Program-made: the position numbers and the translations under genes
The notes under the pieces: generated by a model
Databases searched by the model: none
Seen by the model: only the letters and a program-made list of their open reading frames with translations
Told to the model about the DNA's origin: nothing
Part shown: one piece after another, positions 1 to 64,000 of the stretch
How the letters are laid out: each line of letters begins with the position of its first letter
How positions within the stretch are numbered: the first letter of the stretch is position 1
Source: an uncultured virus (IMG/VR IMGVR_UViG_3300037067_020960)
Lineage: Duplodnaviria > Heunggongvirae > Uroviricota > Caudoviricetes
Virus record (IMG/VR): IMGVR_UViG_3300037067_020960
Reading direction: 5' to 3' (one strand)
Length of the DNA: 64,000 nt

Positions 1-915
1 ATATGCCGATTTAGGATCTTTAGCAATTTCAGATTCTAATTTTTTTAATTTTTCTAATAATTCTGGTTTTCTTTGAATTATTGATCTAAGAATTCTAGCT
101 TCCTTCAATAAATCTTTTTCCTCTTGTCCAAATTCTATTTGGAATTGGTATTTTTGAATCGGAAGCAATTGAATTAATTCTTGAAGAGTAAGATTTCTTT
201 TATTTTGATAATTATATAATCCTCTTTTTCCAGTTGTAGTAAATCTAGTTCCATCTTCTCCTGTCATTTCAATCTTACTCATTACTGGGAGTGTCAGTAA
301 ATATTCTAAAGAATGAAATTCTGAGGCGTGTCTAATCGATTTCTTTTTGCCCATATGTTTTATTTTTTCAGGGCTATAATCTTTATCTCCGATTACTACT
401 ATTCCAAAATGTTCTAATTTAGTTCCATCCATAGAAAAATCATGCCAACGTTCTTCCATTTCTTCTTCTGTTAAATATGCTTTTTCAAAACTTGAAGGAT
501 CCTCAAAAATAATTTTGTCATCTTTGTATCCGATTGCAACTACATAATGACCTTCATCCTTTGCATTAGCCCATTCTACCTGTAATAAATCTTCTGTCCA
601 TGCCTGAATTGGCATTAATATTGGGTAACCTATTTTTAAATAATCTTTAAGTTGTTGTACAGTTAAAGAACCCTGTATCACTTTTAATCCAACTTTTTTA
701 AATAATTTTGTGATATTTGCAATTGGAGTCCCATTTTCTTGAGTAGTTCCCAAATATTGAAGCAATTTATCTTCACGAATATCTTCTCCATAATAAGCAA
801 GAATACATTGAGCAGCTTTGGCTCCACAATCATAATCAAATGTTTGACGTTCATCTGGAAAATCCAGAATCACAGTTTCTTCAGCAATCTTTTTTATAAA
901 AGATGATATTTTCAT
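1..915 (-). CDS. C39-like cysteine peptidase fused to the shared cassette/26-aa repeat module (runs off the window; not in the ORF track)
   Basis: Manual translation from ATG 915 (ATGA overlap with the upstream stop): MKISSFIKKIAEE...RQTFDYDCGAKAAQCILAYYG...EGHYVVAIGY..KIIFEDPS (Q-C-H-D papain-like C39 motifs), then IRHA|SEFHSLEYLLTLPVMSKIEM...KDPKSAY. Open to base 1. Confidence 0.85.
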   Translation of the reverse strand, partial: MKISSFIKKIAEETVILDFPDERQTFDYDCGAKAAQCILAYYGEDIREDKLLQYLGTTQENGTPIANITKLFKKVGLKVIQGSLTVQQLKDYLKIGYPILMPIQAWTEDLLQVEWANAKDEGHYVVAIGYKDDKIIFEDPSSFEKAYLTEEEMEERWHDFSMDGTKLEHFGIVVIGDKDYSPEKIKHMGKKKSIRHASEFHSLEYLLTLPVMSKIEMTGEDGTRFTTTGKRGLYNYQNKRNLTLQELIQLLPIQKYQFQIEFGQEEKDLLKEARILRSIIQRKPELLEKLKKLESEIAKDPKSAY

Positions 916-1439
916 ACTAATTCCACTTCCACAAATTTTAATGGTTCAGCTCCAGATCCTCTACACCATTTGCCTTCAGATAAATAAAACCATGGCCCAG
1001 ATTCGTTATCATTAATATCTTTCACCCACATGTCATGACTATGACCATAGCCTTTTTCTTTTGAATATTTATCATCTAAAGCTTCAAGTTCACTCAAACT
1101 TCGAACATTATTCGCAAGCAGACATTCTTTTACAGAATTATATTTGACTCCACCATCACCATGAGTTTGCTCATTTCCTGAAACACCAAGAAATTCATAA
1201 ATATCGAATCCTTGATTATCAGCATTGTAATAAGCAGCAAATAACATTCCCTTACGAAGATCAAGACTTTTAATGACTCTTTTTGCTTTGTATGATTTAT
1301 TTCCAATTTCTACAGTGATTGATCCATTTACAAAATCATGAACATTTTCAATCATATCTTTTTTCTTTAACCACCCACTACTCATTTCATTAATGTGAAC
1401 AGCTTCTTTAATTATTGTTGAAAGTTTTTTAAGATTCAT
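912..1439 (-). CDS. Hypothetical protein with the shared N-terminal leader (putative internal head protein)
   Basis: 175 aa; AAGGAAA RBS; begins MNLKKLSTIIKEA. Confidence 0.7.
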   Translation of the reverse strand: MNLKKLSTIIKEAVHINEMSSGWLKKKDMIENVHDFVNGSITVEIGNKSYKAKRVIKSLDLRKGMLFAAYYNADNQGFDIYEFLGVSGNEQTHGDGGVKYNSVKECLLANNVRSLSELEALDDKYSKEKGYGHSHDMWVKDINDNESGPWFYLSEGKWCRGSGAEPLKFVEVELV

Positions 1440-1450
1440 ATTATTTCCTT

Positions 1451-4400
1451 TTATAAAATATTTAAATTATGGATCGTATCATTAAAGTGTTTAGCAGCTT
1501 TTGCTACACCTTGTATTGTCCAATATTTGCTAGTCGCATATCTATACGTTAATACCAGAGTTGATGTAGCATCATTTGCATCACTCAATTTAAACACTGT
1601 GTAATCAGTTGTGCTTTGTTTTAAATAAATATCTCCAGTGGCTATAGGATGAGTTGATACCACATTATTTGGGGTAAATGGAGTTCCATCAATAGTTACT
1701 GTCCAATGAGCAGGTGTGACTGATATACTATCATGGCTCAAACGATAATAATTGGTATTTATTGTTCCGTGTGCCCCATTCACAGTATTAAATGAAGCAT
1801 TTACAATTCTAACAGCATCCCGAGTTGACGAAGTAGTTTTATCATCACCATTTGTAGTTTCGGCACCATCTGTTAATTTGATTTCTATTTTCGAACCAGT
1901 TGTACCTTTGCGTTTTATTTTTAATTTTCCTTGATCTGTTGTTGTAATTCCTAAATTATATTTTACTTCATTTTGACCATTTCCTGCCCCAACAGCTACT
2001 CCATCTGCATAAGTCAATCCAGCAGCACTTACAATTGTAGCCCATAAATCAACTGACATTGTATAGGCACCTCCCCAAACATTTATCGCAAACGGATATT
2101 CAATAGCATGCATATCAGCAACATGAGTATTGATTTTATTTAAAGCCGGAAATATTTTATCAGATGCAGTAATTACTGTATCATTAACTGTCCAATTTGG
2201 AACAGCATTATTATCAGGTAAATCTAATTTACTATTGAATATATTATTTAATGAAGTTTTATTTGAACTGATTGCTAAATCCAATTTCCCTAATGCAACA
2301 TTATGTGAATCACCATCCGTAATATAATGATTTGAAGCAAAATCAGTGACAGCTGAAGTAACATTTTCACCTACTTTTGTTTTAAAATAAGTAAGATTTT
2401 CAACAGCATTTAATTGACCTTGTAATTTTCCAAGTGCTGTATGATGTGAATCACCATTTACAATAGCAGCATTCGTGATGGTATAATTAACATTATTCCC
2501 ATCAGCATTTGCTCCGGTATTTGTAGCCAATTTACTAATTCTTAAATTTCTAGTTGATAAAGCATTATCCAAATGAGCAATTGCTTCATGATGGTCATCA
2601 TTTGCACTAATATAAGTAGGACTTGCCCAAGTTACACTTGATATGACAACACTTTCACCTATAATAATTCCTATATTGTCAATTTTAGTATTTAAACTAA
2701 GAACAGCATTTCCAGTTGAATAAATTACTGTATCTAATTTTGCAATTGCTTCATTATGAGTATCACCAGAAGAAATTTGATAAGTAGATCCATAAGTAGT
2801 AGCACCAGAAATTATTGTTTCACCAACTTTAGCAGCCAAATGAGAAACTGCATTATCAACCAAAGTTTTTGCATGAGTCACAGTTGCAAATGGATTTGCA
2901 CCTGTTGGGTTTGTAGCACTTAAAACAGCAGCTTCCTGATCGCTTGTGATATTTGATAAATCTTTCATTTCTAAAGCAGCAATTGTATTATTTAATTCAA
3001 TAGTTGTAACAAATGGATTTGTTCCGGCAGCATTTGTAGCATTAATTAAAGCAGCTTCTATATTTTCTGTCATATAACGTAAATTGGATAAACGTAATAA
3101 TGCTAATTTCCCATTTACCGCTGTTAAAGTCATTACAGGATTTGTCTGACTTGGATTTTCCATTGCTCTGAACGCCTGAGATTGTTGAACTGTAACATCT
3201 GACAAATTTTCAAGAGCAATATTAATTTCTAATAAATGATCTGTCATTTCTGAAATTGTAACAAATTCAGAACCTTCAGAATTTGCTCTCGCTAATGATG
3301 AAGTTAAAATAGTAGCTTCATCATCACTTATATCATCTAAATCTGAAACATTTAATGTTGGAACATTATTTAATACATCATTAATCGTAGCAAATGGATT
3401 AGTAGAACCAGGAGAATTCGATCCAAGTATTGCATAAGATAGTTCCACATCTACATCACATAATTCTGCCAATCTTATACAACGAGATACTTTAGATTTT
3501 AATTCATTGATTTGTTGTTGAAGATATGGTATTCCTACTTTTTTACTAATTTTACCATCAGATAATTTGACAATCCTAAAATCTCCAGAATAATTTCTTA
3601 CAATATTTGAATCTAATTGAGTAACAGTAGCACCATCAATACAATGATAAATTAATCTGAATTGATAATTAAAATTCGGATCGAGAACTGCTTTCAGTAC
3701 TGTATATGTATTATCAATTGGCGCAGAACTTAATGCAACATAAGTATTCCATCCACCAACTGTCCAATTCTCAGTCGGAGTAACAGACGGAGCTGGGATT
3801 TCATCTGAAGTTGGTTTCACTTGAACATCAATAGAATCAATCCATTCATTTCCCATATTTAATGGACCATAAACAATAGTAATTCCTGTTTCGGCTTGAT
3901 ATGCTTCAATTGTTGTTAAATCTGTTGCATTACATTTATTAATGAATCGCAGAGTAGTGCTATAACCGTTTTTTACTCTTCCATCGATGCAAAATACCTT
4001 TAGGCGGTAGGAATATATTTTGCCAAATTCGAGATTGCTAGCGACGTCGAGGTAAGTATTCGACGTGACTGTATTTATAGTAGTAGCCAACACACCATTT
4101 CTATAAATTTCAATTTTATCAATCCAATCCCAAATTTCCGGACTTGGATTAATCCATTCAATAGTAATTCCTGTAAGAGCTTGCGTAAGATTGATTGTAT
4201 CGAACAATGCAAAATTACAAAGAGTAATTTCTGGATAGGCATAAGTTTGAGAATACGTATCACAAACATATTCTAATGTATATTGATAAGTTTTTCCTAA
4301 TTGAATAATTGTATCTGTATAAGAAGTCGCCGAATTATTTGTAATCGTAATATCGCCAGTAACACCATCAGTAATATTATTTTTATGAATTACTATGGAA

Positions 4401-5113
4401 TCAATCCAAGAATTATTTGCTGAATTATTTGACCATGTAAGATCCACATTTCCAGTGGAATCATTATATAATGCTTGAAAATTTCCAATATTTGAAAAAT
4501 CACAAAGCCCAGCAGATCCAGCACTAAAAGTTTGTTGTTCTCCTGTGAAACAAGTAACTCTAACATCATAAGAATATTGATTTCCAGCAGATATTGTAGC
4601 ATCAATATAAGAAGCTGCTGCCGGATTTGAAACAATAAATGTGCTTGTTCCACCAGCTGTAAGATTAGTTCTAATAATTTCAAAATTTTCTATCCAATCG
4701 GTTCGATCTAAAGTCCACGAAACAGTAATGGTAGAAGAACTTGAAGCAACTGATAAACCTGTAACTCCGGAGAAATCACAAAATACTGTAATGATATTCC
4801 CCCATTCAGACCAACTGCTTGTATTATTAGCATGATCTCTGGCTTTATATCTTGATTGAAGATTTGGAAATGAAACATCATCAACAGTGATTTCATAATA
4901 ATCATAATCATCACCTTGAACCAAAGTTACCCAAATACATCCTGTGCAAGTACCATCCGAAGGTGCAAATGTTTGTGGAGATTCACTTGTTAATCCATAA
5001 ATTGTTCCAGTAGAACCATTACGGATTTGAATTTCATAATCTTTTACATCTGCTAATTCATTATTAGCATCAGGTAAAAGTTCAGGAACGATTCTAAAAA
5101 TTTTATTAGCCAT
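1451..5113 (-). CDS. Large virion structural/fibre protein with fibronectin-III-like domains
   Basis: 1220 aa; several FN3-like units (ITVSW...Y.Y.V); NP.xTNPF.T repeats; I.xGDxHxxAIxKLD fibre-type repeats. Confidence 0.7.
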   Translation of the reverse strand: MANKIFRIVPELLPDANNELADVKDYEIQIRNGSTGTIYGLTSESPQTFAPSDGTCTGCIWVTLVQGDDYDYYEITVDDVSFPNLQSRYKARDHANNTSSWSEWGNIITVFCDFSGVTGLSVASSSSTITVSWTLDRTDWIENFEIIRTNLTAGGTSTFIVSNPAAASYIDATISAGNQYSYDVRVTCFTGEQQTFSAGSAGLCDFSNIGNFQALYNDSTGNVDLTWSNNSANNSWIDSIVIHKNNITDGVTGDITITNNSATSYTDTIIQLGKTYQYTLEYVCDTYSQTYAYPEITLCNFALFDTINLTQALTGITIEWINPSPEIWDWIDKIEIYRNGVLATTINTVTSNTYLDVASNLEFGKIYSYRLKVFCIDGRVKNGYSTTLRFINKCNATDLTTIEAYQAETGITIVYGPLNMGNEWIDSIDVQVKPTSDEIPAPSVTPTENWTVGGWNTYVALSSAPIDNTYTVLKAVLDPNFNYQFRLIYHCIDGATVTQLDSNIVRNYSGDFRIVKLSDGKISKKVGIPYLQQQINELKSKVSRCIRLAELCDVDVELSYAILGSNSPGSTNPFATINDVLNNVPTLNVSDLDDISDDEATILTSSLARANSEGSEFVTISEMTDHLLEINIALENLSDVTVQQSQAFRAMENPSQTNPVMTLTAVNGKLALLRLSNLRYMTENIEAALINATNAAGTNPFVTTIELNNTIAALEMKDLSNITSDQEAAVLSATNPTGANPFATVTHAKTLVDNAVSHLAAKVGETIISGATTYGSTYQISSGDTHNEAIAKLDTVIYSTGNAVLSLNTKIDNIGIIIGESVVISSVTWASPTYISANDDHHEAIAHLDNALSTRNLRISKLATNTGANADGNNVNYTITNAAIVNGDSHHTALGKLQGQLNAVENLTYFKTKVGENVTSAVTDFASNHYITDGDSHNVALGKLDLAISSNKTSLNNIFNSKLDLPDNNAVPNWTVNDTVITASDKIFPALNKINTHVADMHAIEYPFAINVWGGAYTMSVDLWATIVSAAGLTYADGVAVGAGNGQNEVKYNLGITTTDQGKLKIKRKGTTGSKIEIKLTDGAETTNGDDKTTSSTRDAVRIVNASFNTVNGAHGTINTNYYRLSHDSISVTPAHWTVTIDGTPFTPNNVVSTHPIATGDIYLKQSTTDYTVFKLSDANDATSTLVLTYRYATSKYWTIQGVAKAAKHFNDTIHNLNIL

Positions 5114-5126
5114 GAAATTTTCCTAT

Positions 5127-6134
5127 TTACAAAATTTTAATTGCTTTATCAATATTTTCTTTTGCTAATTTCCATTTTTCAAGGATTTTTGAAGTAGGAT
5201 TTAAATTTTTCCCTCCATTTCCTCTATACAATAAATATCCCTCTTGAAATTCTAATGGAATTCTTATAAATTCAGGGAATTCAATCTTCAATTGGTGAAT
5301 ATATAAATCTCTAAATTCATTATATTTATTTAAAGATTTAGATTTAAAATCTATTTCGTGTGCTTTGAAAAATAATTCGCTGTATTCTTTAGAATATTTA
5401 GGATCCTTCGCTATTACAAGTTCTCCTAATGACCATCTTCCTCTAATAACATTTTTAGCATACCAATAAGACCATTGAGCACTTGTAGCGATTACAGGTT
5501 CTGCTAATTCAAATCTTTCTTTAATAACATCTAGAGCATACCAATATGCATATTCAGCACTTTGAGCTATTACAGATTCTCCTAATTCAAATCTTTCGTT
5601 AATAATATTTTGAGCATAATAATATGCATATTCAGCACTTTGAGCTATTACAGGTTCTCCTAATTCAAATCTTTCATTAATAATATTTTGAGCATAATAA
5701 TATGCCCATTTAGGATCCTTAGCTATCGCTGGTTCTCCTAATGGAAATCTTCCTTTAATAATATTTAGAGCATACTCATATGCCCATTGAGCACTTTGAG
5801 CTATTTCAGATTCTAATTCATTTAATTTTTCTTTTAATTCTGGTTTTCTCTGGATTATTGATCTAAGAACTCCAGCTTCATTCACTATATCTCTTTCTTC
5901 TGATCCAAATTCTATTTCAAATTGGTATTTTTGAATTGGAAGCAATTGAATCAATTCTCTTATAGTAAAATTTTGATTCTGATCTTGATAAGAATATAAT
6001 CCTTTTTTTCCAGTTGCAATAAATCTAGTTCCATCTTCTCCTGTCATTTCAATCTTACTCATTACTGGGAGTGTCAATAAATATTCTAAAGAATGGTATT
6101 CAACGGCTAATTTAATATATTTTGAAAAATTCAT
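5127..6134 (-). CDS. Shared cassette plus 26-aa helical repeat protein
   Basis: Likely start ATG 6134 (MNFSKYIKLA|VEYHSLEYLL...), just after the upstream stop; five full repeats plus a partial one. Confidence 0.8.
   Translation of the reverse strand: MNFSKYIKLAVEYHSLEYLLTLPVMSKIEMTGEDGTRFIATGKKGLYSYQDQNQNFTIRELIQLLPIQKYQFEIEFGSEERDIVNEAGVLRSIIQRKPELKEKLNELESEIAQSAQWAYEYALNIIKGRFPLGEPAIAKDPKWAYYYAQNIINERFELGEPVIAQSAEYAYYYAQNIINERFELGESVIAQSAEYAYWYALDVIKERFELAEPVIATSAQWSYWYAKNVIRGRWSLGELVIAKDPKYSKEYSELFFKAHEIDFKSKSLNKYNEFRDLYIHQLKIEFPEFIRIPLEFQEGYLLYRGNGGKNLNPTSKILEKWKLAKENIDKAIKIL
5394..5798 (-). repeat. 78-bp (26-aa) coding tandem repeat, about 5.2 units
   Basis: Units such as QSAQWAYEYALNIIKGRFPLGEPAIA / KDPKWAYYYAQNIINERFELGEPVIA; near-identical at DNA level. 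Confidence 0.95.
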
Positions 6135-6135
6135 A

Positions 6136-7059
6136 TTAAAATACCTTACAATATTGTTCATCACGTTGAATCGTCCTAGTACTTAAATCCACAGACAAAT
6201 TTTTACCATATGGATCTTGTGGATTATATTCCGTGATTTTGATTCTTTGTTGACTAGTTTTAAATTCTAAGAAATCTGTAGTATGCATAAGAGGTTCCGG
6301 CATTGCGAAATAATTCACATTTACAATCATATCATTAAAACCTTGCTCGTTCAATTCTAATTTTTTTAATTCTCTTCCTTTTTCAATTTTTACCAAAGGA
6401 TCCACCATCCATTGATAACGAAATCTCAATAATTCAAATATCGGAGGTCTTACATTTGCTTGTTTTTCCAATGTGAATTTGAATTTTACTTTTATTTGCC
6501 CTAAAATACGACTTTCAATATCTGAAAAGTCGGAAAAGGTTGATTCTGTACCAAATTGTATATATGGAGTAACAATATTACCAGTTTCATTTCTGAACAC
6601 TTGCAATCTAAAATTATCAAATGAAATAACATTGTTTAAACCAAACCAATCAGTTTCAATGAAGCCTTTTTGTTCGCCATGAATAATTTTGAATCCTATT
6701 GGCAAGACTTTTTTATCTGGTTCCACATTGACCAATTTTAATCCCGGAGTATGCCAACCAATATTGATTGATTCATACCCATATTTATCATACCCACCAA
6801 CCCAGCCTGTTCCATAACAAACATTGCAAGCACCTTTTGGAATAAAATCTTCGACACAGGAACATTTATCGCCAATTTGTTTTTGAGAAAATAAGTAAAC
6901 TAATTCACCAACCGTTTCGAGAGCAAAACGATTGCGTTCTTTAGCACGTTCAAGCATTTTCATATCTTCGATAGTTTGATGAGAACGAATCGTTTGAATC
7001 GTATCTTTTAAACCACGAATGCCTTTGTTACCTTGTTTTCTGAAATATGATATGCCCAT
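6136..7059 (-). CDS. Putative head-tail joining/neck-type structural protein with Zn-binding Cys cluster
   Basis: C-x-C...C-xx-C-YGTGWVGGY motif, which I recall from large-phage structural proteins; structural neighbourhood. Confidence 0.5.
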   Translation of the reverse strand: MGISYFRKQGNKGIRGLKDTIQTIRSHQTIEDMKMLERAKERNRFALETVGELVYLFSQKQIGDKCSCVEDFIPKGACNVCYGTGWVGGYDKYGYESINIGWHTPGLKLVNVEPDKKVLPIGFKIIHGEQKGFIETDWFGLNNVISFDNFRLQVFRNETGNIVTPYIQFGTESTFSDFSDIESRILGQIKVKFKFTLEKQANVRPPIFELLRFRYQWMVDPLVKIEKGRELKKLELNEQGFNDMIVNVNYFAMPEPLMHTTDFLEFKTSQQRIKITEYNPQDPYGKNLSVDLSTRTIQRDEQYCKVF

Positions 7060-7063
7060 TAAA

Positions 7064-7615
7064 TTACCTTCTATTTATATCGTCAACAATATTCACAAAA
7101 ATTCCAGTTTGTCTTGCTGTAGGAAATGTTTTCTTTTTACCAGTTGCCAAAAATGTGATTTCAAATTCAGCATTATATTTTCCTGATAATTTTGTATCAT
7201 TACCAGTTGCATTATTCCATTCATAAGTGACCCAACCATCAAGACCTGAAGTTTTAAATACTCCAGTTGCTTCTATACGAATCACTTGTGCTATTGCGTC
7301 TGCGGCATGTTTTGCTACAGATGTAAGATCAACACCTCGTTCAACTGCTACAGTTCCATTAATTCTATCAATATCAAGAATTGTCATTCTTTCTTGATCA
7401 ATTACTACTTTATCTCCAATTAATAAACATGGTATATATTCTGGCCAAGTGAATGATGTAGTCGTTGTAGAATTAATTTCTCCGGGTAAATAAAATTTCC
7501 ATCCCATATTAAATCTGATTGTTGCGTCAGATACATTTTCAGGATTATTTGCTTCATTCAAACATTGATACTCGATGATCGGTAATGTATCATTTCTTTT
7601 AATATATAAATCCAT
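7064..7615 (-). CDS. BppU-like baseplate upper protein
   Basis: Likely start 7615 with AAGGAAAGGA RBS; IKRNDTLP...G.VTYEW...DT..SG.Y.AEFEITF..G...TFP. Confidence 0.65.
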   Translation of the reverse strand: MDLYIKRNDTLPIIEYQCLNEANNPENVSDATIRFNMGWKFYLPGEINSTTTTSFTWPEYIPCLLIGDKVVIDQERMTILDIDRINGTVAVERGVDLTSVAKHAADAIAQVIRIEATGVFKTSGLDGWVTYEWNNATGNDTKLSGKYNAEFEITFLATGKKKTFPTARQTGIFVNIVDDINRR

Positions 7616-9422
7616 AAGATTGTTCCTTTCCTTGTAATTTTTTTCTATTTGCGTCAATCATATCAATAGCTTTCTTCCATTTTTCTAATGTAGATTTTCT
7701 TACTGATTTTGTATTGTTTTCTGTTACACTGTCTATTGTGTATCCTTTATTATAATATGTTCCCAAATCTTTAAGATAATTAGAACGTGCCATTCTTCTA
7801 TTAATGTGACATAATAAAAATGGAAGTATATATTCATCTGATAAATATTTTTTCAATGTCTTTAAAATTGTTCCTGGTTGCACCTTTAATTTAATTTCTA
7901 TTTTATTTAATTTCTCATAAACATAATTGGGATCTCTTAAATAATCAGCTAATGCATAATTTAAATTAATATCTTCACTTTTTGCCATCATAACATCATA
8001 TTTTCTACGCTCATTGCCTTTTGATTTTAATATATATGGTTCCGCTTCTGGCCATCTTCCTTTGAGAACATCTATTGCATAAAGTGCTGCAATTTTTGGA
8101 TTTTTCATAATAATAGGTTCTGCTAATTCCCATCTTCCTCTAATAATATCTTGAGCATAATAATAAGAATATAGAGCATCCTTAGCTATAGTAGGTTCCG
8201 CTAATTCAAATCTTCCTCTAATAACATATTGAGCATAATAATTTGCCCATTTAGGATCCTTCGCTATCGTAGGTTCTCCTAATTCAAATCTTCCTCTAAT
8301 AACATATCGAGCATACTCATATGCCCATTTAGCACTTGTAGCTATTGCAGGTTCTCCTAATGGGAATCTTCCTCCAATAATATTTTGAGCATACAAACAT
8401 GCATATTCAGCACTTTGAGTTATCGCAGGTTCTCCTAATGGAAATCTTTCTTTAATAATATCTTGAGCATAATAATAAGACCATTCAGCACTTGTAGCTA
8501 TTGCAGGTTCTCCTAATGGGAATCTTCCTCCAATAATATTTTGAGCATACCAATATGCAAATTGAGCATCTTTAGCTATCGCTGGCTCTCCTAATTCAAA
8601 TCTTTCTTTAATAACATCTTGAGCATACTCATATGCCGATTTAGGATCTTTAGCTATTTCAGATTCTAATTCTTTTAATTTTTCTTTTAATTCTGGTTTT
8701 CTCTGAATTACCGATCTAAGAATTCCAGCTTCATTCACTATGTCTCTTTCTTCTGATTCAAATTCTATTTCAAATTGATATTTTTGATTTGGAAGTAATG
8801 AAATTAATTCTCTTATAGTAAGATTTCTTTGATTTTGATAAGAATATAATCCTCTTTTTCCTGTTGTAGTAAATTTGGTTCCATCTTCTCCTGTCATTTC
8901 AATCTTACTCATTACTGGAAGTGTCAATAAATATTCTAAAGAATGAAATTCTGAAGCAATTTTATACTCTTTGCCATTTAAAAATTGTAAAACTTTATAC
9001 ACATGTTTACACATCATATTTTGTCCTTCTGGATCTCTTATATCAGGTGGACGATTTTCTTTTTCCAAAGCAGAATCAATACTTGTGAGATTATAAGCAG
9101 GACCCCAAAATTGAAATGATTTACAATTGCATTTTAATTTCACTTGCAATTTCTTGATATCTTTTACATTCCCCTTAGGGGTAAATTTAACTTTGACTAT
9201 ATAACCTTCAGGATTTGATCCTCTTTTATTTCCCTTGACACGAAATGACCATCTACCATATCTTGGCATTGCTCGATAAAGTGAAATTGATACAGAACCA
9301 GAATATTTTGTAGCGATGTCAGATTTAGCATTAAGTATTTCAGAAATCAATGCTGCCAATCTTCTAAGATCAGAATTCTCGGAATTCTTGATCAGTGATG
9401 ATATTTTTATCAAATTCTCCAT
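7599..9422 (-). CDS. SWIM-type Zn-finger domain + shared cassette + 26-aa repeat array
   Basis: KCNCKSFQFWG...PDIRDP...MCKH (CxC...CxH), then YKIA|SEFHSLEYLL cassette and eight repeats. Confidence 0.8.
   Translation of the reverse strand: MENLIKISSLIKNSENSDLRRLAALISEILNAKSDIATKYSGSVSISLYRAMPRYGRWSFRVKGNKRGSNPEGYIVKVKFTPKGNVKDIKKLQVKLKCNCKSFQFWGPAYNLTSIDSALEKENRPPDIRDPEGQNMMCKHVYKVLQFLNGKEYKIASEFHSLEYLLTLPVMSKIEMTGEDGTKFTTTGKRGLYSYQNQRNLTIRELISLLPNQKYQFEIEFESEERDIVNEAGILRSVIQRKPELKEKLKELESEIAKDPKSAYEYAQDVIKERFELGEPAIAKDAQFAYWYAQNIIGGRFPLGEPAIATSAEWSYYYAQDIIKERFPLGEPAITQSAEYACLYAQNIIGGRFPLGEPAIATSAKWAYEYARYVIRGRFELGEPTIAKDPKWANYYAQYVIRGRFELAEPTIAKDALYSYYYAQDIIRGRWELAEPIIMKNPKIAALYAIDVLKGRWPEAEPYILKSKGNERRKYDVMMAKSEDINLNYALADYLRDPNYVYEKLNKIEIKLKVQPGTILKTLKKYLSDEYILPFLLCHINRRMARSNYLKDLGTYYNKGYTIDSVTENNTKSVRKSTLEKWKKAIDMIDANRKKLQGKEQSYGFIY
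8028..8651 (-). repeat. 78-bp (26-aa) coding tandem repeat, 8 units (last one diverged)
   Basis: KDPKSAYEYAQDVIKERFELGEPAIA ... KNPKIAALYAIDVLKGRWPEAEPYIL. Confidence 0.95.
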
Positions 9423-9454
9423 GAAAGAATTTTAACTGGAGAATTTGGAAATTA

Positions 9455-9712
9455 TCAGTTATACAAATCTTTTATTTGTTGAACAAATACTACTTCTTTT
9501 GAATTTGGATTTAATTTATTCCAAAATCTTTCATATGCTTCATGCACATCTTGAACGGTATCACAATTTGCAAACAACTTATTCATAGCGGTTACAGTTT
9601 CTGTTCTCTTTGATCCTCTTGGTTCTCCAGTTTCTCTATCAAATGCTTGTCCTGCAACTTTCCAAGAAGGAGTAGCTACTTTTTTTAATTTATCAGATAT
9701 TTTTCTAATCAT
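9455..9712 (-). CDS. Small hypothetical protein with the shared leader
   Basis: 85 aa; AAGGA RBS; begins MIRKISDKLKKVA. Confidence 0.7.
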   Translation of the reverse strand: MIRKISDKLKKVATPSWKVAGQAFDRETGEPRGSKRTETVTAMNKLFANCDTVQDVHEAYERFWNKLNPNSKEVVFVQQIKDLYN

Positions 9713-9749
9713 GATTATCCTTTCGTTGTTAAAATTTTAACTCGTATTA

Positions 9750-10152
9750 ATTTCAAAATGCATGAAATGCGGTAAATATTGTTCATTCAAAGATGGTGTC
9801 ATTATCATTCTTGGCGGATGATTTACGAAAAATTTCAAAACACTTCGAAATATCAAGAAGAGTTTATGATAAATTATTGATTGGATTAATGATGATATTC
9901 TTAATTTAAAACCAAAAGATGATGTTTGTATTTTTCGATAAGAAAAACAAATTATGTAAAATCAACAATGTAAAACCGCAACAATGTGCATCATTTCTGA
10001 TGTGGCAAATACTGATTGATAAACCATATCATGAAGAAATGCAACGATACATGAAGTTCTGTAAAGGTTTTGGCAAAGTAGGCATTTATACAGAAGTCAA
10101 AGAAAATCAAAATTGGTCTCCTTCAGATATTATTAGAAAAGAAACGGATTAA
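9750..10152 (+). pseudogene. Frameshifted YkgJ/CxxCxxCC-family cysteine-cluster protein
   Basis: Stitching frames gives CMKCGKYCSFKDG..LADDLRKISKHF..QEEF..IDW..LNLKPKDD.C.FFDKKNKLCKI..KPQQCASF..W...FCKGFG; needs about four frameshifts. Confidence 0.55.
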
Positions 10153-10372
10153 GGGATTTGAACACTTTCCCAAATACGTTTACATTTATTCGTAAGAATT
10201 CCCTTCCATATTAAAATTTTAAAAGAGTTTATCTCGCCTTCGACTTCGTATCCACACAAACTGTTAGCATATTTAATTACATCTTCTTTTGCTGTAAGAA
10301 CATTTTTCGAACGAAATCCTCATGATAATCATCATCGCCATTCACTTTAAGAGCTACTGAATAAGTATTCAT
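10149..10372 (-). pseudogene. Small hypothetical gene interrupted by one frameshift in an A run
   Basis: MNTYSVALKVNGDDDYHEDFVRK continues in another frame as NVLTAKEDVIKYANSLCGYEVEG...VQIP*; ATGA-coupled to the upstream gene. Confidence 0.45.
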
Positions 10373-11106
10373 TTATTCAACACATCCCAAAACTTCTGTG
10401 AAAAAGAAACATGAGTCTGATCCTTTAATTCAACGAATAATGGAGCAATTTCTTCCGGAATAAATCCAGCATATCCACATCCAATTTCAGTTACAAGAAA
10501 TTTCTTTTTAGGATTATTTTTTGCAAATTTCACAAATTCATCAACATAGACCTTTATTTGATCGATTGTCAATGAATTCCTTATTGTGGTATCTTTGGTA
10601 GGAATTGCGTATGAATCGCCTTGCATTCCTACTCCCTGACCATAAATGGCTCCAAAACTCATCGCCTGTTTTGCTGCTCCGGCCAAATGTTTTCCTGATT
10701 CGTTTGAACCAAATACAAATATTTCATCAGGATTTAAAAATAATGTTGGATCAATTGTTACTCTTGAATCTGCATTCATTTGCTGATTTCCTTGCACTCT
10801 GACTACCGGAGTCGTTATTACGATTTGAGGATTTGTGATTACGTGGGATGTTGTAAATGAATCAGTTTCCCACAAAAGTTTTCCTTTACCCGAATTAATT
10901 GTTCCATCTCTTTTTACCACACCAATTTTAGCTTTGTGGAGTTGAAGATGAGTGCATTTAGTTCCTTCCTTCAAAATTAATCCAGAAACGAATCTTAATG
11001 CATCTTTTTGAATTGTCAGATCATCTTTCGCTCCGAAGATTTTGGTTAATTCTTGCGGAGGATCTTGATCTTTTTCCAATGTCACCGTTACATAATAGTT
11101 CTTCAT
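10369..11106 (-). CDS. Macrodomain-like phage protein (A1S_2505-type) with an N-terminal extra domain
   Basis: EIFVFGSNESGKHLAGAA...GAIYGQGVGMQGDSYAIPTK...FLVTEIGCGYAG. Confidence 0.7.
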   Translation of the reverse strand: MKNYYVTVTLEKDQDPPQELTKIFGAKDDLTIQKDALRFVSGLILKEGTKCTHLQLHKAKIGVVKRDGTINSGKGKLLWETDSFTTSHVITNPQIVITTPVVRVQGNQQMNADSRVTIDPTLFLNPDEIFVFGSNESGKHLAGAAKQAMSFGAIYGQGVGMQGDSYAIPTKDTTIRNSLTIDQIKVYVDEFVKFAKNNPKKKFLVTEIGCGYAGFIPEEIAPLFVELKDQTHVSFSQKFWDVLNK

Positions 11107-11139
11107 TGTTATTCTCCTTTAATATTTGTTTTCTTTTAT

Positions 11140-11325
11140 TTACTCATTCCATCCCAAAATCAAATCGCAAATTCTGGTTCTTGCTGCTGTATAATTTTTA
11201 TAATCTTCCCAATTATTATCACAATGATAAACCACAAAAACATAATCATCATCTGAAAAACTTTTTACAATGCCTTTCTCTTTTTTATTATGCGAAACAT
11301 AAGTAACTTTATCACCACACTTCAT
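11140..11325 (-). CDS. Small hypothetical phage protein
   Basis: 61 aa; GGAGG RBS; ATGA overlap; SH3-like GDKVTY...GIVK pattern. Confidence 0.65.
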   Translation of the reverse strand: MKCGDKVTYVSHNKKEKGIVKSFSDDDYVFVVYHCDNNWEDYKNYTAARTRICDLILGWNE

Positions 11326-12071
11326 ATAACGCCTCCAATACTACTTGTTCTAAAATATCTTGAAAAATTGGTAACTTTCCAATCTTGACTAAAACGAATC
11401 CTGCGACCTCGGAATCGTTTGCTATCAGAACCCAAGAAATCGATAGCATTACCACCAGCTAAGTATGCTCCTACACATAAATCAACAGCTTCACTATTTG
11501 TTCTTACAGGTAGTAATTCTATATGATCAAAACCATATCGTTTTGCTGAATTTTTCAAGGAACTCACAAGTGCATGCACATTTCGCTTACAAACTACTAA
11601 CAGATTGTAATGTATTCTACCACTCTGTTGAGGTTCGAGAATCACTATGTAATCATCGAACAACGACCTTATAACATTGGTTGAATAACTATTGAATCTA
11701 CGTTGACTTTCTTTCCAATCAACGACATTAGTAAATTGCAGATCGTCTATAAAAGTAAATGTAAGAAATTTGAGATGTTCTAAAGTATATTTTTTTAATA
11801 GTTGTTCTACGTTCAGCCTAATTGATACTATTTGTTTTTTAATATGATTTTTTTTTAACTTGTCTTTATCTGGTGATACGTTGTAAGTTATGTTCCTTCT
11901 GCTACGTTCATATGCTCTTCCTGCTTCGAAAGTAGCATTAAATATTTGACATACCCGATCAACGAATACTTCTTTCAGAATATCACATTTGGCGTATTCT
12001 TTTGACAATCTTATAATTTCTGCAGTTTCTTCCTGGGAATCCCATTTAATATCTTCAATTATTCTACCCAT
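11322..12071 (-). CDS. Degenerate rolling-circle (HUH) replication-initiator-like protein
   Basis: FLTFTF (motif 1); YIVILEPQQSGRIHYNLLV (motif 2, HYN instead of HxH); LCVGAYL where YxxKY is expected. Confidence 0.6.
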   Translation of the reverse strand: MGRIIEDIKWDSQEETAEIIRLSKEYAKCDILKEVFVDRVCQIFNATFEAGRAYERSRRNITYNVSPDKDKLKKNHIKKQIVSIRLNVEQLLKKYTLEHLKFLTFTFIDDLQFTNVVDWKESQRRFNSYSTNVIRSLFDDYIVILEPQQSGRIHYNLLVVCKRNVHALVSSLKNSAKRYGFDHIELLPVRTNSEAVDLCVGAYLAGGNAIDFLGSDSKRFRGRRIRFSQDWKVTNFSRYFRTSSIGGVI

Positions 12072-12195
12072 AACTTCATCTCCTTTTCAGCATCAAACTC
12101 TGAAAAACCCATATCCATCCTTGTATCAAGCAAATTTCTTATGACATTCATCGCATTCATCAAAAACATCTTTTGACAAATATCTGATAAACTTT

Positions 12196-12765
12196 TCATA
12201 AAACATTTTTTGAATAATAATTTTTAAAATATATACCATCTTTTTTAATGAAATCATTTTTTAGCAAAATATGAAGAACATTTGTAATAGCATTAGGAGA
12301 AACTTTTGATCCTGGAAGATTCTTTTTTATCCATTTGCAAATTATATTTTTATCAAATGTGGCTTCTCCAGGTAAAACATCCTTCGAATTATCAATTGAT
12401 TCAATGGCTTTAATTACATCCTCTTTTAAAGATTTCGCATTTAGAACAATTTTTTCATTCTTAAATTTATTGATAATATCATTATAAGTTTTATTATGGC
12501 TTAATGTTTTCCTTGATACGCCTAAAATTTCAGCAATCTTTCCAATTTTTCCATTTGCTTTATCATATGCTTGTCTAAGGGATTCTTCATTGATTATTTT
12601 CTTTTTGGGAACATCTTTTATTTTAGGCGATTTAGGAGGTTGTGTATGTGTTGTATTTATCCATAATTTATTTAATATTTGTTTATTCTTTAAATAAATG
12701 TCTTTTGCTTTTTTGAATTCTTGTTCTATCTCAGCAAATAATTTAAGATAATCAGAAATTTCCAT
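12196..12765 (-). CDS. HTH DNA-binding protein
   Basis: ANGKIGKIAEILGVSRKTL (Fis-like HTH); possible C-terminal winged helix. Confidence 0.6.
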   Translation of the reverse strand: MEISDYLKLFAEIEQEFKKAKDIYLKNKQILNKLWINTTHTQPPKSPKIKDVPKKKIINEESLRQAYDKANGKIGKIAEILGVSRKTLSHNKTYNDIINKFKNEKIVLNAKSLKEDVIKAIESIDNSKDVLPGEATFDKNIICKWIKKNLPGSKVSPNAITNVLHILLKNDFIKKDGIYFKNYYSKNVL

Positions 12766-12833
12766 AAATCTCCTAAAAAGTAAGATGGTTTATTTGTAAT
12801 AAAAATTTTTTATTACATCTTCCACAATCGCCT

Positions 12834-12880
12834 ACAACACTGAAGTAGATCGTTCTCCAAAAGATCTACTTCAGTGTTGT
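12834..12880. repeat. Perfect 18-bp inverted repeat with an 11-nt loop
   Basis: ACAACACTGAAGTAGATC (12834-12851) / GATCTACTTCAGTGTTGT (12863-12880). Confidence 0.95.
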
Positions 12881-13117
12881 TTTCATAACCGCATTCAGGA
12901 CATTTCCACAACAAATTGAACAATGTCTGATAACTTGAGCAACAGGTTTCTTTTCCTCTTCAATTTTATCCGCAACTAATTTTTTGATCTTAACAATGGA
13001 ATCTTTTACCTGTTGTTCAGAAATCCCTAATTCGTTTAATTCTTTTATGATTTCTTTATGAGATAAATTCATTATACGAACAAATTCTTTTTTATCATTT
13101 TCAGTTAATTCTTCCAT
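12866..13117 (-). CDS. Hypothetical protein
   Basis: MEELTENDKKEF...; start uncertain; the 3' end runs into the inverted repeat. Confidence 0.5.
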   Translation of the reverse strand: MEELTENDKKEFVRIMNLSHKEIIKELNELGISEQQVKDSIVKIKKLVADKIEEEKKPVAQVIRHCSICCGNVLNAVMKTTLK

Positions 13118-13240
13118 TTTATTTCCCAGATTCGACACAATTGGTGTAATTGGTAAAGAACACATGCAAGTTCCACAAACATTTTCTCTTCCACACTTTA
13201 AACATTTTAACCCAATCTTTACTCATAAAATCTCCATTTT

Positions 13241-13528
13241 TTATTCTGCTATTATCAAAATTCTTTTTTCTTCTGGTATCATATTAATTATTTCTTCCAT
13301 GGTAGGAGCTTGTTTTTCTCCTAAAAGTTCTTGTTTTAATCCATCAAAATTCTCCCCAAATTCATAAGTATGAATAGGGCGATTCAAAGTCTTTTCCATA
13401 GCCTCATGGAAAACATCAAATGGTATACAAAGTAATGGTTCAAACATTTGAAACATTGCTATTTCTTTATGTGACATTGTTTCCCAAAATTTTGATTCAC
13501 CCAATTTTATGGCTTGTTTTTTATTCAT
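13241..13528 (-). CDS. Hypothetical phage protein
   Basis: 95 aa; AGGAG RBS; coupled to the PARP gene. Confidence 0.7.
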   Translation of the reverse strand: MNKKQAIKLGESKFWETMSHKEIAMFQMFEPLLCIPFDVFHEAMEKTLNRPIHTYEFGENFDGLKQELLGEKQAPTMEEIINMIPEEKRILIIAE

Positions 13529-13529
13529 T

Positions 13530-14741
13530 TTATGCTCCTATCTCAACGAGATATTTGACTGTACATTGATTCTGTTTATAAACGATGAACTCATTATTCC
13601 TCAGATCAGATCCACCTTTTGCGAATAATGAATCGTATTGACCCTTCTTTGAAAATGAATCATAGGTCAAACTTGGCATCCATGATTCATGACGATCAAC
13701 TCGCAATTCCATTCCGGTGTTTGCATCAAACAACGCCATAAATCCTTGACGAGAATTACCCCTTGCCCAATAACTTCCGGAAAGTGACGTATACCCCATA
13801 GATTTACTACATTTATCGGCGAAATAAATCCCGTATCCAAACATTTTTCCAGTGATGATGGCGTTCGTAGGTCTTAAGACCAGTCCGGTCTGTAATATGT
13901 TAAGCCAATTCTCATTACGAGAACCGTGCCACAGCAACTTTTTCCAAGGCTTAAAGGACTTGCCTAACTGATCCTCGAAAACACGCTGAGTGCTCTTGTT
14001 CGTGATCCTATAGGCGTTCCTGTATTTGCTAACGTCCGCTCCCATAAGAGTTCTGATTTCATCAATCTCTTTTGAATCCTTGATGATTTCAATTTTGATC
14101 CCAAGAGCATCTTCCAAAGTAGAAGTTTCACCTTCGGTTGAAGCATTTGAAGCCGTACTAACTTGCTGAGCCATAACGTCAAGAACCTGCTGTTCATTAT
14201 CAATTATTTCTCTTGCTCTCGTGAGATCTAATTCTGATAACAAGAAATCTTGCACTTTTTTCATTTTTCTTGGAATTGTAATATAAAGTTCACGAAATAA
14301 TTCATTGATCACTTGAGCGGTAGCTGATCTTTTATTCTGAATCAGATCTGTAACTTGGTTTAATACTTCCTGAGCTCGGTCAACTTGAGCTTTAGTTACA
14401 CTTTCGGATGAGACCGTATAGTTGTCCACAATGGATTGTTTTGAATAAGATTGAAGAGTGCTTAATAACTTAGAAATTATAGGATTCGTGAGTTCTTTAT
14501 ATTGAACTGTTTTCACATCTGCACGGAGAGCAGTAACATCTTTATAGATATAACCATCTCTTTCAGTAGTTTTCTTACGATAAGTTTTATCCCAATCTTT
14601 CATGGGGTAAACTTTTGAAGATTCATGACCACCAACTCTTCCCCATCTTGCGGTGAAAGTGCCATCAGCATTTTCTTGCATCCGATAATATTTGTTGTTG
14701 TTAATTTCAGTGCCGACGCATACCAGTTCAACATTTTTCAT
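13530..14741 (-). CDS. WGR-domain ADP-ribosyltransferase (PARP-like)
   Basis: NNNKYY...WGRVG (WGR); ELYITIPR helical domain; LLWHGS, TGKMFGYGIYFAD, KSMGY, NNEFIVY (H-Y-E triad). Confidence 0.92.
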   Translation of the reverse strand: MKNVELVCVGTEINNNKYYRMQENADGTFTARWGRVGGHESSKVYPMKDWDKTYRKKTTERDGYIYKDVTALRADVKTVQYKELTNPIISKLLSTLQSYSKQSIVDNYTVSSESVTKAQVDRAQEVLNQVTDLIQNKRSATAQVINELFRELYITIPRKMKKVQDFLLSELDLTRAREIIDNEQQVLDVMAQQVSTASNASTEGETSTLEDALGIKIEIIKDSKEIDEIRTLMGADVSKYRNAYRITNKSTQRVFEDQLGKSFKPWKKLLWHGSRNENWLNILQTGLVLRPTNAIITGKMFGYGIYFADKCSKSMGYTSLSGSYWARGNSRQGFMALFDANTGMELRVDRHESWMPSLTYDSFSKKGQYDSLFAKGGSDLRNNEFIVYKQNQCTVKYLVEIGA

Positions 14742-14783
14742 CTAAATTCTCCTATTTTCAATTCTAAATTTCCTTACAAAATA

Positions 14784-14812
14784 AGAATAGAGAATATTAC
14801 TCAGGATGTAAA
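14784..14812 (-). promoter_or_regulatory. Sigma70-type promoter upstream of PARP
   Basis: TTTACA-N17-TATTCT. Confidence 0.6.
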
Positions 14813-15528
14813 GAAGAAATTAATGGTGATGTCATCTTTTGATCTAAAACATTTTCTTTGAATATTGATATTGCATCATCTAAATTCATAATATCTTGAT
14901 CTCTGATAGATTTTAACTCTTTTCTGCCTTTTTCAGCACTCTTCAAATGTTTATAACCAATTTTAACAGCTCGTATGAAATTTTTCTTTTTAATTCCATT
15001 TTCAATTTCAACAGATTTTGCTGCATCTTTTTTAATTGTATTTGCCGTAGCACAAATTTCACCTTGAAGAGTCATACAGTGATTTACGAGTTTTTGGAGA
15101 ATTTCTTTTCTGCTTAATTTTCTATCAAAATCTTCATGAAAAAGATTATTCCAAAGTTCAAAAAGTTTTTCATCAATATTAATTTCTTCTGATTCCAATT
15201 TTTCTTTTTGAAGTGATATTGTAAGCCCATATTTTCTAGTGAATTCTTCGAATTCATGATTTAATCCAAGATAATCTAAATACACAACTGTATCACGAAC
15301 TTGGTGCATTAATGTATCTAATCTTGCAGGACTATTTTCAGAAGGATATACTCCGGCTTTATAATAAAGCATGTTTTTAATATTGAAAAATACTTTCATT
15401 TTATCTTTGAAAAAATTTTCAAAAATTAATCCGGCATCTTTCATTTCTTTCCATAACACTTCATTTAATTCATATCTTGTCTGTGCTGATTCATCAACTT
15501 GTTTTTTATAGCTTTCTATATTTTTCAT
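14797..15528 (-). CDS. Hypothetical protein (C-terminus weakly resembles T4 DsbA/GapR-type DNA binders)
   Basis: 243 aa; AAGGAG RBS. Confidence 0.55.
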   Translation of the reverse strand: MKNIESYKKQVDESAQTRYELNEVLWKEMKDAGLIFENFFKDKMKVFFNIKNMLYYKAGVYPSENSPARLDTLMHQVRDTVVYLDYLGLNHEFEEFTRKYGLTISLQKEKLESEEINIDEKLFELWNNLFHEDFDRKLSRKEILQKLVNHCMTLQGEICATANTIKKDAAKSVEIENGIKKKNFIRAVKIGYKHLKSAEKGRKELKSIRDQDIMNLDDAISIFKENVLDQKMTSPLISSLHPE

Positions 15529-15566
15529 ATCATCTCCTTATTTTAATTCGTATTATCCCATATAAT

Positions 15567-15640
15567 ATGGTGAAGCTGGTAGATTCGGTCTTAATTGCAA
15601 GAGGAACTTAATCCCTATCCCTCCTCTACCCCTTCACCGT
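15567..15640 (-). ncRNA. Candidate structured 5' leader or small RNA
   Basis: GC-rich island; nested stems GGTGAAG/CTTCACC and GGTAGA/TCTACC; begins right after the promoter at 15648-15676. Confidence 0.45.
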
Positions 15641-15647
15641 GAGACTG

Positions 15648-15676
15648 TATATACCGCAAAAACCTATTATTGTAAA
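15648..15676 (-). promoter_or_regulatory. Promoter (TTTACA-N17-TATATA with CGG extension)
   Basis: Minus strand TTTACAataataggtttttgCGGTATATA. Confidence 0.6.
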
Positions 15677-15701
15677 GGTTTTTCTGGATTAAAATTATTC
15701 T

Positions 15702-16484
15702 ATGAAAAAAGAATCTCTTCTTTACACAATAAAATCTTTATCAGAAGATCTTAAAAAAGTTCATCATTATTGGCTAGATTGGGAAGAATATAAACAACTT
15801 CCTCAAAATCAATTCAATTTAATTTTAAAAGAACTTGTAAACATTATCAAAGATACTGAACAAACTGAGAAAGAAGTTGTGAATATCACAGTGCCTTATC
15901 TTGATAAAGCATCTACATATTTGAAAAGATATTTTATTCATAAACCAAGAGAAATTGAAGATTTAGATGTTTCAATTTTTTTATTAAAAGAAGAACAGGA
16001 AAGTTTATTAAAAATCTTAAGAAAGATAGACACCAGTGAAAAATTTGTTCGCGGAAAAAAATTCTATTTTAAAAAAATTTTATTCTTCGATAAATTCGGA
16101 CTAACTGAACACGATTGGCAAGATGTCGCAAAAGGTATTATTACAGCAATCATGCATTTTCCTATGCCTATGAAACCATTTCTTTTAGGTACTGATTTTG
16201 TGTTAATCGAAAAAGTTAAAAATATTATAGCTTATGATAAATTGCATAAACTCGTACAAGTAGGTATGGATGAAGCCATTAATATGGCAGGTCATTTTGA
16301 TAGATTATTTGTTCGTGGTTTTCTTTTAAAATTCTGGTTTGAAGATTTTGCTAATAAAAATAAATGGTTAAATGAATCTGATTCAAATGATGTTGATAAA
16401 TTTCTTGGTATTATGATGCCTTGGATTTGTAATGGTATTAAAAATAAAGCTGTCATGGAAATAATTAAATTTTTTCCAGTATAA
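15702..16484 (+). CDS. Hypothetical protein (probably leaderless)
   Basis: 260 aa; TTAAAATT-N5-ATG; no RBS. Confidence 0.7.
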   Translation: MKKESLLYTIKSLSEDLKKVHHYWLDWEEYKQLPQNQFNLILKELVNIIKDTEQTEKEVVNITVPYLDKASTYLKRYFIHKPREIEDLDVSIFLLKEEQESLLKILRKIDTSEKFVRGKKFYFKKILFFDKFGLTEHDWQDVAKGIITAIMHFPMPMKPFLLGTDFVLIEKVKNIIAYDKLHKLVQVGMDEAINMAGHFDRLFVRGFLLKFWFEDFANKNKWLNESDSNDVDKFLGIMMPWICNGIKNKAVMEIIKFFPV

Positions 16485-16568
16485 TCTATCGAATTTGTAT
16501 TTTTAATCTCAAATCAAACATGATTTAGAATTATCGTAATTATCTACAAATTTTTTAAAGGAATTTTT

Positions 16569-17063
16569 ATGAAAAATCTTAAATTAGTATTAGTATTTGT
16601 TATGTTGTTTGCAAATGGATGTGTGTTTAAGAAAAACCATTCAAATTCAAATTCAGAAGGCAGTTCAATTGCCTTATACAATTATCCATTGGATAAATTT
16701 ATAGAACCTAAAACCGATGAACTCAAACTTATTCTTAAAGATTTTCATTTTGATTACAATAGTAGCAAGATAAATAATAATCAAAAACCACTCTTAACAT
16801 CGATTGCAAATTGGTTAAAAGAAACAACTGGAACTCTTCATATTCTCATAGAAGGTCATTGTGACGAAAGAGGAAATAACGAATATAATTTAGTATTAGG
16901 AGAACAAAGAGCACTCGCCATAAGACATTTTTTAATAAATGCAGGTATTGATGATATAAGAATTCAAACAATATCTTACGGAGAAGAAAGATCAATAAAT
17001 TTAGACCATAATGAAACAGCATGGAAGAAAAATAGAAGAGGTCACTTTTTAATTGCCGGATAA
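16569..17063 (+). CDS. pal: Peptidoglycan-associated lipoprotein (Pal/OmpA C-terminal family)
   Basis: Lipobox LFANG|C; FDYNSS, IEGHCDERG..EYN..LGEQRA, ISYGEE, KNRR. Confidence 0.88.
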   Translation: MKNLKLVLVFVMLFANGCVFKKNHSNSNSEGSSIALYNYPLDKFIEPKTDELKLILKDFHFDYNSSKINNNQKPLLTSIANWLKETTGTLHILIEGHCDERGNNEYNLVLGEQRALAIRHFLINAGIDDIRIQTISYGEERSINLDHNETAWKKNRRGHFLIAG

Positions 17064-17065
17064 AA

Positions 17066-18985
17066 TTAAAACATTTTCTTTAATTCATCTTCTGAAATAA
17101 TTGGAATGTTTAATTTTTTAGCTTTATCTAATTTTGATCCGGGATTATCTCCAACAATTAAATAATTTAATTCTTTATTAACACCAGAAGCTATAATTCC
17201 ACCTTTAGATTTAATTAAATTTTCTACATCTTTTCTTTTCATACTTAAAGTTCCTGTGATAAGAAACGACTTACCAGATAATTTTCCAATTATTTTTTCT
17301 TGCTTTTTTAAAGTTAATCCTTTAGATAAAAGAAATTCACAAACGGGTTTCCATACTGGGAGTTCTTCAACAATATTTTGAGCAATCGTTTCACCGATTC
17401 CCTGAATTCTTGTGAGATCTTCTTTTCTTAAAGAAAAAATTTGATCAAATTCGTAATTCTCTAAAATGGTTTCGCAAGTTTTTACTCCGCAATTTGAAAT
17501 TCCAAAAGCGGAAAATAATTGCGCAGCAGTTGCTCCTAAAGTTTTTTTGATTTGATTTACAATCGTAGTAATAGATTTTTCTCCCATCCCTGCAACTGTT
17601 TTTGCCTTATTAGAATCAAATACGTAAGCATCATAGATTTTCTTAAATCCTAACTTTCTAATTGTAGGCAGCGACATTTCTTCAACACCAAGTGATCTTA
17701 AAAAATGTTCAATACGTTTTTCATTCTGAGCTTCACAATCATCACTCAAGCACCAGAGATCAACACCCTTTCTAATCAAGGTTGATCCGCAACTTGGGCA
17801 TTTTGAAGGAAGATCAACTTTTGGAATTCTTAATCCGGCATGAATAACTTCCTGGATATACGGGATGACATCTCCAGAACGCACGATTTTTACTTGAACT
17901 CCCGGATACACTCCATTTTTTTCAATGTATTCAGCATTGAATCCGGCAGCATTTCTGATTTCAGCACCCTGTAAATCAACTGGATCTACATTAACAAGCG
18001 GGACAATTTTTCCAGTACGACTTACATTCCAAACAACTTTTTCCACAGTGGTGATTTTTCCAGAAGCATTGCATTTAAAAGCTATTTTGTTTTTTGGATA
18101 AGGAACATCTTCACGCTGGCAATTATTGTCTGCAATAACAAAACCGTCCATATCATAATCAATTGTATCCTTTTTATTTTTTAAGAAATCTTCCATTTCG
18201 TCCACAAATTTCTTAAAGGGAATTTTTATAGTTTTACCATTCAATGAAAATTTTTCCTCCACATCAGAAATAATCACATGAGCCCATTTCGGAGTAGGAA
18301 AACCAAGTTCTTGAAGTTTTTCAAATCTTTCTTTTTCAGTTTTTAAAATCCAAGGACTTTCAATAATTTCGTAGAACTTAACAACCATATCTTCGGTTCC
18401 AGAATATGCATCATTTTTTAAAAGTCCAACAATTCCATTTCGGCGATTTTTATATTCATACTTTTTGTAAGAATCTCCAACCATTGTAATTTCGCCACGA
18501 ATGCAAATTTTTTTAAATGTTTTAACTTTTATACCACGACAAAATACTTTGGCTTTATGAGTTATTTCCGAACCAATTTTTCCATCACCCCTTGTAGCAG
18601 CCATTTTAACTTCACCATCTTGAAATTCTGCATAAAAAGATAACCCATCAAGTTTTTCAGAAATAACAAATTCTTTTCTTCCTTTGAACCAACTGAGATC
18701 AGAAGAATAAGTTTTATTAAGACTTCCAAGAAGATATGGTAGTTTTATATCTTGTTGTTTAACTTTTGATCCCACTTCGTTATAAACTGCTAAATCTGGC
18801 CAAATTGTTTTCAAAGAAGTTTCGAGACGATCATATTCTTCGTCTGGAATAACCGGATTTGTTGTTTCATAATAATAATATTTGATTTGACGAAGCGTTT
18901 CATTTGCAACAACCGAACCAACTTCACGTGGTCTCAAAAATAATTCCTTAACCAATAATTGTAATTCTAAATGACTTCTTAACAT
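17066..18985 (-). CDS. ligA: NAD-dependent DNA ligase
   Basis: SEKLDG, TRGDG, RGE, DGFV, IAFK, SRTG, RSGDVIP, C4 Zn finger, HhH, C-terminal BRCT (ITGTL...GSKLDKAKKLNI). Confidence 0.95.
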   Translation of the reverse strand: MLRSHLELQLLVKELFLRPREVGSVVANETLRQIKYYYYETTNPVIPDEEYDRLETSLKTIWPDLAVYNEVGSKVKQQDIKLPYLLGSLNKTYSSDLSWFKGRKEFVISEKLDGLSFYAEFQDGEVKMAATRGDGKIGSEITHKAKVFCRGIKVKTFKKICIRGEITMVGDSYKKYEYKNRRNGIVGLLKNDAYSGTEDMVVKFYEIIESPWILKTEKERFEKLQELGFPTPKWAHVIISDVEEKFSLNGKTIKIPFKKFVDEMEDFLKNKKDTIDYDMDGFVIADNNCQREDVPYPKNKIAFKCNASGKITTVEKVVWNVSRTGKIVPLVNVDPVDLQGAEIRNAAGFNAEYIEKNGVYPGVQVKIVRSGDVIPYIQEVIHAGLRIPKVDLPSKCPSCGSTLIRKGVDLWCLSDDCEAQNEKRIEHFLRSLGVEEMSLPTIRKLGFKKIYDAYVFDSNKAKTVAGMGEKSITTIVNQIKKTLGATAAQLFSAFGISNCGVKTCETILENYEFDQIFSLRKEDLTRIQGIGETIAQNIVEELPVWKPVCEFLLSKGLTLKKQEKIIGKLSGKSFLITGTLSMKRKDVENLIKSKGGIIASGVNKELNYLIVGDNPGSKLDKAKKLNIPIISEDELKKMF

Positions 18986-19005
18986 ATTTTTCTCCTATTA
19001 AGAAT

Positions 19006-19034
19006 AATATAGATGATAATACCGTAAATGTAAA
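19006..19034 (-). promoter_or_regulatory. Promoter upstream of ligA
   Basis: TTTACA-N17-TATATT, with an internal CGGTATTAT. Confidence 0.55.
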
Positions 19035-19036
19035 GC

Positions 19037-19225
19037 TTATTTTTGAATTTTTTCTAATGGATCATATAAATCTTCACAATCTGGATCAAGACAATAAATT
19101 CCTTTTCCTCCAGACATCAATTCAACATCCACATTATGAATCGTTTCCATAGAAATAATTTTTCCTTCATTTCCATCAGAATCCTTAACGGAATCTCCAA
19201 TTTTTAATTCTGAAAAAGTAGTCAT
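19037..19225 (-). CDS. Small hypothetical protein (KOW/SH3-like)
   Basis: 62 aa; LKIGDSV...G.EGKI; ATGA overlap. Confidence 0.65.
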   Translation of the reverse strand: MTTFSELKIGDSVKDSDGNEGKIISMETIHNVDVELMSGGKGIYCLDPDCEDLYDPLEKIQK

Positions 19226-19854
19226 TTCTTTTTCCTTTTCTTCTTTTTCTCTTTGATTACTGGTATTTTCGTTTGCCCTTCTGATTTAATTTCTTCGGGG
19301 ATTTCTATTTCTAATACGCCTTCTTGTTTTTTTGGTTGATTTACATTATTTATTGTTACAGATGAAATTCTTTTATTTCTATCACCTTTTTCAGAAATAA
19401 ATAAACTATTTCTAGAAGGTGGCACCCCATGAAATCTAATCCAAATTTCTCGATTATTTTCTGTTTCAATTTTTATTCCATAGAAACCACCAAGACGATT
19501 GTAAAATGGAACTAAATCTTTTATTTTATATCCTTTAATAGTTTCAATATCTTTTTTTAAGAAAGAAGTTCTCATTTTTCTTTGTAAATTTATTTGAAAT
19601 CTACTATAAAATTCATCATCTTTTAAAAATTCTTCTTCTTTTAATAGACAAATCAATTCCTGAATCTCTGATTCATTTTCAAAAAATAATCTCATTTTAT
19701 TTATAAAATTGTTTATAGGGAATTCACCAAAATTAGCAATCATATTCTCTCTTAATTCATCTATTTCAAATTGATACATTTTTGAACTTTGATATATTTC
19801 ATTAATAGTGATATTTACATCTTTAATTAATTGATAGCCAAATATAAAATTCAT
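19222..19854 (-). CDS. Hypothetical protein with a basic tail
   Basis: 210 aa; AAGGAG RBS. Confidence 0.7.
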   Translation of the reverse strand: MNFIFGYQLIKDVNITINEIYQSSKMYQFEIDELRENMIANFGEFPINNFINKMRLFFENESEIQELICLLKEEEFLKDDEFYSRFQINLQRKMRTSFLKKDIETIKGYKIKDLVPFYNRLGGFYGIKIETENNREIWIRFHGVPPSRNSLFISEKGDRNKRISSVTINNVNQPKKQEGVLEIEIPEEIKSEGQTKIPVIKEKKKKRKKK

Positions 19855-19873
19855 TTTTTCTCCTTTTAAAATA

Positions 19874-19907
19874 AAAATAGCATCTGGAAAATTCCAGATG
19901 CTATTTT
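19874..19907. terminator. Intrinsic terminator-like hairpin, possibly bidirectional
   Basis: AAAATAGCATCTGGAA / TTCCAGATGCTATTTT with T-tracts on both strands. Confidence 0.75.
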
Positions 19908-20039
19908 ATTGGGTGAGCGATATCATTCGATTAGATTTATTAATAGCATATCGCTCTATATTAAAAACAGACTCCTGTAAAAGAGTCTGGGTGAAAAGAA
20001 CTAATAAAATATTACATGGTAATTTCATAAATTTTAAAA

Positions 20040-20429
20040 TCAAAATTCGTAATCTACTAGACTAATCTTCAATCCGTAAGCATATTTATGTTTTGTTTCA
20101 GTTCTTACATCATATCCGACCCAAAATCCTGGTTCTAAAGTGATCCATTTTTTTTCAACATTTAATGCTTTTTTTAAATTAAAATTAAACATTTGTGATG
20201 TATCTAAACTAATTGCCGCTATATAATAACTTTTTTCCCCATTTTCCAAAGCCATTAGATAACCAATATCTCCTATAAACCATTTAGTAAAATTGGGCAA
20301 TTCATAAGTAACACCTGTATAAAAATTTCCATAATTACTGATGTAAAAACCAGTTTTAGCAGCACCATATTTATTTTCAGCATAAGCGTAATTAACTACT
20401 AATAAAAATATTAATATTATTTTTTTCAT
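20040..20429 (-). CDS. Secreted, probably outer-membrane beta-barrel-like protein
   Basis: Likely start 20429 (ATGA overlap); signal peptide MKKIILIFLLVVNYAYA|; aromatic/Gly beta-strands; C-terminal Phe. Confidence 0.55.
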   Translation of the reverse strand: MKKIILIFLLVVNYAYAENKYGAAKTGFYISNYGNFYTGVTYELPNFTKWFIGDIGYLMALENGEKSYYIAAISLDTSQMFNFNLKKALNVEKKWITLEPGFWVGYDVRTETKHKYAYGLKISLVDYEF

Positions 20430-21478
20430 GAGTGAAATAGTTCCGCTAAATCCCATTCAATATATAACCCAGATTCAGTAAAGAAATTTCTCAAAAATTT
20501 GAGGACTTTATTTCTAGATAAATTAAAAAATTCACAAGCCCATTTTAAATTAATCGGATCAATAGTTTTTGAAACTATTCTTTTTATTTCTCCATTTTTT
20601 AATTTGAATTCCTGATTACGAATTTTATTTTCGATGAATTCAATATATTCCTTAGGTTGTTCTATAAGAGTTTTCCAAATTTGAAATCCAATATCTTCAT
20701 TGAATTTTTTTCTTATTTCATCAGTCATGTGAAATTTAAATTTATGATGACAAATTTCATATGATTCATTTGTTTGAGATTTTCCATCTGTTTCGAAAAA
20801 TCTATCAGCAAGATATTCATCGTTAACTTTTGCCAATTTTTCATATTCATCATTAACTTTCACAGATTTTTCGCTGCATTGTGATAAATTATGATGATCA
20901 TCTAAATCATGTAACATATGAGAAGTATAAGTAGTTTTCCCCAAACCACCCTTGCGTTTTTGAGTTGACCAAAAAGCTCTAATGTGTTTGATCTTATTAG
21001 TAGCAACCATTTTAGCCCATTGGCGAGTATCAATTCTTTTTGTTCCATCTGCTTTTATAATAAAATCTCCATTTTCATCTCTTTTATAAATAATATCGCG
21101 AGGAGTAAACTTTCCTTGGATAAATCTTTTGATTATATGTTGACGAGCTTGAGATTTATGATCTTCCAAATCTTCAAAAACATTATTTATAAGAGCATAT
21201 TCTAATTGACTTTTTATAGTTTTAGTAATAAAATAATCAATCTCTATTAAATCTTGCATTAATTCTTCTAGAGTAACATTAACTGTAAGAGTTGGTCTTC
21301 GAGATATTTTGGGGATTCTAGCAATTTTAGGGATGCGTATAATTAATGGAAGTGTTTCACGCTTTATAATTTCAGCAGGATTAAGATTAATCTGATTGCA
21401 GATTTCAATTTTATAAAAATATTCAAGTTTGTCATTTAACGTACCATTTGCAACTGGACGGCAATCCTGTAAAATCAT
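20426..21478 (-). CDS. Hypothetical protein, possibly a divergent sigma-like transcription factor
   Basis: 350 aa; C-terminal HTH-like LKWACEFFNLSRNKV; region-2-like helices. Confidence 0.4.
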   Translation of the reverse strand: MILQDCRPVANGTLNDKLEYFYKIEICNQINLNPAEIIKRETLPLIIRIPKIARIPKISRRPTLTVNVTLEELMQDLIEIDYFITKTIKSQLEYALINNVFEDLEDHKSQARQHIIKRFIQGKFTPRDIIYKRDENGDFIIKADGTKRIDTRQWAKMVATNKIKHIRAFWSTQKRKGGLGKTTYTSHMLHDLDDHHNLSQCSEKSVKVNDEYEKLAKVNDEYLADRFFETDGKSQTNESYEICHHKFKFHMTDEIRKKFNEDIGFQIWKTLIEQPKEYIEFIENKIRNQEFKLKNGEIKRIVSKTIDPINLKWACEFFNLSRNKVLKFLRNFFTESGLYIEWDLAELFHS

Positions 21479-21490
21479 AAGACCCCCTTT

Positions 21491-22270
21491 TTAAATTTTG
21501 CGTATGTACCCCAAACACTTTTTACATTCCCCTAAATCAGTTCTATTTTTAATCACAAGCATATTTAATATTTTAACACTTTGTAAATGAGAAATTATTC
21601 TATCTATACCTATCTCAAATAGATTTCCCAAATTAACAAAACTTTTCTTGAAATCGGAAAGAATTCTAAATTCTGGGCAAAGAATTACCGTTCCATCTCC
21701 CATTATAGTTATCGATTCATTGCTGTAATGATTGCAATCGAAGTTTTGGCTGTCACTAAAATACGTATCTTTATCTGTTATCACATTTATATCCTTGTTT
21801 TCGAGATCTGATAATTTATTAAAGAGAAAACTGGATTCTTCTGAATTGAAAGATTTTTTCTTTGAAATCGTGATAAATAAATATATTGGATTTTCTTTAA
21901 CATTAAAATTTAAATCCTCTAAATTTTCTACGATTAAAAAATAATAATAACTTATACCGTATTGAATTAATTGTGTAAAGAAAAATCTTTCAAAATTTAA
22001 AACTTTTTTTAAATCGAATTCTAATGTGATATTTTTATTAAGCCTGTCTAGGTATTTTTCTATTTTGTTATCAACTCGGATTCTAAATTTTTTATTATAT
22101 TTTTCTGAATAAATAATGATTTGTTCTAATATTTCATCAACATTATTCAATGTAAATAATTCATCTGAGATAATATATAATTCGGAAGAAATAGTTTCTA
22201 TAATACTTTTGAGATTTTTTACAGAAAGAAGATTCTGTTGATCAAAAATAATATACGCTAACTTAAACAT
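21491..22270 (-). CDS. SPASM-domain protein (degenerate radical SAM without CxxxCxxC)
   Basis: C...ITIMGDGTVILCP...LGNL...CKKCLG; no N-terminal CxxxCxxC. Confidence 0.55.
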   Translation of the reverse strand: MFKLAYIIFDQQNLLSVKNLKSIIETISSELYIISDELFTLNNVDEILEQIIIYSEKYNKKFRIRVDNKIEKYLDRLNKNITLEFDLKKVLNFERFFFTQLIQYGISYYYFLIVENLEDLNFNVKENPIYLFITISKKKSFNSEESSFLFNKLSDLENKDINVITDKDTYFSDSQNFDCNHYSNESITIMGDGTVILCPEFRILSDFKKSFVNLGNLFEIGIDRIISHLQSVKILNMLVIKNRTDLGECKKCLGYIRKI

Positions 22271-22308
22271 GATTAAAGTATACCGCTTTTGCGAAACAGA
22301 GATAGTTT

Positions 22309-23481
22309 TTATTTTAGGCGAAGAGCATCTTTAATTAATTGCAAAACAATTTCATCAATATTATTTTCTGTAAAATTTTCTGTAAAATTTTCAGCAATTT
22401 TCGCATGTTTTACTTGACTTTCCCTAATAATGTCAGCAAGCGTATCAAATTCACCAGTAGTTTGAAGAATTTTTCTAATTTTTATAGGAAGTGCCTTTAG
22501 ATGATTAAATATAGCTTGACGAGTAACACCAAATTGAACTGCTAAATCTGTTGCTTTTGGCAATATGCCTTCTACTAAAACTTTATTTAAATAAAATTTT
22601 TGAATTTCAGATAAATTACCTTTATTTGAAACTAATTCAAGCAATTTTGATTTAAAATCAACAAATGTAACAGAATTTATTCCATAAGAAGGTGAAACAT
22701 TTTTTGTAAACAAATTTTCTAACATAACATCTCTTGAACCTTCATCTCCTTCTTGAGATACAGGATCAACAAATTTTGTTAAAATTAATTGTCTTCTTGT
22801 TCGATCCTTTTTTATTGCTTGTTGATGTTTTTCTTCCCATTGAGATTTCCATTCAGCCAATTCTGACGCATTTGGAGGTCTTTTGAATTTCTTATAAATT
22901 TCATCTTCCCATTGTCTAAATTCTTTATTTTTTTTCCATTGTCTAATATCTTCATTATCCATAAATCTTGTTTTTAAAGTATAAATAATTCCTTTTTTAA
23001 TTTCATTAGTCAATATAGGAAAAAATCTCCCTTTCATAGGATTATACCAATTTTTAAAAATTTTAAAAAGACCATTCAATAAAATTCCAATAGCTTCATC
23101 AATCCATATTGGACTTAATCTCATCTTATTTTTTACCATCATTGCCACATAATTATATAATCCACCAAAATTCATAAGTTTTTGATAATCTTCTTTCATC
23201 ATTTTTATTGCAGCAAATTCTTTTTCCATATCTTCATTTAAATAATACTGAGTTATATCAGTAATTTTTGCATCACGAAGATTTGTGATCAATTTTTCTT
23301 TGCGAATTTTTTTGGGGATATACAGATCATTTTGTTGCAATTGAATCCAAGAAGGTAAAATTATTTCGAAAATACCATCAGTATATTCTTTACTACGTTG
23401 CGTTGAAAGAAATTCTGCTTTCTTTTGAAAACAATAATCAATAAAACAATTCACTTTTTTTAATAATTGAAAATCATTCAT
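22309..23481 (-). CDS. Putative phage sigma-factor-like protein
   Basis: GLFKIFKNWYNPMKGRFFPIL (region 2-like); KRPPNASELAEW (region 3-like); ATDLAVQFGVTRQAIFNHL (region 4 HTH). Confidence 0.6.
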   Translation of the reverse strand: MNDFQLLKKVNCFIDYCFQKKAEFLSTQRSKEYTDGIFEIILPSWIQLQQNDLYIPKKIRKEKLITNLRDAKITDITQYYLNEDMEKEFAAIKMMKEDYQKLMNFGGLYNYVAMMVKNKMRLSPIWIDEAIGILLNGLFKIFKNWYNPMKGRFFPILTNEIKKGIIYTLKTRFMDNEDIRQWKKNKEFRQWEDEIYKKFKRPPNASELAEWKSQWEEKHQQAIKKDRTRRQLILTKFVDPVSQEGDEGSRDVMLENLFTKNVSPSYGINSVTFVDFKSKLLELVSNKGNLSEIQKFYLNKVLVEGILPKATDLAVQFGVTRQAIFNHLKALPIKIRKILQTTGEFDTLADIIRESQVKHAKIAENFTENFTENNIDEIVLQLIKDALRLK

Positions 23482-23490
23482 GAATAAATT

Positions 23491-24237
23491 TTAAATCATT
23501 TTTTTATAACGACAATAGGCTATGCAAATTGCATCAGCAATATCTGAGGAAATTCCTGTGAGAGAATAAATATCTGTACAAATTTTTGATAAATTTTTGT
23601 CACATTTTTTTTCTAATTCATTAAATTCTTTTTTGCATTGTATTATTTTCTTATCATTTTCAATAAGTTCTTTTTTTGTTTTTATTTTTTCTTCTTCAGA
23701 AATAGGATTTCTTTTACGATCAATATCCCTTTTGAAATTCATAGAAACGATTTTCAATTGAGCTAACTCTTCTTTCTTCTTTTCCACGATAACATGTTCG
23801 GCATTTACAAAATTTTCCAATTGAGTTAGTTTATCCGAATCTAATTTTTTGAAGAACCTTGCAACTTCCAATTGAATTTTCCATTTTGGAGCACTACCTT
23901 TTATTTCAGGAAGTGAATTGGCTTTCCACAAAGAAGGTTCATATAATTCTATTCTTTCTTGTACCCTTTTATATGATTCAAATATATAGATTGCTCCAAT
24001 ACGAGAAAGAAGTTTTATTACACTAATCCCAGATATCGCAAGGATTGTATCTTCAATAGCAATATGATCAGGTTTTACACGATCAAGAACTAATTGAATT
24101 TGGTTTGAAACAAAATTTAATTTTTGAGGCAAATCCATTTTTATAGCAGCAGAAATAACACCAAATTCTTTTAATTCCCCATCTTCTATAACCCCCCAGC
24201 CAGTGACAGTTGCCGGATCTATGCCTAATATTCTCAT
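23491..24237 (-). CDS. ruvC: RuvC-like Holliday junction resolvase with a coiled-coil insertion
   Basis: ILGIDPA..TGWGV, IAIED, PS.WK, DIADAICIA. Confidence 0.85.
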   Translation of the reverse strand: MRILGIDPATVTGWGVIEDGELKEFGVISAAIKMDLPQKLNFVSNQIQLVLDRVKPDHIAIEDTILAISGISVIKLLSRIGAIYIFESYKRVQERIELYEPSLWKANSLPEIKGSAPKWKIQLEVARFFKKLDSDKLTQLENFVNAEHVIVEKKKEELAQLKIVSMNFKRDIDRKRNPISEEEKIKTKKELIENDKKIIQCKKEFNELEKKCDKNLSKICTDIYSLTGISSDIADAICIAYCRYKKMI

Positions 24238-24578
24238 TAATTTCTCCTTAATTTATTATATTCACCCCAAAAATTATCCATAGAACCATTCAAATTATGA
24301 TGCATCATATAAAATGCTGTATCTGAAATCAAATTTAAATTCCAAAATTTATGAATTGCTGTACGATATGTTATATAATCAACAATCCACATTTGATTTG
24401 AAAAATATACTTCCGATAATTTATCTTCTGTTTCACATAAAAAATTTAGTGTGTCTAAAATTTCTTCTGAATAACAAAATAATTTCTCAGAATTTTCGTG
24501 TCTTAAAAGGTCAGTAAAACTTGTTTGCAAATGATTAATCAATTCAGTTGACATCATCAATTTTCTCCTTCTTAACAT
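24237..24578 (-). CDS. Hypothetical protein
   Basis: 113 aa; start may be the internal MM after AGGAG; TAATG-coupled to ruvC. Confidence 0.65.
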   Translation of the reverse strand: MLRRRKLMMSTELINHLQTSFTDLLRHENSEKLFCYSEEILDTLNFLCETEDKLSEVYFSNQMWIVDYITYRTAIHKFWNLNLISDTAFYMMHHNLNGSMDNFWGEYNKLRRN

Positions 24579-24756
24579 GATTTTAGAATTTAATTTCTAC
24601 ATACCGTAAATTTTTGAAAATCACTTAAAAATTTTTGATTATCAGTTTTTCTCTTATGATTTTCACTTTTTTACTAATAATCTATTTTAGTTATTAATTC
24701 TTCAAAAGAGGAGGCTTTTTAATGAATTTTAATTCAAAAGGCGGTATAAATATAAA

Positions 24757-25413
24757 ATGAATGAAACATGGGAAGAAATCCTAGGGAAAGAATTCGAAAA
24801 GGAATACTATCTAAAATTGAAGAAATTTATTTTAGATGAATATGCTTCGAAGACTATTTATCCTTCAAAAGAAAATGTATTCAATGCATTCAATTTTTGT
24901 CCTTTTGAAAATTTAAAAGTTGTTATTATAGGGCAAGATCCATATCACACTCCTGGATATGCTCATGGATTATGTTTTTCTGTAAATCGTGGGATAGATA
25001 TTCCGATGAGCCTTCAAAATATTTACAAAGAATTAAAATCTGACATCGGAATGCAAATCCCCAATCATGGTTGTTTAGAATCTTGGGCTGAACAAGGAGT
25101 GCTTCTGTTAAATTCGGTATTAACAGTCGAACAAGGTAAAGCAGGTTCTCACGCAGGTAAAGGATGGGAAACATTTACGAATATTATAGTAAAAACAATT
25201 AGTGATTTGAAAGAAGGAATTGTATTTCTATTATGGGGGAAATATGCCCAGGAAAAAGGACTATTGATTAATCAAAACAGAAAACACAAAGAATTAAATG
25301 AAAGGATTCATAGATGCGTTGAATGCGGTTACGAAGTAGACCGAGATTTGAACGCAGCTATAAATATTTTGAGATTGGGAACACAATCTCTGAAGCCATC
25401 AGCCTTGTGCTGA
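24757..25413 (+). pseudogene. ung: Family-1 uracil-DNA glycosylase, 3'-truncated and fused in frame to a TnpB C-terminal fragment
   Basis: GQDPYH, GVLLLN, FLLWG present; HPSPLS motif absent, replaced after NRKH by KELNERIHRCVECGYEVDRDLNAAINIL. Confidence 0.85.
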
Positions 25414-25425
25414 TGGAGTGTTCAC
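25288..25425 (+). mobile_element. tnpB: IS200/IS605-family remnant: tnpB 3' end plus right end
   Basis: CxxCG...DRDLNAAINI; hairpin GAAG-CCATCAGC-cttgt-GCTGATGG-AGTG-TTCAC. Confidence 0.85.
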
Positions 25426-26327
25426 AGAGATCTCTTTACTTGAACTGGTTTTTCTTTTAATAAATTAATTCCTAAATTTTCATCTAACCAACTATTATAT
25501 TTAATATCTTCATTTATTTCAAAGCCTTTTTGTTCAGAAAATTTTTTGTTCACTTGAATTTCTATATTATCCATAATATCGCCCAAATTGAGTCTATCAA
25601 ATTTCTGATCAGAAACCACAGTAATAATCACACCTTTTGGAGTTGTTCCGGTAACTTTAATTGAAATAATATTTTTGTTATCAAATTTTTCTAATTTTAT
25701 ATCATCGAAATTTTTTGTAAGATTTTGAATTACTTCATGTTTTTTTTCAAAATCTTTTAAATCAATATCAACTTTCATATCACGTTCCAACCATTTTTTG
25801 CGATTTAATTTATTTTTAAAAAGCCATTCCTCAAATGCTTCGTCAAAATTTAATTCTCCTGATTCTGGTAATTCGTTTTTATCATCAAGGCTTTCATCAG
25901 AAGCTGGTTGATCTTTAGATTGATTCATTATATCTTCAACTTCTTGAATAATACTAAGTGTGTCAAAATAATTTTCAAGATTTTTTAGATAATCTTTTGT
26001 ATCTAATTTCGTATTACCTTGAGCATATAATTCAATATAAATCGGTATTTCCAATTCATATTCGAAAATTTGGTTCTTGAATAATACTTCTGATATGCTG
26101 GAAATTTTTTCATTGAAAACTACTTCAAGATATTCTTTGTATTTTTTATGATTTCTGCTTGGAACATAATCAAGAGTACTCAAATAAAATTCTTTGACAT
26201 TAGGATATTCATAATCCATAATTTCGTCAAAATTTCCTCTTCCCCAAACCTCTAGGACGCTCAACGCTTTTCGCTGATCAAATTTTGCATATTTTTTTAT
26301 TTTTTCTGAAAGTTTTCTTATATTCAT
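25422..26327 (-). CDS. Hypothetical protein with the shared leader
   Basis: Likely start 26327, MNIRKLSEKIKKYA; its stop codon lies inside the IS right end. Confidence 0.7.
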   Translation of the reverse strand: MNIRKLSEKIKKYAKFDQRKALSVLEVWGRGNFDEIMDYEYPNVKEFYLSTLDYVPSRNHKKYKEYLEVVFNEKISSISEVLFKNQIFEYELEIPIYIELYAQGNTKLDTKDYLKNLENYFDTLSIIQEVEDIMNQSKDQPASDESLDDKNELPESGELNFDEAFEEWLFKNKLNRKKWLERDMKVDIDLKDFEKKHEVIQNLTKNFDDIKLEKFDNKNIISIKVTGTTPKGVIITVVSDQKFDRLNLGDIMDNIEIQVNKKFSEQKGFEINEDIKYNSWLDENLGINLLKEKPVQVKRSL

Positions 26328-26334
26328 TTTTATC

Positions 26335-26685
26335 TCACTTTTTAAAATACCATTTGCCTTCATGCTTCTTCAAGAAATCCACTAATTGACTTTCCGAAGA
26401 TGTATATGATTGAGATACAGAAATTTTTCTTAATGACAAAAGTTTGACTGGTTCTATATCTTTCAAAATTGTATTCAGAAATTCTTTTTCATTTTTGCAT
26501 TCATCTGGAGAAAGAATAATATCAAACCAATCTTGTGCCGCAGTTTCAAAACTAAGAATCACATTAAATTGACGATTCTTGGTTCCTGGAACAAATCCTG
26601 TACTTTCTTCATCAGCTTTTTTAGTAAAAATGGGATGGATTACACAAGCATTTTTAATTAATTGTGATATTTTTCTTATATTCAT
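26335..26685 (-). CDS. Hypothetical protein with the shared leader
   Basis: Likely start 26685 (ATGA overlap with the caspase stop), MNIRKISQLIKNA. Confidence 0.7.
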   Translation of the reverse strand: MNIRKISQLIKNACVIHPIFTKKADEESTGFVPGTKNRQFNVILSFETAAQDWFDIILSPDECKNEKEFLNTILKDIEPVKLLSLRKISVSQSYTSSESQLVDFLKKHEGKWYFKK

Positions 26686-27671
26686 AATAAAAATTTCCTT
26701 TGTTTCCATTGATCTTGACACTCAAGCTGAGGATTCTGTTCATATCCCATTTTATCTGCAAGTTTATTGATCTTTGTAATGAGATCAAGATAAGTAATAT
26801 TGTAATTATTTTCTTGAAGTGTTCTCAATAATGCATAAGTGAAAAATCCCTGAGATTTACCATCAATATAAGCATCAGCACTTGTTTCAGTTGATTTACA
26901 ACCAGAGAGTAAAATTCCATTTCTTCTATTAAAATCTTCCCCTTTAGTAGGAGCTGTCTGATTTGCAGTTAATTCAGCCATGGCAGCATCATTAGCATAA
27001 ATTGAATTCTTCAATTTTTTGAGTTCTTTTTCAATGCGAGCACGTGCCTTATAATTTTTAGTCTTTTCCAATTGAGCTTCTAATTCTGCTTGTTTTGCAA
27101 TCAAATCTGATTCTTTGATAACATTTTTTGTCAATATTACCTTAGCTCGATTCTTGAATTTCTCAATGTTTTCCAAAATTTTTGCAGGAGGTTTAATAAA
27201 TTTGGGCAACCTGAGAGCTTTATCTTGAGGAGTTAAAAATCCTCTCAATAAAGATCCAGAATGACATGAATCAGAAATAATAACCAATTGAACAGTTGTA
27301 GGAACTTTTGAAAATAATGAATAAAGATAATCATCGCTGATGTAATTACCATCCCATGTTAAATCTGTCGGGCAAGTTATCTCATCTAACTTATCGATTT
27401 CATCTCCATTCATATCGGGGATTTGAGAACCATGACTTGAGTTATGAAATACAATAGTATCATTACCAGTTGCTCCGGTGATTAATTTCAAAAGATTGTC
27501 TTTAATATTTTTTGTAGTTGCTTCTCTATCTTTTAAAATAACAACATCATGAAATCCAAATTGCGTCATTAACACTTTGCTCATGTTGTCAACATCGTTT
27601 ACACATCCTCGCAAATCAGATCCTGGTATAGAATAATGATTAATTCCTACTAATAAGGCACGTTTAGTCAT
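26682..27671 (-). CDS. Caspase-family (C14, metacaspase-like) protease
   Basis: ALLVGINHY...LRGCVND; SSHGS; SDSCHSG (His-Cys dyad); SGCK..ETSAD; G.FT; QNPQL. Confidence 0.92.
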   Translation of the reverse strand: MTKRALLVGINHYSIPGSDLRGCVNDVDNMSKVLMTQFGFHDVVILKDREATTKNIKDNLLKLITGATGNDTIVFHNSSHGSQIPDMNGDEIDKLDEITCPTDLTWDGNYISDDYLYSLFSKVPTTVQLVIISDSCHSGSLLRGFLTPQDKALRLPKFIKPPAKILENIEKFKNRAKVILTKNVIKESDLIAKQAELEAQLEKTKNYKARARIEKELKKLKNSIYANDAAMAELTANQTAPTKGEDFNRRNGILLSGCKSTETSADAYIDGKSQGFFTYALLRTLQENNYNITYLDLITKINKLADKMGYEQNPQLECQDQWKQRKFLL

Positions 27672-27692
27672 AAAAACTCCTCCAACAAGAAA

Positions 27693-28259
27693 TTATTTAA
27701 CATCAATATCTATGTCAAGATTTTTTGTCTTTAATTCTTCAGCAATTTTTGACAAAGTTGAACTAATTTTTCTTTGTTCAAGACTTGCTGTTCTTCTGTC
27801 AATTTTTCTTTGAAGAAGAGCTGTTTTAATTTCTTCTTGACGATCACCAAGTAAGTCAATTTTATCAGCAGCTTGAAGAAGGATTCTTTTTTCTGTTGGA
27901 GAAAAAGATCTTTTACTGCTTTCTAAATCGAATAATTCATCTTCAAAAGATTCTTCTTCATTTGGAAAATCAGACAATTCTTCCATATTTCCAAGATTTT
28001 CGGCATCAAAATCATCATCGTAAATTTCGTCTCCAATTTCGTCCATATCTCCAAGTTCAACATCGAAATCTGTGCCTTCAATAGTTTTTGCAACTTTTAA
28101 AGCAGCATCTTTTACTTTTTTAAATTCAACTGCTGCTCTTTTGTTAGATATTTTACCTTTTTGAAGAAATAATTTTACTTTATCTTCATAATTAGCAATT
28201 TTATCTAATTTTTCGGCTATTTTTTGTAAGCCAATTTTTTGACTTGCTGTAAGTTTCAT
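27693..28259 (-). CDS. Helical protein with an internal duplication and many KIA motifs (scaffold/head-protein-like)
   Basis: Two similar halves (LQKGKISNKRAAVEFKKV / LQRKIDRRTASLEQRKI) separated by an acidic linker; AGGAGG RBS. Confidence 0.6.
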   Translation of the reverse strand: MKLTASQKIGLQKIAEKLDKIANYEDKVKLFLQKGKISNKRAAVEFKKVKDAALKVAKTIEGTDFDVELGDMDEIGDEIYDDDFDAENLGNMEELSDFPNEEESFEDELFDLESSKRSFSPTEKRILLQAADKIDLLGDRQEEIKTALLQRKIDRRTASLEQRKISSTLSKIAEELKTKNLDIDIDVK

Positions 28260-28319
28260 TTCTAAACCTCCTATGAAAAATTTATTTTTTAAAATTAATT
28301 TTAATCTTACATTAAAATC

Positions 28320-31300
28320 TTAAACTTCTTTTACATATTTAAAGCTTTTAATCGATGTTTTCATCAATGGCGTAAGTGTTAGAAATTCTCCATAGATAAT
28401 TGCATTAGAATATCTGATGTTAGAAATTTCATTATCATAATTAGATAAATTTCTATTTATAATCTTAAAATAATCATCAAATGATAAATTAAATCCTTGC
28501 TGGTATAATGCCTTTAAGGCATTTTCTTCTCCATTTGCATTTTTCCAAATAATATATTTTTGTCTGAAAATACTATCTTGTGAAATTTCAAATACTTTAT
28601 TAGCCTTCGATTTTTCATCATAAAATTCATTAAATAATGTGAACCAATTATCAGATGGATCCCACATTATGTCTGGTCTTGCTGACCATTTACGCATCAT
28701 TGCTTGGCTAATTCTATCTATTTTTGTATCATAATACGAATCTTCCCATATTATCTCTTCGGGCAATCCAATTAAATGTGGTTTATCATCCCTTGACACT
28801 GTTATTTTTAATGTATCTGGGCAATTCCATCTATTATGATATCTTAGTTCAAATTCATATCTTCCCAATTTTGGACTTGGCATATAAAAATAAAATTCGT
28901 GCAAATTTGTAGTCCCTAACGTGTATTCTGTATAAGATGTAGAAAATTGTTGATAATCAGTTCTTGGATAAAATTTCAAATATAATCCATAAGTAATGTT
29001 CGCATTTTCTGATAATTTATCTAAATCTTTAAAATATAAAAGAATTGATCTTTTATTATTTGTGTTATAAACAAATTGAGGAACAGACAATGCATTTCCC
29101 ATATATTCTTTCATCTTCAAATTAAAAAATAAATCTGGTTCATTTGGTAATTCAGTGATATTTCTAGGAGTAAATATTACACTTGTGTCCGGAATTTTAG
29201 TTCCATCACTTCCATAACTACTTGAATATCCATGAATATATTTGGCACGATCTAATTCTTCATAATTTTTTATTTCATATAATTCAGGAGATAAATATAA
29301 TCTTTTATGAAGATTTGGTAGTGGCTTTTCGAAAATTGTATTCGAACTTAACCATTTATATTTTTTATGAATAAATCTATCCAATTCTTCTTCTCTTACA
29401 GTAGATCGAATTGGACTGTCATTATATTCATTCCAATTATAAAATTTACCTTCTCCAAATTCATATTCTAAATTACGTATTTCTTTTGATTTTTTAATAT
29501 TTGTCAATTGGATGAAATGACTTTCATCTTTGTTGGATAATGTATAATAATTTCCGACAATTACATAGGGCAACACTGCAGATGCTGTAAAAAATTTATT
29601 ATCATAAATATAAGTTCTTATAGAACGAAATAATGGTTTTTTATCATAAAAAATCTTATCATCATGATTTGTTTTTTTGATTCTATAATCAGTTAATAAA
29701 CTTCCAGGAACTATATTGTCATATTGATCTACTCGAGGAATCTGAGATCTTTGTAAAATAATTTTATTTTCCAAAAATTGCACAACATCTATTTCCGGAC
29801 TCCAATCTCTTGTTTCTGGATCTATAAATGAAACTGTGTAAGTATCGGATTCGATCATATTTGTGAAATTCAAATTAATATCAAATAATTCATTTCCCAC
29901 GATATAAGCTCTGGATCTGATCCAGACAAAATTATAAACAGCATTAAATTGTTGCCATGAATGATTTACTAATTTATGACCAAAAATATCTTTGATTAAT
30001 ACATTATCTGCATCTGAAAATTTATTTGATAGAATAACTGATGGTTGTCCATACCAAATTTTTGATTGCACTTCATCATTATTGTCTATTTCGAATTCTA
30101 TTTTACGAATATTTCCATCACTACTGCAATATACAACATATGGATATTGATTATAGATATAGTAAGGTTTTATTCCTGTTGTATATGAATTGAATTGAAA
30201 GTAAAATAATGTTTTAAATTCTGACAAAATTTTTGACGTTTGAAATTTTACTCGTTGAACATCATCCATTATGATTAAATCATTTTTTAATAATCTATCA
30301 CTAATTGTAAATCCTGCAATCCCATTACAAAAACAATATTTTTCATTTGCTGTGGCAATATATGATTTGATTCCTATATTTTCTTGTTGTAAATATAAAT
30401 TAGCTTTTGTATATTCTATATTAATTGTTTCATCTTTATTTTCAATATATAATTTGAAATGTTCTCCGTAAGATCTATCCACAAAATAATGTGCAATTTG
30501 GTTTTTTGTTTCAAATAATTGATATGGTGTTGATTCATATTCTTCTGGTTCGTTTTTCCATTTGTAATATTCCACAATGTAATTACCATTATTTAAAATA
30601 GCTAATGTATGTAAACTTCTTGTATTATTGAAATTGCTTAATTGGGCTGCATATCGAATAACAACTGATTCTTTACTGTAAATGTGAATTGTTTGAACTG
30701 ACACCAATGGATTTGAAACATTAATCACTGTTCTGAATCTATTAATTTCTTCATGTCTTGAATAATCAGAACATAACAACATTAAATCTATTGATAAATC
30801 TGAATTTCTGATTAATCGCAATGAATTCAAAATATTGGAATCGGTAATCAATCTATCGGGATTTTCTAATGTTTCATCGAGCACTGTAAACTTAGGCAAA
30901 TTATCAATCGATCCCAAATCATAAAGTTCGGCAATTATCTTTAAATAATGATGATTACAATCATTCTTGTCGATATCCCCTACATCCGATATTATTTTGA
31001 ACATCTTGAACGATGGCACTGCAGTTCTCATTTGACCAATTGCATATCCTTGATATGTGACTTCCGTTCCGGAAATTACTTTACTCAAGACAATTTTGGG
31101 GAAATCGATGATATCATAATGTTCGTGATTTGAAATATAAACTTCCCTAATTTTTTCCCATTCTAACCAAGTTGATTCTAAATTTGTTGTGTGATCTGAT
31201 TTTTTATATGACACCAAATATGAATGTTCATTATCTCTTTTTGTAATAATTAAATAATCATATCTGTAAAAATTTCCATCAATATCTTTATCTTCTGGAT

Positions 31301-34300
31301 TGAATCCTTTTACAATCTGAACATTAATTTCTTCGAATTCTGGAAGATTCATGTCTCCCAATACTTTCCAGGTAATTCCAAAATCTTCTGTTTTAATCAA
31401 CTTTGTAATCCCATCAAATGAAATGATGAGATAAAAAATATTCTTGGAATATCCTTCTCTGAAATCATCAAAGGGATTAATCACGAATGTCTTTATTGGT
31501 TTTGATGCGCCAATTCCTAATTCAGCAATTTCTAGAATTGATACTTCGCCAAATTCTACATATTGATCATAAAATCCAGTAGAACGACTATAAAATAATT
31601 TCCACACAAAATCAATTTGTCTTGTATAAAAACATAGATGAGTGTAACCAATTATTTGAGATGGTAATGTCATTGTTCCATCGTTTATGGCATAAGTAAA
31701 TTTAATAGGTTGACGAAGTATTTTATCTTGTTTGAAGTTTCGGCTATTATCTTTTATTTGAGATTGCATTGGTGGCTGCAAATCTGTAACTGAGATCCCT
31801 ATGTCGAAAAGCGGAACATTACCAGATAAAAATTTTGTTCCATAAAATCCATCATACGCTGTTGTGTAGCTTTTGTTGCCAAATAATGAATAATCATATA
31901 AACCAGCATGAGATATTCCAATATCGGGTAACAACCGAAGCAATTTGAATGGAGATTCAAAATGAATTATTTGATCTGATAAAAATTGCGTTGCGCCAGA
32001 ACTATCGGTAAATAAAATCGAATCTGAATAAGCAATGAGTGCACTATGAAATTGGCGTTGTATAGAGATAAAGAAAAACGTTCTAGAGACGTTTTGTTTA
32101 TCATTAAAGGTAAACCTGTTATAGCCAGTCTTTTTTTGTTCTAGTGACGTATACGAAAGCGTATGGTCATATCCTGTGGGGGATAAAAGAGGAAATGATA
32201 GAATTTCATGTTGTTTTGGTTCGGAATCGAGGAATCTCCCCTCTCTAATTCTCATTTTATAAAGTTTTTCCCTGCTCGTTTGATTATTCAATTTATCAGG
32301 AGAGGCAATATCTTCATTTAGCATTTTATGAATCTTCGTAATTATATCTGTTGAATCATATTCCCATTCAGTCAACATTTTTCCACCATATATAAGAAAC
32401 ACTTCAGTACCAACATATTCGATATCCAAGGGGTATTTTATTGCATTTTCCCAAGATTCATTTTGAAAAATAGTTGGTGAACTTGGACTTATTGATTGTC
32501 TAATCCATTTAATTCCATCATAATAAAATGAGGAAATTCTACCAGAGAAATTAATAGTGTCTTTTATAATTCCTATACAAACAATCACCCATCGATTATT
32601 TGTGATATCCCAATAAACAACAGGAGATATTAAAGCAATTTCACCATTTTTAAAATCTGGATTTGCAATAAATTGCATATTTATAAGAATCAGAGTTCCA
32701 TCTGCATTTAATCCTGATAATCCATAAAGTGAAGCAGTTTTATAAGAATCCCCATGAATACTACTACTTATAGAAATAACATATTGATTTCCATGAATTG
32801 CATCAATAGTTGGTTTAAATGAATAAATATTCTGTTCTTGCAAATATTGAGTTTCAATTAATTCAAAATAATTTTCATCTTCAGGATAAGGATTAACTGA
32901 ATCAATTTTTAATCTATAAGTAGAAAGTCCTATATTACCACGATCTTTTCTAGAATTAATACAATAAACAAATTTAGAATCATTAATAACCAAACCTTTT
33001 GGATTATAAATGTGATCTAACTTTCTTTCTCGTATAAAAAAATGTTCACTAGATACACTATAATACATTAAACTTGTAGATAATTTATTCAAATCAGATA
33101 TAAATATATTTTCTGAACCAGCATCATTAGTTGTGCTAATAAATATATTTCCAGGAGTTGGGATTATTGATAAATCCGGAAAATGTCCTTGTAATAAATC
33201 AGGAGCAAGATTTTCAATGAATTCTTGATAATCAAAACAATTGTAAATTGATTTATCTGAAGCATATAAAAGATAATGAGTTTCATATCCTGCTAATTCT
33301 TTAGAATTTTTTTCAATAATGAAATCGTTTTTTGAATATGCTCCAATCTTTCCACATTGATCAGTAGCAAAATAAATAACATTTTGATGTCCTGTGAAAG
33401 AAGTTTGAGATAATAATTGGTTAGTAATAATATAAAGAGCATCCCAAGTGGGTTCTGGTAAATCACCTCCAGAACTAAATCCTATATTTTGAATCGCTGT
33501 TTTCGCAGCAGCATAACCAACATTTTGCACATGTATTTTTACCCACCCATTCGTAGGATCTGTGATCAATGACGGATTGTATGCGTAACTCGGATCGTCA
33601 TCTTCAAATGAAACAACGGAAATATTTAGATAGGTTGCCGTAGAATAATGTTTATCTAGAATCGAAATCAATTTATCTTTATAACTTTGTAATTCTTCAA
33701 AAGTTGAAGCGGTATTATCCATTACTAAAACTAAATTGACATCAATTATTGATTTCCAAGGATAATTTTTTTCAATTCCCTGAGGAATTTCAGGTAAAAT
33801 ATTTGGAGCATCAGAAAATTTCAATAATTTTTTTTCAATATAATCATCGTAAAGTTTATTTGAAACAATTACTAATTTTTCTTCTGTTAATTTCCCATTT
33901 ATTTCAGCTTGTTTAAGTACTAACATTCGTTTTTTATTATTTTCATCAGTTATAAAAATATTTAATAAACTTCCAGAAAAATTACCATCTGTATACCAAT
34001 CATTAACAGAAGTAGAAGTTCGTTTTGAATTTTTATAAAATTCCTGATTAAATCCATTAATAGTACAAGGATTTGAATATTCATAATCATCAAAATTCGG
34101 ATCATTATATTTTTTGATTTGCACTTCTATAGAATCAGACCATATTTTAAGATCTGATGATTTTGTGACCATTAATTTTTTTGTATTTTGATCTATGTAA
34201 TAAATAAAAAAATATCCTGTTGTATCAACAGATTGATCTGGAATGCAATTTATATTCGTATCAGTATCAATTATTTCTGGCGGTCTATATAAAAATACAT

Positions 34301-34829
34301 ATTCACATTTTAGAGGTTCTTGTAATCCAGTAAAAATAATTGATTTTTTTATATCTTCAGCAGGAAACAATAACGGAATACCTTCTGGAGTTCTTTCTAT
34401 CCAAGTCACTCCGTCATTACAATAAGCAGTATGAACTTTTATTAATTCTGAATCTAATTTGGCCAATTCATCTTCAATTTCAGATTTTGATCTCATTAAT
34501 CTATTATCATCAATTTCTATCCAAACAGTATAAGCAACCTTATCTCGACCATAAGCAATTCTTCTACCGCACATATATTTACCAGGAGCTCCATAAACAG
34601 AATTACAATAAGGAATCAACTTTTTATTTTCGTCAAGATAACCAGCCATAAATATAGAATAGCCATCATAGAATTCAGTCCAATGAATAATTTCTGTAAA
34701 AAATTTCCATAATGGGAATGTGGCATCAAGAGTCAGAAATAATGGTTCATTATCTTTATCAGATTGAACTACTATATCTCCTTTGCGAAAATCTTGATCT
34801 TTTAAATTGTGATTAAATGTGTGCAACAT
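28320..34829 (-). CDS. Very large protein with a vWA domain and Asp-box-like motifs (probable virion/tail-associated protein)
   Basis: 2169 aa; LVLVMDNTAS...GGDLPE...DAL...FATD (MIDAS-like); CNDGVTW, TEDFGITW. Confidence 0.65.
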   Translation of the reverse strand: MLHTFNHNLKDQDFRKGDIVVQSDKDNEPLFLTLDATFPLWKFFTEIIHWTEFYDGYSIFMAGYLDENKKLIPYCNSVYGAPGKYMCGRRIAYGRDKVAYTVWIEIDDNRLMRSKSEIEDELAKLDSELIKVHTAYCNDGVTWIERTPEGIPLLFPAEDIKKSIIFTGLQEPLKCEYVFLYRPPEIIDTDTNINCIPDQSVDTTGYFFIYYIDQNTKKLMVTKSSDLKIWSDSIEVQIKKYNDPNFDDYEYSNPCTINGFNQEFYKNSKRTSTSVNDWYTDGNFSGSLLNIFITDENNKKRMLVLKQAEINGKLTEEKLVIVSNKLYDDYIEKKLLKFSDAPNILPEIPQGIEKNYPWKSIIDVNLVLVMDNTASTFEELQSYKDKLISILDKHYSTATYLNISVVSFEDDDPSYAYNPSLITDPTNGWVKIHVQNVGYAAAKTAIQNIGFSSGGDLPEPTWDALYIITNQLLSQTSFTGHQNVIYFATDQCGKIGAYSKNDFIIEKNSKELAGYETHYLLYASDKSIYNCFDYQEFIENLAPDLLQGHFPDLSIIPTPGNIFISTTNDAGSENIFISDLNKLSTSLMYYSVSSEHFFIRERKLDHIYNPKGLVINDSKFVYCINSRKDRGNIGLSTYRLKIDSVNPYPEDENYFELIETQYLQEQNIYSFKPTIDAIHGNQYVISISSSIHGDSYKTASLYGLSGLNADGTLILINMQFIANPDFKNGEIALISPVVYWDITNNRWVIVCIGIIKDTINFSGRISSFYYDGIKWIRQSISPSSPTIFQNESWENAIKYPLDIEYVGTEVFLIYGGKMLTEWEYDSTDIITKIHKMLNEDIASPDKLNNQTSREKLYKMRIREGRFLDSEPKQHEILSFPLLSPTGYDHTLSYTSLEQKKTGYNRFTFNDKQNVSRTFFFISIQRQFHSALIAYSDSILFTDSSGATQFLSDQIIHFESPFKLLRLLPDIGISHAGLYDYSLFGNKSYTTAYDGFYGTKFLSGNVPLFDIGISVTDLQPPMQSQIKDNSRNFKQDKILRQPIKFTYAINDGTMTLPSQIIGYTHLCFYTRQIDFVWKLFYSRSTGFYDQYVEFGEVSILEIAELGIGASKPIKTFVINPFDDFREGYSKNIFYLIISFDGITKLIKTEDFGITWKVLGDMNLPEFEEINVQIVKGFNPEDKDIDGNFYRYDYLIITKRDNEHSYLVSYKKSDHTTNLESTWLEWEKIREVYISNHEHYDIIDFPKIVLSKVISGTEVTYQGYAIGQMRTAVPSFKMFKIISDVGDIDKNDCNHHYLKIIAELYDLGSIDNLPKFTVLDETLENPDRLITDSNILNSLRLIRNSDLSIDLMLLCSDYSRHEEINRFRTVINVSNPLVSVQTIHIYSKESVVIRYAAQLSNFNNTRSLHTLAILNNGNYIVEYYKWKNEPEEYESTPYQLFETKNQIAHYFVDRSYGEHFKLYIENKDETINIEYTKANLYLQQENIGIKSYIATANEKYCFCNGIAGFTISDRLLKNDLIIMDDVQRVKFQTSKILSEFKTLFYFQFNSYTTGIKPYYIYNQYPYVVYCSSDGNIRKIEFEIDNNDEVQSKIWYGQPSVILSNKFSDADNVLIKDIFGHKLVNHSWQQFNAVYNFVWIRSRAYIVGNELFDINLNFTNMIESDTYTVSFIDPETRDWSPEIDVVQFLENKIILQRSQIPRVDQYDNIVPGSLLTDYRIKKTNHDDKIFYDKKPLFRSIRTYIYDNKFFTASAVLPYVIVGNYYTLSNKDESHFIQLTNIKKSKEIRNLEYEFGEGKFYNWNEYNDSPIRSTVREEELDRFIHKKYKWLSSNTIFEKPLPNLHKRLYLSPELYEIKNYEELDRAKYIHGYSSSYGSDGTKIPDTSVIFTPRNITELPNEPDLFFNLKMKEYMGNALSVPQFVYNTNNKRSILLYFKDLDKLSENANITYGLYLKFYPRTDYQQFSTSYTEYTLGTTNLHEFYFYMPSPKLGRYEFELRYHNRWNCPDTLKITVSRDDKPHLIGLPEEIIWEDSYYDTKIDRISQAMMRKWSARPDIMWDPSDNWFTLFNEFYDEKSKANKVFEISQDSIFRQKYIIWKNANGEENALKALYQQGFNLSFDDYFKIINRNLSNYDNEISNIRYSNAIIYGEFLTLTPLMKTSIKSFKYVKEV

Positions 34830-34845
34830 GAAGAAAGTATAAGTT

Positions 34846-35319
34846 TCACATCAATCTTGGGCGATCTATTTCAAACACCAAAATTGCTTGATCATAACGA
34901 TCTCCAGTAGTACGACTTTTCTTTTTACTTGGACCGCCATGAGCCATTTTGTAAGCTAATTCTTCAAAAGATTTTGTATCTTCTTTTTCTATTAAAGTTT
35001 CATCAGAAACTTCTTTCCTTCTAAAATCGAAATAAACTGTTGGGAATTCCATATCTTCATCATCTTCAACAGTTATTTTGTAAGCAATTGGAAATTTATG
35101 TGTTTTACCATCATCGAATTTCAAAAGAACACAATGATTCATATAATCATTTTGAAATTCTGTTAATATTCCATTGCCTATCAGATTATTGTTCAACAAA
35201 ATAGTAATTTTGTATCCTTTTGAATTTTCAAGATATTTTATTCCATCAGTTCTCGTTTTTTCTGATTCGGTTAAAACATTTTGAATTACCCCATCGAATT
35301 GTCTTGAATTATTTAACAT
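34846..35319 (-). CDS. Hypothetical protein
   Basis: 157 aa; GGAG RBS. Confidence 0.7.
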   Translation of the reverse strand: MLNNSRQFDGVIQNVLTESEKTRTDGIKYLENSKGYKITILLNNNLIGNGILTEFQNDYMNHCVLLKFDDGKTHKFPIAYKITVEDDEDMEFPTVYFDFRRKEVSDETLIEKEDTKSFEELAYKMAHGGPSKKKSRTTGDRYDQAILVFEIDRPRLM

Positions 35320-35644
35320 TCTTTTTATCTCCTTCTTTTATTATTTTTTCCATTTCTCCTTTTATTTCTGGAAACAGATAAAAAAATTCATCATCTGTAT
35401 ATAATTCCAGAGAACATAAAAATTTATAAATGATAGCGATTGATCCGATTCTATTGATTAGATATACTTTAGCGGCAGAATCTAAGATTAAATTAATCTG
35501 TTTGTTAATTTCTTCAGAATAATTTGTAAGTGCTTTTGTAACTTTATTTTTGATATTGAAAAATTTCTGATCAGGAACAGCTTGCGTGCTTGGGTTTAAT
35601 TTACTTTTTTCATTGACATCATGTGATCCAAATGTCTGTCGCAT
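35309..35644 (-). CDS. Hypothetical protein
   Basis: 111 aa; overlaps both neighbours in operon fashion. Confidence 0.65.
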   Translation of the reverse strand: MRQTFGSHDVNEKSKLNPSTQAVPDQKFFNIKNKVTKALTNYSEEINKQINLILDSAAKVYLINRIGSIAIIYKFLCSLELYTDDEFFYLFPEIKGEMEKIIKEGDKKNVK

Positions 35645-35843
35645 TACGATATCTTGCTTCTATTTGTTTTAATTTTTCAGTTTCACTAGATAATTCATTT
35701 AAAAGACCTAAATCAGTCGTTAATTTACCTTGTGAATTTATATCAGTTGAAGGAATAACATGATTTTTAAGATAAGTCAAATCATCTTGAATGGTTGCTA
35801 TCTTACTTGAAAACGAATCTAAAATTTCTGCATCTGTAGCCAT
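35619..35843 (-). CDS. Small hypothetical protein (probably leaderless)
   Basis: 74 aa; TTAAAATT-N5-ATG. Confidence 0.65.
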   Translation of the reverse strand: MATDAEILDSFSSKIATIQDDLTYLKNHVIPSTDINSQGKLTTDLGLLNELSSETEKLKQIEARYRNATDIWIT

Positions 35844-35862
35844 ACTAGAATTTTAACCCATC

Positions 35863-36816
35863 TTAATCAAAGTTTACAGACTTTTTTTCACCAGTCCCTC
35901 CAGAAATTATTGGAGCTGGAGGTTTTATACTATCTGCTTCTTTTTTCTTTCTTGGTTTCAAAGGTAAAGGTTTTTCTTCTGTAGAAGGTTCTGACACTTT
36001 TTCTTCAACCTTTTCTTTTATTTCCGGGACTTCTGTTTTATCTTTTAGATAAACATCAGCACTTGGTCTATGATTTAATACGTCATCTTGATAATATTTC
36101 GTAAGTCTTGTTTTATCAACAACAAATGTATTTTCAAACAATGATTTTCCATTCTCATGATTATATTTGATCCAAGCAAATTGCCATAAAATGAATTTTC
36201 CATTCGAATCAATTGGTCCTAACCATCTTCTATGAAGATCGTGAAGATTTTCAACATTTTCATACATAGATTTCGGAATCAAATATGCATCAAATTTTAT
36301 TGCATACCATTCTGGAGTTTTATACGCCTTGATCCCATGTTGTTTAAAATATTGATCACAGCTCCCAACAGTTTCTTTTTGACTTGTCGGAGGAAATGAA
36401 GCATTTGGTTCGGGAATTGCCTTTGTGAATTCATCGGGGACTTCAACTTTTACCTTCTGCTTTTCTTCTTTTTGTTGCGATTTCGGTTCCGTTTTTTGTT
36501 CTGTACGAGCTTTTGCTTCATCAATAATTTTTTGCATCGCAGCATCAACTGCTGGTGCAGTGTCTTGAATTTTTCCCACAGCTTCAGTGATTTCCTCAGA
36601 AGTGACTTCTCTTGGATCTTTTGAAATTTGAGTTGCGGTAAATACAGGTGCTGCTGGTGCTTTCCAATTGCAGGATGTTAAAAATTGATTTACCAATTCA
36701 TAAGCTTTTTCTTCAAAATCAAATCCCACACGTTTTTCAATTCCATCAATTATTTTTGTTTTAATAAAAACAAGTTTTTTTAATTCATCAAGAAAATTAT
36801 CAATTTCAATCCCCAT
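35863..36816 (-). CDS. Hypothetical protein with low-complexity K/E/P linkers
   Basis: 317 aa; AAGGAG RBS; last gene of the glycosyltransferase operon. Confidence 0.7.
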   Translation of the reverse strand: MGIEIDNFLDELKKLVFIKTKIIDGIEKRVGFDFEEKAYELVNQFLTSCNWKAPAAPVFTATQISKDPREVTSEEITEAVGKIQDTAPAVDAAMQKIIDEAKARTEQKTEPKSQQKEEKQKVKVEVPDEFTKAIPEPNASFPPTSQKETVGSCDQYFKQHGIKAYKTPEWYAIKFDAYLIPKSMYENVENLHDLHRRWLGPIDSNGKFILWQFAWIKYNHENGKSLFENTFVVDKTRLTKYYQDDVLNHRPSADVYLKDKTEVPEIKEKVEEKVSEPSTEEKPLPLKPRKKKEADSIKPPAPIISGGTGEKKSVNFD

Positions 36817-36818
36817 TA

Positions 36819-37883
36819 TTATACTCCTTTATAAAATTCACAAAGTTGTTTAACAACTTTCTTCGAATCGTGATTATTTAATATGTCTATACCCGATTTT
36901 AGTTTTGCTAGACGAAAAGAATCATCTTTAAGTAATAAATTTATTTTTTCAGCGATTTCAATTGGATTTTCTCTATTGCAAGCAACCACTGCATTTTGCG
37001 TATAAGAACCACACCATGTAATATCAACAACCGGAACACACATATATTTCCATCCCTCAAGCATTGTATATTCTGTGCCGTCTCCATCATTTTTTAATTT
37101 GGTAAAATTTGTCAACACCTTTGCTTCTTCATACAAGGGTTTTTTATTGACCAATTTGAATTCTCCAAAATGATGGATATTTGAACAAGTAAAATTTGGT
37201 TCCTTCATACATGCAAGCACATAAAATCCACCACTGTATCCATAGATATTCAATTCGCCCTTTATTTTATCAGCCGATTGAATCAATTTGTGGGTAGCTT
37301 TTACAGAACAAACTCTGGAAGTTGAAACAATCAAATTTTTCTTTATTGAATTGATATCCATCATATCTTCAAGAGATATTAGATGTGGGATATATGGCAT
37401 TCCTTTATCAGTCGAAATTGTTTTTCTGATTGTATATGTAGCACAACAAAATTTGGCAAATTCTTTACAATAAGGTAACGGACTTCTTTCAAGATAATCA
37501 GGATTACTATGCCATACGCCAATAATTTTGGTCTTAACTTTTGAAAAAATATCAAAATAAAATGGAACACTTGATTTCTGATGGAGTTTCCAATGTTCTT
37601 GATCAATTGCATAATCTCCGAAATCAACCAATTGAATTAGATCGTAAGAATTTAATTTATTGACTAAATCAGGATCTTCCCAAAAAAAAACCTTCATTCC
37701 ATCAACCCACATGGCATTTCTTTTGATTTGTTCGAAAATATTGGCACGTTTAGGTTTCTTTTTTAATAAGGCAAAATCAATTTCGGCATTTGTGTATTGT
37801 GTCAAACCTCTGAATAATTCAAGTGCCCAAGTTTCAGCACCGCCAACTTTCCAATCTTTTAATCCTGCAATAAGAATTTTCAT
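36819..37883 (-). CDS. GT-B glycosyltransferase, T4 alpha-glucosyltransferase-like
   Basis: GGAETWALE; SR...K; GTEYTMLEGWKYMCVPVV resembles the AGT/GT4 E-x3-E donor-binding motif. Confidence 0.75.
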   Translation of the reverse strand: MKILIAGLKDWKVGGAETWALELFRGLTQYTNAEIDFALLKKKPKRANIFEQIKRNAMWVDGMKVFFWEDPDLVNKLNSYDLIQLVDFGDYAIDQEHWKLHQKSSVPFYFDIFSKVKTKIIGVWHSNPDYLERSPLPYCKEFAKFCCATYTIRKTISTDKGMPYIPHLISLEDMMDINSIKKNLIVSTSRVCSVKATHKLIQSADKIKGELNIYGYSGGFYVLACMKEPNFTCSNIHHFGEFKLVNKKPLYEEAKVLTNFTKLKNDGDGTEYTMLEGWKYMCVPVVDITWCGSYTQNAVVACNRENPIEIAEKINLLLKDDSFRLAKLKSGIDILNNHDSKKVVKQLCEFYKGV

Positions 37884-40036
37884 TAAAATGAGTACACAGT
37901 TTCCTGACGAACCATTGGCGGAATTATATCCTCAATAGTTACATCTTTGATTAATTTCTTCAGTTCTTTCTGATCGATTTTTACTTCATCTGATTTTATT
38001 TCACAATTTTTTGGAGGATTTTTTACAAGCGAAAAATCCATCAGAACATTATTGGTTAGCTTATAACTTGAAGGCATTTCATTCATGATTTCTTTATCAA
38101 AATCAATCCCTAAACTTCCATCAATATATTCTCTTAGATGAATATGTTTTTTAAGATTTTCGAGAAATTCATAGACGTTAGGTTCAGTTTTTATAAAATC
38201 AATTTTTAATTCTTTTGTTTCAATTGTTGGTAGTTCTTCTAACTTTTTTCTTTTCTTTTTTGGTTTTTCTTTTTTAGCTGGTAATTCTGGATTATTTATC
38301 ACCGGAGGATTCGCCATATATTCGTCAATTATTTTGAATGCTTCTTCCAGATTTACATTTTTCTTTTCTTCTGGAGATACTTCATAAAAAACAGTATCAT
38401 CACATTTTAAATATTCTTTAATCTTTTCTTGTTCAAAAGTTCCTTTGTAAACCTTAGTGATCCATTCTTTATTACGAAATATTTCGTATTTATGAAGCGG
38501 TATTGGATAAGAATCCCATTGACCACCACAATTTTTACATCTTACTCTTGACGCATATGCCTTATCAGAAATAATTAACTTTCCACAAGATACACAACAA
38601 CGTGGTAATCCTCCATCAGGATAAGTCGGTGGTTGTTTCAAAGTGACTCCATCAACATAATTCAGTTCTTTGAACATCCTCAAATAAACATGTTTATTTC
38701 TAATCATTCTATCTTTATCATAGAGAGCTTGTTGTTCGAATTCATATTGACCAAGTTTGAAATTTTCAATAAGATCTTTCCATCCTGGTTGAACCATTTT
38801 CTCACGTTGTTGATTATAAAATATTTCCAAATCATCAATTAAGGTCACAGGATTTATTGACATAACAAAATCTCTATGTTCTTCAATAAATTCTCTTCGT
38901 TGCTGAGGAGTTTGTCTTTTTAATAGGTCGTATTTTTCTAAGGCATCCTGACGATTTTTGATTGTAAATTTTTCCGGAGTTCCAATTGATTTAGCCAAAT
39001 TTGCATCAATCAATACTGCAGTGTTTGAAGTCGTCGCTTCTGAATATCTTGTATTAATAACTCCCAATCTCTCAAATCCTTCACTTGCAATTACTACATG
39101 ACAAAGGCTATCATTATAAATTTCTTCACACATCATTTGAGGAATTGATCCGTTATATTTTATAAAGGGTAATCGTGATTTTAAAAAATCTATATCCCAA
39201 TTACCATACAAATCAACAGTAAGTTTCCCATCAGTATTGTAATATTGTTCAAATTTATTATACCGACCCTTTTGGGAGCCAATATAACAAAGCTCACGGG
39301 TTGGCTTATCCTTAATAGGAAATGAGCCAGGACGATGCCCAAGGAAGGCAGATGGCCACCACAAATAATCATAATTAATTTTATCATACATAGCACGATA
39401 CATTGAATTAGCTTCTTTAAACAATTTACCATTTTCTCCAACAAATTTTGCTTTTGAAAGAATGGCATATTGACATCCCTTAAGAATTTGTTCTGGAGTT
39501 CCAAATTTGAGATTCTTATAGAAAGAAGCTGAAAAGGCATATCCATTGATTCCAAAAAATAAATCTGGATCAGATTGATGATAAAATACAACACCTTCAT
39601 AATTTGCAAGCAATTCGTACGTTCTGAAAATATGAGATTCATCAATATATGAATTTCTGAACATCATATTAGTTGGACCATGTTCTACATAAACCAAATC
39701 AGTATTCTTTTCGATCAATTCTTCTGGTTTATATTTTATTTTCTTAAGAAATTCAAGACCTGCTGGAGGATTTTCAAGATATGAACGATAATCTTTTTTA
39801 ATCTCTGAATAAATCGTAACTTCCCATCCACGACGCACAACTTCGCGAAGAAATGCTAATCGTTCTTCGTGACCACCAGTAGTTTCCTTTGGATCATTCA
39901 TATCCAAGGCAATGCCAAGATTATATCTTAGATAAGCTAATTTCTTAATAGAATGTTTTAACCCACTAAGATCTTTCTTATGCTTAAGAAATTTTTCAGT
40001 GAGACCCAAATATTTTATGAAATCAGCCATTAACAA
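37883..40036 (-). CDS. GT-B glycosyltransferase, T4 beta-glucosyltransferase-like, with a C-terminal Zn-ribbon extension
   Basis: LCYIGS..GR; DLYGNW; YNGSIPQMM.EE...INTRYSEA.TSN.AVLID parallels the T4 BGT C-terminal domain as I recall it; CVSCG...CKNCG. Confidence 0.72.
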   Translation of the reverse strand: MLMADFIKYLGLTEKFLKHKKDLSGLKHSIKKLAYLRYNLGIALDMNDPKETTGGHEERLAFLREVVRRGWEVTIYSEIKKDYRSYLENPPAGLEFLKKIKYKPEELIEKNTDLVYVEHGPTNMMFRNSYIDESHIFRTYELLANYEGVVFYHQSDPDLFFGINGYAFSASFYKNLKFGTPEQILKGCQYAILSKAKFVGENGKLFKEANSMYRAMYDKINYDYLWWPSAFLGHRPGSFPIKDKPTRELCYIGSQKGRYNKFEQYYNTDGKLTVDLYGNWDIDFLKSRLPFIKYNGSIPQMMCEEIYNDSLCHVVIASEGFERLGVINTRYSEATTSNTAVLIDANLAKSIGTPEKFTIKNRQDALEKYDLLKRQTPQQRREFIEEHRDFVMSINPVTLIDDLEIFYNQQREKMVQPGWKDLIENFKLGQYEFEQQALYDKDRMIRNKHVYLRMFKELNYVDGVTLKQPPTYPDGGLPRCCVSCGKLIISDKAYASRVRCKNCGGQWDSYPIPLHKYEIFRNKEWITKVYKGTFEQEKIKEYLKCDDTVFYEVSPEEKKNVNLEEAFKIIDEYMANPPVINNPELPAKKEKPKKKRKKLEELPTIETKELKIDFIKTEPNVYEFLENLKKHIHLREYIDGSLGIDFDKEIMNEMPSSYKLTNNVLMDFSLVKNPPKNCEIKSDEVKIDQKELKKLIKDVTIEDIIPPMVRQETVYSF

Positions 40037-41010
40037 AACTCCAAATGGGAATTATCCATCATTTCTAACATTTGTTTATTATAAATATGCCAACGACAAT
40101 CAAACACATTACATTCTTTCTTATTTATACCTTGAATCGCTTCTTTGTGACGTTGTGATCCCCAAATTTTTTTAAACCCAGATTTAAAAGCATTACCTAT
40201 TTTATGAGAATCTTCACGAAAATTGTAATAACAACAAAGATAAACATCGCCATAAACATCAATCATTGTATGAATTGGTGATAGCCAACAATCACAAGTT
40301 AATTCTGTATGATTAATATTCCCATAAACATTTCCATATTGTTTTTTATATTGATCAATAATTATTTGAGTATCTGGAGAAACTGGATGGGTAGTTGGTT
40401 TTTCAGATTTAATATGAATATAATCCGCACCCTGCGTGTAACATTTTTCTATAATTGACCCTAATTTTTTTTCATTTAAACTATTAACCAAAATTTTTGT
40501 TCCCACATAACATTTGCTGCCGATTTCTTTTTTAATATCAGCAAGCATTCTGATATTTTCCCATTTAATTTCATTATCAATAGAAATCCTAACATAAGAT
40601 GCAGTTTTTAAAATTTCAATCCCACGATTACGATCAATTGCATCTCCATTGGTAAACATCCCAAATTTCAATTTAAATACTCTAATAATTTCTAAAAGTC
40701 TTTCAAATTGTGGATGCATTGTGGGTTCACCACCTCCGCAAAATTCAACCGCTTCTAATCCCATATTTTTTAATTCTTTTAATAAATTATGATAAGATTG
40801 AATATTGATAAATGGACTTTTAATATTTTCTTTTTCCCATTCACCATTATACATATCCCAATCCTTGTAATGGCAACCTAAACAATGATGATTGCAAGCA
40901 TAACTAGGATAAATCAAAGCCATTCTTGGATTTGGAAATTTGCCCTGTTGAATTAATTTTGCTTCATTATAATATGTCAGTATTTTATTCGCTATAAATG
41001 GATTACTCAT
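40030..41010 (-). CDS. Radical SAM/SPASM enzyme
   Basis: CNHHCLGC (CxxxCxxC); GGGEP; TNG; RISID; C...IDVYGDVYLCC...IGN...W...C. Confidence 0.92.
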   Translation of the reverse strand: MSNPFIANKILTYYNEAKLIQQGKFPNPRMALIYPSYACNHHCLGCHYKDWDMYNGEWEKENIKSPFINIQSYHNLLKELKNMGLEAVEFCGGGEPTMHPQFERLLEIIRVFKLKFGMFTNGDAIDRNRGIEILKTASYVRISIDNEIKWENIRMLADIKKEIGSKCYVGTKILVNSLNEKKLGSIIEKCYTQGADYIHIKSEKPTTHPVSPDTQIIIDQYKKQYGNVYGNINHTELTCDCWLSPIHTMIDVYGDVYLCCYYNFREDSHKIGNAFKSGFKKIWGSQRHKEAIQGINKKECNVFDCRWHIYNKQMLEMMDNSHLEFC

Positions 41011-41081
41011 TAAAACTCCTTTTTATTGACTATACCGTAAAAAAGAATTTTAATCGAAATTATTTTGAAGAATTTAAAAAT

Positions 41082-41114
41082 AAAAAAAGCGATAAGATTG
41101 TATCTTATCGCTTT
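41082..41114 (-). terminator. Intrinsic terminator
   Basis: AAAGCGATAAGAT / ATCTTATCGCTTT stem ending in a T7 run on the minus strand, just after the stop at 41130. Confidence 0.8.
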
Positions 41115-41129
41115 AATGAAATGAAGAAA

Positions 41130-42158
41130 TTATCCCATACAAACAAGAACAAAATCATTTAAAACTTTGATTAAATTCAAACCAGCTTTTTTAAGAATTT
41201 TTTTACTTTCTGAAGTTGTAACATCCACTTTTTTACCAATTTCTTTTTCAATAAATCCCATGAGTTGTATTGTATCAAATGGTTTATTAAAAGCGAATTG
41301 AGTTGAAAAATGTGTAATCGCCCAAGATTCTTTTTCTTTAGCTTTATCATAAGGATTCTTTGGTCTAATATCATCAGAGATTTTTTTAATCGAAATTTCT
41401 TCATCTATGACATTAAAGAGAATTCCTCCCATTGCAACAACACCTAAAGACCAAGAAGATTTAACAGGAAATTCTCTATTTTCTTTGTAAAGCTCTTTGT
41501 ATAAATCACAAGCTTGTTTTGTTAAATCTTTAATTAACACTTTTTTTCCAATGTTATTTTTATAAATTTCAAATAACACATAATTATATTTATCAGAACT
41601 TTTTCCATTTTGTTTATAAGGATTAATAATGCCGGAAGAATCTACAGGAACAGAAATTTCTTTTGATTTAATTTCTTCTTTTTTAGCAGGTTTCTCAGCT
41701 CGTATTTTCATTTTCTGCTTCATTTCTGTGATTTCTGGTTCTTCATCATCATTATCATCTTTTTCATCTTCTAAATCTTCTACTTCTGAAGCTTCCATAT
41801 TAATAATTTTCGTAGTATCAACTTTTGGTGGTTCAATTTTCTTTTCTTCTTTTTTAATTGGATCTTTTGAGAGAACCTGATCAAAAATTTCTTTACATTT
41901 TTTTGTAGTATTGCATATTTTACAATCTTCCGAAGCATCAGAAATTAATCCTATACAATCTGGACTTTTTTGTTCCACTTTTTCTTTTTGATATTTCATT
42001 ACATGAAAGAATAGTCTATCTTTTTGTTGTTTTGTAAGATTACCAATGGTAAATCCTTGTGCTGATAAATGTTGATTAAGAACATTTTCATCTAAATCTT
42101 GAATTCTTTTCCACATTTCTTCCGCAGTCAACGTTAAAAGGCTCGCTAGTGAAGACAT
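41130..42158 (-). CDS. Hypothetical protein with a Cys cluster and acidic linker
   Basis: 342 aa; C....D...CKIC....C; own CGGTAT promoter and terminator. Confidence 0.7.
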   Translation of the reverse strand: MSSLASLLTLTAEEMWKRIQDLDENVLNQHLSAQGFTIGNLTKQQKDRLFFHVMKYQKEKVEQKSPDCIGLISDASEDCKICNTTKKCKEIFDQVLSKDPIKKEEKKIEPPKVDTTKIINMEASEVEDLEDEKDDNDDEEPEITEMKQKMKIRAEKPAKKEEIKSKEISVPVDSSGIINPYKQNGKSSDKYNYVLFEIYKNNIGKKVLIKDLTKQACDLYKELYKENREFPVKSSWSLGVVAMGGILFNVIDEEISIKKISDDIRPKNPYDKAKEKESWAITHFSTQFAFNKPFDTIQLMGFIEKEIGKKVDVTTSESKKILKKAGLNLIKVLNDFVLVCMG

Positions 42159-42228
42159 TTGATATCTCCTATATTTAATTTTTTAATTACATTACATTAT
42201 AATACCGTAAAAATCTAATAATGAAAAG

Positions 42229-42966
42229 TTATTTTAAACAAATATTTTTAAAAGCTTTATATTCCTTTTTTATGCTTGAATATTTATCAACATTAAAATT
42301 TACAATATTCATATTGAATTTAAATGTAAGAAGATGTTTTTCATAGAATTTTATTATTAATTCCCTAAATTTATCACCTTTATTTTCATATCTAGCATTT
42401 TCAAGAGTTGATTTATCTTTTTTCATCCATTTAGGATAAAGACCTTCGCTATAAAAATAAATCACTTTATCAACAGGTAAATCTCCCCATGCTGCTTCTT
42501 CAAGTATTTCAACCAATTTTAATTTTTTAAGATTTGAGTCTTTTTTAGTTGAATCATCAAATATTTGATCTATCTTCGTAAGGCTATATTTCATAAACAT
42601 TAAATCCGGATTACATTTATCTTGTTCAGCTATATCAGCACTCATATAAGCTAAAGCTGACAAATAAAAACGATCAAGAATCACATTCTTTTTTTGCTTA
42701 AATATTAAATCGTAAAGTTTTCTATAATGAAAACAATGAGACCAATTATGAAGCATTTGATTTTCGAAAGCTGTGCATTTGAATTCACTTTTTGCTAATT
42801 TTCTCACAAAAGCAGTGATTGGTGTAGAATCATCTGGTTGATGTTGATAAATCCACTCAGGAAACTCTGCTGTCAAACGATTTGTCATTTCAGATTTACC
42901 CAAATGATCCACACCCTCAATTACAATTAATTTGCCTCTATTTTTCTTCATCGGAAAACTCCTCAA
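42229..42966 (-). CDS. tmk: Thymidylate/dNMP kinase
   Basis: LIVIEGVDHLGKS (P-loop); ILDRFYLSALAY. Confidence 0.85.
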   Translation of the reverse strand: MRSFPMKKNRGKLIVIEGVDHLGKSEMTNRLTAEFPEWIYQHQPDDSTPITAFVRKLAKSEFKCTAFENQMLHNWSHCFHYRKLYDLIFKQKKNVILDRFYLSALAYMSADIAEQDKCNPDLMFMKYSLTKIDQIFDDSTKKDSNLKKLKLVEILEEAAWGDLPVDKVIYFYSEGLYPKWMKKDKSTLENARYENKGDKFRELIIKFYEKHLLTFKFNMNIVNFNVDKYSSIKKEYKAFKNICLK

Positions 42967-43279
42967 AAATTTCTGCTACTTTTTCGTCTTGTATTTCTTC
43001 GTAATTTTTATCAAATGTTTTTTCACTACATATAAGTATTTCGCCATTACTTTTTTTAATTATCCAGTCGCCAAATTCCACAGATAAAACTTCTTGTTTG
43101 GCACGCACATGAATATGAAGCCTATGATAATCTCCATCTACTTTTTGCAGGAGATAATTTGGTCCCAAAAATTTCAAAATAAAATGCATATTTGCCCCTG
43201 CCCACATATATGCTTCAACAACTTCTTCAGTTACGACTTTTGCTTCTTCTAATATTATTTTTGTTTTAAATTTTGGCAT
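42938..43279 (-). CDS. Conserved small phage protein
   Basis: VEAYMW.G.N...GDWIIK..NGE...C...F..NYE pattern, common in phages. Confidence 0.65.
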   Translation of the reverse strand: MPKFKTKIILEEAKVVTEEVVEAYMWAGANMHFILKFLGPNYLLQKVDGDYHRLHIHVRAKQEVLSVEFGDWIIKKSNGEILICSEKTFDKNYEEIQDEKVAEIFEEFSDEEK

Positions 43280-43287
43280 TTCAACTC

Positions 43288-43935
43288 TTAGTGTGCATTT
43301 TTTTTATCCCAGACTCGTTCTTCACCAAATCTTATTTCCCATTCTTGAACCTTTTCATCAAAAAATGAAAAAATAATTTTTAATCCTTCTATCTTTAAAA
43401 ATTTTTCTTTATTCAGGTAATTATATCCCGTCCAAAAAGGATGAATAAATTCTATATTACCTGTATCTATTTCAATAATAGATTTTCCAACTAATTGAAG
43501 CATATCGGCAATTGTTAAAATTATTCCTTCTATTGATTCAGGATCTTTATATTTACACACTTCATCAGATAATTCTTCTTTAAAAAACATTTTTTTATAA
43601 AAGTGTTCTTGATTATATTTAAAAGAAACTTTTTCATAAAGTTTTTTAAATTCTTTATCGAAATTTTTAAAATGATGATTTAAATCAGATCCTAATACTT
43701 CTTCAATATCATGAAATATTGCATTTGTTAATAATTTACTTAAATTTACAGGGTGATTATTTTGCATTTCTATTTGAGCCAAAACCCAACACACCATTGC
43801 AACCTGATGACAATGTTGTGAAATACTTTCAGGAAATAATTGATGCATCCCAGTGAAACGAATTACATTAATCATTTTAACTGGAGTGCCAGTTATAAAC
43901 TCAATCATAGTGTTTTTTATTATTTCATTTTCCAT
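43288..43935 (-). CDS. HD-domain 5'-deoxynucleotide phosphohydrolase (YfbR/DatZ-like)
   Basis: VIRF...ESISQH...AIFHDIEE..GSD..H.FK...ADML. Confidence 0.85.
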   Translation of the reverse strand: MENEIIKNTMIEFITGTPVKMINVIRFTGMHQLFPESISQHCHQVAMVCWVLAQIEMQNNHPVNLSKLLTNAIFHDIEEVLGSDLNHHFKNFDKEFKKLYEKVSFKYNQEHFYKKMFFKEELSDEVCKYKDPESIEGIILTIADMLQLVGKSIIEIDTGNIEFIHPFWTGYNYLNKEKFLKIEGLKIIFSFFDEKVQEWEIRFGEERVWDKKNAH

Positions 43936-43949
43936 AGAGTTTTAATACC

Positions 43950-44954
43950 CTAAAAGAGTTCTCTTTTTCTTGATAAAGTTTTTCTTTTTTCTATAAGTTC
44001 GTTTAAATAGTTTTTATCAATATTTCCCGGATCTATATCTTCATCTTCTTTTCTAATTTCTATATATGACACTGGATATCCTTCTTTGCCCAATCTTGTT
44101 GTCATTTCATATGATTCATTTTTCGTATTATAATCAAAAAATGTAATAATCTCTTTAAAATTTTTTTTTCTATAAAATCTAAGTATGTTTTGAATCTGAA
44201 CACTTTTAAATTTGATTCCAAAAACACCCAACACACTAAATCCATTTAAATAAGTTCCAATAACATCAAATGGACCTTCCACGACAAATAATTGTTCTGA
44301 AATTTTAGGAAGCCATAAGCCATATAATAATTCCTTGTTAAAAGATTCATAAGGATTGTAATATCTTGGAAATTCATTTGGATATTTTTTTGCCAAATTA
44401 TCATCAATAATTCTGCCCACCCAACTAATTTGTTTACTTTCTTCATCATAAATTGGAAGAATAATGTATTTATTTAATTCAGGAGAAAAACAAGGATTAA
44501 AAACTTTTATATTTTCATAAGAAAATCCTCTATTCAAAAGATATTTTGGATAATTGTCTTTTATAATTGGTGAAATAATATTTGGCAATTTCACTCCCGG
44601 TTCTTTCTTTTCTTTTTTGATTAAAAAATCCCCTCTATCATGACGAATAAAACCACCTGTACCAACAAGATGAGATTTTGCTTCAAGATAATTTATCCCT
44701 TCTAATATGGAATAAAATTTTATAAAATCATGACCACGAAGCGAACAAGGTTCTCCATTATTTTCAATACCAAAACAATAAAATTTAAATTTTCCTGTTC
44801 GTTCATCATAATTAATTGATAAACTAGGAGTATTTTTCCGATGAACATGTTCGGGATTTTTGCAAACAATTAATTTTCTAATAACACTCCCATTTGCAAC
44901 AATCCCTAATGCTTCAAGATATTCACGAATAGAAATGTTATAATCATTAGTCAT
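43950..44954 (-). CDS. DNA primase (Zn finger + TOPRIM)
   Basis: C...H....PSLS...FYCFG...C; YL..RG; ILPI; GR; VVEGPFD. Confidence 0.9.
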   Translation of the reverse strand: MTNDYNISIREYLEALGIVANGSVIRKLIVCKNPEHVHRKNTPSLSINYDERTGKFKFYCFGIENNGEPCSLRGHDFIKFYSILEGINYLEAKSHLVGTGGFIRHDRGDFLIKKEKKEPGVKLPNIISPIIKDNYPKYLLNRGFSYENIKVFNPCFSPELNKYIILPIYDEESKQISWVGRIIDDNLAKKYPNEFPRYYNPYESFNKELLYGLWLPKISEQLFVVEGPFDVIGTYLNGFSVLGVFGIKFKSVQIQNILRFYRKKNFKEIITFFDYNTKNESYEMTTRLGKEGYPVSYIEIRKEDEDIDPGNIDKNYLNELIEKRKTLSRKRELF

Positions 44955-44955
44955 T

Positions 44956-46389
44956 TTAATTGATCAATTCTGGATCTAAATCGCCCTTCCACAAAAATTT
45001 ATTATTAAACTTATTAATCATCATATGTTCATAAGCACTTTCAAGAAATATATGATTACTATCAGAAGAAGCATCATCACGAGCTATAGATGGTGTAAGA
45101 CGTAAAATATTATTACGTTTTTCATCTTTATTCTGATTAATAAATACAAGATTATCCAATGCAGGAATTACATTATAACCGCCCGCAATATCTTCAACTG
45201 AAACATCTTTTAAATCTCTTTGAGTTCCTTCACCTTCTTTTTGCCAAGCTCCTCTATTTGTTTGTAATGCGGTCCAAATTGCCAAAGCATTTTTTTGATA
45301 TTTATCATATCCATATTCTGTAGCAAGTTCTTTTAATTCCCAAATAATTTGTTCATGAATTTTCCAATCTTGAATACCTTTTTCCATTGTTAATTTCGAT
45401 GATGCAAAAATTTGAGCATAATCAAGAGCCATCAAATCAATTTTCGAACCATATTTTTCATAAAGAATTCTTAAAAGATTTTTTAAATCAATGCAATTTG
45501 TTTTATTCTGCATCCCTTTAAAAATCCAAAGTTTATTCATCTTGTTTTCATAACAACTCATGCGTTTCATAATTACATTTTCTTGATCTGAAGAAAAATC
45601 CCATCTTTGAAGTTTTTTATAATTAACATAACCTGCTCTGGAATATAATCTATTAAGAACTTGAAATTCTGAATTTTCTAATATAACTATTAACACATCT
45701 CTTCCTAATTCGTATGCACCAAAAGCCAAATTTGCTAAGATAATTGATTTACCAACTTTTGTTCTACCAAGAAAAGAATTTACTGTACCCTTTCTTGTAG
45801 GAATCCAATTGTCTAATTCATCAATTCCTGTGCGAATAATTTCTCCATTTGATGCCTTATGATCTCTAAAATCTTTTCGTTCCTGAGCCCAATTTTTAAA
45901 TTCTTTACCAAAATCAACCACTTTAATAGTTGACATATTACTAATCATTGTAGATGCCATTTTTTGTAAATCCTCAAGCCCATTTATCCATCCCTGCACA
46001 TTATCTCTTTCAGAATGTTTATCATTCAAATTCTTTAATTCATCAATGATTAAATCAACTGTAACATGCTTTATGCAAGTTTCTACAGCATTTTCATCTG
46101 GCTCATTTTTATCAGCATACAATATTTCGATATGATCAAGAATCTCTCCTGCTTCTGATTCAGATTTTAATTTCTTATAAATCTCTCCCTTTAACAAATG
46201 AGGTTCAATTAAAGTATGATTATCTTGAAAATAGGAATAAACAATTTCAAGAATTATGCTATTATGTTTGCTAAATGCTCTTGCAGGAATTGTTCTGTAA
46301 TGATTAGCAAGAAATTCAACATCTTTAATTAATTTCTTAACTAATTCATATTGAAATTCTTTATATTGTTGTGTATTTAAATCATTCAC
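44956..46389 (-). CDS. DnaB-like replicative helicase
   Basis: TGIDELD; GRTKVGKS; ILE; LDYAQI; WTALQTNR. Confidence 0.9.
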   Translation of the reverse strand: MNDLNTQQYKEFQYELVKKLIKDVEFLANHYRTIPARAFSKHNSIILEIVYSYFQDNHTLIEPHLLKGEIYKKLKSESEAGEILDHIEILYADKNEPDENAVETCIKHVTVDLIIDELKNLNDKHSERDNVQGWINGLEDLQKMASTMISNMSTIKVVDFGKEFKNWAQERKDFRDHKASNGEIIRTGIDELDNWIPTRKGTVNSFLGRTKVGKSIILANLAFGAYELGRDVLIVILENSEFQVLNRLYSRAGYVNYKKLQRWDFSSDQENVIMKRMSCYENKMNKLWIFKGMQNKTNCIDLKNLLRILYEKYGSKIDLMALDYAQIFASSKLTMEKGIQDWKIHEQIIWELKELATEYGYDKYQKNALAIWTALQTNRGAWQKEGEGTQRDLKDVSVEDIAGGYNVIPALDNLVFINQNKDEKRNNILRLTPSIARDDASSDSNHIFLESAYEHMMINKFNNKFLWKGDLDPELIN

Positions 46390-47311
46390 TCTTTTTCTTT
46401 CTCAGAATTACATCCCATTTTTCACCTTCATAATTAGGTCGAACATCGCCTTTATCTTCTTTAAAATGCAAAAATTTATATTTTCCGATAAATTTAGGTT
46501 CATTATTTATTTTATTAATACATTTTCCACATTGATGATCTTTCTCTTTACACATAGAAATTTCATCAATATTTTTATGAAGCACAATAGGACAATTTTC
46601 TTTTTGAAATAATTTACATTTTGTATGAACACATTCTAAAGAAATTTTTACACCTAAAATGGATTTAATTGAATCTGAAAGTTTATCAGCAATTTCATTA
46701 ATTCCAATATTAGAAGTAATGATTGTAATAAAATTAGCATTAGATCTGGTTCGAAATAATTGATCATAAATAGAATAATATTGATTTTTTGCCGCCACAC
46801 TTGTATCCACAGAAAATGATTCTCTCCCAAAATCATCAATTACTAAAATTGTCGATTCACAAGCGTATTCGAAATCAATTTTATTCTTATAATAAGAATT
46901 AAATAAATCAAAACCTGTAGCAAACCAATAAGTAACATCAGTTCTTCTAGAAGAAGGCAATGCATAATGATAAGCAATATCTTCAACTAATTTTATAGCA
47001 GATGTTGTTTTTCCAACACCGTTTACTCCGTAACAAAATAATCCTAATCCAACATTTAGGCAATAATCAATATTTTCTTTGAAAGATTCTATTATCATTT
47101 TATCATCGTCATCAACAAATTCAAATGCTTTTTCTCGTTCAACCATTAAATGATTTAATGGAAAATTTCCATCTAATAACAATTTTTGTGCTGCTCTAAA
47201 TTTATATATGCAATCACAAGGGGTGTTTGTGGATAAATTTAATTCTTTACATCCATTTTTACAACCTTTTAAAATATGATTTTTTAATAATTTTATCTGA
47301 GTATCATTCAC
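46382..47311 (-). CDS. DnaC/IstB-like helicase loader ATPase
   Basis: N-terminal Cys cluster; GLFCYGVNGVGKT; LVIDDFGRE; TIITSN. Confidence 0.85.
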   Translation of the reverse strand: MNDTQIKLLKNHILKGCKNGCKELNLSTNTPCDCIYKFRAAQKLLLDGNFPLNHLMVEREKAFEFVDDDDKMIIESFKENIDYCLNVGLGLFCYGVNGVGKTTSAIKLVEDIAYHYALPSSRRTDVTYWFATGFDLFNSYYKNKIDFEYACESTILVIDDFGRESFSVDTSVAAKNQYYSIYDQLFRTRSNANFITIITSNIGINEIADKLSDSIKSILGVKISLECVHTKCKLFQKENCPIVLHKNIDEISMCKEKDHQCGKCINKINNEPKFIGKYKFLHFKEDKGDVRPNYEGEKWDVILRKKKSE

Positions 47312-47316
47312 ACAAA

Positions 47317-48324
47317 TTACTCCATTTCAAAAATAAAAAAATCAAATGTTTTTTTTGTATTTTTAATAAATTTTCCACAAGTCTTATAAGATCCGTCTGG
47401 ATAAATCACATCGATATCTAAAATATTATGTTGAGGTGTAAATGCGCGAGGAAATTTATATTCATTGACTTTGTAACCAGTAGTAGAAAATCTGATGTTA
47501 TTTTTAAACCCAAAATGTTGAATTAAATCTTCAAAAGTTTTTATTTCAGCTTTTCTTGTGTTTAATGACGTAGTTTTTAAAAATTCTCTTAATTGTCTTT
47601 CTGTTGGAACAATTTTATTTGATAAAATAAAACCATAAGTTGTTCCTATTTTATTTTTGTCAACATAATTGAAATATTTATCTAAATATTTTTCCCATAT
47701 TCTAAAGTATTCTTCCAAATTATCTAAATTCAATTTATCAAACATTTCAAAGTGGTGAATAATATTTTGCAATTTCTGTATATCATATTCAATTTTAAGA
47801 AATATTGCTCTATCCGGATTAAATGTTTTATTGTAAATAGTTAAAAAATAAAAAATTTCATCAAGCACAACAACTTCTTCAGATGTGACTAAATTTATTG
47901 CAATCTCTCTAATTTCTTTTTTTAAAATACGATCAAAAATTTCTTTTATATTTGCTCTTTTTTCATAAGGACTCCAAAATAAAAAAGAAAATTTAAAAAA
48001 TTTGTCTAATGGGATTTGATATTCTCCTAATTCTTTATGTAATTTGTAAAGCATTTTAGCATATTTATTTGTAAATTTATCAAGTGAAAATTGCAATCTG
48101 AGCGTATTCATTTGAGCAGATCTGATAATAATTCGTTGTTGTTTAATCATATCTTCCAAAATTTTCGTGAATTGGCTTTTCAAAACATAAACAATTTGAT
48201 CCAATCTTTGTTGTTCAAGAATTTTTCGATCTAAAGCTCTTTTTGAAACTTTCGGTATCTTGTGAGGTTTTCGCCTAATTTTAAATAGGGGGATTATAAA
48301 TGGCTTTCGTTTAATTCTTATCAT
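47317..48324 (-). CDS. Hypothetical protein in the replication operon
   Basis: 335 aa; basic N-terminus; ATGA overlap. Confidence 0.65.
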   Translation of the reverse strand: MIRIKRKPFIIPLFKIRRKPHKIPKVSKRALDRKILEQQRLDQIVYVLKSQFTKILEDMIKQQRIIIRSAQMNTLRLQFSLDKFTNKYAKMLYKLHKELGEYQIPLDKFFKFSFLFWSPYEKRANIKEIFDRILKKEIREIAINLVTSEEVVVLDEIFYFLTIYNKTFNPDRAIFLKIEYDIQKLQNIIHHFEMFDKLNLDNLEEYFRIWEKYLDKYFNYVDKNKIGTTYGFILSNKIVPTERQLREFLKTTSLNTRKAEIKTFEDLIQHFGFKNNIRFSTTGYKVNEYKFPRAFTPQHNILDIDVIYPDGSYKTCGKFIKNTKKTFDFFIFEME

Positions 48325-50615
48325 TCGAAAACAACCTTCTTTCGCTTCTGTATTTCTTTTTGTGGAGTTTTAATGCCTAAAACATTTTTTACTCCTTCAA
48401 TTGCAAAATATATATTGTCATCCACATGTGGTAAATTATTTTGAATTGTAGACCCATAATTTTTCGTGATAATTCTTGAATCCATAATCACTAATATACC
48501 CTTATGATTTTCATTGCGAATCATTCTGCCTGCCATTTGTTTAATTGTTATAATTGCATCAGGTAAAATATATTCTAAAAAATCATTTTGCCCTCTTTTT
48601 TTTAGCAATTCAACTTTCGCCTCTACAGCAGGATCTTTCACATTAAGAAAGGGAATATTCATAATGAATAGTCCGTGTAATACTGGTATGTCAATACCTG
48701 TGTAAAATGTGGCAGTTGCAAAAATTAAAAAGGGTTGATCTCCTTTTTTCCATTTGCTAACTTCTTCTAGAATAAAAACTCTCGTTTGTTCATACTGAAC
48801 ATAAATCTTATGAGTTTTCATATATTTAAATCGAAGTAATTCAACTATTCGTTTCATATTAGTAATTGCTGTAAATAAAAAAAGTGAATTTCCAGGACAA
48901 ATTTCTAAAACTTGTTTAATTACTTCAGAATTTGTTTGATCATATTTATCAGCGTTTTCATGAGCTTTTGAATAAGTAGTTTGAGGACAAAATATTGTGC
49001 ATTGTTCTTTATAATTGAACGGAGATTCAAATTGTTGTGATTTATATTTTGTGATCCCAAGTTCTTTTGTAAAAAAATCGAAATTTTTATTCACACTTAA
49101 TGTGGCCGATGTTAGAATAATCGGACAATGTGCCAAATCTTTCCAAACATTATGTTCTTTCATAATTGTGTTTGCTTCAATATAAGCTTCAATTAATGTG
49201 ATATTTTTTACTTCTTTTCCGCCCATTTTTGAAACTTCACACATATAATAGCATTCATCCATAAAAGAATATGATGCAACAATTTTTTGATAAAAGTCAA
49301 GCATTTTCTTTTTATATTCAAAAACATCTATATAATCAACTTTTGGATTTTTAATTTTTTTGTCATTATAATCAAAATCGCAAAATTCTTTTATCCTGGC
49401 AAATGTGGAATTTGTTGCTCTATGTAAATCATGAAACATTGATTCAATTTCTTCAATTCTTTTCTCAACATCTTCATCTTTAGGATATCTCCTATATTTT
49501 CTAATTGTGTTATCCTCAGTTTTACTACAATATTCTCTGAATGTTTCTGATATCCATGTAATTAATTTATTTAATGCGTCAACACACACGCCTTTCATTT
49601 CAGCAATATCTTCACGCAATGGATCTTTTCGATCCTGAACACTTTCAGGAATTATATTGGAACCATAAATTTCAGACATTACTTTTTCGCTATATACATA
49701 TTTATCATTTATTACCCAATGTTCTCTAATTCTTTCAATTGTTTCTAATGCATTCAAAAATTTTCTAATAAATAATTCAATACCTCCTGTAGAAACGTCA
49801 TTTTGAAATGTATCTTTAGCTATATCAGCAAATTTATGAGCTTCATCAATAACCATATAACAAATGGATGGTAAAATTCTCATTTCGGGAGGAATTTTAC
49901 AACTTGATAAATAATAATTATGATTAACAACAATTACATCTGCAGTTTTAATTTTTGATTTCAATGTTTTAAAATGACATTGACTATATGGACATTTGGA
50001 AAAACATTTTTCTTCACAACGAACTTCTTTTAGAAATTCAATAATTTCTTTATTCATTTCCGGGAATATTCGTTCTATTTCTCCTTCAGCTTGTTGAATC
50101 TTTGTTCTATATCTTGCAACAAAAACAGGATCTTTATCTTCATATCTTGCTAATTTGTTCGAACAAATATAATTCGATTTTCCTTTTGCCATACAATAAC
50201 TGAATTGATATTCATGACGTTCAAAAAATAATTTCTGAAGAATTGGTAAATCCTTATTATAAATTTGGTCTTGCAAAGTTTTCGAAGACATGCTTATAAT
50301 TCCCTGACAACGATAACCAGATTTCTTAAAATTTAAAATCATCGATTCAAGAATTGGAATTGAATATCCTATAGTTTTCCCTATACCTGTGCCAGCTTCA
50401 GCAATAATAAAATTTGGAATAGCGTCATCATTTTCAAGCTCTTTAAGTTCCTCTGATTGAATATCTTTCTTTTTTTGAACTAAATTGAATAAATTTTCTT
50501 CATCAAGATTCTGATAAATAAAATCTGAATAATCTACCTGTCCCTTACGAATTCTATATTTATTACCATAAATATCATGTAACAATCCTTGTTCTTTGTA
50601 AAAATCACTAAGCAT
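48321..50615 (-). CDS. DinG/XPD-family helicase
   Basis: EAGTGIGKT; LQDQ; KGKSNYIC (FeS Cys); IDEAH; LTSATL; SPF; GIDI; Q.AGR.IR; DSR. Confidence 0.92.
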   Translation of the reverse strand: MLSDFYKEQGLLHDIYGNKYRIRKGQVDYSDFIYQNLDEENLFNLVQKKKDIQSEELKELENDDAIPNFIIAEAGTGIGKTIGYSIPILESMILNFKKSGYRCQGIISMSSKTLQDQIYNKDLPILQKLFFERHEYQFSYCMAKGKSNYICSNKLARYEDKDPVFVARYRTKIQQAEGEIERIFPEMNKEIIEFLKEVRCEEKCFSKCPYSQCHFKTLKSKIKTADVIVVNHNYYLSSCKIPPEMRILPSICYMVIDEAHKFADIAKDTFQNDVSTGGIELFIRKFLNALETIERIREHWVINDKYVYSEKVMSEIYGSNIIPESVQDRKDPLREDIAEMKGVCVDALNKLITWISETFREYCSKTEDNTIRKYRRYPKDEDVEKRIEEIESMFHDLHRATNSTFARIKEFCDFDYNDKKIKNPKVDYIDVFEYKKKMLDFYQKIVASYSFMDECYYMCEVSKMGGKEVKNITLIEAYIEANTIMKEHNVWKDLAHCPIILTSATLSVNKNFDFFTKELGITKYKSQQFESPFNYKEQCTIFCPQTTYSKAHENADKYDQTNSEVIKQVLEICPGNSLFLFTAITNMKRIVELLRFKYMKTHKIYVQYEQTRVFILEEVSKWKKGDQPFLIFATATFYTGIDIPVLHGLFIMNIPFLNVKDPAVEAKVELLKKRGQNDFLEYILPDAIITIKQMAGRMIRNENHKGILVIMDSRIITKNYGSTIQNNLPHVDDNIYFAIEGVKNVLGIKTPQKEIQKRKKVVFE

Positions 50616-50637
50616 TAATTCTCCATTTCAAATAAAA

Positions 50638-51366
50638 TTAAATATTTGATTCTAAATATTTTTCTTCCCATAATTTATATGATTCCATCATTCGATCAAA
50701 TTCTTTTTCATTTAAAATGTGTTTACACTGTTCATCAATCGTATACTGAACCAATTTTTCAGTATTTACTGCTAATTCTCCCCAAGTTCTTCCAATAATT
50801 TTTACAACTATTGGCTCGCAACCTTGGTCAACATTTAAAAAATCACTATATTCAATTAATGATTTACATTCTTTAATAGATTGTTCTTCTTCTTTTTCGT
50901 TTATTGCTAATAAAAATATGAAAGATCTATATCCTAATTTTCCAGGTGGGGAATACGGAGGTTTTTTCCCTAAATAAAAAGAATGAACATATTGAAAGAC
51001 ATTCTTTTTTAAATCAAAAATTGTATCTCCCCAATGTTCCACAAAAGTAATATTTTTACTATATGCATGACCATGCACCAATTTTGTAATCAACACCTTA
51101 TTAGTTTTTATAAAGCTGGGATCTTTAAATTTGGGAAACGAAATGCATGAAAAAAATGCTCTATAAAAATTCGTATTTAAAACTCCTGTAGAATCAGGAA
51201 TTTGTCCTTCACGTTTATCCCATTGATAAACAAAAGGATATTTACCATCAATCATGTATTTTGAATCAAGTTCTTTTTTTTCTGTAATTGGGCGATCTTT
51301 GAAAATTTTTCCCTTTGCCATATCTGCCAATGTATAAAATTTTTTTTCAGAATCTAATGGTTCCAT
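50638..51366 (-). CDS. Hypothetical protein
   Basis: 242 aa; AAGGAG RBS; CGGTATAAT promoter. Confidence 0.7.
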   Translation of the reverse strand: MEPLDSEKKFYTLADMAKGKIFKDRPITEKKELDSKYMIDGKYPFVYQWDKREGQIPDSTGVLNTNFYRAFFSCISFPKFKDPSFIKTNKVLITKLVHGHAYSKNITFVEHWGDTIFDLKKNVFQYVHSFYLGKKPPYSPPGKLGYRSFIFLLAINEKEEEQSIKECKSLIEYSDFLNVDQGCEPIVVKIIGRTWGELAVNTEKLVQYTIDEQCKHILNEKEFDRMMESYKLWEEKYLESNI

Positions 51367-51560
51367 TTGAATCTCCTTTTATAAAGAGATTATACCGGAA
51401 TAAATTATGACAAACTAAATATTTCTTTAAATATATTTTTAATTGATTTGATAGGTCTGTTGAATACTCTGCCTTTAAGGTTCTCGTGAAAAATATTTTG
51501 ATAATTCTTTTTCACTCATTCCGATAATTACTACTTTTGAATTCATGGATTTTTCCATAA

Positions 51561-52652
51561 TTATGAATGCATTAATCCTGCATTAACTAATGCAGAAATA
51601 ATTGCATTAATTTTATCTGCAAAATGTTGACTTGTAAGCGAAGATGTAATACCTGAAACATTTGCAGCAATATTAGTAGAATTTAAATAATCACTAAGAA
51701 CTGAATTAATTTTTTGAGAAGTCCATCCTAATTGTGAAGAAATTATTGTATCGGATAAAATAAAATCTTTTATTTCATTTGACATAACGAAATCAAGATT
51801 AATTTTTTTAGAACTCCATCCATATTTGGAAGAAATTATTGCATCGGAAATAATTCTTGATAAAATTTCTGTTGAAGTTAAAAAATTTGTTGAAATATAA
51901 TTTTTATTAAACACTTCTGAAGAATTCAAATAATTCGTAGAAATATATGTTCTTAAAGTAGTAACATTAGCAGAAATTTTAAAAGAACTCCATCCTGTTT
52001 TAGAAGAAATAATTGCATCAGATATTACTTTTCCAAATATTTCTGAAGAATTCAAATAATTCGTGGAAATATAATTTTTTAATATATTTACTTTTGCAAC
52101 TATATCTGATGAAATCTTTTTAGAACTCCATCCATAATTTGATGAAATTAATGTATCAGATATAATTGCATGACCACTATTAGAGATTCGTTCATTTATT
52201 TCACCAGAAATCTTTTTAGAACTCCATCCATAATTTGAAGAAATTAATGTGTCACTTAAAATTTTCTTATTTTTCCAATAAGACCCAGATAATCTCATTA
52301 CATCTCCAGTTTGAGCACCGGAAATTCTCACATCACTCAAACGAGACATAGAAAAATGACTATTAATTACTAAATAAGAATCATTTTTAAATTCACCATC
52401 ATTTTTTGCAACAATTAAATCTCCTGAATGTAACCCCGAAATATTTAATCCTTCAATATTTGACATTGTACTAGGATTCGATTTCCATTCGCCATTCAAT
52501 AAAACATATTTTGCATGATTTCCGCCAGAAGATACTATGACTTCTCTTCCTTCAGCAGAAGTTGAAATCAACGGAAGAGCAGAAATAATTTCTGTTCGAA
52601 AATTCTTTAATTGACCCCTATTAAAATTTCTATTATTATCATAAACTTGCAT
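51561..52652 (-). CDS. Repeat-containing fibre-like structural protein
   Basis: Five SDxxISSxxGWxSxKI repeats and three YISTNxL repeats; C-terminal KINAIISALVNAGLM, head-fibre-like. Confidence 0.6.
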   Translation of the reverse strand: MQVYDNNRNFNRGQLKNFRTEIISALPLISTSAEGREVIVSSGGNHAKYVLLNGEWKSNPSTMSNIEGLNISGLHSGDLIVAKNDGEFKNDSYLVINSHFSMSRLSDVRISGAQTGDVMRLSGSYWKNKKILSDTLISSNYGWSSKKISGEINERISNSGHAIISDTLISSNYGWSSKKISSDIVAKVNILKNYISTNYLNSSEIFGKVISDAIISSKTGWSSFKISANVTTLRTYISTNYLNSSEVFNKNYISTNFLTSTEILSRIISDAIISSKYGWSSKKINLDFVMSNEIKDFILSDTIISSQLGWTSQKINSVLSDYLNSTNIAANVSGITSSLTSQHFADKINAIISALVNAGLMHS

Positions 52653-52715
52653 AGAAAAATTTTAAATCTGAAGTAAGAAATTTACAAACTATCTTTAATA
52701 CGGTATATTTTCTTT

Positions 52716-52877
52716 ATGAGAATTATTAAAAAGAAGATTTTAAAAGAAAAAAAAGTCAAAAAAACTTGTCATAAATGCAAAACACGATTTTCTTATATTG
52801 ATTCAGACATTAAAAGTGATAGAGATGGAAATTATGTTAATTGCCCATCGTGTCATACATTTATTGGGATATCTTGA
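52716..52877 (+). CDS. 53-aa Zn-ribbon protein (not in the ORF track; leaderless)
   Basis: MRIIKKK...TCHKCKTRFSY...YVNCPSCH; CGGTATATT-N6-ATG; TGATG-coupled to the next gene. Confidence 0.75.
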   Translation: MRIIKKKILKEKKVKKTCHKCKTRFSYIDSDIKSDRDGNYVNCPSCHTFIGIS

Positions 52878-54720
52878 TGGCAACAGAAGTGGCTCTTGTA
52901 AAATCTAGTACTAACAAAAAAAATCTTATTGTTAGAACGAACAATCCTGATGTTCGGGATATTTTATCTTCTTTGCTTTGTTATTCTTACGATTATACTA
53001 CTGGACATTATTTTATTCCGATTCCTGAAATTTATATGGTGTTCAATCAATTAAAAAAAATGAGATCTAAAGAAGATTTAGAAATTGTTGACGATGAAAC
53101 TGAGCAAGAAATCATAAATTTTAAAATAGATACAATTATCTTAAAAAAATACGAGACGATAAAATTGACTATCCCACTTTTGATTTTCCATGGAAAGACA
53201 CGCAGGAATTTATGAAAACAAAAGTATTTAAAGATCAATGGTCTGCTTGCGCATTTTTGTATTATTCTGATGATTATGGATTAATCAATTATTCGATGGG
53301 ATTAGGAAAAACATTAATTTCATTAGCTTATAGTCAATATTTATTTCATATTAAAAAAATTGCTAAACGAATATTAATCTTATGTCCAAATACTGTAAAA
53401 TATGGCTGGGAAAAAGAAATTCACAAACATACTCACGATGATGTAAAAATTGTAGGTAATGGGACAGAAGTTGTTTTAAGAGATTTAGAAAAATTTAAAG
53501 CTAGTAATACAAAATATTTGGTCGTACATTATGATGCAATCAGAATAAAAGTGAAAAATTCAAAGACTGAAAAATCAATAGAAAGTCGAATTTTTGATAA
53601 ATTAATTGAAATTGCTCCAGAAATGATAATTATTGATGAAAGCCATATCGTTCGTTATATGGAAGCTCTTGTTACTCAGGCTACTATAAAATTATGTTTA
53701 TCAAAAAATATTCAATCTGTTATATTTATGACCGGAACAGTAATGGAAAAAACTCCATTAGATATTTATGTTCCTCAATTGATTTGTATGCCTGAAACAA
53801 TTACAACAAAAAATAGATTTGAAGATTTTTACACATTGAAAAAAGAACGCAAATTTGGTAAATATAAAACCATTCATGAAGTGTATGGATATAAGAATCT
53901 TGGATATTTCAGAGAAATGACTTCTTTATTTTCTATAAGAAGAACAAAAAAAGACGTTCCCGGAATGATTCCAGAAGCTGAAATACGAAAAGAAATTGAG
54001 ATGACTTCATATCAAAAACAACTTGTAAAACAAATTAAAGATATTGGAAAACAAATTCAGGAAAATAAGATTCAATATGGAAATATCAAAGAGCTAAATG
54101 TAGAAAAAATAAAACAAACATTTGTACGATTAAGACAAATTTCAAATAATCCTGCTTTAATTGGCGGAAAGAATGAATCAGCAAAATATGATTTATTAGA
54201 AGAAACTCTTGAAGAGATATTATCAGATGAACATGAAAGAATATTGATTTTTACAGATTTTTATGATGCGATTAATTTGATTGCCGATAGATTACAAAAA
54301 TGGAATCCTATCAAAATTGATGGAACTGAAACAGAAAATAAACAACAATTAATTGAAAAATTAGAAAATAGATCACTGAATCATCGTGTGTTGATTTCTA
54401 CACCCTATAGGATCGGTATAGGATGTTCTTTTTCAAGGACCTCATATATGGTCTATGTAGATAAACCAGTATCTTCAATGCTCTTAAAACAATCAAAAGA
54501 TAGAATCGTCCGAAGAGATTCTGAAGGTAATGTAGCAACATTCATTTATTTATATTCATTATATAATGGAGTAAAATTTGTTGATCATAAAATAGATAAA
54601 ATGTTGGAACGCAAAGAAAAAACTCATGATGCATTTATTGAATCTGCAGAACTTGTATTGGATAAATGGGATATAGATGATATTCAAGATTTATTAAAAG
54701 GTATCTTTAACGAATTGTAG
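52877..54720 (+). CDS. SNF2-family helicase split by a -1 frameshift near 53120-53150
   Basis: MGLGKT; IIDESH; MTGT; RRTK; LRQ..NNP; ILIF. The upstream ORF (true start 52877) joins the 53212 frame across an A run. Confidence 0.8.
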
Positions 54721-55710
54721 AGTTCTTGTCAATTTTTCATATTTTATTCCTGCCATAAAATCTTCTATTGATTCAAAATTTTTCCATATTACTTCTTCAT
54801 CAAAATGTGCATCTGCAACATGAACTACTAGAATTTCCTTTATTTTAAAATCAATAAGATTATTCTTGTCTTCGATTGATAACCGATTACTTTTATATTT
54901 AAATACGTACACATCATAAAAATCAGAATGTTCCTTATTATAATAATCTTTAAAATGATTTAAAAATATTTTTCGCGATTCTTCAGATTCAATTGTCTGA
55001 GGAATAAATATATAAAATGGCGCAATATATTTTATATACATATCAAAAAATCTTGCGATTTTGTGCCAATCTTTTAATTTTGTTGATTCATTCCACCGAA
55101 AAACCAATTTCTGTATTTCTTCTTTTGGACATTTTGCTAAAAATGGAGATAAATATTCAGGAATTGCTAAATTTTTAACATATTTTGATAAATAAGCTGA
55201 AGTTACATGACAATCCTTTTCAATTAAACAAGCCAATGCTTCTGGCAGTTTATGCATATTATAACATCCGGAAAAAGAACAATTTTTAAATATCACACCT
55301 TCTGTATTTTGAACATCAAAATTTACATTTTCAAATTCACAATCTATAAAATAAACATTTAAAAATATTGAATTTGTAAAATCTGTATAATAAAATTTAC
55401 AATCATTAAATGTAACATTTTCAATATATAATCCATCATATTTAGTTTTAATAAATTGATTATATTGTATTTTCGAAAAGATCAGAAATCCCATTGCATA
55501 TTTACAATTAATCATTTTACAATGTTCTATATGACATGCTCTGATTGTTAAATTTGAAAAATCAACATCTCTAAAATTTTTAAATGACACATCTTTATTT
55601 GAAAATTCAAATGTTTTTTGAGGATCATTGTAATTTTTCTTTCTCAAAGATGTTAATACTTTATTCAACTTTTTTGTATCATCTCCGTATATTTCAAGAA
55701 TGTTTTTCAT
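54694..55710 (-). CDS. Pentapeptide-repeat protein
   Basis: VSFKN/FRDVD/FSN...VTFND/CKFYY/TDFTN/SIFLN/VYFID/CEFEN. Confidence 0.8.
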   Translation of the reverse strand: MKNILEIYGDDTKKLNKVLTSLRKKNYNDPQKTFEFSNKDVSFKNFRDVDFSNLTIRACHIEHCKMINCKYAMGFLIFSKIQYNQFIKTKYDGLYIENVTFNDCKFYYTDFTNSIFLNVYFIDCEFENVNFDVQNTEGVIFKNCSFSGCYNMHKLPEALACLIEKDCHVTSAYLSKYVKNLAIPEYLSPFLAKCPKEEIQKLVFRWNESTKLKDWHKIARFFDMYIKYIAPFYIFIPQTIESEESRKIFLNHFKDYYNKEHSDFYDVYVFKYKSNRLSIEDKNNLIDFKIKEILVVHVADAHFDEEVIWKNFESIEDFMAGIKYEKLTRTLQFVKDTF

Positions 55711-55719
55711 AAAATCCTT

Positions 55720-57015
55720 TTAATCTTTTTGTAATACATAAGATTCCTTTACTAATTCCTTTAAATCTCCTATAACTTTTTGATTATTAATAAGAAATAA
55801 ATACATTTTTATGCGTTGTTCTTTAAATTTTTTTATATTTTCTTTACTTACTTTGAGTTCACAATCTGTAAACACTACAATATCTTTTACTTTTCTTTCT
55901 ATTGCTTTTGTTATAAAACAATCAGTTGTTCCATAACTTGTTAAAATGAAAGGTTTCTTTAAAAAATCCTTTTTTGAAATTTCTACACATTTTTCTGAAA
56001 ATTGAAAAATTGGATCATTAATCAATTCATGGTACTTTGCAACAAACGACATCAGTGTTTTGATATATTTATTTACCGATCCGGAAACATCAATGTAACA
56101 ATCAATCTGACTTGAAAACGGAGCATAAGTTTTATTTTTCCAAAAAGTTGGGACATAATCTAATGCTAGCAGACCAATCTTCTTATCATGTTTTGAAGGG
56201 ATAACCGATCTTTTTGGAGTAAAAACATAATGTTTGGCAAATTTATCGATCTTCAATAAGTTTTGATTAGGCAACCATTTTCTCATTTGTTGTTCGGCTA
56301 ATTTGTTTTCGTATTTTTCAACCAATAAAATATCTTGATATACTTTGTTCATCCCATTTTGTTCTCGACTTCTCTTTTTAATTTTTTCTAAAATCACCTT
56401 AAATTCTTCTGGCATTTTTCTGTCATTCGAAAGTTCTGTATTATGAGAACCGATATATTTTGTATTTTTATTTAGTTCTTCATATCTTAAGGTGTAATAA
56501 ATATCTTGTAAAGAAAGAAAATTATCTTCAGAATCCCATAATGTTTTATATCTCAATTTACGATTACGAGTTCTCAAAACTGAATCGGGTCTTAAAAAAT
56601 TAACAGGAAATTCATCTTTAGGATAAAATCGTATAAGAAATTTGGTGCCAGAAAATCCAACAAATAATCTGTAAATTGTCGCGTTGATATAAGTATCAAG
56701 AACTAAATTTATTAATTGTTTATTTTGTTCATTTTTGAATAAATCTTTCGCAAGATGTCCAAATAAATAATGGAAACATTCATGAATAAATACGAAAACT
56801 AATTCTTGAGCCGTATTGATTTCTTTTTCGATAAACTTTTTACAAAATGTTATTTTCAAAGGATTGTCTTGAATACATGCAGTTTCAATTTTAGAACCAT
56901 TTTCATCAAAATCAAGAATTGCTTTTCTTAAAAGAGATTTAATGCCAAAGTGTTCTATTGGAAGATTTTTGTCTATTAATTCACGAAATTTTTCTAATTC
57001 ATAATTCATCTTCAT
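55720..57015 (-). CDS. HExxH metallopeptidase-like + vWA domain protein (MoxR partner)
   Basis: Likely start 57015 (AGGAG RBS); TAC...FIHECFH...GH...N...D..IN; IDVSGS; YGT; VFTD. Confidence 0.85.
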   Translation of the reverse strand: MKMNYELEKFRELIDKNLPIEHFGIKSLLRKAILDFDENGSKIETACIQDNPLKITFCKKFIEKEINTAQELVFVFIHECFHYLFGHLAKDLFKNEQNKQLINLVLDTYINATIYRLFVGFSGTKFLIRFYPKDEFPVNFLRPDSVLRTRNRKLRYKTLWDSEDNFLSLQDIYYTLRYEELNKNTKYIGSHNTELSNDRKMPEEFKVILEKIKKRSREQNGMNKVYQDILLVEKYENKLAEQQMRKWLPNQNLLKIDKFAKHYVFTPKRSVIPSKHDKKIGLLALDYVPTFWKNKTYAPFSSQIDCYIDVSGSVNKYIKTLMSFVAKYHELINDPIFQFSEKCVEISKKDFLKKPFILTSYGTTDCFITKAIERKVKDIVVFTDCELKVSKENIKKFKEQRIKMYLFLINNQKVIGDLKELVKESYVLQKD

Positions 57016-57062
57016 AATATTCTCCTGTCCATTTGTAATATAGAGGACAATATCCAATTAGC

Positions 57063-57097
57063 AAAAGAGAAAACTGGACATCTCGTCTGTGTCCAGT
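57063..57097 (-). terminator. Hairpin: intrinsic terminator, also resembling an IS200/IS605 end
   Basis: ACTGGACA / TGTCCAGT stem followed by TTTTCTCTTTT on the minus strand. Confidence 0.6.
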
Positions 57098-57132
57098 AGA
57101 TGAAGTTCGTGTCATTTGCACACCATGGAGAT

Positions 57133-58365
57133 TTAAGATTTTTTTGCATAAAATTCTTTCAATAAGGATTTTATATCTTTCAGATCATTTTTTAAATCGT
57201 CAAAACAATCTGTAACATTTTCATATTCAACAACGTAAACACATTTGCCGAATAATACATCGTAGTTAAGCGTACTGGATTTTCTCGAAAGAAATCCACT
57301 ACATACTCGACTTGAAATTTTTAAGTAATCTGTTAATTCGAGTTCTCTTACTTCATCTATTGCAGATATGTCTTTTTCGTTATTTACTATGAATTTTCTA
57401 TTTTCTTTTTCAAGTTCATCGGAAATTTTTTGAACGATTCGTTCAATCATTTCTTCTTTTTTCTGACATCTTCTGATACCGAGTTTATTACAAATTTTTC
57501 TAATCATAGACATTTTAATCAGAGGTTTTTCGACTTCTTTGGTGCGATAAGAATTGTAATTTTTATTTTGATACTTAATAATTTTTCGATGAATTAAATC
57601 TTTTGATTCTATCGGTTCTGTGATAATCCATGAATCAGAAATAGAAATGATCGTCACATAATCCATATATGGTTTTTCACTGATATATCTTAATTCTCTT
57701 TTATTTTTAACCAATTGACATTGAATAAATTGAGATGTGACAGAATCAAGATAATAAACATTTTGTTCATAATGAGATCCGATTTCAAAATTGTATTCAA
57801 TTGCTGCGATTCTTTGTGAATTTTTGAATAGTAAGAAATCATTAGAATTATATTCTCCTCTTTTGTGAATCAACTTGTCAATTCTATCATAGAGACCGTA
57901 ATTGCTTTCAGAACTAATGATTGTTTTTGTATATGTTTTCAGACTGGTCTTATAAACATCAATCATTTCAAACGCATTCAAATTTTCAAGATATTTTACC
58001 AAATCTGTTTTCTGATCTTCTTCCAGTTTAATTTCTCCCAATTCCTCTAAAACTTTTTTCTCATCAATATTTTTCAATTTGAAATTTTCAATTATAGCAT
58101 TAATTTCTATATTCGCCAATAATTCAAGTGCATCACTAACCTGTAAAACAAATACAATTGATTCAGATTCTGCTAATTTTATGTATTTGAAGAAAATTTT
58201 CTCTTGGGTGTCTTCAGCTAATGGATTGCCAGCATAAGGATATTTATTAAATTGATTTGTTATTTTTTCACTCGGCATGTCTATAGAACTTTTTACAAGA
58301 ACATCCCACTCTTTATTTTCTTTTCCCAGAGTGATTCTTTTACGTTTTAATGCTATAGCTTTCAT
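57133..58365 (-). CDS. Hypothetical protein between MoxR and vWA genes
   Basis: 410 aa; SAP-like IRKICNKLGI...KKEEMIERI; TAATG-coupled. Confidence 0.7.
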   Translation of the reverse strand: MKAIALKRKRITLGKENKEWDVLVKSSIDMPSEKITNQFNKYPYAGNPLAEDTQEKIFFKYIKLAESESIVFVLQVSDALELLANIEINAIIENFKLKNIDEKKVLEELGEIKLEEDQKTDLVKYLENLNAFEMIDVYKTSLKTYTKTIISSESNYGLYDRIDKLIHKRGEYNSNDFLLFKNSQRIAAIEYNFEIGSHYEQNVYYLDSVTSQFIQCQLVKNKRELRYISEKPYMDYVTIISISDSWIITEPIESKDLIHRKIIKYQNKNYNSYRTKEVEKPLIKMSMIRKICNKLGIRRCQKKEEMIERIVQKISDELEKENRKFIVNNEKDISAIDEVRELELTDYLKISSRVCSGFLSRKSSTLNYDVLFGKCVYVVEYENVTDCFDDLKNDLKDIKSLLKEFYAKKS

Positions 58366-59708
58366 TATTTTGTCTTCCTAAAAAATTCGACGATTTTAAC
58401 AAAATCTTCAATAATTTCATCCAGTGGAACACTCAAAGTATTATTGGAAATTATTGCAGATAAATATTTGCCAGTCGCACCATATCTAGTGCGAATTCTT
58501 TCTAAAATAATATCTAATTTTTTAGCTTGTCCATTTATTCTTTTGCTTTCAATGATATATTCAGTCATTTTATTTGCCGATGATAATACACCTAATCGTT
58601 CACTCATATCTTGAGCAATTTCTTCATTGATTCGTTCGTCATCCTTGTTGGCAAAAATTGCAGAAAGAATGTATTTTTGATGATCCTTCATTCTTTTCCA
58701 ATAAATTTCGAGTTCAACATTTTTTTCAAAATTTGTTAATCCTTCAGTGCTCCAAACCTTCTGAAAAGCTTCTGTAGGATTTGAATCAAGTAATCCTAAA
58801 TCAGAAACTTTATTTTTCAAAAATTGTTTGTTTGCATTCAAACACGCTCTCTGGACATCATCGGGATTTATAGGATTTTCCGAAACCATTTCAGGAACCA
58901 ACATTAAACAAATTTCCAAAGTAATTTCAGTCAAAATTTTCTTCATACCATTTACACGATTAACCGCAGTCAACGCTGCCAGAAATCTATCAATAAATCC
59001 CGCTTGTCTTCCATTTGGACTATATTTACAAATTTCAGAAAGATTCATCAAAAAACAATCTCTCCAATCAGAATAAATTTTTCTGCCTTTTTCTTCTGTT
59101 AAATAAATTTTTTCAATTTTCTTAATATATTCTACATATTCATCATCTTTTTGAACTCCTCTCCAATTTACTCCATTGATCAGAAGACGATCTTCTCTGT
59201 TCATTTCTTTATATGAAGGAAACATAACTATCACTGAAAATCTTCGAGCAGTAGCAAGAGGAAGAGGTTCACTTCCGGCATATTCAATTGGATTCATATC
59301 AGCCCAAATATATTTCAAGGAATCCAAAGGAATTCCCTGAATAGATCTTTCTTGTATAATATCAAGAATTTGGTTTTGGACGTCAACTTTACAACGAGAT
59401 AATTCATTTAATAAAATAGATTCTTTTCCATAAACGGTTAGCGGAGTAGTACAAAATTCCATTTTATAAGTTCCATCAGTTTGTTTGATCGGGACTGGAA
59501 ATCCATAAAGTTCTTCTACATTTACTTTTGATGTATCAATTGTTTGAGAAATCATTCCAAGAGCTCTATGAATTACATGAAATGACGTAGTTTTACCACT
59601 ACCAGATTCACCAAGAAATATAATTGGGTCTTTTGTTACAAGAGCGGCATCTAAATATGAAATTATTTTTTCTAATCCTTTAAGATGGTATTTTTCAAGA
59701 ATATTCAT
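58365..59708 (-). CDS. MoxR-like AAA+ ATPase
   Basis: FLGESGSGKT; LYGFP; LLNELSR (Walker B with D->N); VQN; MNP...PL..A..RRF. Confidence 0.88.
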   Translation of the reverse strand: MNILEKYHLKGLEKIISYLDAALVTKDPIIFLGESGSGKTTSFHVIHRALGMISQTIDTSKVNVEELYGFPVPIKQTDGTYKMEFCTTPLTVYGKESILLNELSRCKVDVQNQILDIIQERSIQGIPLDSLKYIWADMNPIEYAGSEPLPLATARRFSVIVMFPSYKEMNREDRLLINGVNWRGVQKDDEYVEYIKKIEKIYLTEEKGRKIYSDWRDCFLMNLSEICKYSPNGRQAGFIDRFLAALTAVNRVNGMKKILTEITLEICLMLVPEMVSENPINPDDVQRACLNANKQFLKNKVSDLGLLDSNPTEAFQKVWSTEGLTNFEKNVELEIYWKRMKDHQKYILSAIFANKDDERINEEIAQDMSERLGVLSSANKMTEYIIESKRINGQAKKLDIILERIRTRYGATGKYLSAIISNNTLSVPLDEIIEDFVKIVEFFRKTK

Positions 59709-59857
59709 CCTTCATTTTCCTCAACTTCCTCATTTTCCAATTCTATTTTTAATTGCTCAAGTTCTTCTATTTCTTTTTCTATTAATCTCACTTGTTCCCG
59801 AAGACAAGTAATGCGGGAATAGATATAACTTAATCTATCTTCGATTTGTTTTTTCAT
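59705..59857 (-). CDS. 50-aa coiled-coil hypothetical protein (not in the ORF track)
   Basis: MKKQIEDRLSYIYSRITCLREQVRLIEKEIEELEQLKIELENEEVEENEG*; AAGGT RBS; ATGA overlap. Confidence 0.6.
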   Translation of the reverse strand: MKKQIEDRLSYIYSRITCLREQVRLIEKEIEELEQLKIELENEEVEENEG

Positions 59858-59867
59858 TTATACCTTT

Positions 59868-60188
59868 CTATAGATAAAAATCTAATAATCTTTCAGAATT
59901 CATATCTGTTCTAATCAGAATTTCAATTCCTCTTTCTTTACAGTATTCTGTGAATTTAGGAATATTAACATCAAATTTGCTATGATAAATTAATTTATTT
60001 TTGCCTTTAGGATCCCAAACAGCAACAAATTCTTCTCCCTTAAGATAATAATTATTCCATTCATATTTATCAAATTCTTTTAAAAATTTTTCAACTTTTT
60101 TTACATCTTCTTTTTTATGAACAAAAATTCGCCCATATCCTTTATTAAAAAAATTTGTATTACTTTCAATTATTTTATAGAAACTCAT
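59868..60188 (-). CDS. Hypothetical protein
   Basis: 106 aa; AAGGAG RBS. Confidence 0.7.
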   Translation of the reverse strand: MSFYKIIESNTNFFNKGYGRIFVHKKEDVKKVEKFLKEFDKYEWNNYYLKGEEFVAVWDPKGKNKLIYHSKFDVNIPKFTEYCKERGIEILIRTDMNSERLLDFYL

Positions 60189-60212
60189 ATTTTCTCCTTT
60201 CCACCTACAATA

Positions 60213-60241
60213 TAATTAGAGTCTAACACAGGGAATGTAAA
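60213..60241 (-). promoter_or_regulatory. Probable early promoter for the MoxR operon
   Basis: CTTTACAT-N13-CTCTA, same spacing as the PARP and ligA promoters; -10 is imperfect (TAATTA). Confidence 0.45.
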
Positions 60242-60336
60242 GATTAATTTAAGAATCAAATTTTTGACCAACGGGTAAAGCTATTATGAAAGAAAAATAA
60301 TTTGTCATACGATCTGTAGTAAAGCCAAGAATCATT

Positions 60337-63300
60337 CTATTGAATAAGTTCAAGATTTAAAGCAGATGGCTCTAAACGATTTTCTTTGTATTTAAAAATA
60401 CCAACATCATTTGTTACATAAATATAATTTGAAATACCATCATTATATAAATCAAAATCAATCATATTTTCAGCTCTTAAAATAAATTCACTAGTAGTCA
60501 TCAAATCAAAAACGTATTTTTCCAATGTTAAATCCCAATCAAATCCCAAATCAATTTCAGAACCAAAATCATCTTTTATAAAAATATAATCAATGTTAGG
60601 ATTTATAAACCAGGCATATAGCGTATCATTGTAAATCATCGCTTTTTTACATTCCATAATATTACCAAGATTATCTTTTGCTATAATATGACGATAATTA
60701 TGATTGGTTTCATTAATATAAGAAATTCCTTGTTTGTGACACATCAATAAAATTTGCATTACAGATTTTTCTGTTTCAAAAATATCCATTTGATTTATTA
60801 TAGTATTTGAATCTATTGTACTTCCTGTTCCAGCAATTCTAATATATCTATAAACAAGTGCGTTAGAAAAAATTTCTTTTTGAACATTTACATATCCTGA
60901 TCCAGATTTATTTGCAATTATCACAAAATTTGTTCCATCATTTGAACCGCTAATCACATAACTGTTAAAGGTTCTTGAATCTGCATTATAAAAATATGTA
61001 AAAATTTTACCGATACTTTGTGTATATGAAAATGTTATTGTAATATTTTCTCCAACTGTATGATAAGTGTATCCTTCATTTGAAGGATCACCAGCTAAAC
61101 ATGTATAAGATCCTTTTGTTCCACTGTCAATTCCTGTACATATTGTACTAAAAGCTTTATTACCTATATTTTTATACAAATAAACATTTTCAGCTCGAAT
61201 ATAATTAATAAAACCACTCGTAATAAACGTGGTTATGAATCCATAATATTTTTGATTACCATTGGTTTTTGAAATATATCCAGAACGAGCATTTCTATTC
61301 AAAATATTTCCATTATAAATATATTCCGTATTAACTGAAAAAATTCTTAATTGTGTAATTCGTTCAGTAATAAAATCAATAGAATATATTGCTGGACCTC
61401 CGATATTTACATCATAATCAAGCATAACATATAAAAATCCATTTTTATAATCAAGACATGAAATATATCCTCTGAATAATGCATTTGTCTGAGTTGTTTC
61501 AATTAAAAATCTCATCCAAATATTTTTATTATTACTATCATACAAATATAAATAACCTTGTTCAGAATACCAAATGCCACGATCAGGATATGCCTGAATT
61601 GAAGATCTATTAGCTGATGAAGATTCTGTGTACCAACTTTTGGTATTGTCAGTAATCCAACTATTAGAAATTACATCTTCTAATAATTCGTAAACACATG
61701 CACTTTTTGATTTTTTGTATCCAGAAATTATACTAAAATTTTTTCCTATTTCGCTCCATTTGCATTCTAAAAACATTTCAGTCGAAAAAGTTGTATTTTT
61801 TTCATTGCGTTGAATTAATTCAAAAGTATGCATCCCTGTAACAAGATGAACTTTTGTCATTTTGGTAATATCAATCGCTTGTGGAATAAATTTTATTGGA
61901 TAAAGAGATCCATCGTATCCTGCAACTAAATATTTCCATTCATCTAAATCTATAGTAAATCTTGATGTGTATCCAGATGTAAATAATGAAGTACTATAAA
62001 TATAAAGATTATTTGTATAGGTTGGCCAATTAGTTGCTCCATACCAAGTAACAAAATCAAGTGAATAATGATGAACAGCACTTCCAGGATAGCTAACCGA
62101 GCCAGAATATCCCTGAGCAATCAAATGATAAATTTCATTTGTTTTAAACATCATATGATCCCAATATTGCATATTTGTAACTGCAGCAAAAAGTGTAAAA
62201 TTTCCCCAATTTGCTTCAATATGAGGATCTGCAGAACATTGAGCTAAAACAATTTGATATGTGCTGGAATAATAAGAAGCAATACTTGCTACCCATTTAT
62301 TTTCATCAGTATCCCAAATAAAATTGATTGGACCAATTATACCATTTTCAAAATAATTATGCGTTGTTGTGTTAATTATAATAGAAGCCCATCCCCAATT
62401 TTCTCCATCAATAGAAAAACTATGAAATACTCTATTAATTTCTTCTGCTTCTGATCGTTGAGCTACATAAAACATGTGATATTCATTATCAGATTTTTTA
62501 ATAATTTTCATATCTCTTACCAAATAAGAATCATATCCATAAGAACCATTTGGATCAGTTTCTCCATTAATTGGTCTATGTAACCATCCGACAAGATATA
62601 TATTTTGATCATATATGTCTTTAAGATTTTTTGATTTCATCATATATTCCATATAACGATTTTTAGGAGATGTATTGTAATAATTATTATAACTAAACCA
62701 AGCATGAATTTCATATTCATCATTTATTTTTTTGATTTGATTTAAATATATTTGTCTATCTGCTGCCCATACAATAGGATTGAAATTTCCGCCAATAATT
62801 TCCGCAGTTGAAAGATCATTATAATCATCATATACTAAAATTCCAATTCCATTAGCAAAATTATATTTTTCTGAATAACTTGGAGGAGTAAAAAATTCAA
62901 AAATGCTTAAAATTTTATCAGCATATTTTCCATAATCACATCTATATGAATGAATAATAGATGTAATACTATAAGACACATCAGTTTTTCCTTCATAAGA
63001 AATTTTCGAATAATCTCCTAATCGTGTAGGCATTGAAAATGGATATGAAATTAGATTAGGAGGATTTTTATATGTATTATCTTCACTTAAAACAGTTTTT
63101 TCAAATAAATTGAGTCCATCGTCCGTTTGTGCACATACACTATATTTTATGATTCTATCATTATCAGAACCACCAGATGATACTTTGTAAATAAATGTAT
63201 ATTTATATGTAGAATTTTTTGGGTTTTTTATTAATCCAATTGGAGATGCTCCATTTGTATGTATAGAAATATTTACACTATCATCATGAGAAATTATTTC

Positions 63301-64000
63301 TTCAGTAGTAGACCAATAATCATAATCACCAAAAAGATCAAAAGATTCACTTCGTTCTATTGAAAAATAATATGGACCAGCACCTAATTGTTTTTGATAT
63401 AAAATAAACCATTTGTCATTTGTTTTTCCAAAACAAAAACCATCTGTGTATAAATGAATATTTACGCCATTATTTGGAACAATCAATCGTGGATTTGTCC
63501 AGATTATTCCGTCAATCGATTCCATTGTAGAAATATTCCATCCTAAATCTCCCGGAGTAGTAGAAGTATTGTTATATGTTGAAATAAAACAAATAAATTT
63601 TTGATATTCTTTTATCCAATAAATTTTTGGAGAATATACATGATAAGGATTTTGCTGATCATTATTATACCAAGTAATTTGAGTTCGAATTTCAGAAGTA
63701 TACATTGTAGAAATTTGATCATAATAATTTATAAAATCTTTTGTTTTTTTAATTTGAATATTATACCATCTATTACTATGTCCATCAACAACCCCAATGT
63801 AATATCTATTCCAGTAAGTTAGAAATTCTCCATCAACGAATGGATTTGGAATAACACATGCACAATAATTTGAATCTTGTTTTGTGTTGTCAGGAATTGA
63901 TTGAATTGTATTTAAATTATTAGTCCAATTTAGTGTTATTGAATTATTGGGATATGATGAAGAATAATTTTGAAGAGTTTTTCCATATCTTGAAGTAATT
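60337..64000 (-). CDS. Large beta-rich virion protein (beta-propeller/Asp-box and discoidin-like regions), 5'-partial
   Basis: Frame stays open from 63705 to 63999 (ITSRYGK...YYDQISTMYTSE), so the real start is outside the window; SIDGIIW, SIDGENW, ISGSNDGTNF...YRYIRI. Confidence 0.75.
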   Translation of the reverse strand, partial: ITSRYGKTLQNYSSSYPNNSITLNWTNNLNTIQSIPDNTKQDSNYCACVIPNPFVDGEFLTYWNRYYIGVVDGHSNRWYNIQIKKTKDFINYYDQISTMYTSEIRTQITWYNNDQQNPYHVYSPKIYWIKEYQKFICFISTYNNTSTTPGDLGWNISTMESIDGIIWTNPRLIVPNNGVNIHLYTDGFCFGKTNDKWFILYQKQLGAGPYYFSIERSESFDLFGDYDYWSTTEEIISHDDSVNISIHTNGASPIGLIKNPKNSTYKYTFIYKVSSGGSDNDRIIKYSVCAQTDDGLNLFEKTVLSEDNTYKNPPNLISYPFSMPTRLGDYSKISYEGKTDVSYSITSIIHSYRCDYGKYADKILSIFEFFTPPSYSEKYNFANGIGILVYDDYNDLSTAEIIGGNFNPIVWAADRQIYLNQIKKINDEYEIHAWFSYNNYYNTSPKNRYMEYMMKSKNLKDIYDQNIYLVGWLHRPINGETDPNGSYGYDSYLVRDMKIIKKSDNEYHMFYVAQRSEAEEINRVFHSFSIDGENWGWASIIINTTTHNYFENGIIGPINFIWDTDENKWVASIASYYSSTYQIVLAQCSADPHIEANWGNFTLFAAVTNMQYWDHMMFKTNEIYHLIAQGYSGSVSYPGSAVHHYSLDFVTWYGATNWPTYTNNLYIYSTSLFTSGYTSRFTIDLDEWKYLVAGYDGSLYPIKFIPQAIDITKMTKVHLVTGMHTFELIQRNEKNTTFSTEMFLECKWSEIGKNFSIISGYKKSKSACVYELLEDVISNSWITDNTKSWYTESSSANRSSIQAYPDRGIWYSEQGYLYLYDSNNKNIWMRFLIETTQTNALFRGYISCLDYKNGFLYVMLDYDVNIGGPAIYSIDFITERITQLRIFSVNTEYIYNGNILNRNARSGYISKTNGNQKYYGFITTFITSGFINYIRAENVYLYKNIGNKAFSTICTGIDSGTKGSYTCLAGDPSNEGYTYHTVGENITITFSYTQSIGKIFTYFYNADSRTFNSYVISGSNDGTNFVIIANKSGSGYVNVQKEIFSNALVYRYIRIAGTGSTIDSNTIINQMDIFETEKSVMQILLMCHKQGISYINETNHNYRHIIAKDNLGNIMECKKAMIYNDTLYAWFINPNIDYIFIKDDFGSEIDLGFDWDLTLEKYVFDLMTTSEFILRAENMIDFDLYNDGISNYIYVTNDVGIFKYKENRLEPSALNLELIQ

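Follow-up and report, generated by a model that had tools for sequence, protein, structure and literature searches.

In phage T4 and in Maribacter phage Molly, a gene of the DNA beta-glucosyltransferase (BGT) type adjoins a gene of the thymidylate synthase family. The T4 gene, whose product (PDB 1bgt) belongs to CAZy family GT63, lies beside the dCMP hydroxymethylase gene (gp42), and the Molly cluster consists of genes for UDP-glucose dehydrogenase, epimerase, the BGT-type protein and a thymidylate synthase homologue. The donors in known cases of phage DNA glycosylation are ready-made UDP-glucose or arabinose. Aminocyclitols and sugars linked to a nucleotide or nucleoside are the substrates of the radical SAM enzymes DesII, BlsE and BtrN. 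In Bacillus phage SP-15 and Listeria phage LIS04, a carbohydrate cluster (genes 146-155) is proposed to decorate the dihydroxypentyluracil DNA. The SP-15 genome report links this cluster, which contains gp153, to the glycosylated DNA by proposed gene roles and implicates GT4-type enzymes in the DNA-sugar pathway (PMC5977210). In another report, gp53 of Pseudomonas phage M6 is a radical SAM isomerase of thymidine hypermodification that acts on modified DNA; its action on an amino-acid adduct is the only radical SAM step so far described in DNA hypermodification (PMC8989533). A cyanophage paper mentions a radical SAM maturase in the vicinity of sugar genes, with nothing on DNA in the passages concerned (PMC12801897).

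The window analysed here, a stretch of 64 kb from the 139-kb contig of an uncultured, low-GC phage, contains an operon in which the gene of a BGT-type protein and that of a radical SAM enzyme are translationally coupled. No paper with such a pairing of a BGT-type transferase and a sugar-type radical SAM enzyme was found among open-access papers and preprints. We give about an even chance to the reading that the operon is a DNA glycosylation module with a radical-tailored sugar and that its target is the phage's own DNA.

Layout of the operon and its neighbours

The operon consists of four translationally coupled genes downstream of a strong terminator (Table 1). Every gene named in a preliminary description of this DNA was present on the minus strand at the position assigned to it. 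The tight coupling claimed there was borne out: the stop codon of the radical SAM gene and the start of the 715-aa gene overlap in TAATG, an identical overlap joins both transferase genes, and a gap of 2 nt, with AAAGGAG immediately upstream, separates the last two genes. The terminator upstream of the operon was likewise confirmed. Promoter motifs had also been placed at 41032-41053, but a sigma-70 scan showed no site there, and the 46 sites found between 34500 and 44500 were below the shuffled expectation of 57.1 +/- 7.1. On the minus strand no terminator was found from 41010 to 34500, so the transcription unit may continue beyond 35863 into three small ORFs and a 2169-aa gene.

Table 1. Features of the operon and of the genes upstream of it
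Feature	Position	Strand	Basis or remark
317-aa protein, no assigned function, last coupled gene	35863..36816	-	weak likeness to the tail of the 715-aa protein
354-aa GT-B/GT4-type glycosyltransferase, orphan by sequence	36819..37883	-	ESM Atlas model; weak likeness to SP-15 gp153
715-aa protein: T4-BGT-type GT-B domain, zinc ribbon, Lys-rich linker, C-terminal extension	37883..40030	-	
CxxC-x17-CxxC zinc ribbon, residues 481-503	38528..38596	-	kept in most close relatives of alignment A3
GT-B domain, residues 31-394, aligned to T4 BGT 1-334	38855..39946	-	hhalign; 717-aa numbering
326-aa radical SAM enzyme, C-terminal domain of the SPASM/twitch type	40030..41010	-	Pfam, family alignment, AF2 model
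Shine-Dalgarno AAGGAG ahead of radical SAM start	41016..41021	-	read from sequence
Intrinsic terminator	41086..41114	-	13-bp stem (41114-41086), then T run
342-aa protein, no assigned function, upstream of terminator	41130..42158	-	
Divergent thymidylate-kinase-like P-loop kinase, 245 aa	42229..42966	-	Pfam Thymidylate_kin 40.7 bits, 2.7e-10
113-aa protein, no assigned function, overlaps kinase gene	42938..43279	-	PHROGs 1810/419/4502, all unnamed
HD-domain 5'-deoxynucleotidase, YfbR-like, 215 aa	43288..43935	-	Pfam YfbR-like 83.4 bits, 2e-23; PHROG 7076
Primase	43950-44954	-	Pfam
DnaB-like helicase	44956-46389	-	Pfam

The kinase, HD hydrolase and primase/helicase genes described as neighbours were supported by Pfam matches, the first two also by PDB matches. 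The kinase-like protein matched PDB 5uiv at 9.4e-7 and the NCBIfam dTMP kinase model at 48 bits, which is below the 83-bit cut-off, while the HD protein matched YfbR (2paq) at 1.5e-7 and OxsA at 1e-5. For the 113-aa protein no Pfam family was found below E 0.01, and the 342-aa protein matched no Pfam, PHROG or NCBIfam family. The surroundings have a counterpart in SP-15, where the carbohydrate cluster lies just upstream of an XPD-like helicase 33% identical to the 764-aa helicase of the window; a NAD ligase is present in both phages compared.

A megablast search of the phage collection with the operon region gave no match. IMG/VR yielded no relatives in scans with the DnaB helicase, the long protein, the radical SAM enzyme or either of two alignments of the BGT family, nor did a search of genome contigs with the BGT-family profile. 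Reads on the contig from groundwater and landfill metagenomes show the presence, and only the presence, of the phage there.

The two transferases and the 317-aa protein

The long gene starts with the ATG at 40030, giving a 715-aa product identical to database protein P0001, and not with the TTG at 40036; residue numbers nevertheless follow the 717-aa TTG reading. Its preliminary label, BGT-like, proved justified, and profile comparison made it stronger than the letters alone could: its homology to T4 BGT extends over the full length, both Rossmann domains included. A profile of the 96-member family (A2) found 1bgt in the PDB at E 1.7e-34 over chain residues 5-344 of 351, the next PDB sequence following at E 0.23, and a 14-member profile (A3) aligned with T4 BGT in hhalign over 322 columns (probability 98.6, E 5.2e-16). 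Residues D156, S254, K256, R258, R330 and E333 align to D100, S189, R191, R195, R269 and E272 of T4; all are kept except R191, which is replaced by Lys, and D156 is invariant. From the T4 structures we take Asp100 to be catalytic and the aligned Ser, Arg and Glu residues to bind UDP. The window protein differs from T4 BGT in its identity of only about 20%, the extra zinc ribbon and a 200-residue tail, and it did not match the Pfam model T4-Gluco-transf (PF09198) even at E 10. Among cultured phages the nearest relative is Molly gp102, annotated 'beta glucosyl transferase' and a member of the same family (profile E 1.6e-63, tblastn 4e-6).

In the chief alternative, which we consider rather unlikely, the operon glycosylates a target other than DNA, either a virion protein or a polymer of the host envelope, the latter perhaps as a barrier to superinfection; a BGT-type fold would then have been turned to a non-DNA acceptor, and the radical SAM enzyme would tailor the glycan. 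The Pfam results agree with this alternative and count against DNA as the target: besides the failure of the long protein with the T4 model, 18 of the 96 family members matched the CgeB-like model and only 3 the T4 model. The extent of the matches argues for DNA instead. Only T4 BGT and the Molly protein matched the BGT-type profile over both halves, including the acceptor-side N-terminal half, whereas bacterial CgeB-like transferases (5 loci, and 8 of 401 Bacillota genomes) matched in the donor-binding C-terminal half only, none of them before model position 125. The thymidylate-synthase-family genes next to the T4 and Molly transferase genes point the same way. So does the position of the operon inside a block of replication and nucleotide genes, as for the T4 gene, away from structural or lysis genes and with no flippase, polymerase, lipid-carrier or membrane transferase nearby.

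Net charge and pI were uninformative, T4 BGT being basic and T4 alpha-glucosyltransferase (AGT) and the Molly protein acidic. Database protein P0174, in which a BGT-type protein is joined to a dCTP deaminase, was set aside as evidence; the overlap at the join is 7 residues and the protein may be an assembly chimera.

The 354-aa protein had been called AGT-like, and this was not upheld at the level of sequence or profile. BLASTP with T4 AGT gave E 2.8, no Pfam family matched at E 10, the hhalign probability (A6) was 0.8%, and no relation to the T4 AGT family (PF11440) was demonstrable. The basis for it is a language-model and structure look-up, in which AGT is indistinguishable from other GT4 enzymes: the ESM Atlas model (pTM 0.81) gave TM 0.70-0.82 to GT4 and AGT clusters (AGT cluster 0.78). 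A single-sequence AF2 model was unusable (pLDDT 32.8). By its Atlas model the protein is a GT-B/GT4-type transferase. Among 5.8 billion proteins it matched only itself, and its only detectable relative was SP-15 gp153 (BLASTP E 5e-7, 24% identity over 228 aa). The similarity was colinear and reciprocal, each being the sole match of the other among about 4,790 proteins (E 0.002); it is also weak, as gp153 was not among the matches at E 1e-3 in the whole phage database. The membership of gp153 in the SP-15 DNA-sugar cluster suggests DNA as the target, but the weakness of the link weighs against this, as does the role of gp153, itself a proposal. Residues 8-47 of the 317-aa protein have a weak similarity (E 0.095) to the tail of the 715-aa protein at residues 624-666.

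The radical SAM enzyme and its family

The assignment as a radical SAM/SPASM enzyme was verified by two Pfam models, Radical_SAM with 41.4 bits (cut-off 29.5) and SPASM with 36.9 bits (cut-off 21.5). In the family alignment (A1) the cluster motif CxxxCxxC (C39, C43 and C46) was invariant, and C91, C241, C259, C260, C300 and C305 were also conserved. The last five lie in the C-terminal domain, where the canonical number is seven; to judge from these residues, one or two auxiliary clusters may be present. FCGGGEP and the CC at 259-260 are motifs of the family's own. Another SPASM match in the window (21491-22270) was rejected as a second copy of the module; it is devoid of CxxxCxxC and its neighbours are sigma-factor-type-like.

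The AF2 model (pLDDT 93.4) predicts a fold closest to DesII (Z 23.4, rmsd 4.3, 314 aligned), but tied with SkfB (Z 21.9) and BlsE (21.2); BtrN followed with 18.7. Identity to DesII, BlsE and BtrN was 13-16%, and SkfB, PqqE and SuiB scored about equally. By sequence profile BlsE (1e-14) and DesII (3.5e-13) were among the best matches, the best being SuiB, which was also the best Foldseek match. SkfB is a peptide enzyme, and its position no more than 1.5 Z below DesII counts against a sugar on DNA. It is consistent, as is the SuiB match, with an enzyme that matures a RiPP-like peptide or protein whose product the transferases then glycosylate. Clostridia relatives (Alkaliphilus) with PqqD, ABC transporters and a CAAX protease as neighbours speak for such a function and against DNA. 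We nevertheless consider it very improbable, given that the enzyme has no RiPP-recognition domain and only about 25 residues before the cluster motif, and that the operon has neither a PqqD-like gene nor a Cys-rich small ORF (Cys is absent from the 74-aa ORF and occurs once in the 111-aa ORF). The T4-BGT-type partner would also be left unexplained.

The family is bacterial and archaeal and is common in the glycan (sugar-polymer) gene clusters of anaerobes. A glycosyltransferase was encoded within four genes in 32 of the 71 loci having neighbours, and genes near the relatives included NeuB, DegT, epimerase, Wzx, Wzy, GT2, GT4, GT9, GT29 and PMT_2. Together with DesII as the best structural match, these neighbourhoods argue for a radical-tailored sugar. 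The preliminary description had allowed either the base or the sugar as the substrate; the neighbourhoods and the fold favour the sugar, with DNA as the putative target.

The same neighbourhoods, being of the polysaccharide type, support a non-DNA target. None of 80 metagenome loci with a relative of the radical SAM enzyme contained a BGT-type, a 354-aa-type or any other operon homologue. These loci, some of them from phages and adjoining an SU10-type capsid gene, resemble clusters for cell-surface or virion glycans and weigh against DNA. In nine phage-type loci (L003, L006, L022-L024, L026-L028 and L079; 36-39% identity) a TPR-GT1 gene adjoins the radical SAM gene, with an SU10 major capsid gene nearby in five (L022-L024, L027 and L028), and in locus L031 the radical SAM gene occurs together with GT29 and NeuB. 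Pelagimyophage cassettes of transferase and radical SAM genes were taken as LPS-related by their authors (PMC7029224).

Profile searches with the radical SAM family found nothing in SP-15, LIS04 or Molly, which likewise weakens the case for DNA. SP-15 and LIS04 are also without a BGT-type gene, the BGT-family search of SP-15 having been negative, and Molly encodes a thymidylate synthase homologue together with NAD-dependent enzymes for sugars. M6 gp53 shares with the window enzyme the radical SAM chemistry in a phage. M6 gp53 resembles spore photoproduct lyase. The window enzyme is of the SPASM/twitch type, its context is one of sugars and its partners are glycosyltransferases; no SPL entry was among the 50 structural matches or the Foldseek matches listed for the model.

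Acceptor, sugar and target

The preliminary description had seen no hydroxymethylase in the window, and this held for 53 of the 59 non-overlapping ORFs of at least 60 aa and in six-frame tblastn searches. Nor did the 64 kb show an enzyme of the thymidylate synthase, ThyX or TET/JBP type, or one for nucleotide sugars; with T4 gp42 and gp56 and with the thymidylate synthase homologue, UDP-glucose dehydrogenase and epimerase of Molly, the best E value in six-frame tblastn was 0.31. The lack of hydroxymethylase-type and nucleotide-sugar enzymes in the window counts against DNA and in favour of another acceptor.

The same result, with the gene order radical SAM enzyme, transferase, transferase, would suit a radical SAM enzyme that acts on DNA and makes the acceptor independently of oxygen, for instance through oxidation of the methyl group of thymine or 5-methylcytosine to hydroxymethyl, before both transferases glycosylate it; a classical hydroxymethylase would then be unneeded. 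The occurrence of the phage in groundwater and landfill metagenomes would fit this. M6 gp53 offers a precedent for radical SAM action on modified DNA (PMC8989533). We consider it quite improbable, however, since the family occurs widely in glycan clusters of bacteria and archaea without DNA context, the nearest folds include sugar-nucleotide and peptide enzymes with no DNA enzyme among the matches listed, and the window is less than half of the contig, so that an ordinary hydroxymethylase may lie elsewhere.

For a DNA glycosylation module with a radical-tailored sugar, the following pathway is proposed. An enzyme encoded outside the window would make the acceptor base, and the BGT-type enzyme would use a UDP-sugar to glycosylate a pyrimidine of the DNA that bears a hydroxyl, for example 5-hydroxymethylcytosine or 5-hydroxymethyluracil. 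The GT4 enzyme would add a second sugar or modify other sites. The radical SAM enzyme would tailor the sugar without oxygen by chemistry of the DesII/BlsE/BtrN type (dehydrogenation, deamination, decarboxylation or epimerisation), with the nucleotide sugar or the already attached sugar as its substrate. The neighbouring kinase-like and HD nucleotidase genes would shape the pool of modified nucleotides. Only tentatively can the whole be regarded as an oxygen-independent DNA hypermodification, in which the BGT-type and the second transferase build a pyrimidine sugar that the SPASM/twitch enzyme remodels; in a bolder variant, the radical enzyme may also make the acceptor hydroxyl on the base.

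If this pathway is correct, the sugar would be the first radical-tailored one on DNA, and the modified DNA a new restriction- and CRISPR-resistant form. The chemistry of DNA sugars would be broadened by a BGT-type DNA transferase that is translationally coupled with a radical SAM enzyme of the sugar type. Such a pair would also open a first way to the function of a widespread, so far uncharacterised family of radical SAM enzymes from the glycan clusters of anaerobes. A 4,319-bp contig of a relative, which pairs the radical SAM enzyme (54% identity) with the long protein (59-62%), is in line with DNA glycosylation.

Layout of the operon

The window has a G+C content of 29%, belongs to a 139,329-bp contig from an uncultured phage and carries nearly all of its genes on the minus strand. 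The kinase, HD hydrolase, primase and helicase named as neighbours in the preliminary description are all present upstream on this strand. The coupled radical SAM/transferase operon behind an upstream terminator was also confirmed, with junctions of TAATG, TAATG and a 2-nt spacer in gene order. The promoter proposed at 41032-41053 was not supported by a consensus scan, which performed no better than on shuffled sequences. No minus-strand terminator was found between 41010 and 34500, so the transcription unit may extend further. Just downstream, a 2169-aa protein (28320-34829, minus strand) had no family or PDB sequence match. The TTG start chosen by the ORF lister for the long gene was replaced by the ATG at 40030, giving 715 aa (P0001 in the protein databases); residue numbers of the long protein follow the 717-aa TTG reading.

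Features of the operon region in 5' to 3' order of the minus strand
Feature	Position	Strand	Remark
Primase and DnaB-like helicase	5' of HD/YfbR-like gene	-	
HD/YfbR-like nucleotidase	43288-43935	-	
113-aa unknown	between nucleotidase and thymidylate-kinase-like gene	-	
Thymidylate-kinase-like gene	42229-42966	-	
342-aa unknown	between thymidylate-kinase-like gene and terminator	-	
Terminator	41114-41086	-	13-bp stem
Shine-Dalgarno site	between terminator and radical SAM gene	-	
Radical SAM/SPASM	40030-41010	-	first of four coupled genes
Long protein (BGT-type)	37883-40030	-	second coupled gene
354-aa protein	36819-37883	-	third coupled gene
317-aa unknown	35863-36816	-	fourth coupled gene

Four sequencing runs, belonging to three studies labelled groundwater and landfill metagenome, have contigs with identical pieces of the operon region; the window may derive from one of these runs. 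This occurrence agrees with surroundings poor in oxygen, where a radical SAM step is plausible.

The long protein and the 354-aa protein

Single-sequence searches with the long protein gave no Pfam, PHROG, NCBIfam or PDB sequence match. Searched exhaustively with HMMER, 1.84 billion representatives yielded 106 relatives; 95 were aligned with the window protein (alignment A2), while P0100, P0120, P0121, P0146, P0148, P0154, P0155, P0158, P0159, P0162 and P0167 were left out as fragments or short rows. The A2 profile matched residues 5-344 of the 351 residues of T4 DNA beta-glucosyltransferase (BGT) with an E value of 1.7e-34; among the nine PDB matches listed (E up to 1), the second was a mutant of T4 BGT and the third had an E value of 0.23. 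With a 14-member profile, hhalign aligned residues 31-394 of the long protein to T4 residues 1-334 at a probability of 98.6. The designation as a BGT-like transferase thus holds over the full length. D156 is invariant and aligned to T4 D100; S254, K256 and R258 aligned to S189, R191 and R195, and R330 and E333 to R269 and E272; the structural literature on T4 BGT assigns roles to these T4 residues. Independently, an ESM Atlas look-up placed T4-Gluco-transf clusters at the top (score 0.92, TM 0.79 by row). Beyond the transferase domain, the protein continues with a CxxC-x17-CxxC zinc ribbon (residues 481-503), kept in most close relatives, then a linker rich in Lys and finally a tail.

The 96 members of A2 matched the Pfam models Glyco_trans_1_2 (CgeB-like; 18/96), T4-Gluco-transf (3/96) and Glyco_trans_4_4 (1/96); the family therefore sits between the first two. 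In a set of 128 loci with 4,728 ORFs, the A2 profile matched the BGT-type protein gp102 of Maribacter phage Molly (1.6e-63) and T4 BGT (4.6e-36) over the whole length, whereas matches to the CgeB-like transferases of these loci were confined to model positions 185-375. All matches in 401 Bacillota genomes (eight with matches) lay in the C-terminal, donor-binding part. In these searches the acceptor-side half was thus common to phage enzymes only, of which the one characterised, T4 BGT, acts on DNA.

In T4, b-gt adjoins gene 42; in Molly, a thymidylate-synthase homologue (Pfam 2.1e-25) flanks the BGT-type gene on one side and a nucleotide-sugar epimerase on the other, and a UDP-glucose dehydrogenase lies beside them. 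No metagenomic BGT-family relatives with gene context were found in IMG/VR or among genome contigs. The database protein P0174 (709 aa) combines a BGT-type protein of the P0064 family with a dCTP deaminase, of which an identical copy is annotated in Candidatus Falkowbacteria. The two parts meet in a stretch of 7 residues that they share; P0174 reflects either a true fusion or gene neighbourhood, or a chimera formed during assembly.

The 354-aa protein had no relative but itself among 5.8 billion proteins, no family match even at an E value of 10 and no phage-database match at 1e-3. Its confident ESM Atlas model (pTM 0.81) shows a predicted GT-B/GT4 fold, with TM scores of 0.70-0.82 against viral and cellular GT4 clusters and 0.78 against a cluster of the DNA alpha-glucosyltransferase (AGT) type, which is therefore not singled out. 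T4 AGT itself gave a BLASTP E value of 2.8 and an hhalign probability of 0.8%, so that sequence and profile comparisons do not support the label AGT-like.

Because the 764-aa helicase of the window is 33% identical to those of Bacillus phage SP-15 and Listeria phage LIS04, the SP-15 locus was examined. The 354-aa protein matched SP-15 gp153 in a five-locus tblastn search (6.7e-5) and by BLASTP (5e-7, 24% identity over 228 residues), with colinear motifs along the full length. Among 4,786 proteins, an HMM built from gp153 and the corresponding LIS04 protein matched only the 354-aa protein (E 0.002), and reverse phmmer only gp153 (E 0.0023). This link is specific, though weak. The gp153 gene lies within the SP-15 cluster 146-155, and this cluster is located directly upstream of the helicase homologous to that of the window. 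The SP-15 genome study proposes the cluster as source of the glucosyl and phosphoglucuronolactone decorations on dihydroxypentyluracil DNA (PMC5977210).

The radical SAM enzyme and its neighbourhoods

In the first enzyme, a CxxxCxxC motif (residues 39, 43 and 46) is accompanied by an FCGGGEP motif, which is invariant, and by five cysteines conserved in the C-terminal part; NCBIfam and PDB searches gave only a general SPASM/twitch placement, in agreement with the original assignment. Sixty relatives were found, and 57 of them (without P0047, P0062 and P0063) plus the window protein formed the 58-row input for an AF2 model with a pLDDT of 93.4. Among the structural matches of this model the sugar-nucleotide enzymes ranked top, yet tied with peptide enzymes.

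Structural matches of the radical SAM model (VIA-align)
Enzyme	Z	rmsd	Aligned
DesII	23.4	4.3	314
SkfB	21.9	3.5	267
BlsE	21.2	3.3	275
PqqE	20.1	3.1	246
SuiB	19.9	3.9	277
BtrN	18.7	3.0	225

Gene neighbourhoods were more telling than this ranking. A metagenome scan confirmed 139 relatives, and the best 80 loci among these were used. Six were dropped as the radical SAM ORF was lost in ORF selection; 71 loci had neighbours (370 proteins), labelled from Pfam runs on 48 representatives and 71 singletons. A glycosyltransferase cluster member lay within four genes in at least 32 of the 71 loci, a B12-binding radical SAM enzyme was a neighbour in 30, and one or the other in 49. Further neighbours were NeuB, DegT, epimerase/dehydratase, Wzx, Wzy, PMT_2 and methyltransferases. 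Homologues of the other operon genes were present in none of the best 80 loci. Elsewhere the pair seems to be kept only on a 4,319-bp contig, which encodes relatives of both the radical SAM enzyme (54%) and the long protein (59-62%).

In nine phage loci the radical SAM enzyme (36-39% identical) lies between a TPR-GT1 and a GT29-like gene. In five (L022-L024, L027 and L028) an SU10-type major capsid gene directly precedes this cassette, a candidate for virion nonulosonic-acid glycosylation. NeuB is present in the related phage locus L031; NeuB, methyltransferase or RraA-like genes occur in some loci of the whole group (L003, L006, L022-L028, L031 and L079). A trio recurs in the bacterial glycan clusters L019, L025, L061 and L067, where a CgeB-like transferase is found together with two radical SAM enzymes, one B12-binding and the other a SPASM enzyme of the family studied here; L019, L025 and L067 also have a Wzx flippase (L121 duplicates the L025 gene). 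In named genomes (46 loci) the family occurs in anaerobes, namely Alkaliphilus, Lachnospiraceae, Smithella, many Hydrogenedentota and Bathyarchaeia. Taken together, the three annotated Clostridia loci place it near a nucleosidase-type gene (PNP_UDP_1), a PEP-utilising enzyme, NDK, PqqD, ABC transporters, GT2 and a radical SAM enzyme of the B12-binding kind.

In the closest radical SAM relative with available DNA (metagenome locus L002:2-1885, 53% identity), the FCGGGEP motif itself is interrupted by an insertion of about 330 residues, which resembles an intein whose middle part is homing-endonuclease-like. Such inteins usually mark important phage genes. The window also encodes a degenerate or stand-alone SPASM domain (21491-22270, minus strand; 259 aa, 1.4e-5) lacking CxxxCxxC, adjoining a probable sigma-factor-like protein (22309-23481).

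Target of the pathway and other genes

That the radical SAM family elsewhere serves cell-surface or virion glycans counts against DNA as the target, as do the weak, partly circumstantial gp153 link and the lack of an acceptor-making enzyme within the 64-kb window, where no hydroxymethylase had been seen before either. A non-DNA glycan or protein is a possible but rather unlikely target. Glycosylation of DNA with a radical-tailored sugar has about an even chance of being correct. This reading is favoured by the whole-length kinship of the long protein with T4 BGT, the apparent confinement of its acceptor-side half to phages, the hydroxymethylase neighbours of the BGT-type genes in T4 and Molly, the link of the 354-aa protein to gp153 and the position of the operon among replication and nucleotide genes. 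A radical reaction directly at the base and a peptide pathway are both very improbable. In the open-access literature searched, the only radical SAM enzyme known in DNA hypermodification is the SPL-like isomerase gp53 of phage M6 (PMC8989533), and no paper described one paired with a BGT-type glycosyltransferase in phage DNA modification.

One of the few plus-strand genes (24757-25413) encodes a domain of the uracil-DNA glycosylase superfamily that carries a zinc-finger tail of the TnpB/Cas12f type; such a glycosylase argues against uracil-containing phage DNA. An ADP-ribosyl transferase of the PARP type, which includes WGR and regulatory domains (13530-14741, minus strand; Pfam 2.8e-26), and a caspase-domain protein (26682-27671, minus strand; 6.8e-32) are both unusual for a phage genome. 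Two paralogous unknowns with internal repeats (5127-6164 and 7599-9422, minus strand) are 66% identical over 269 residues.
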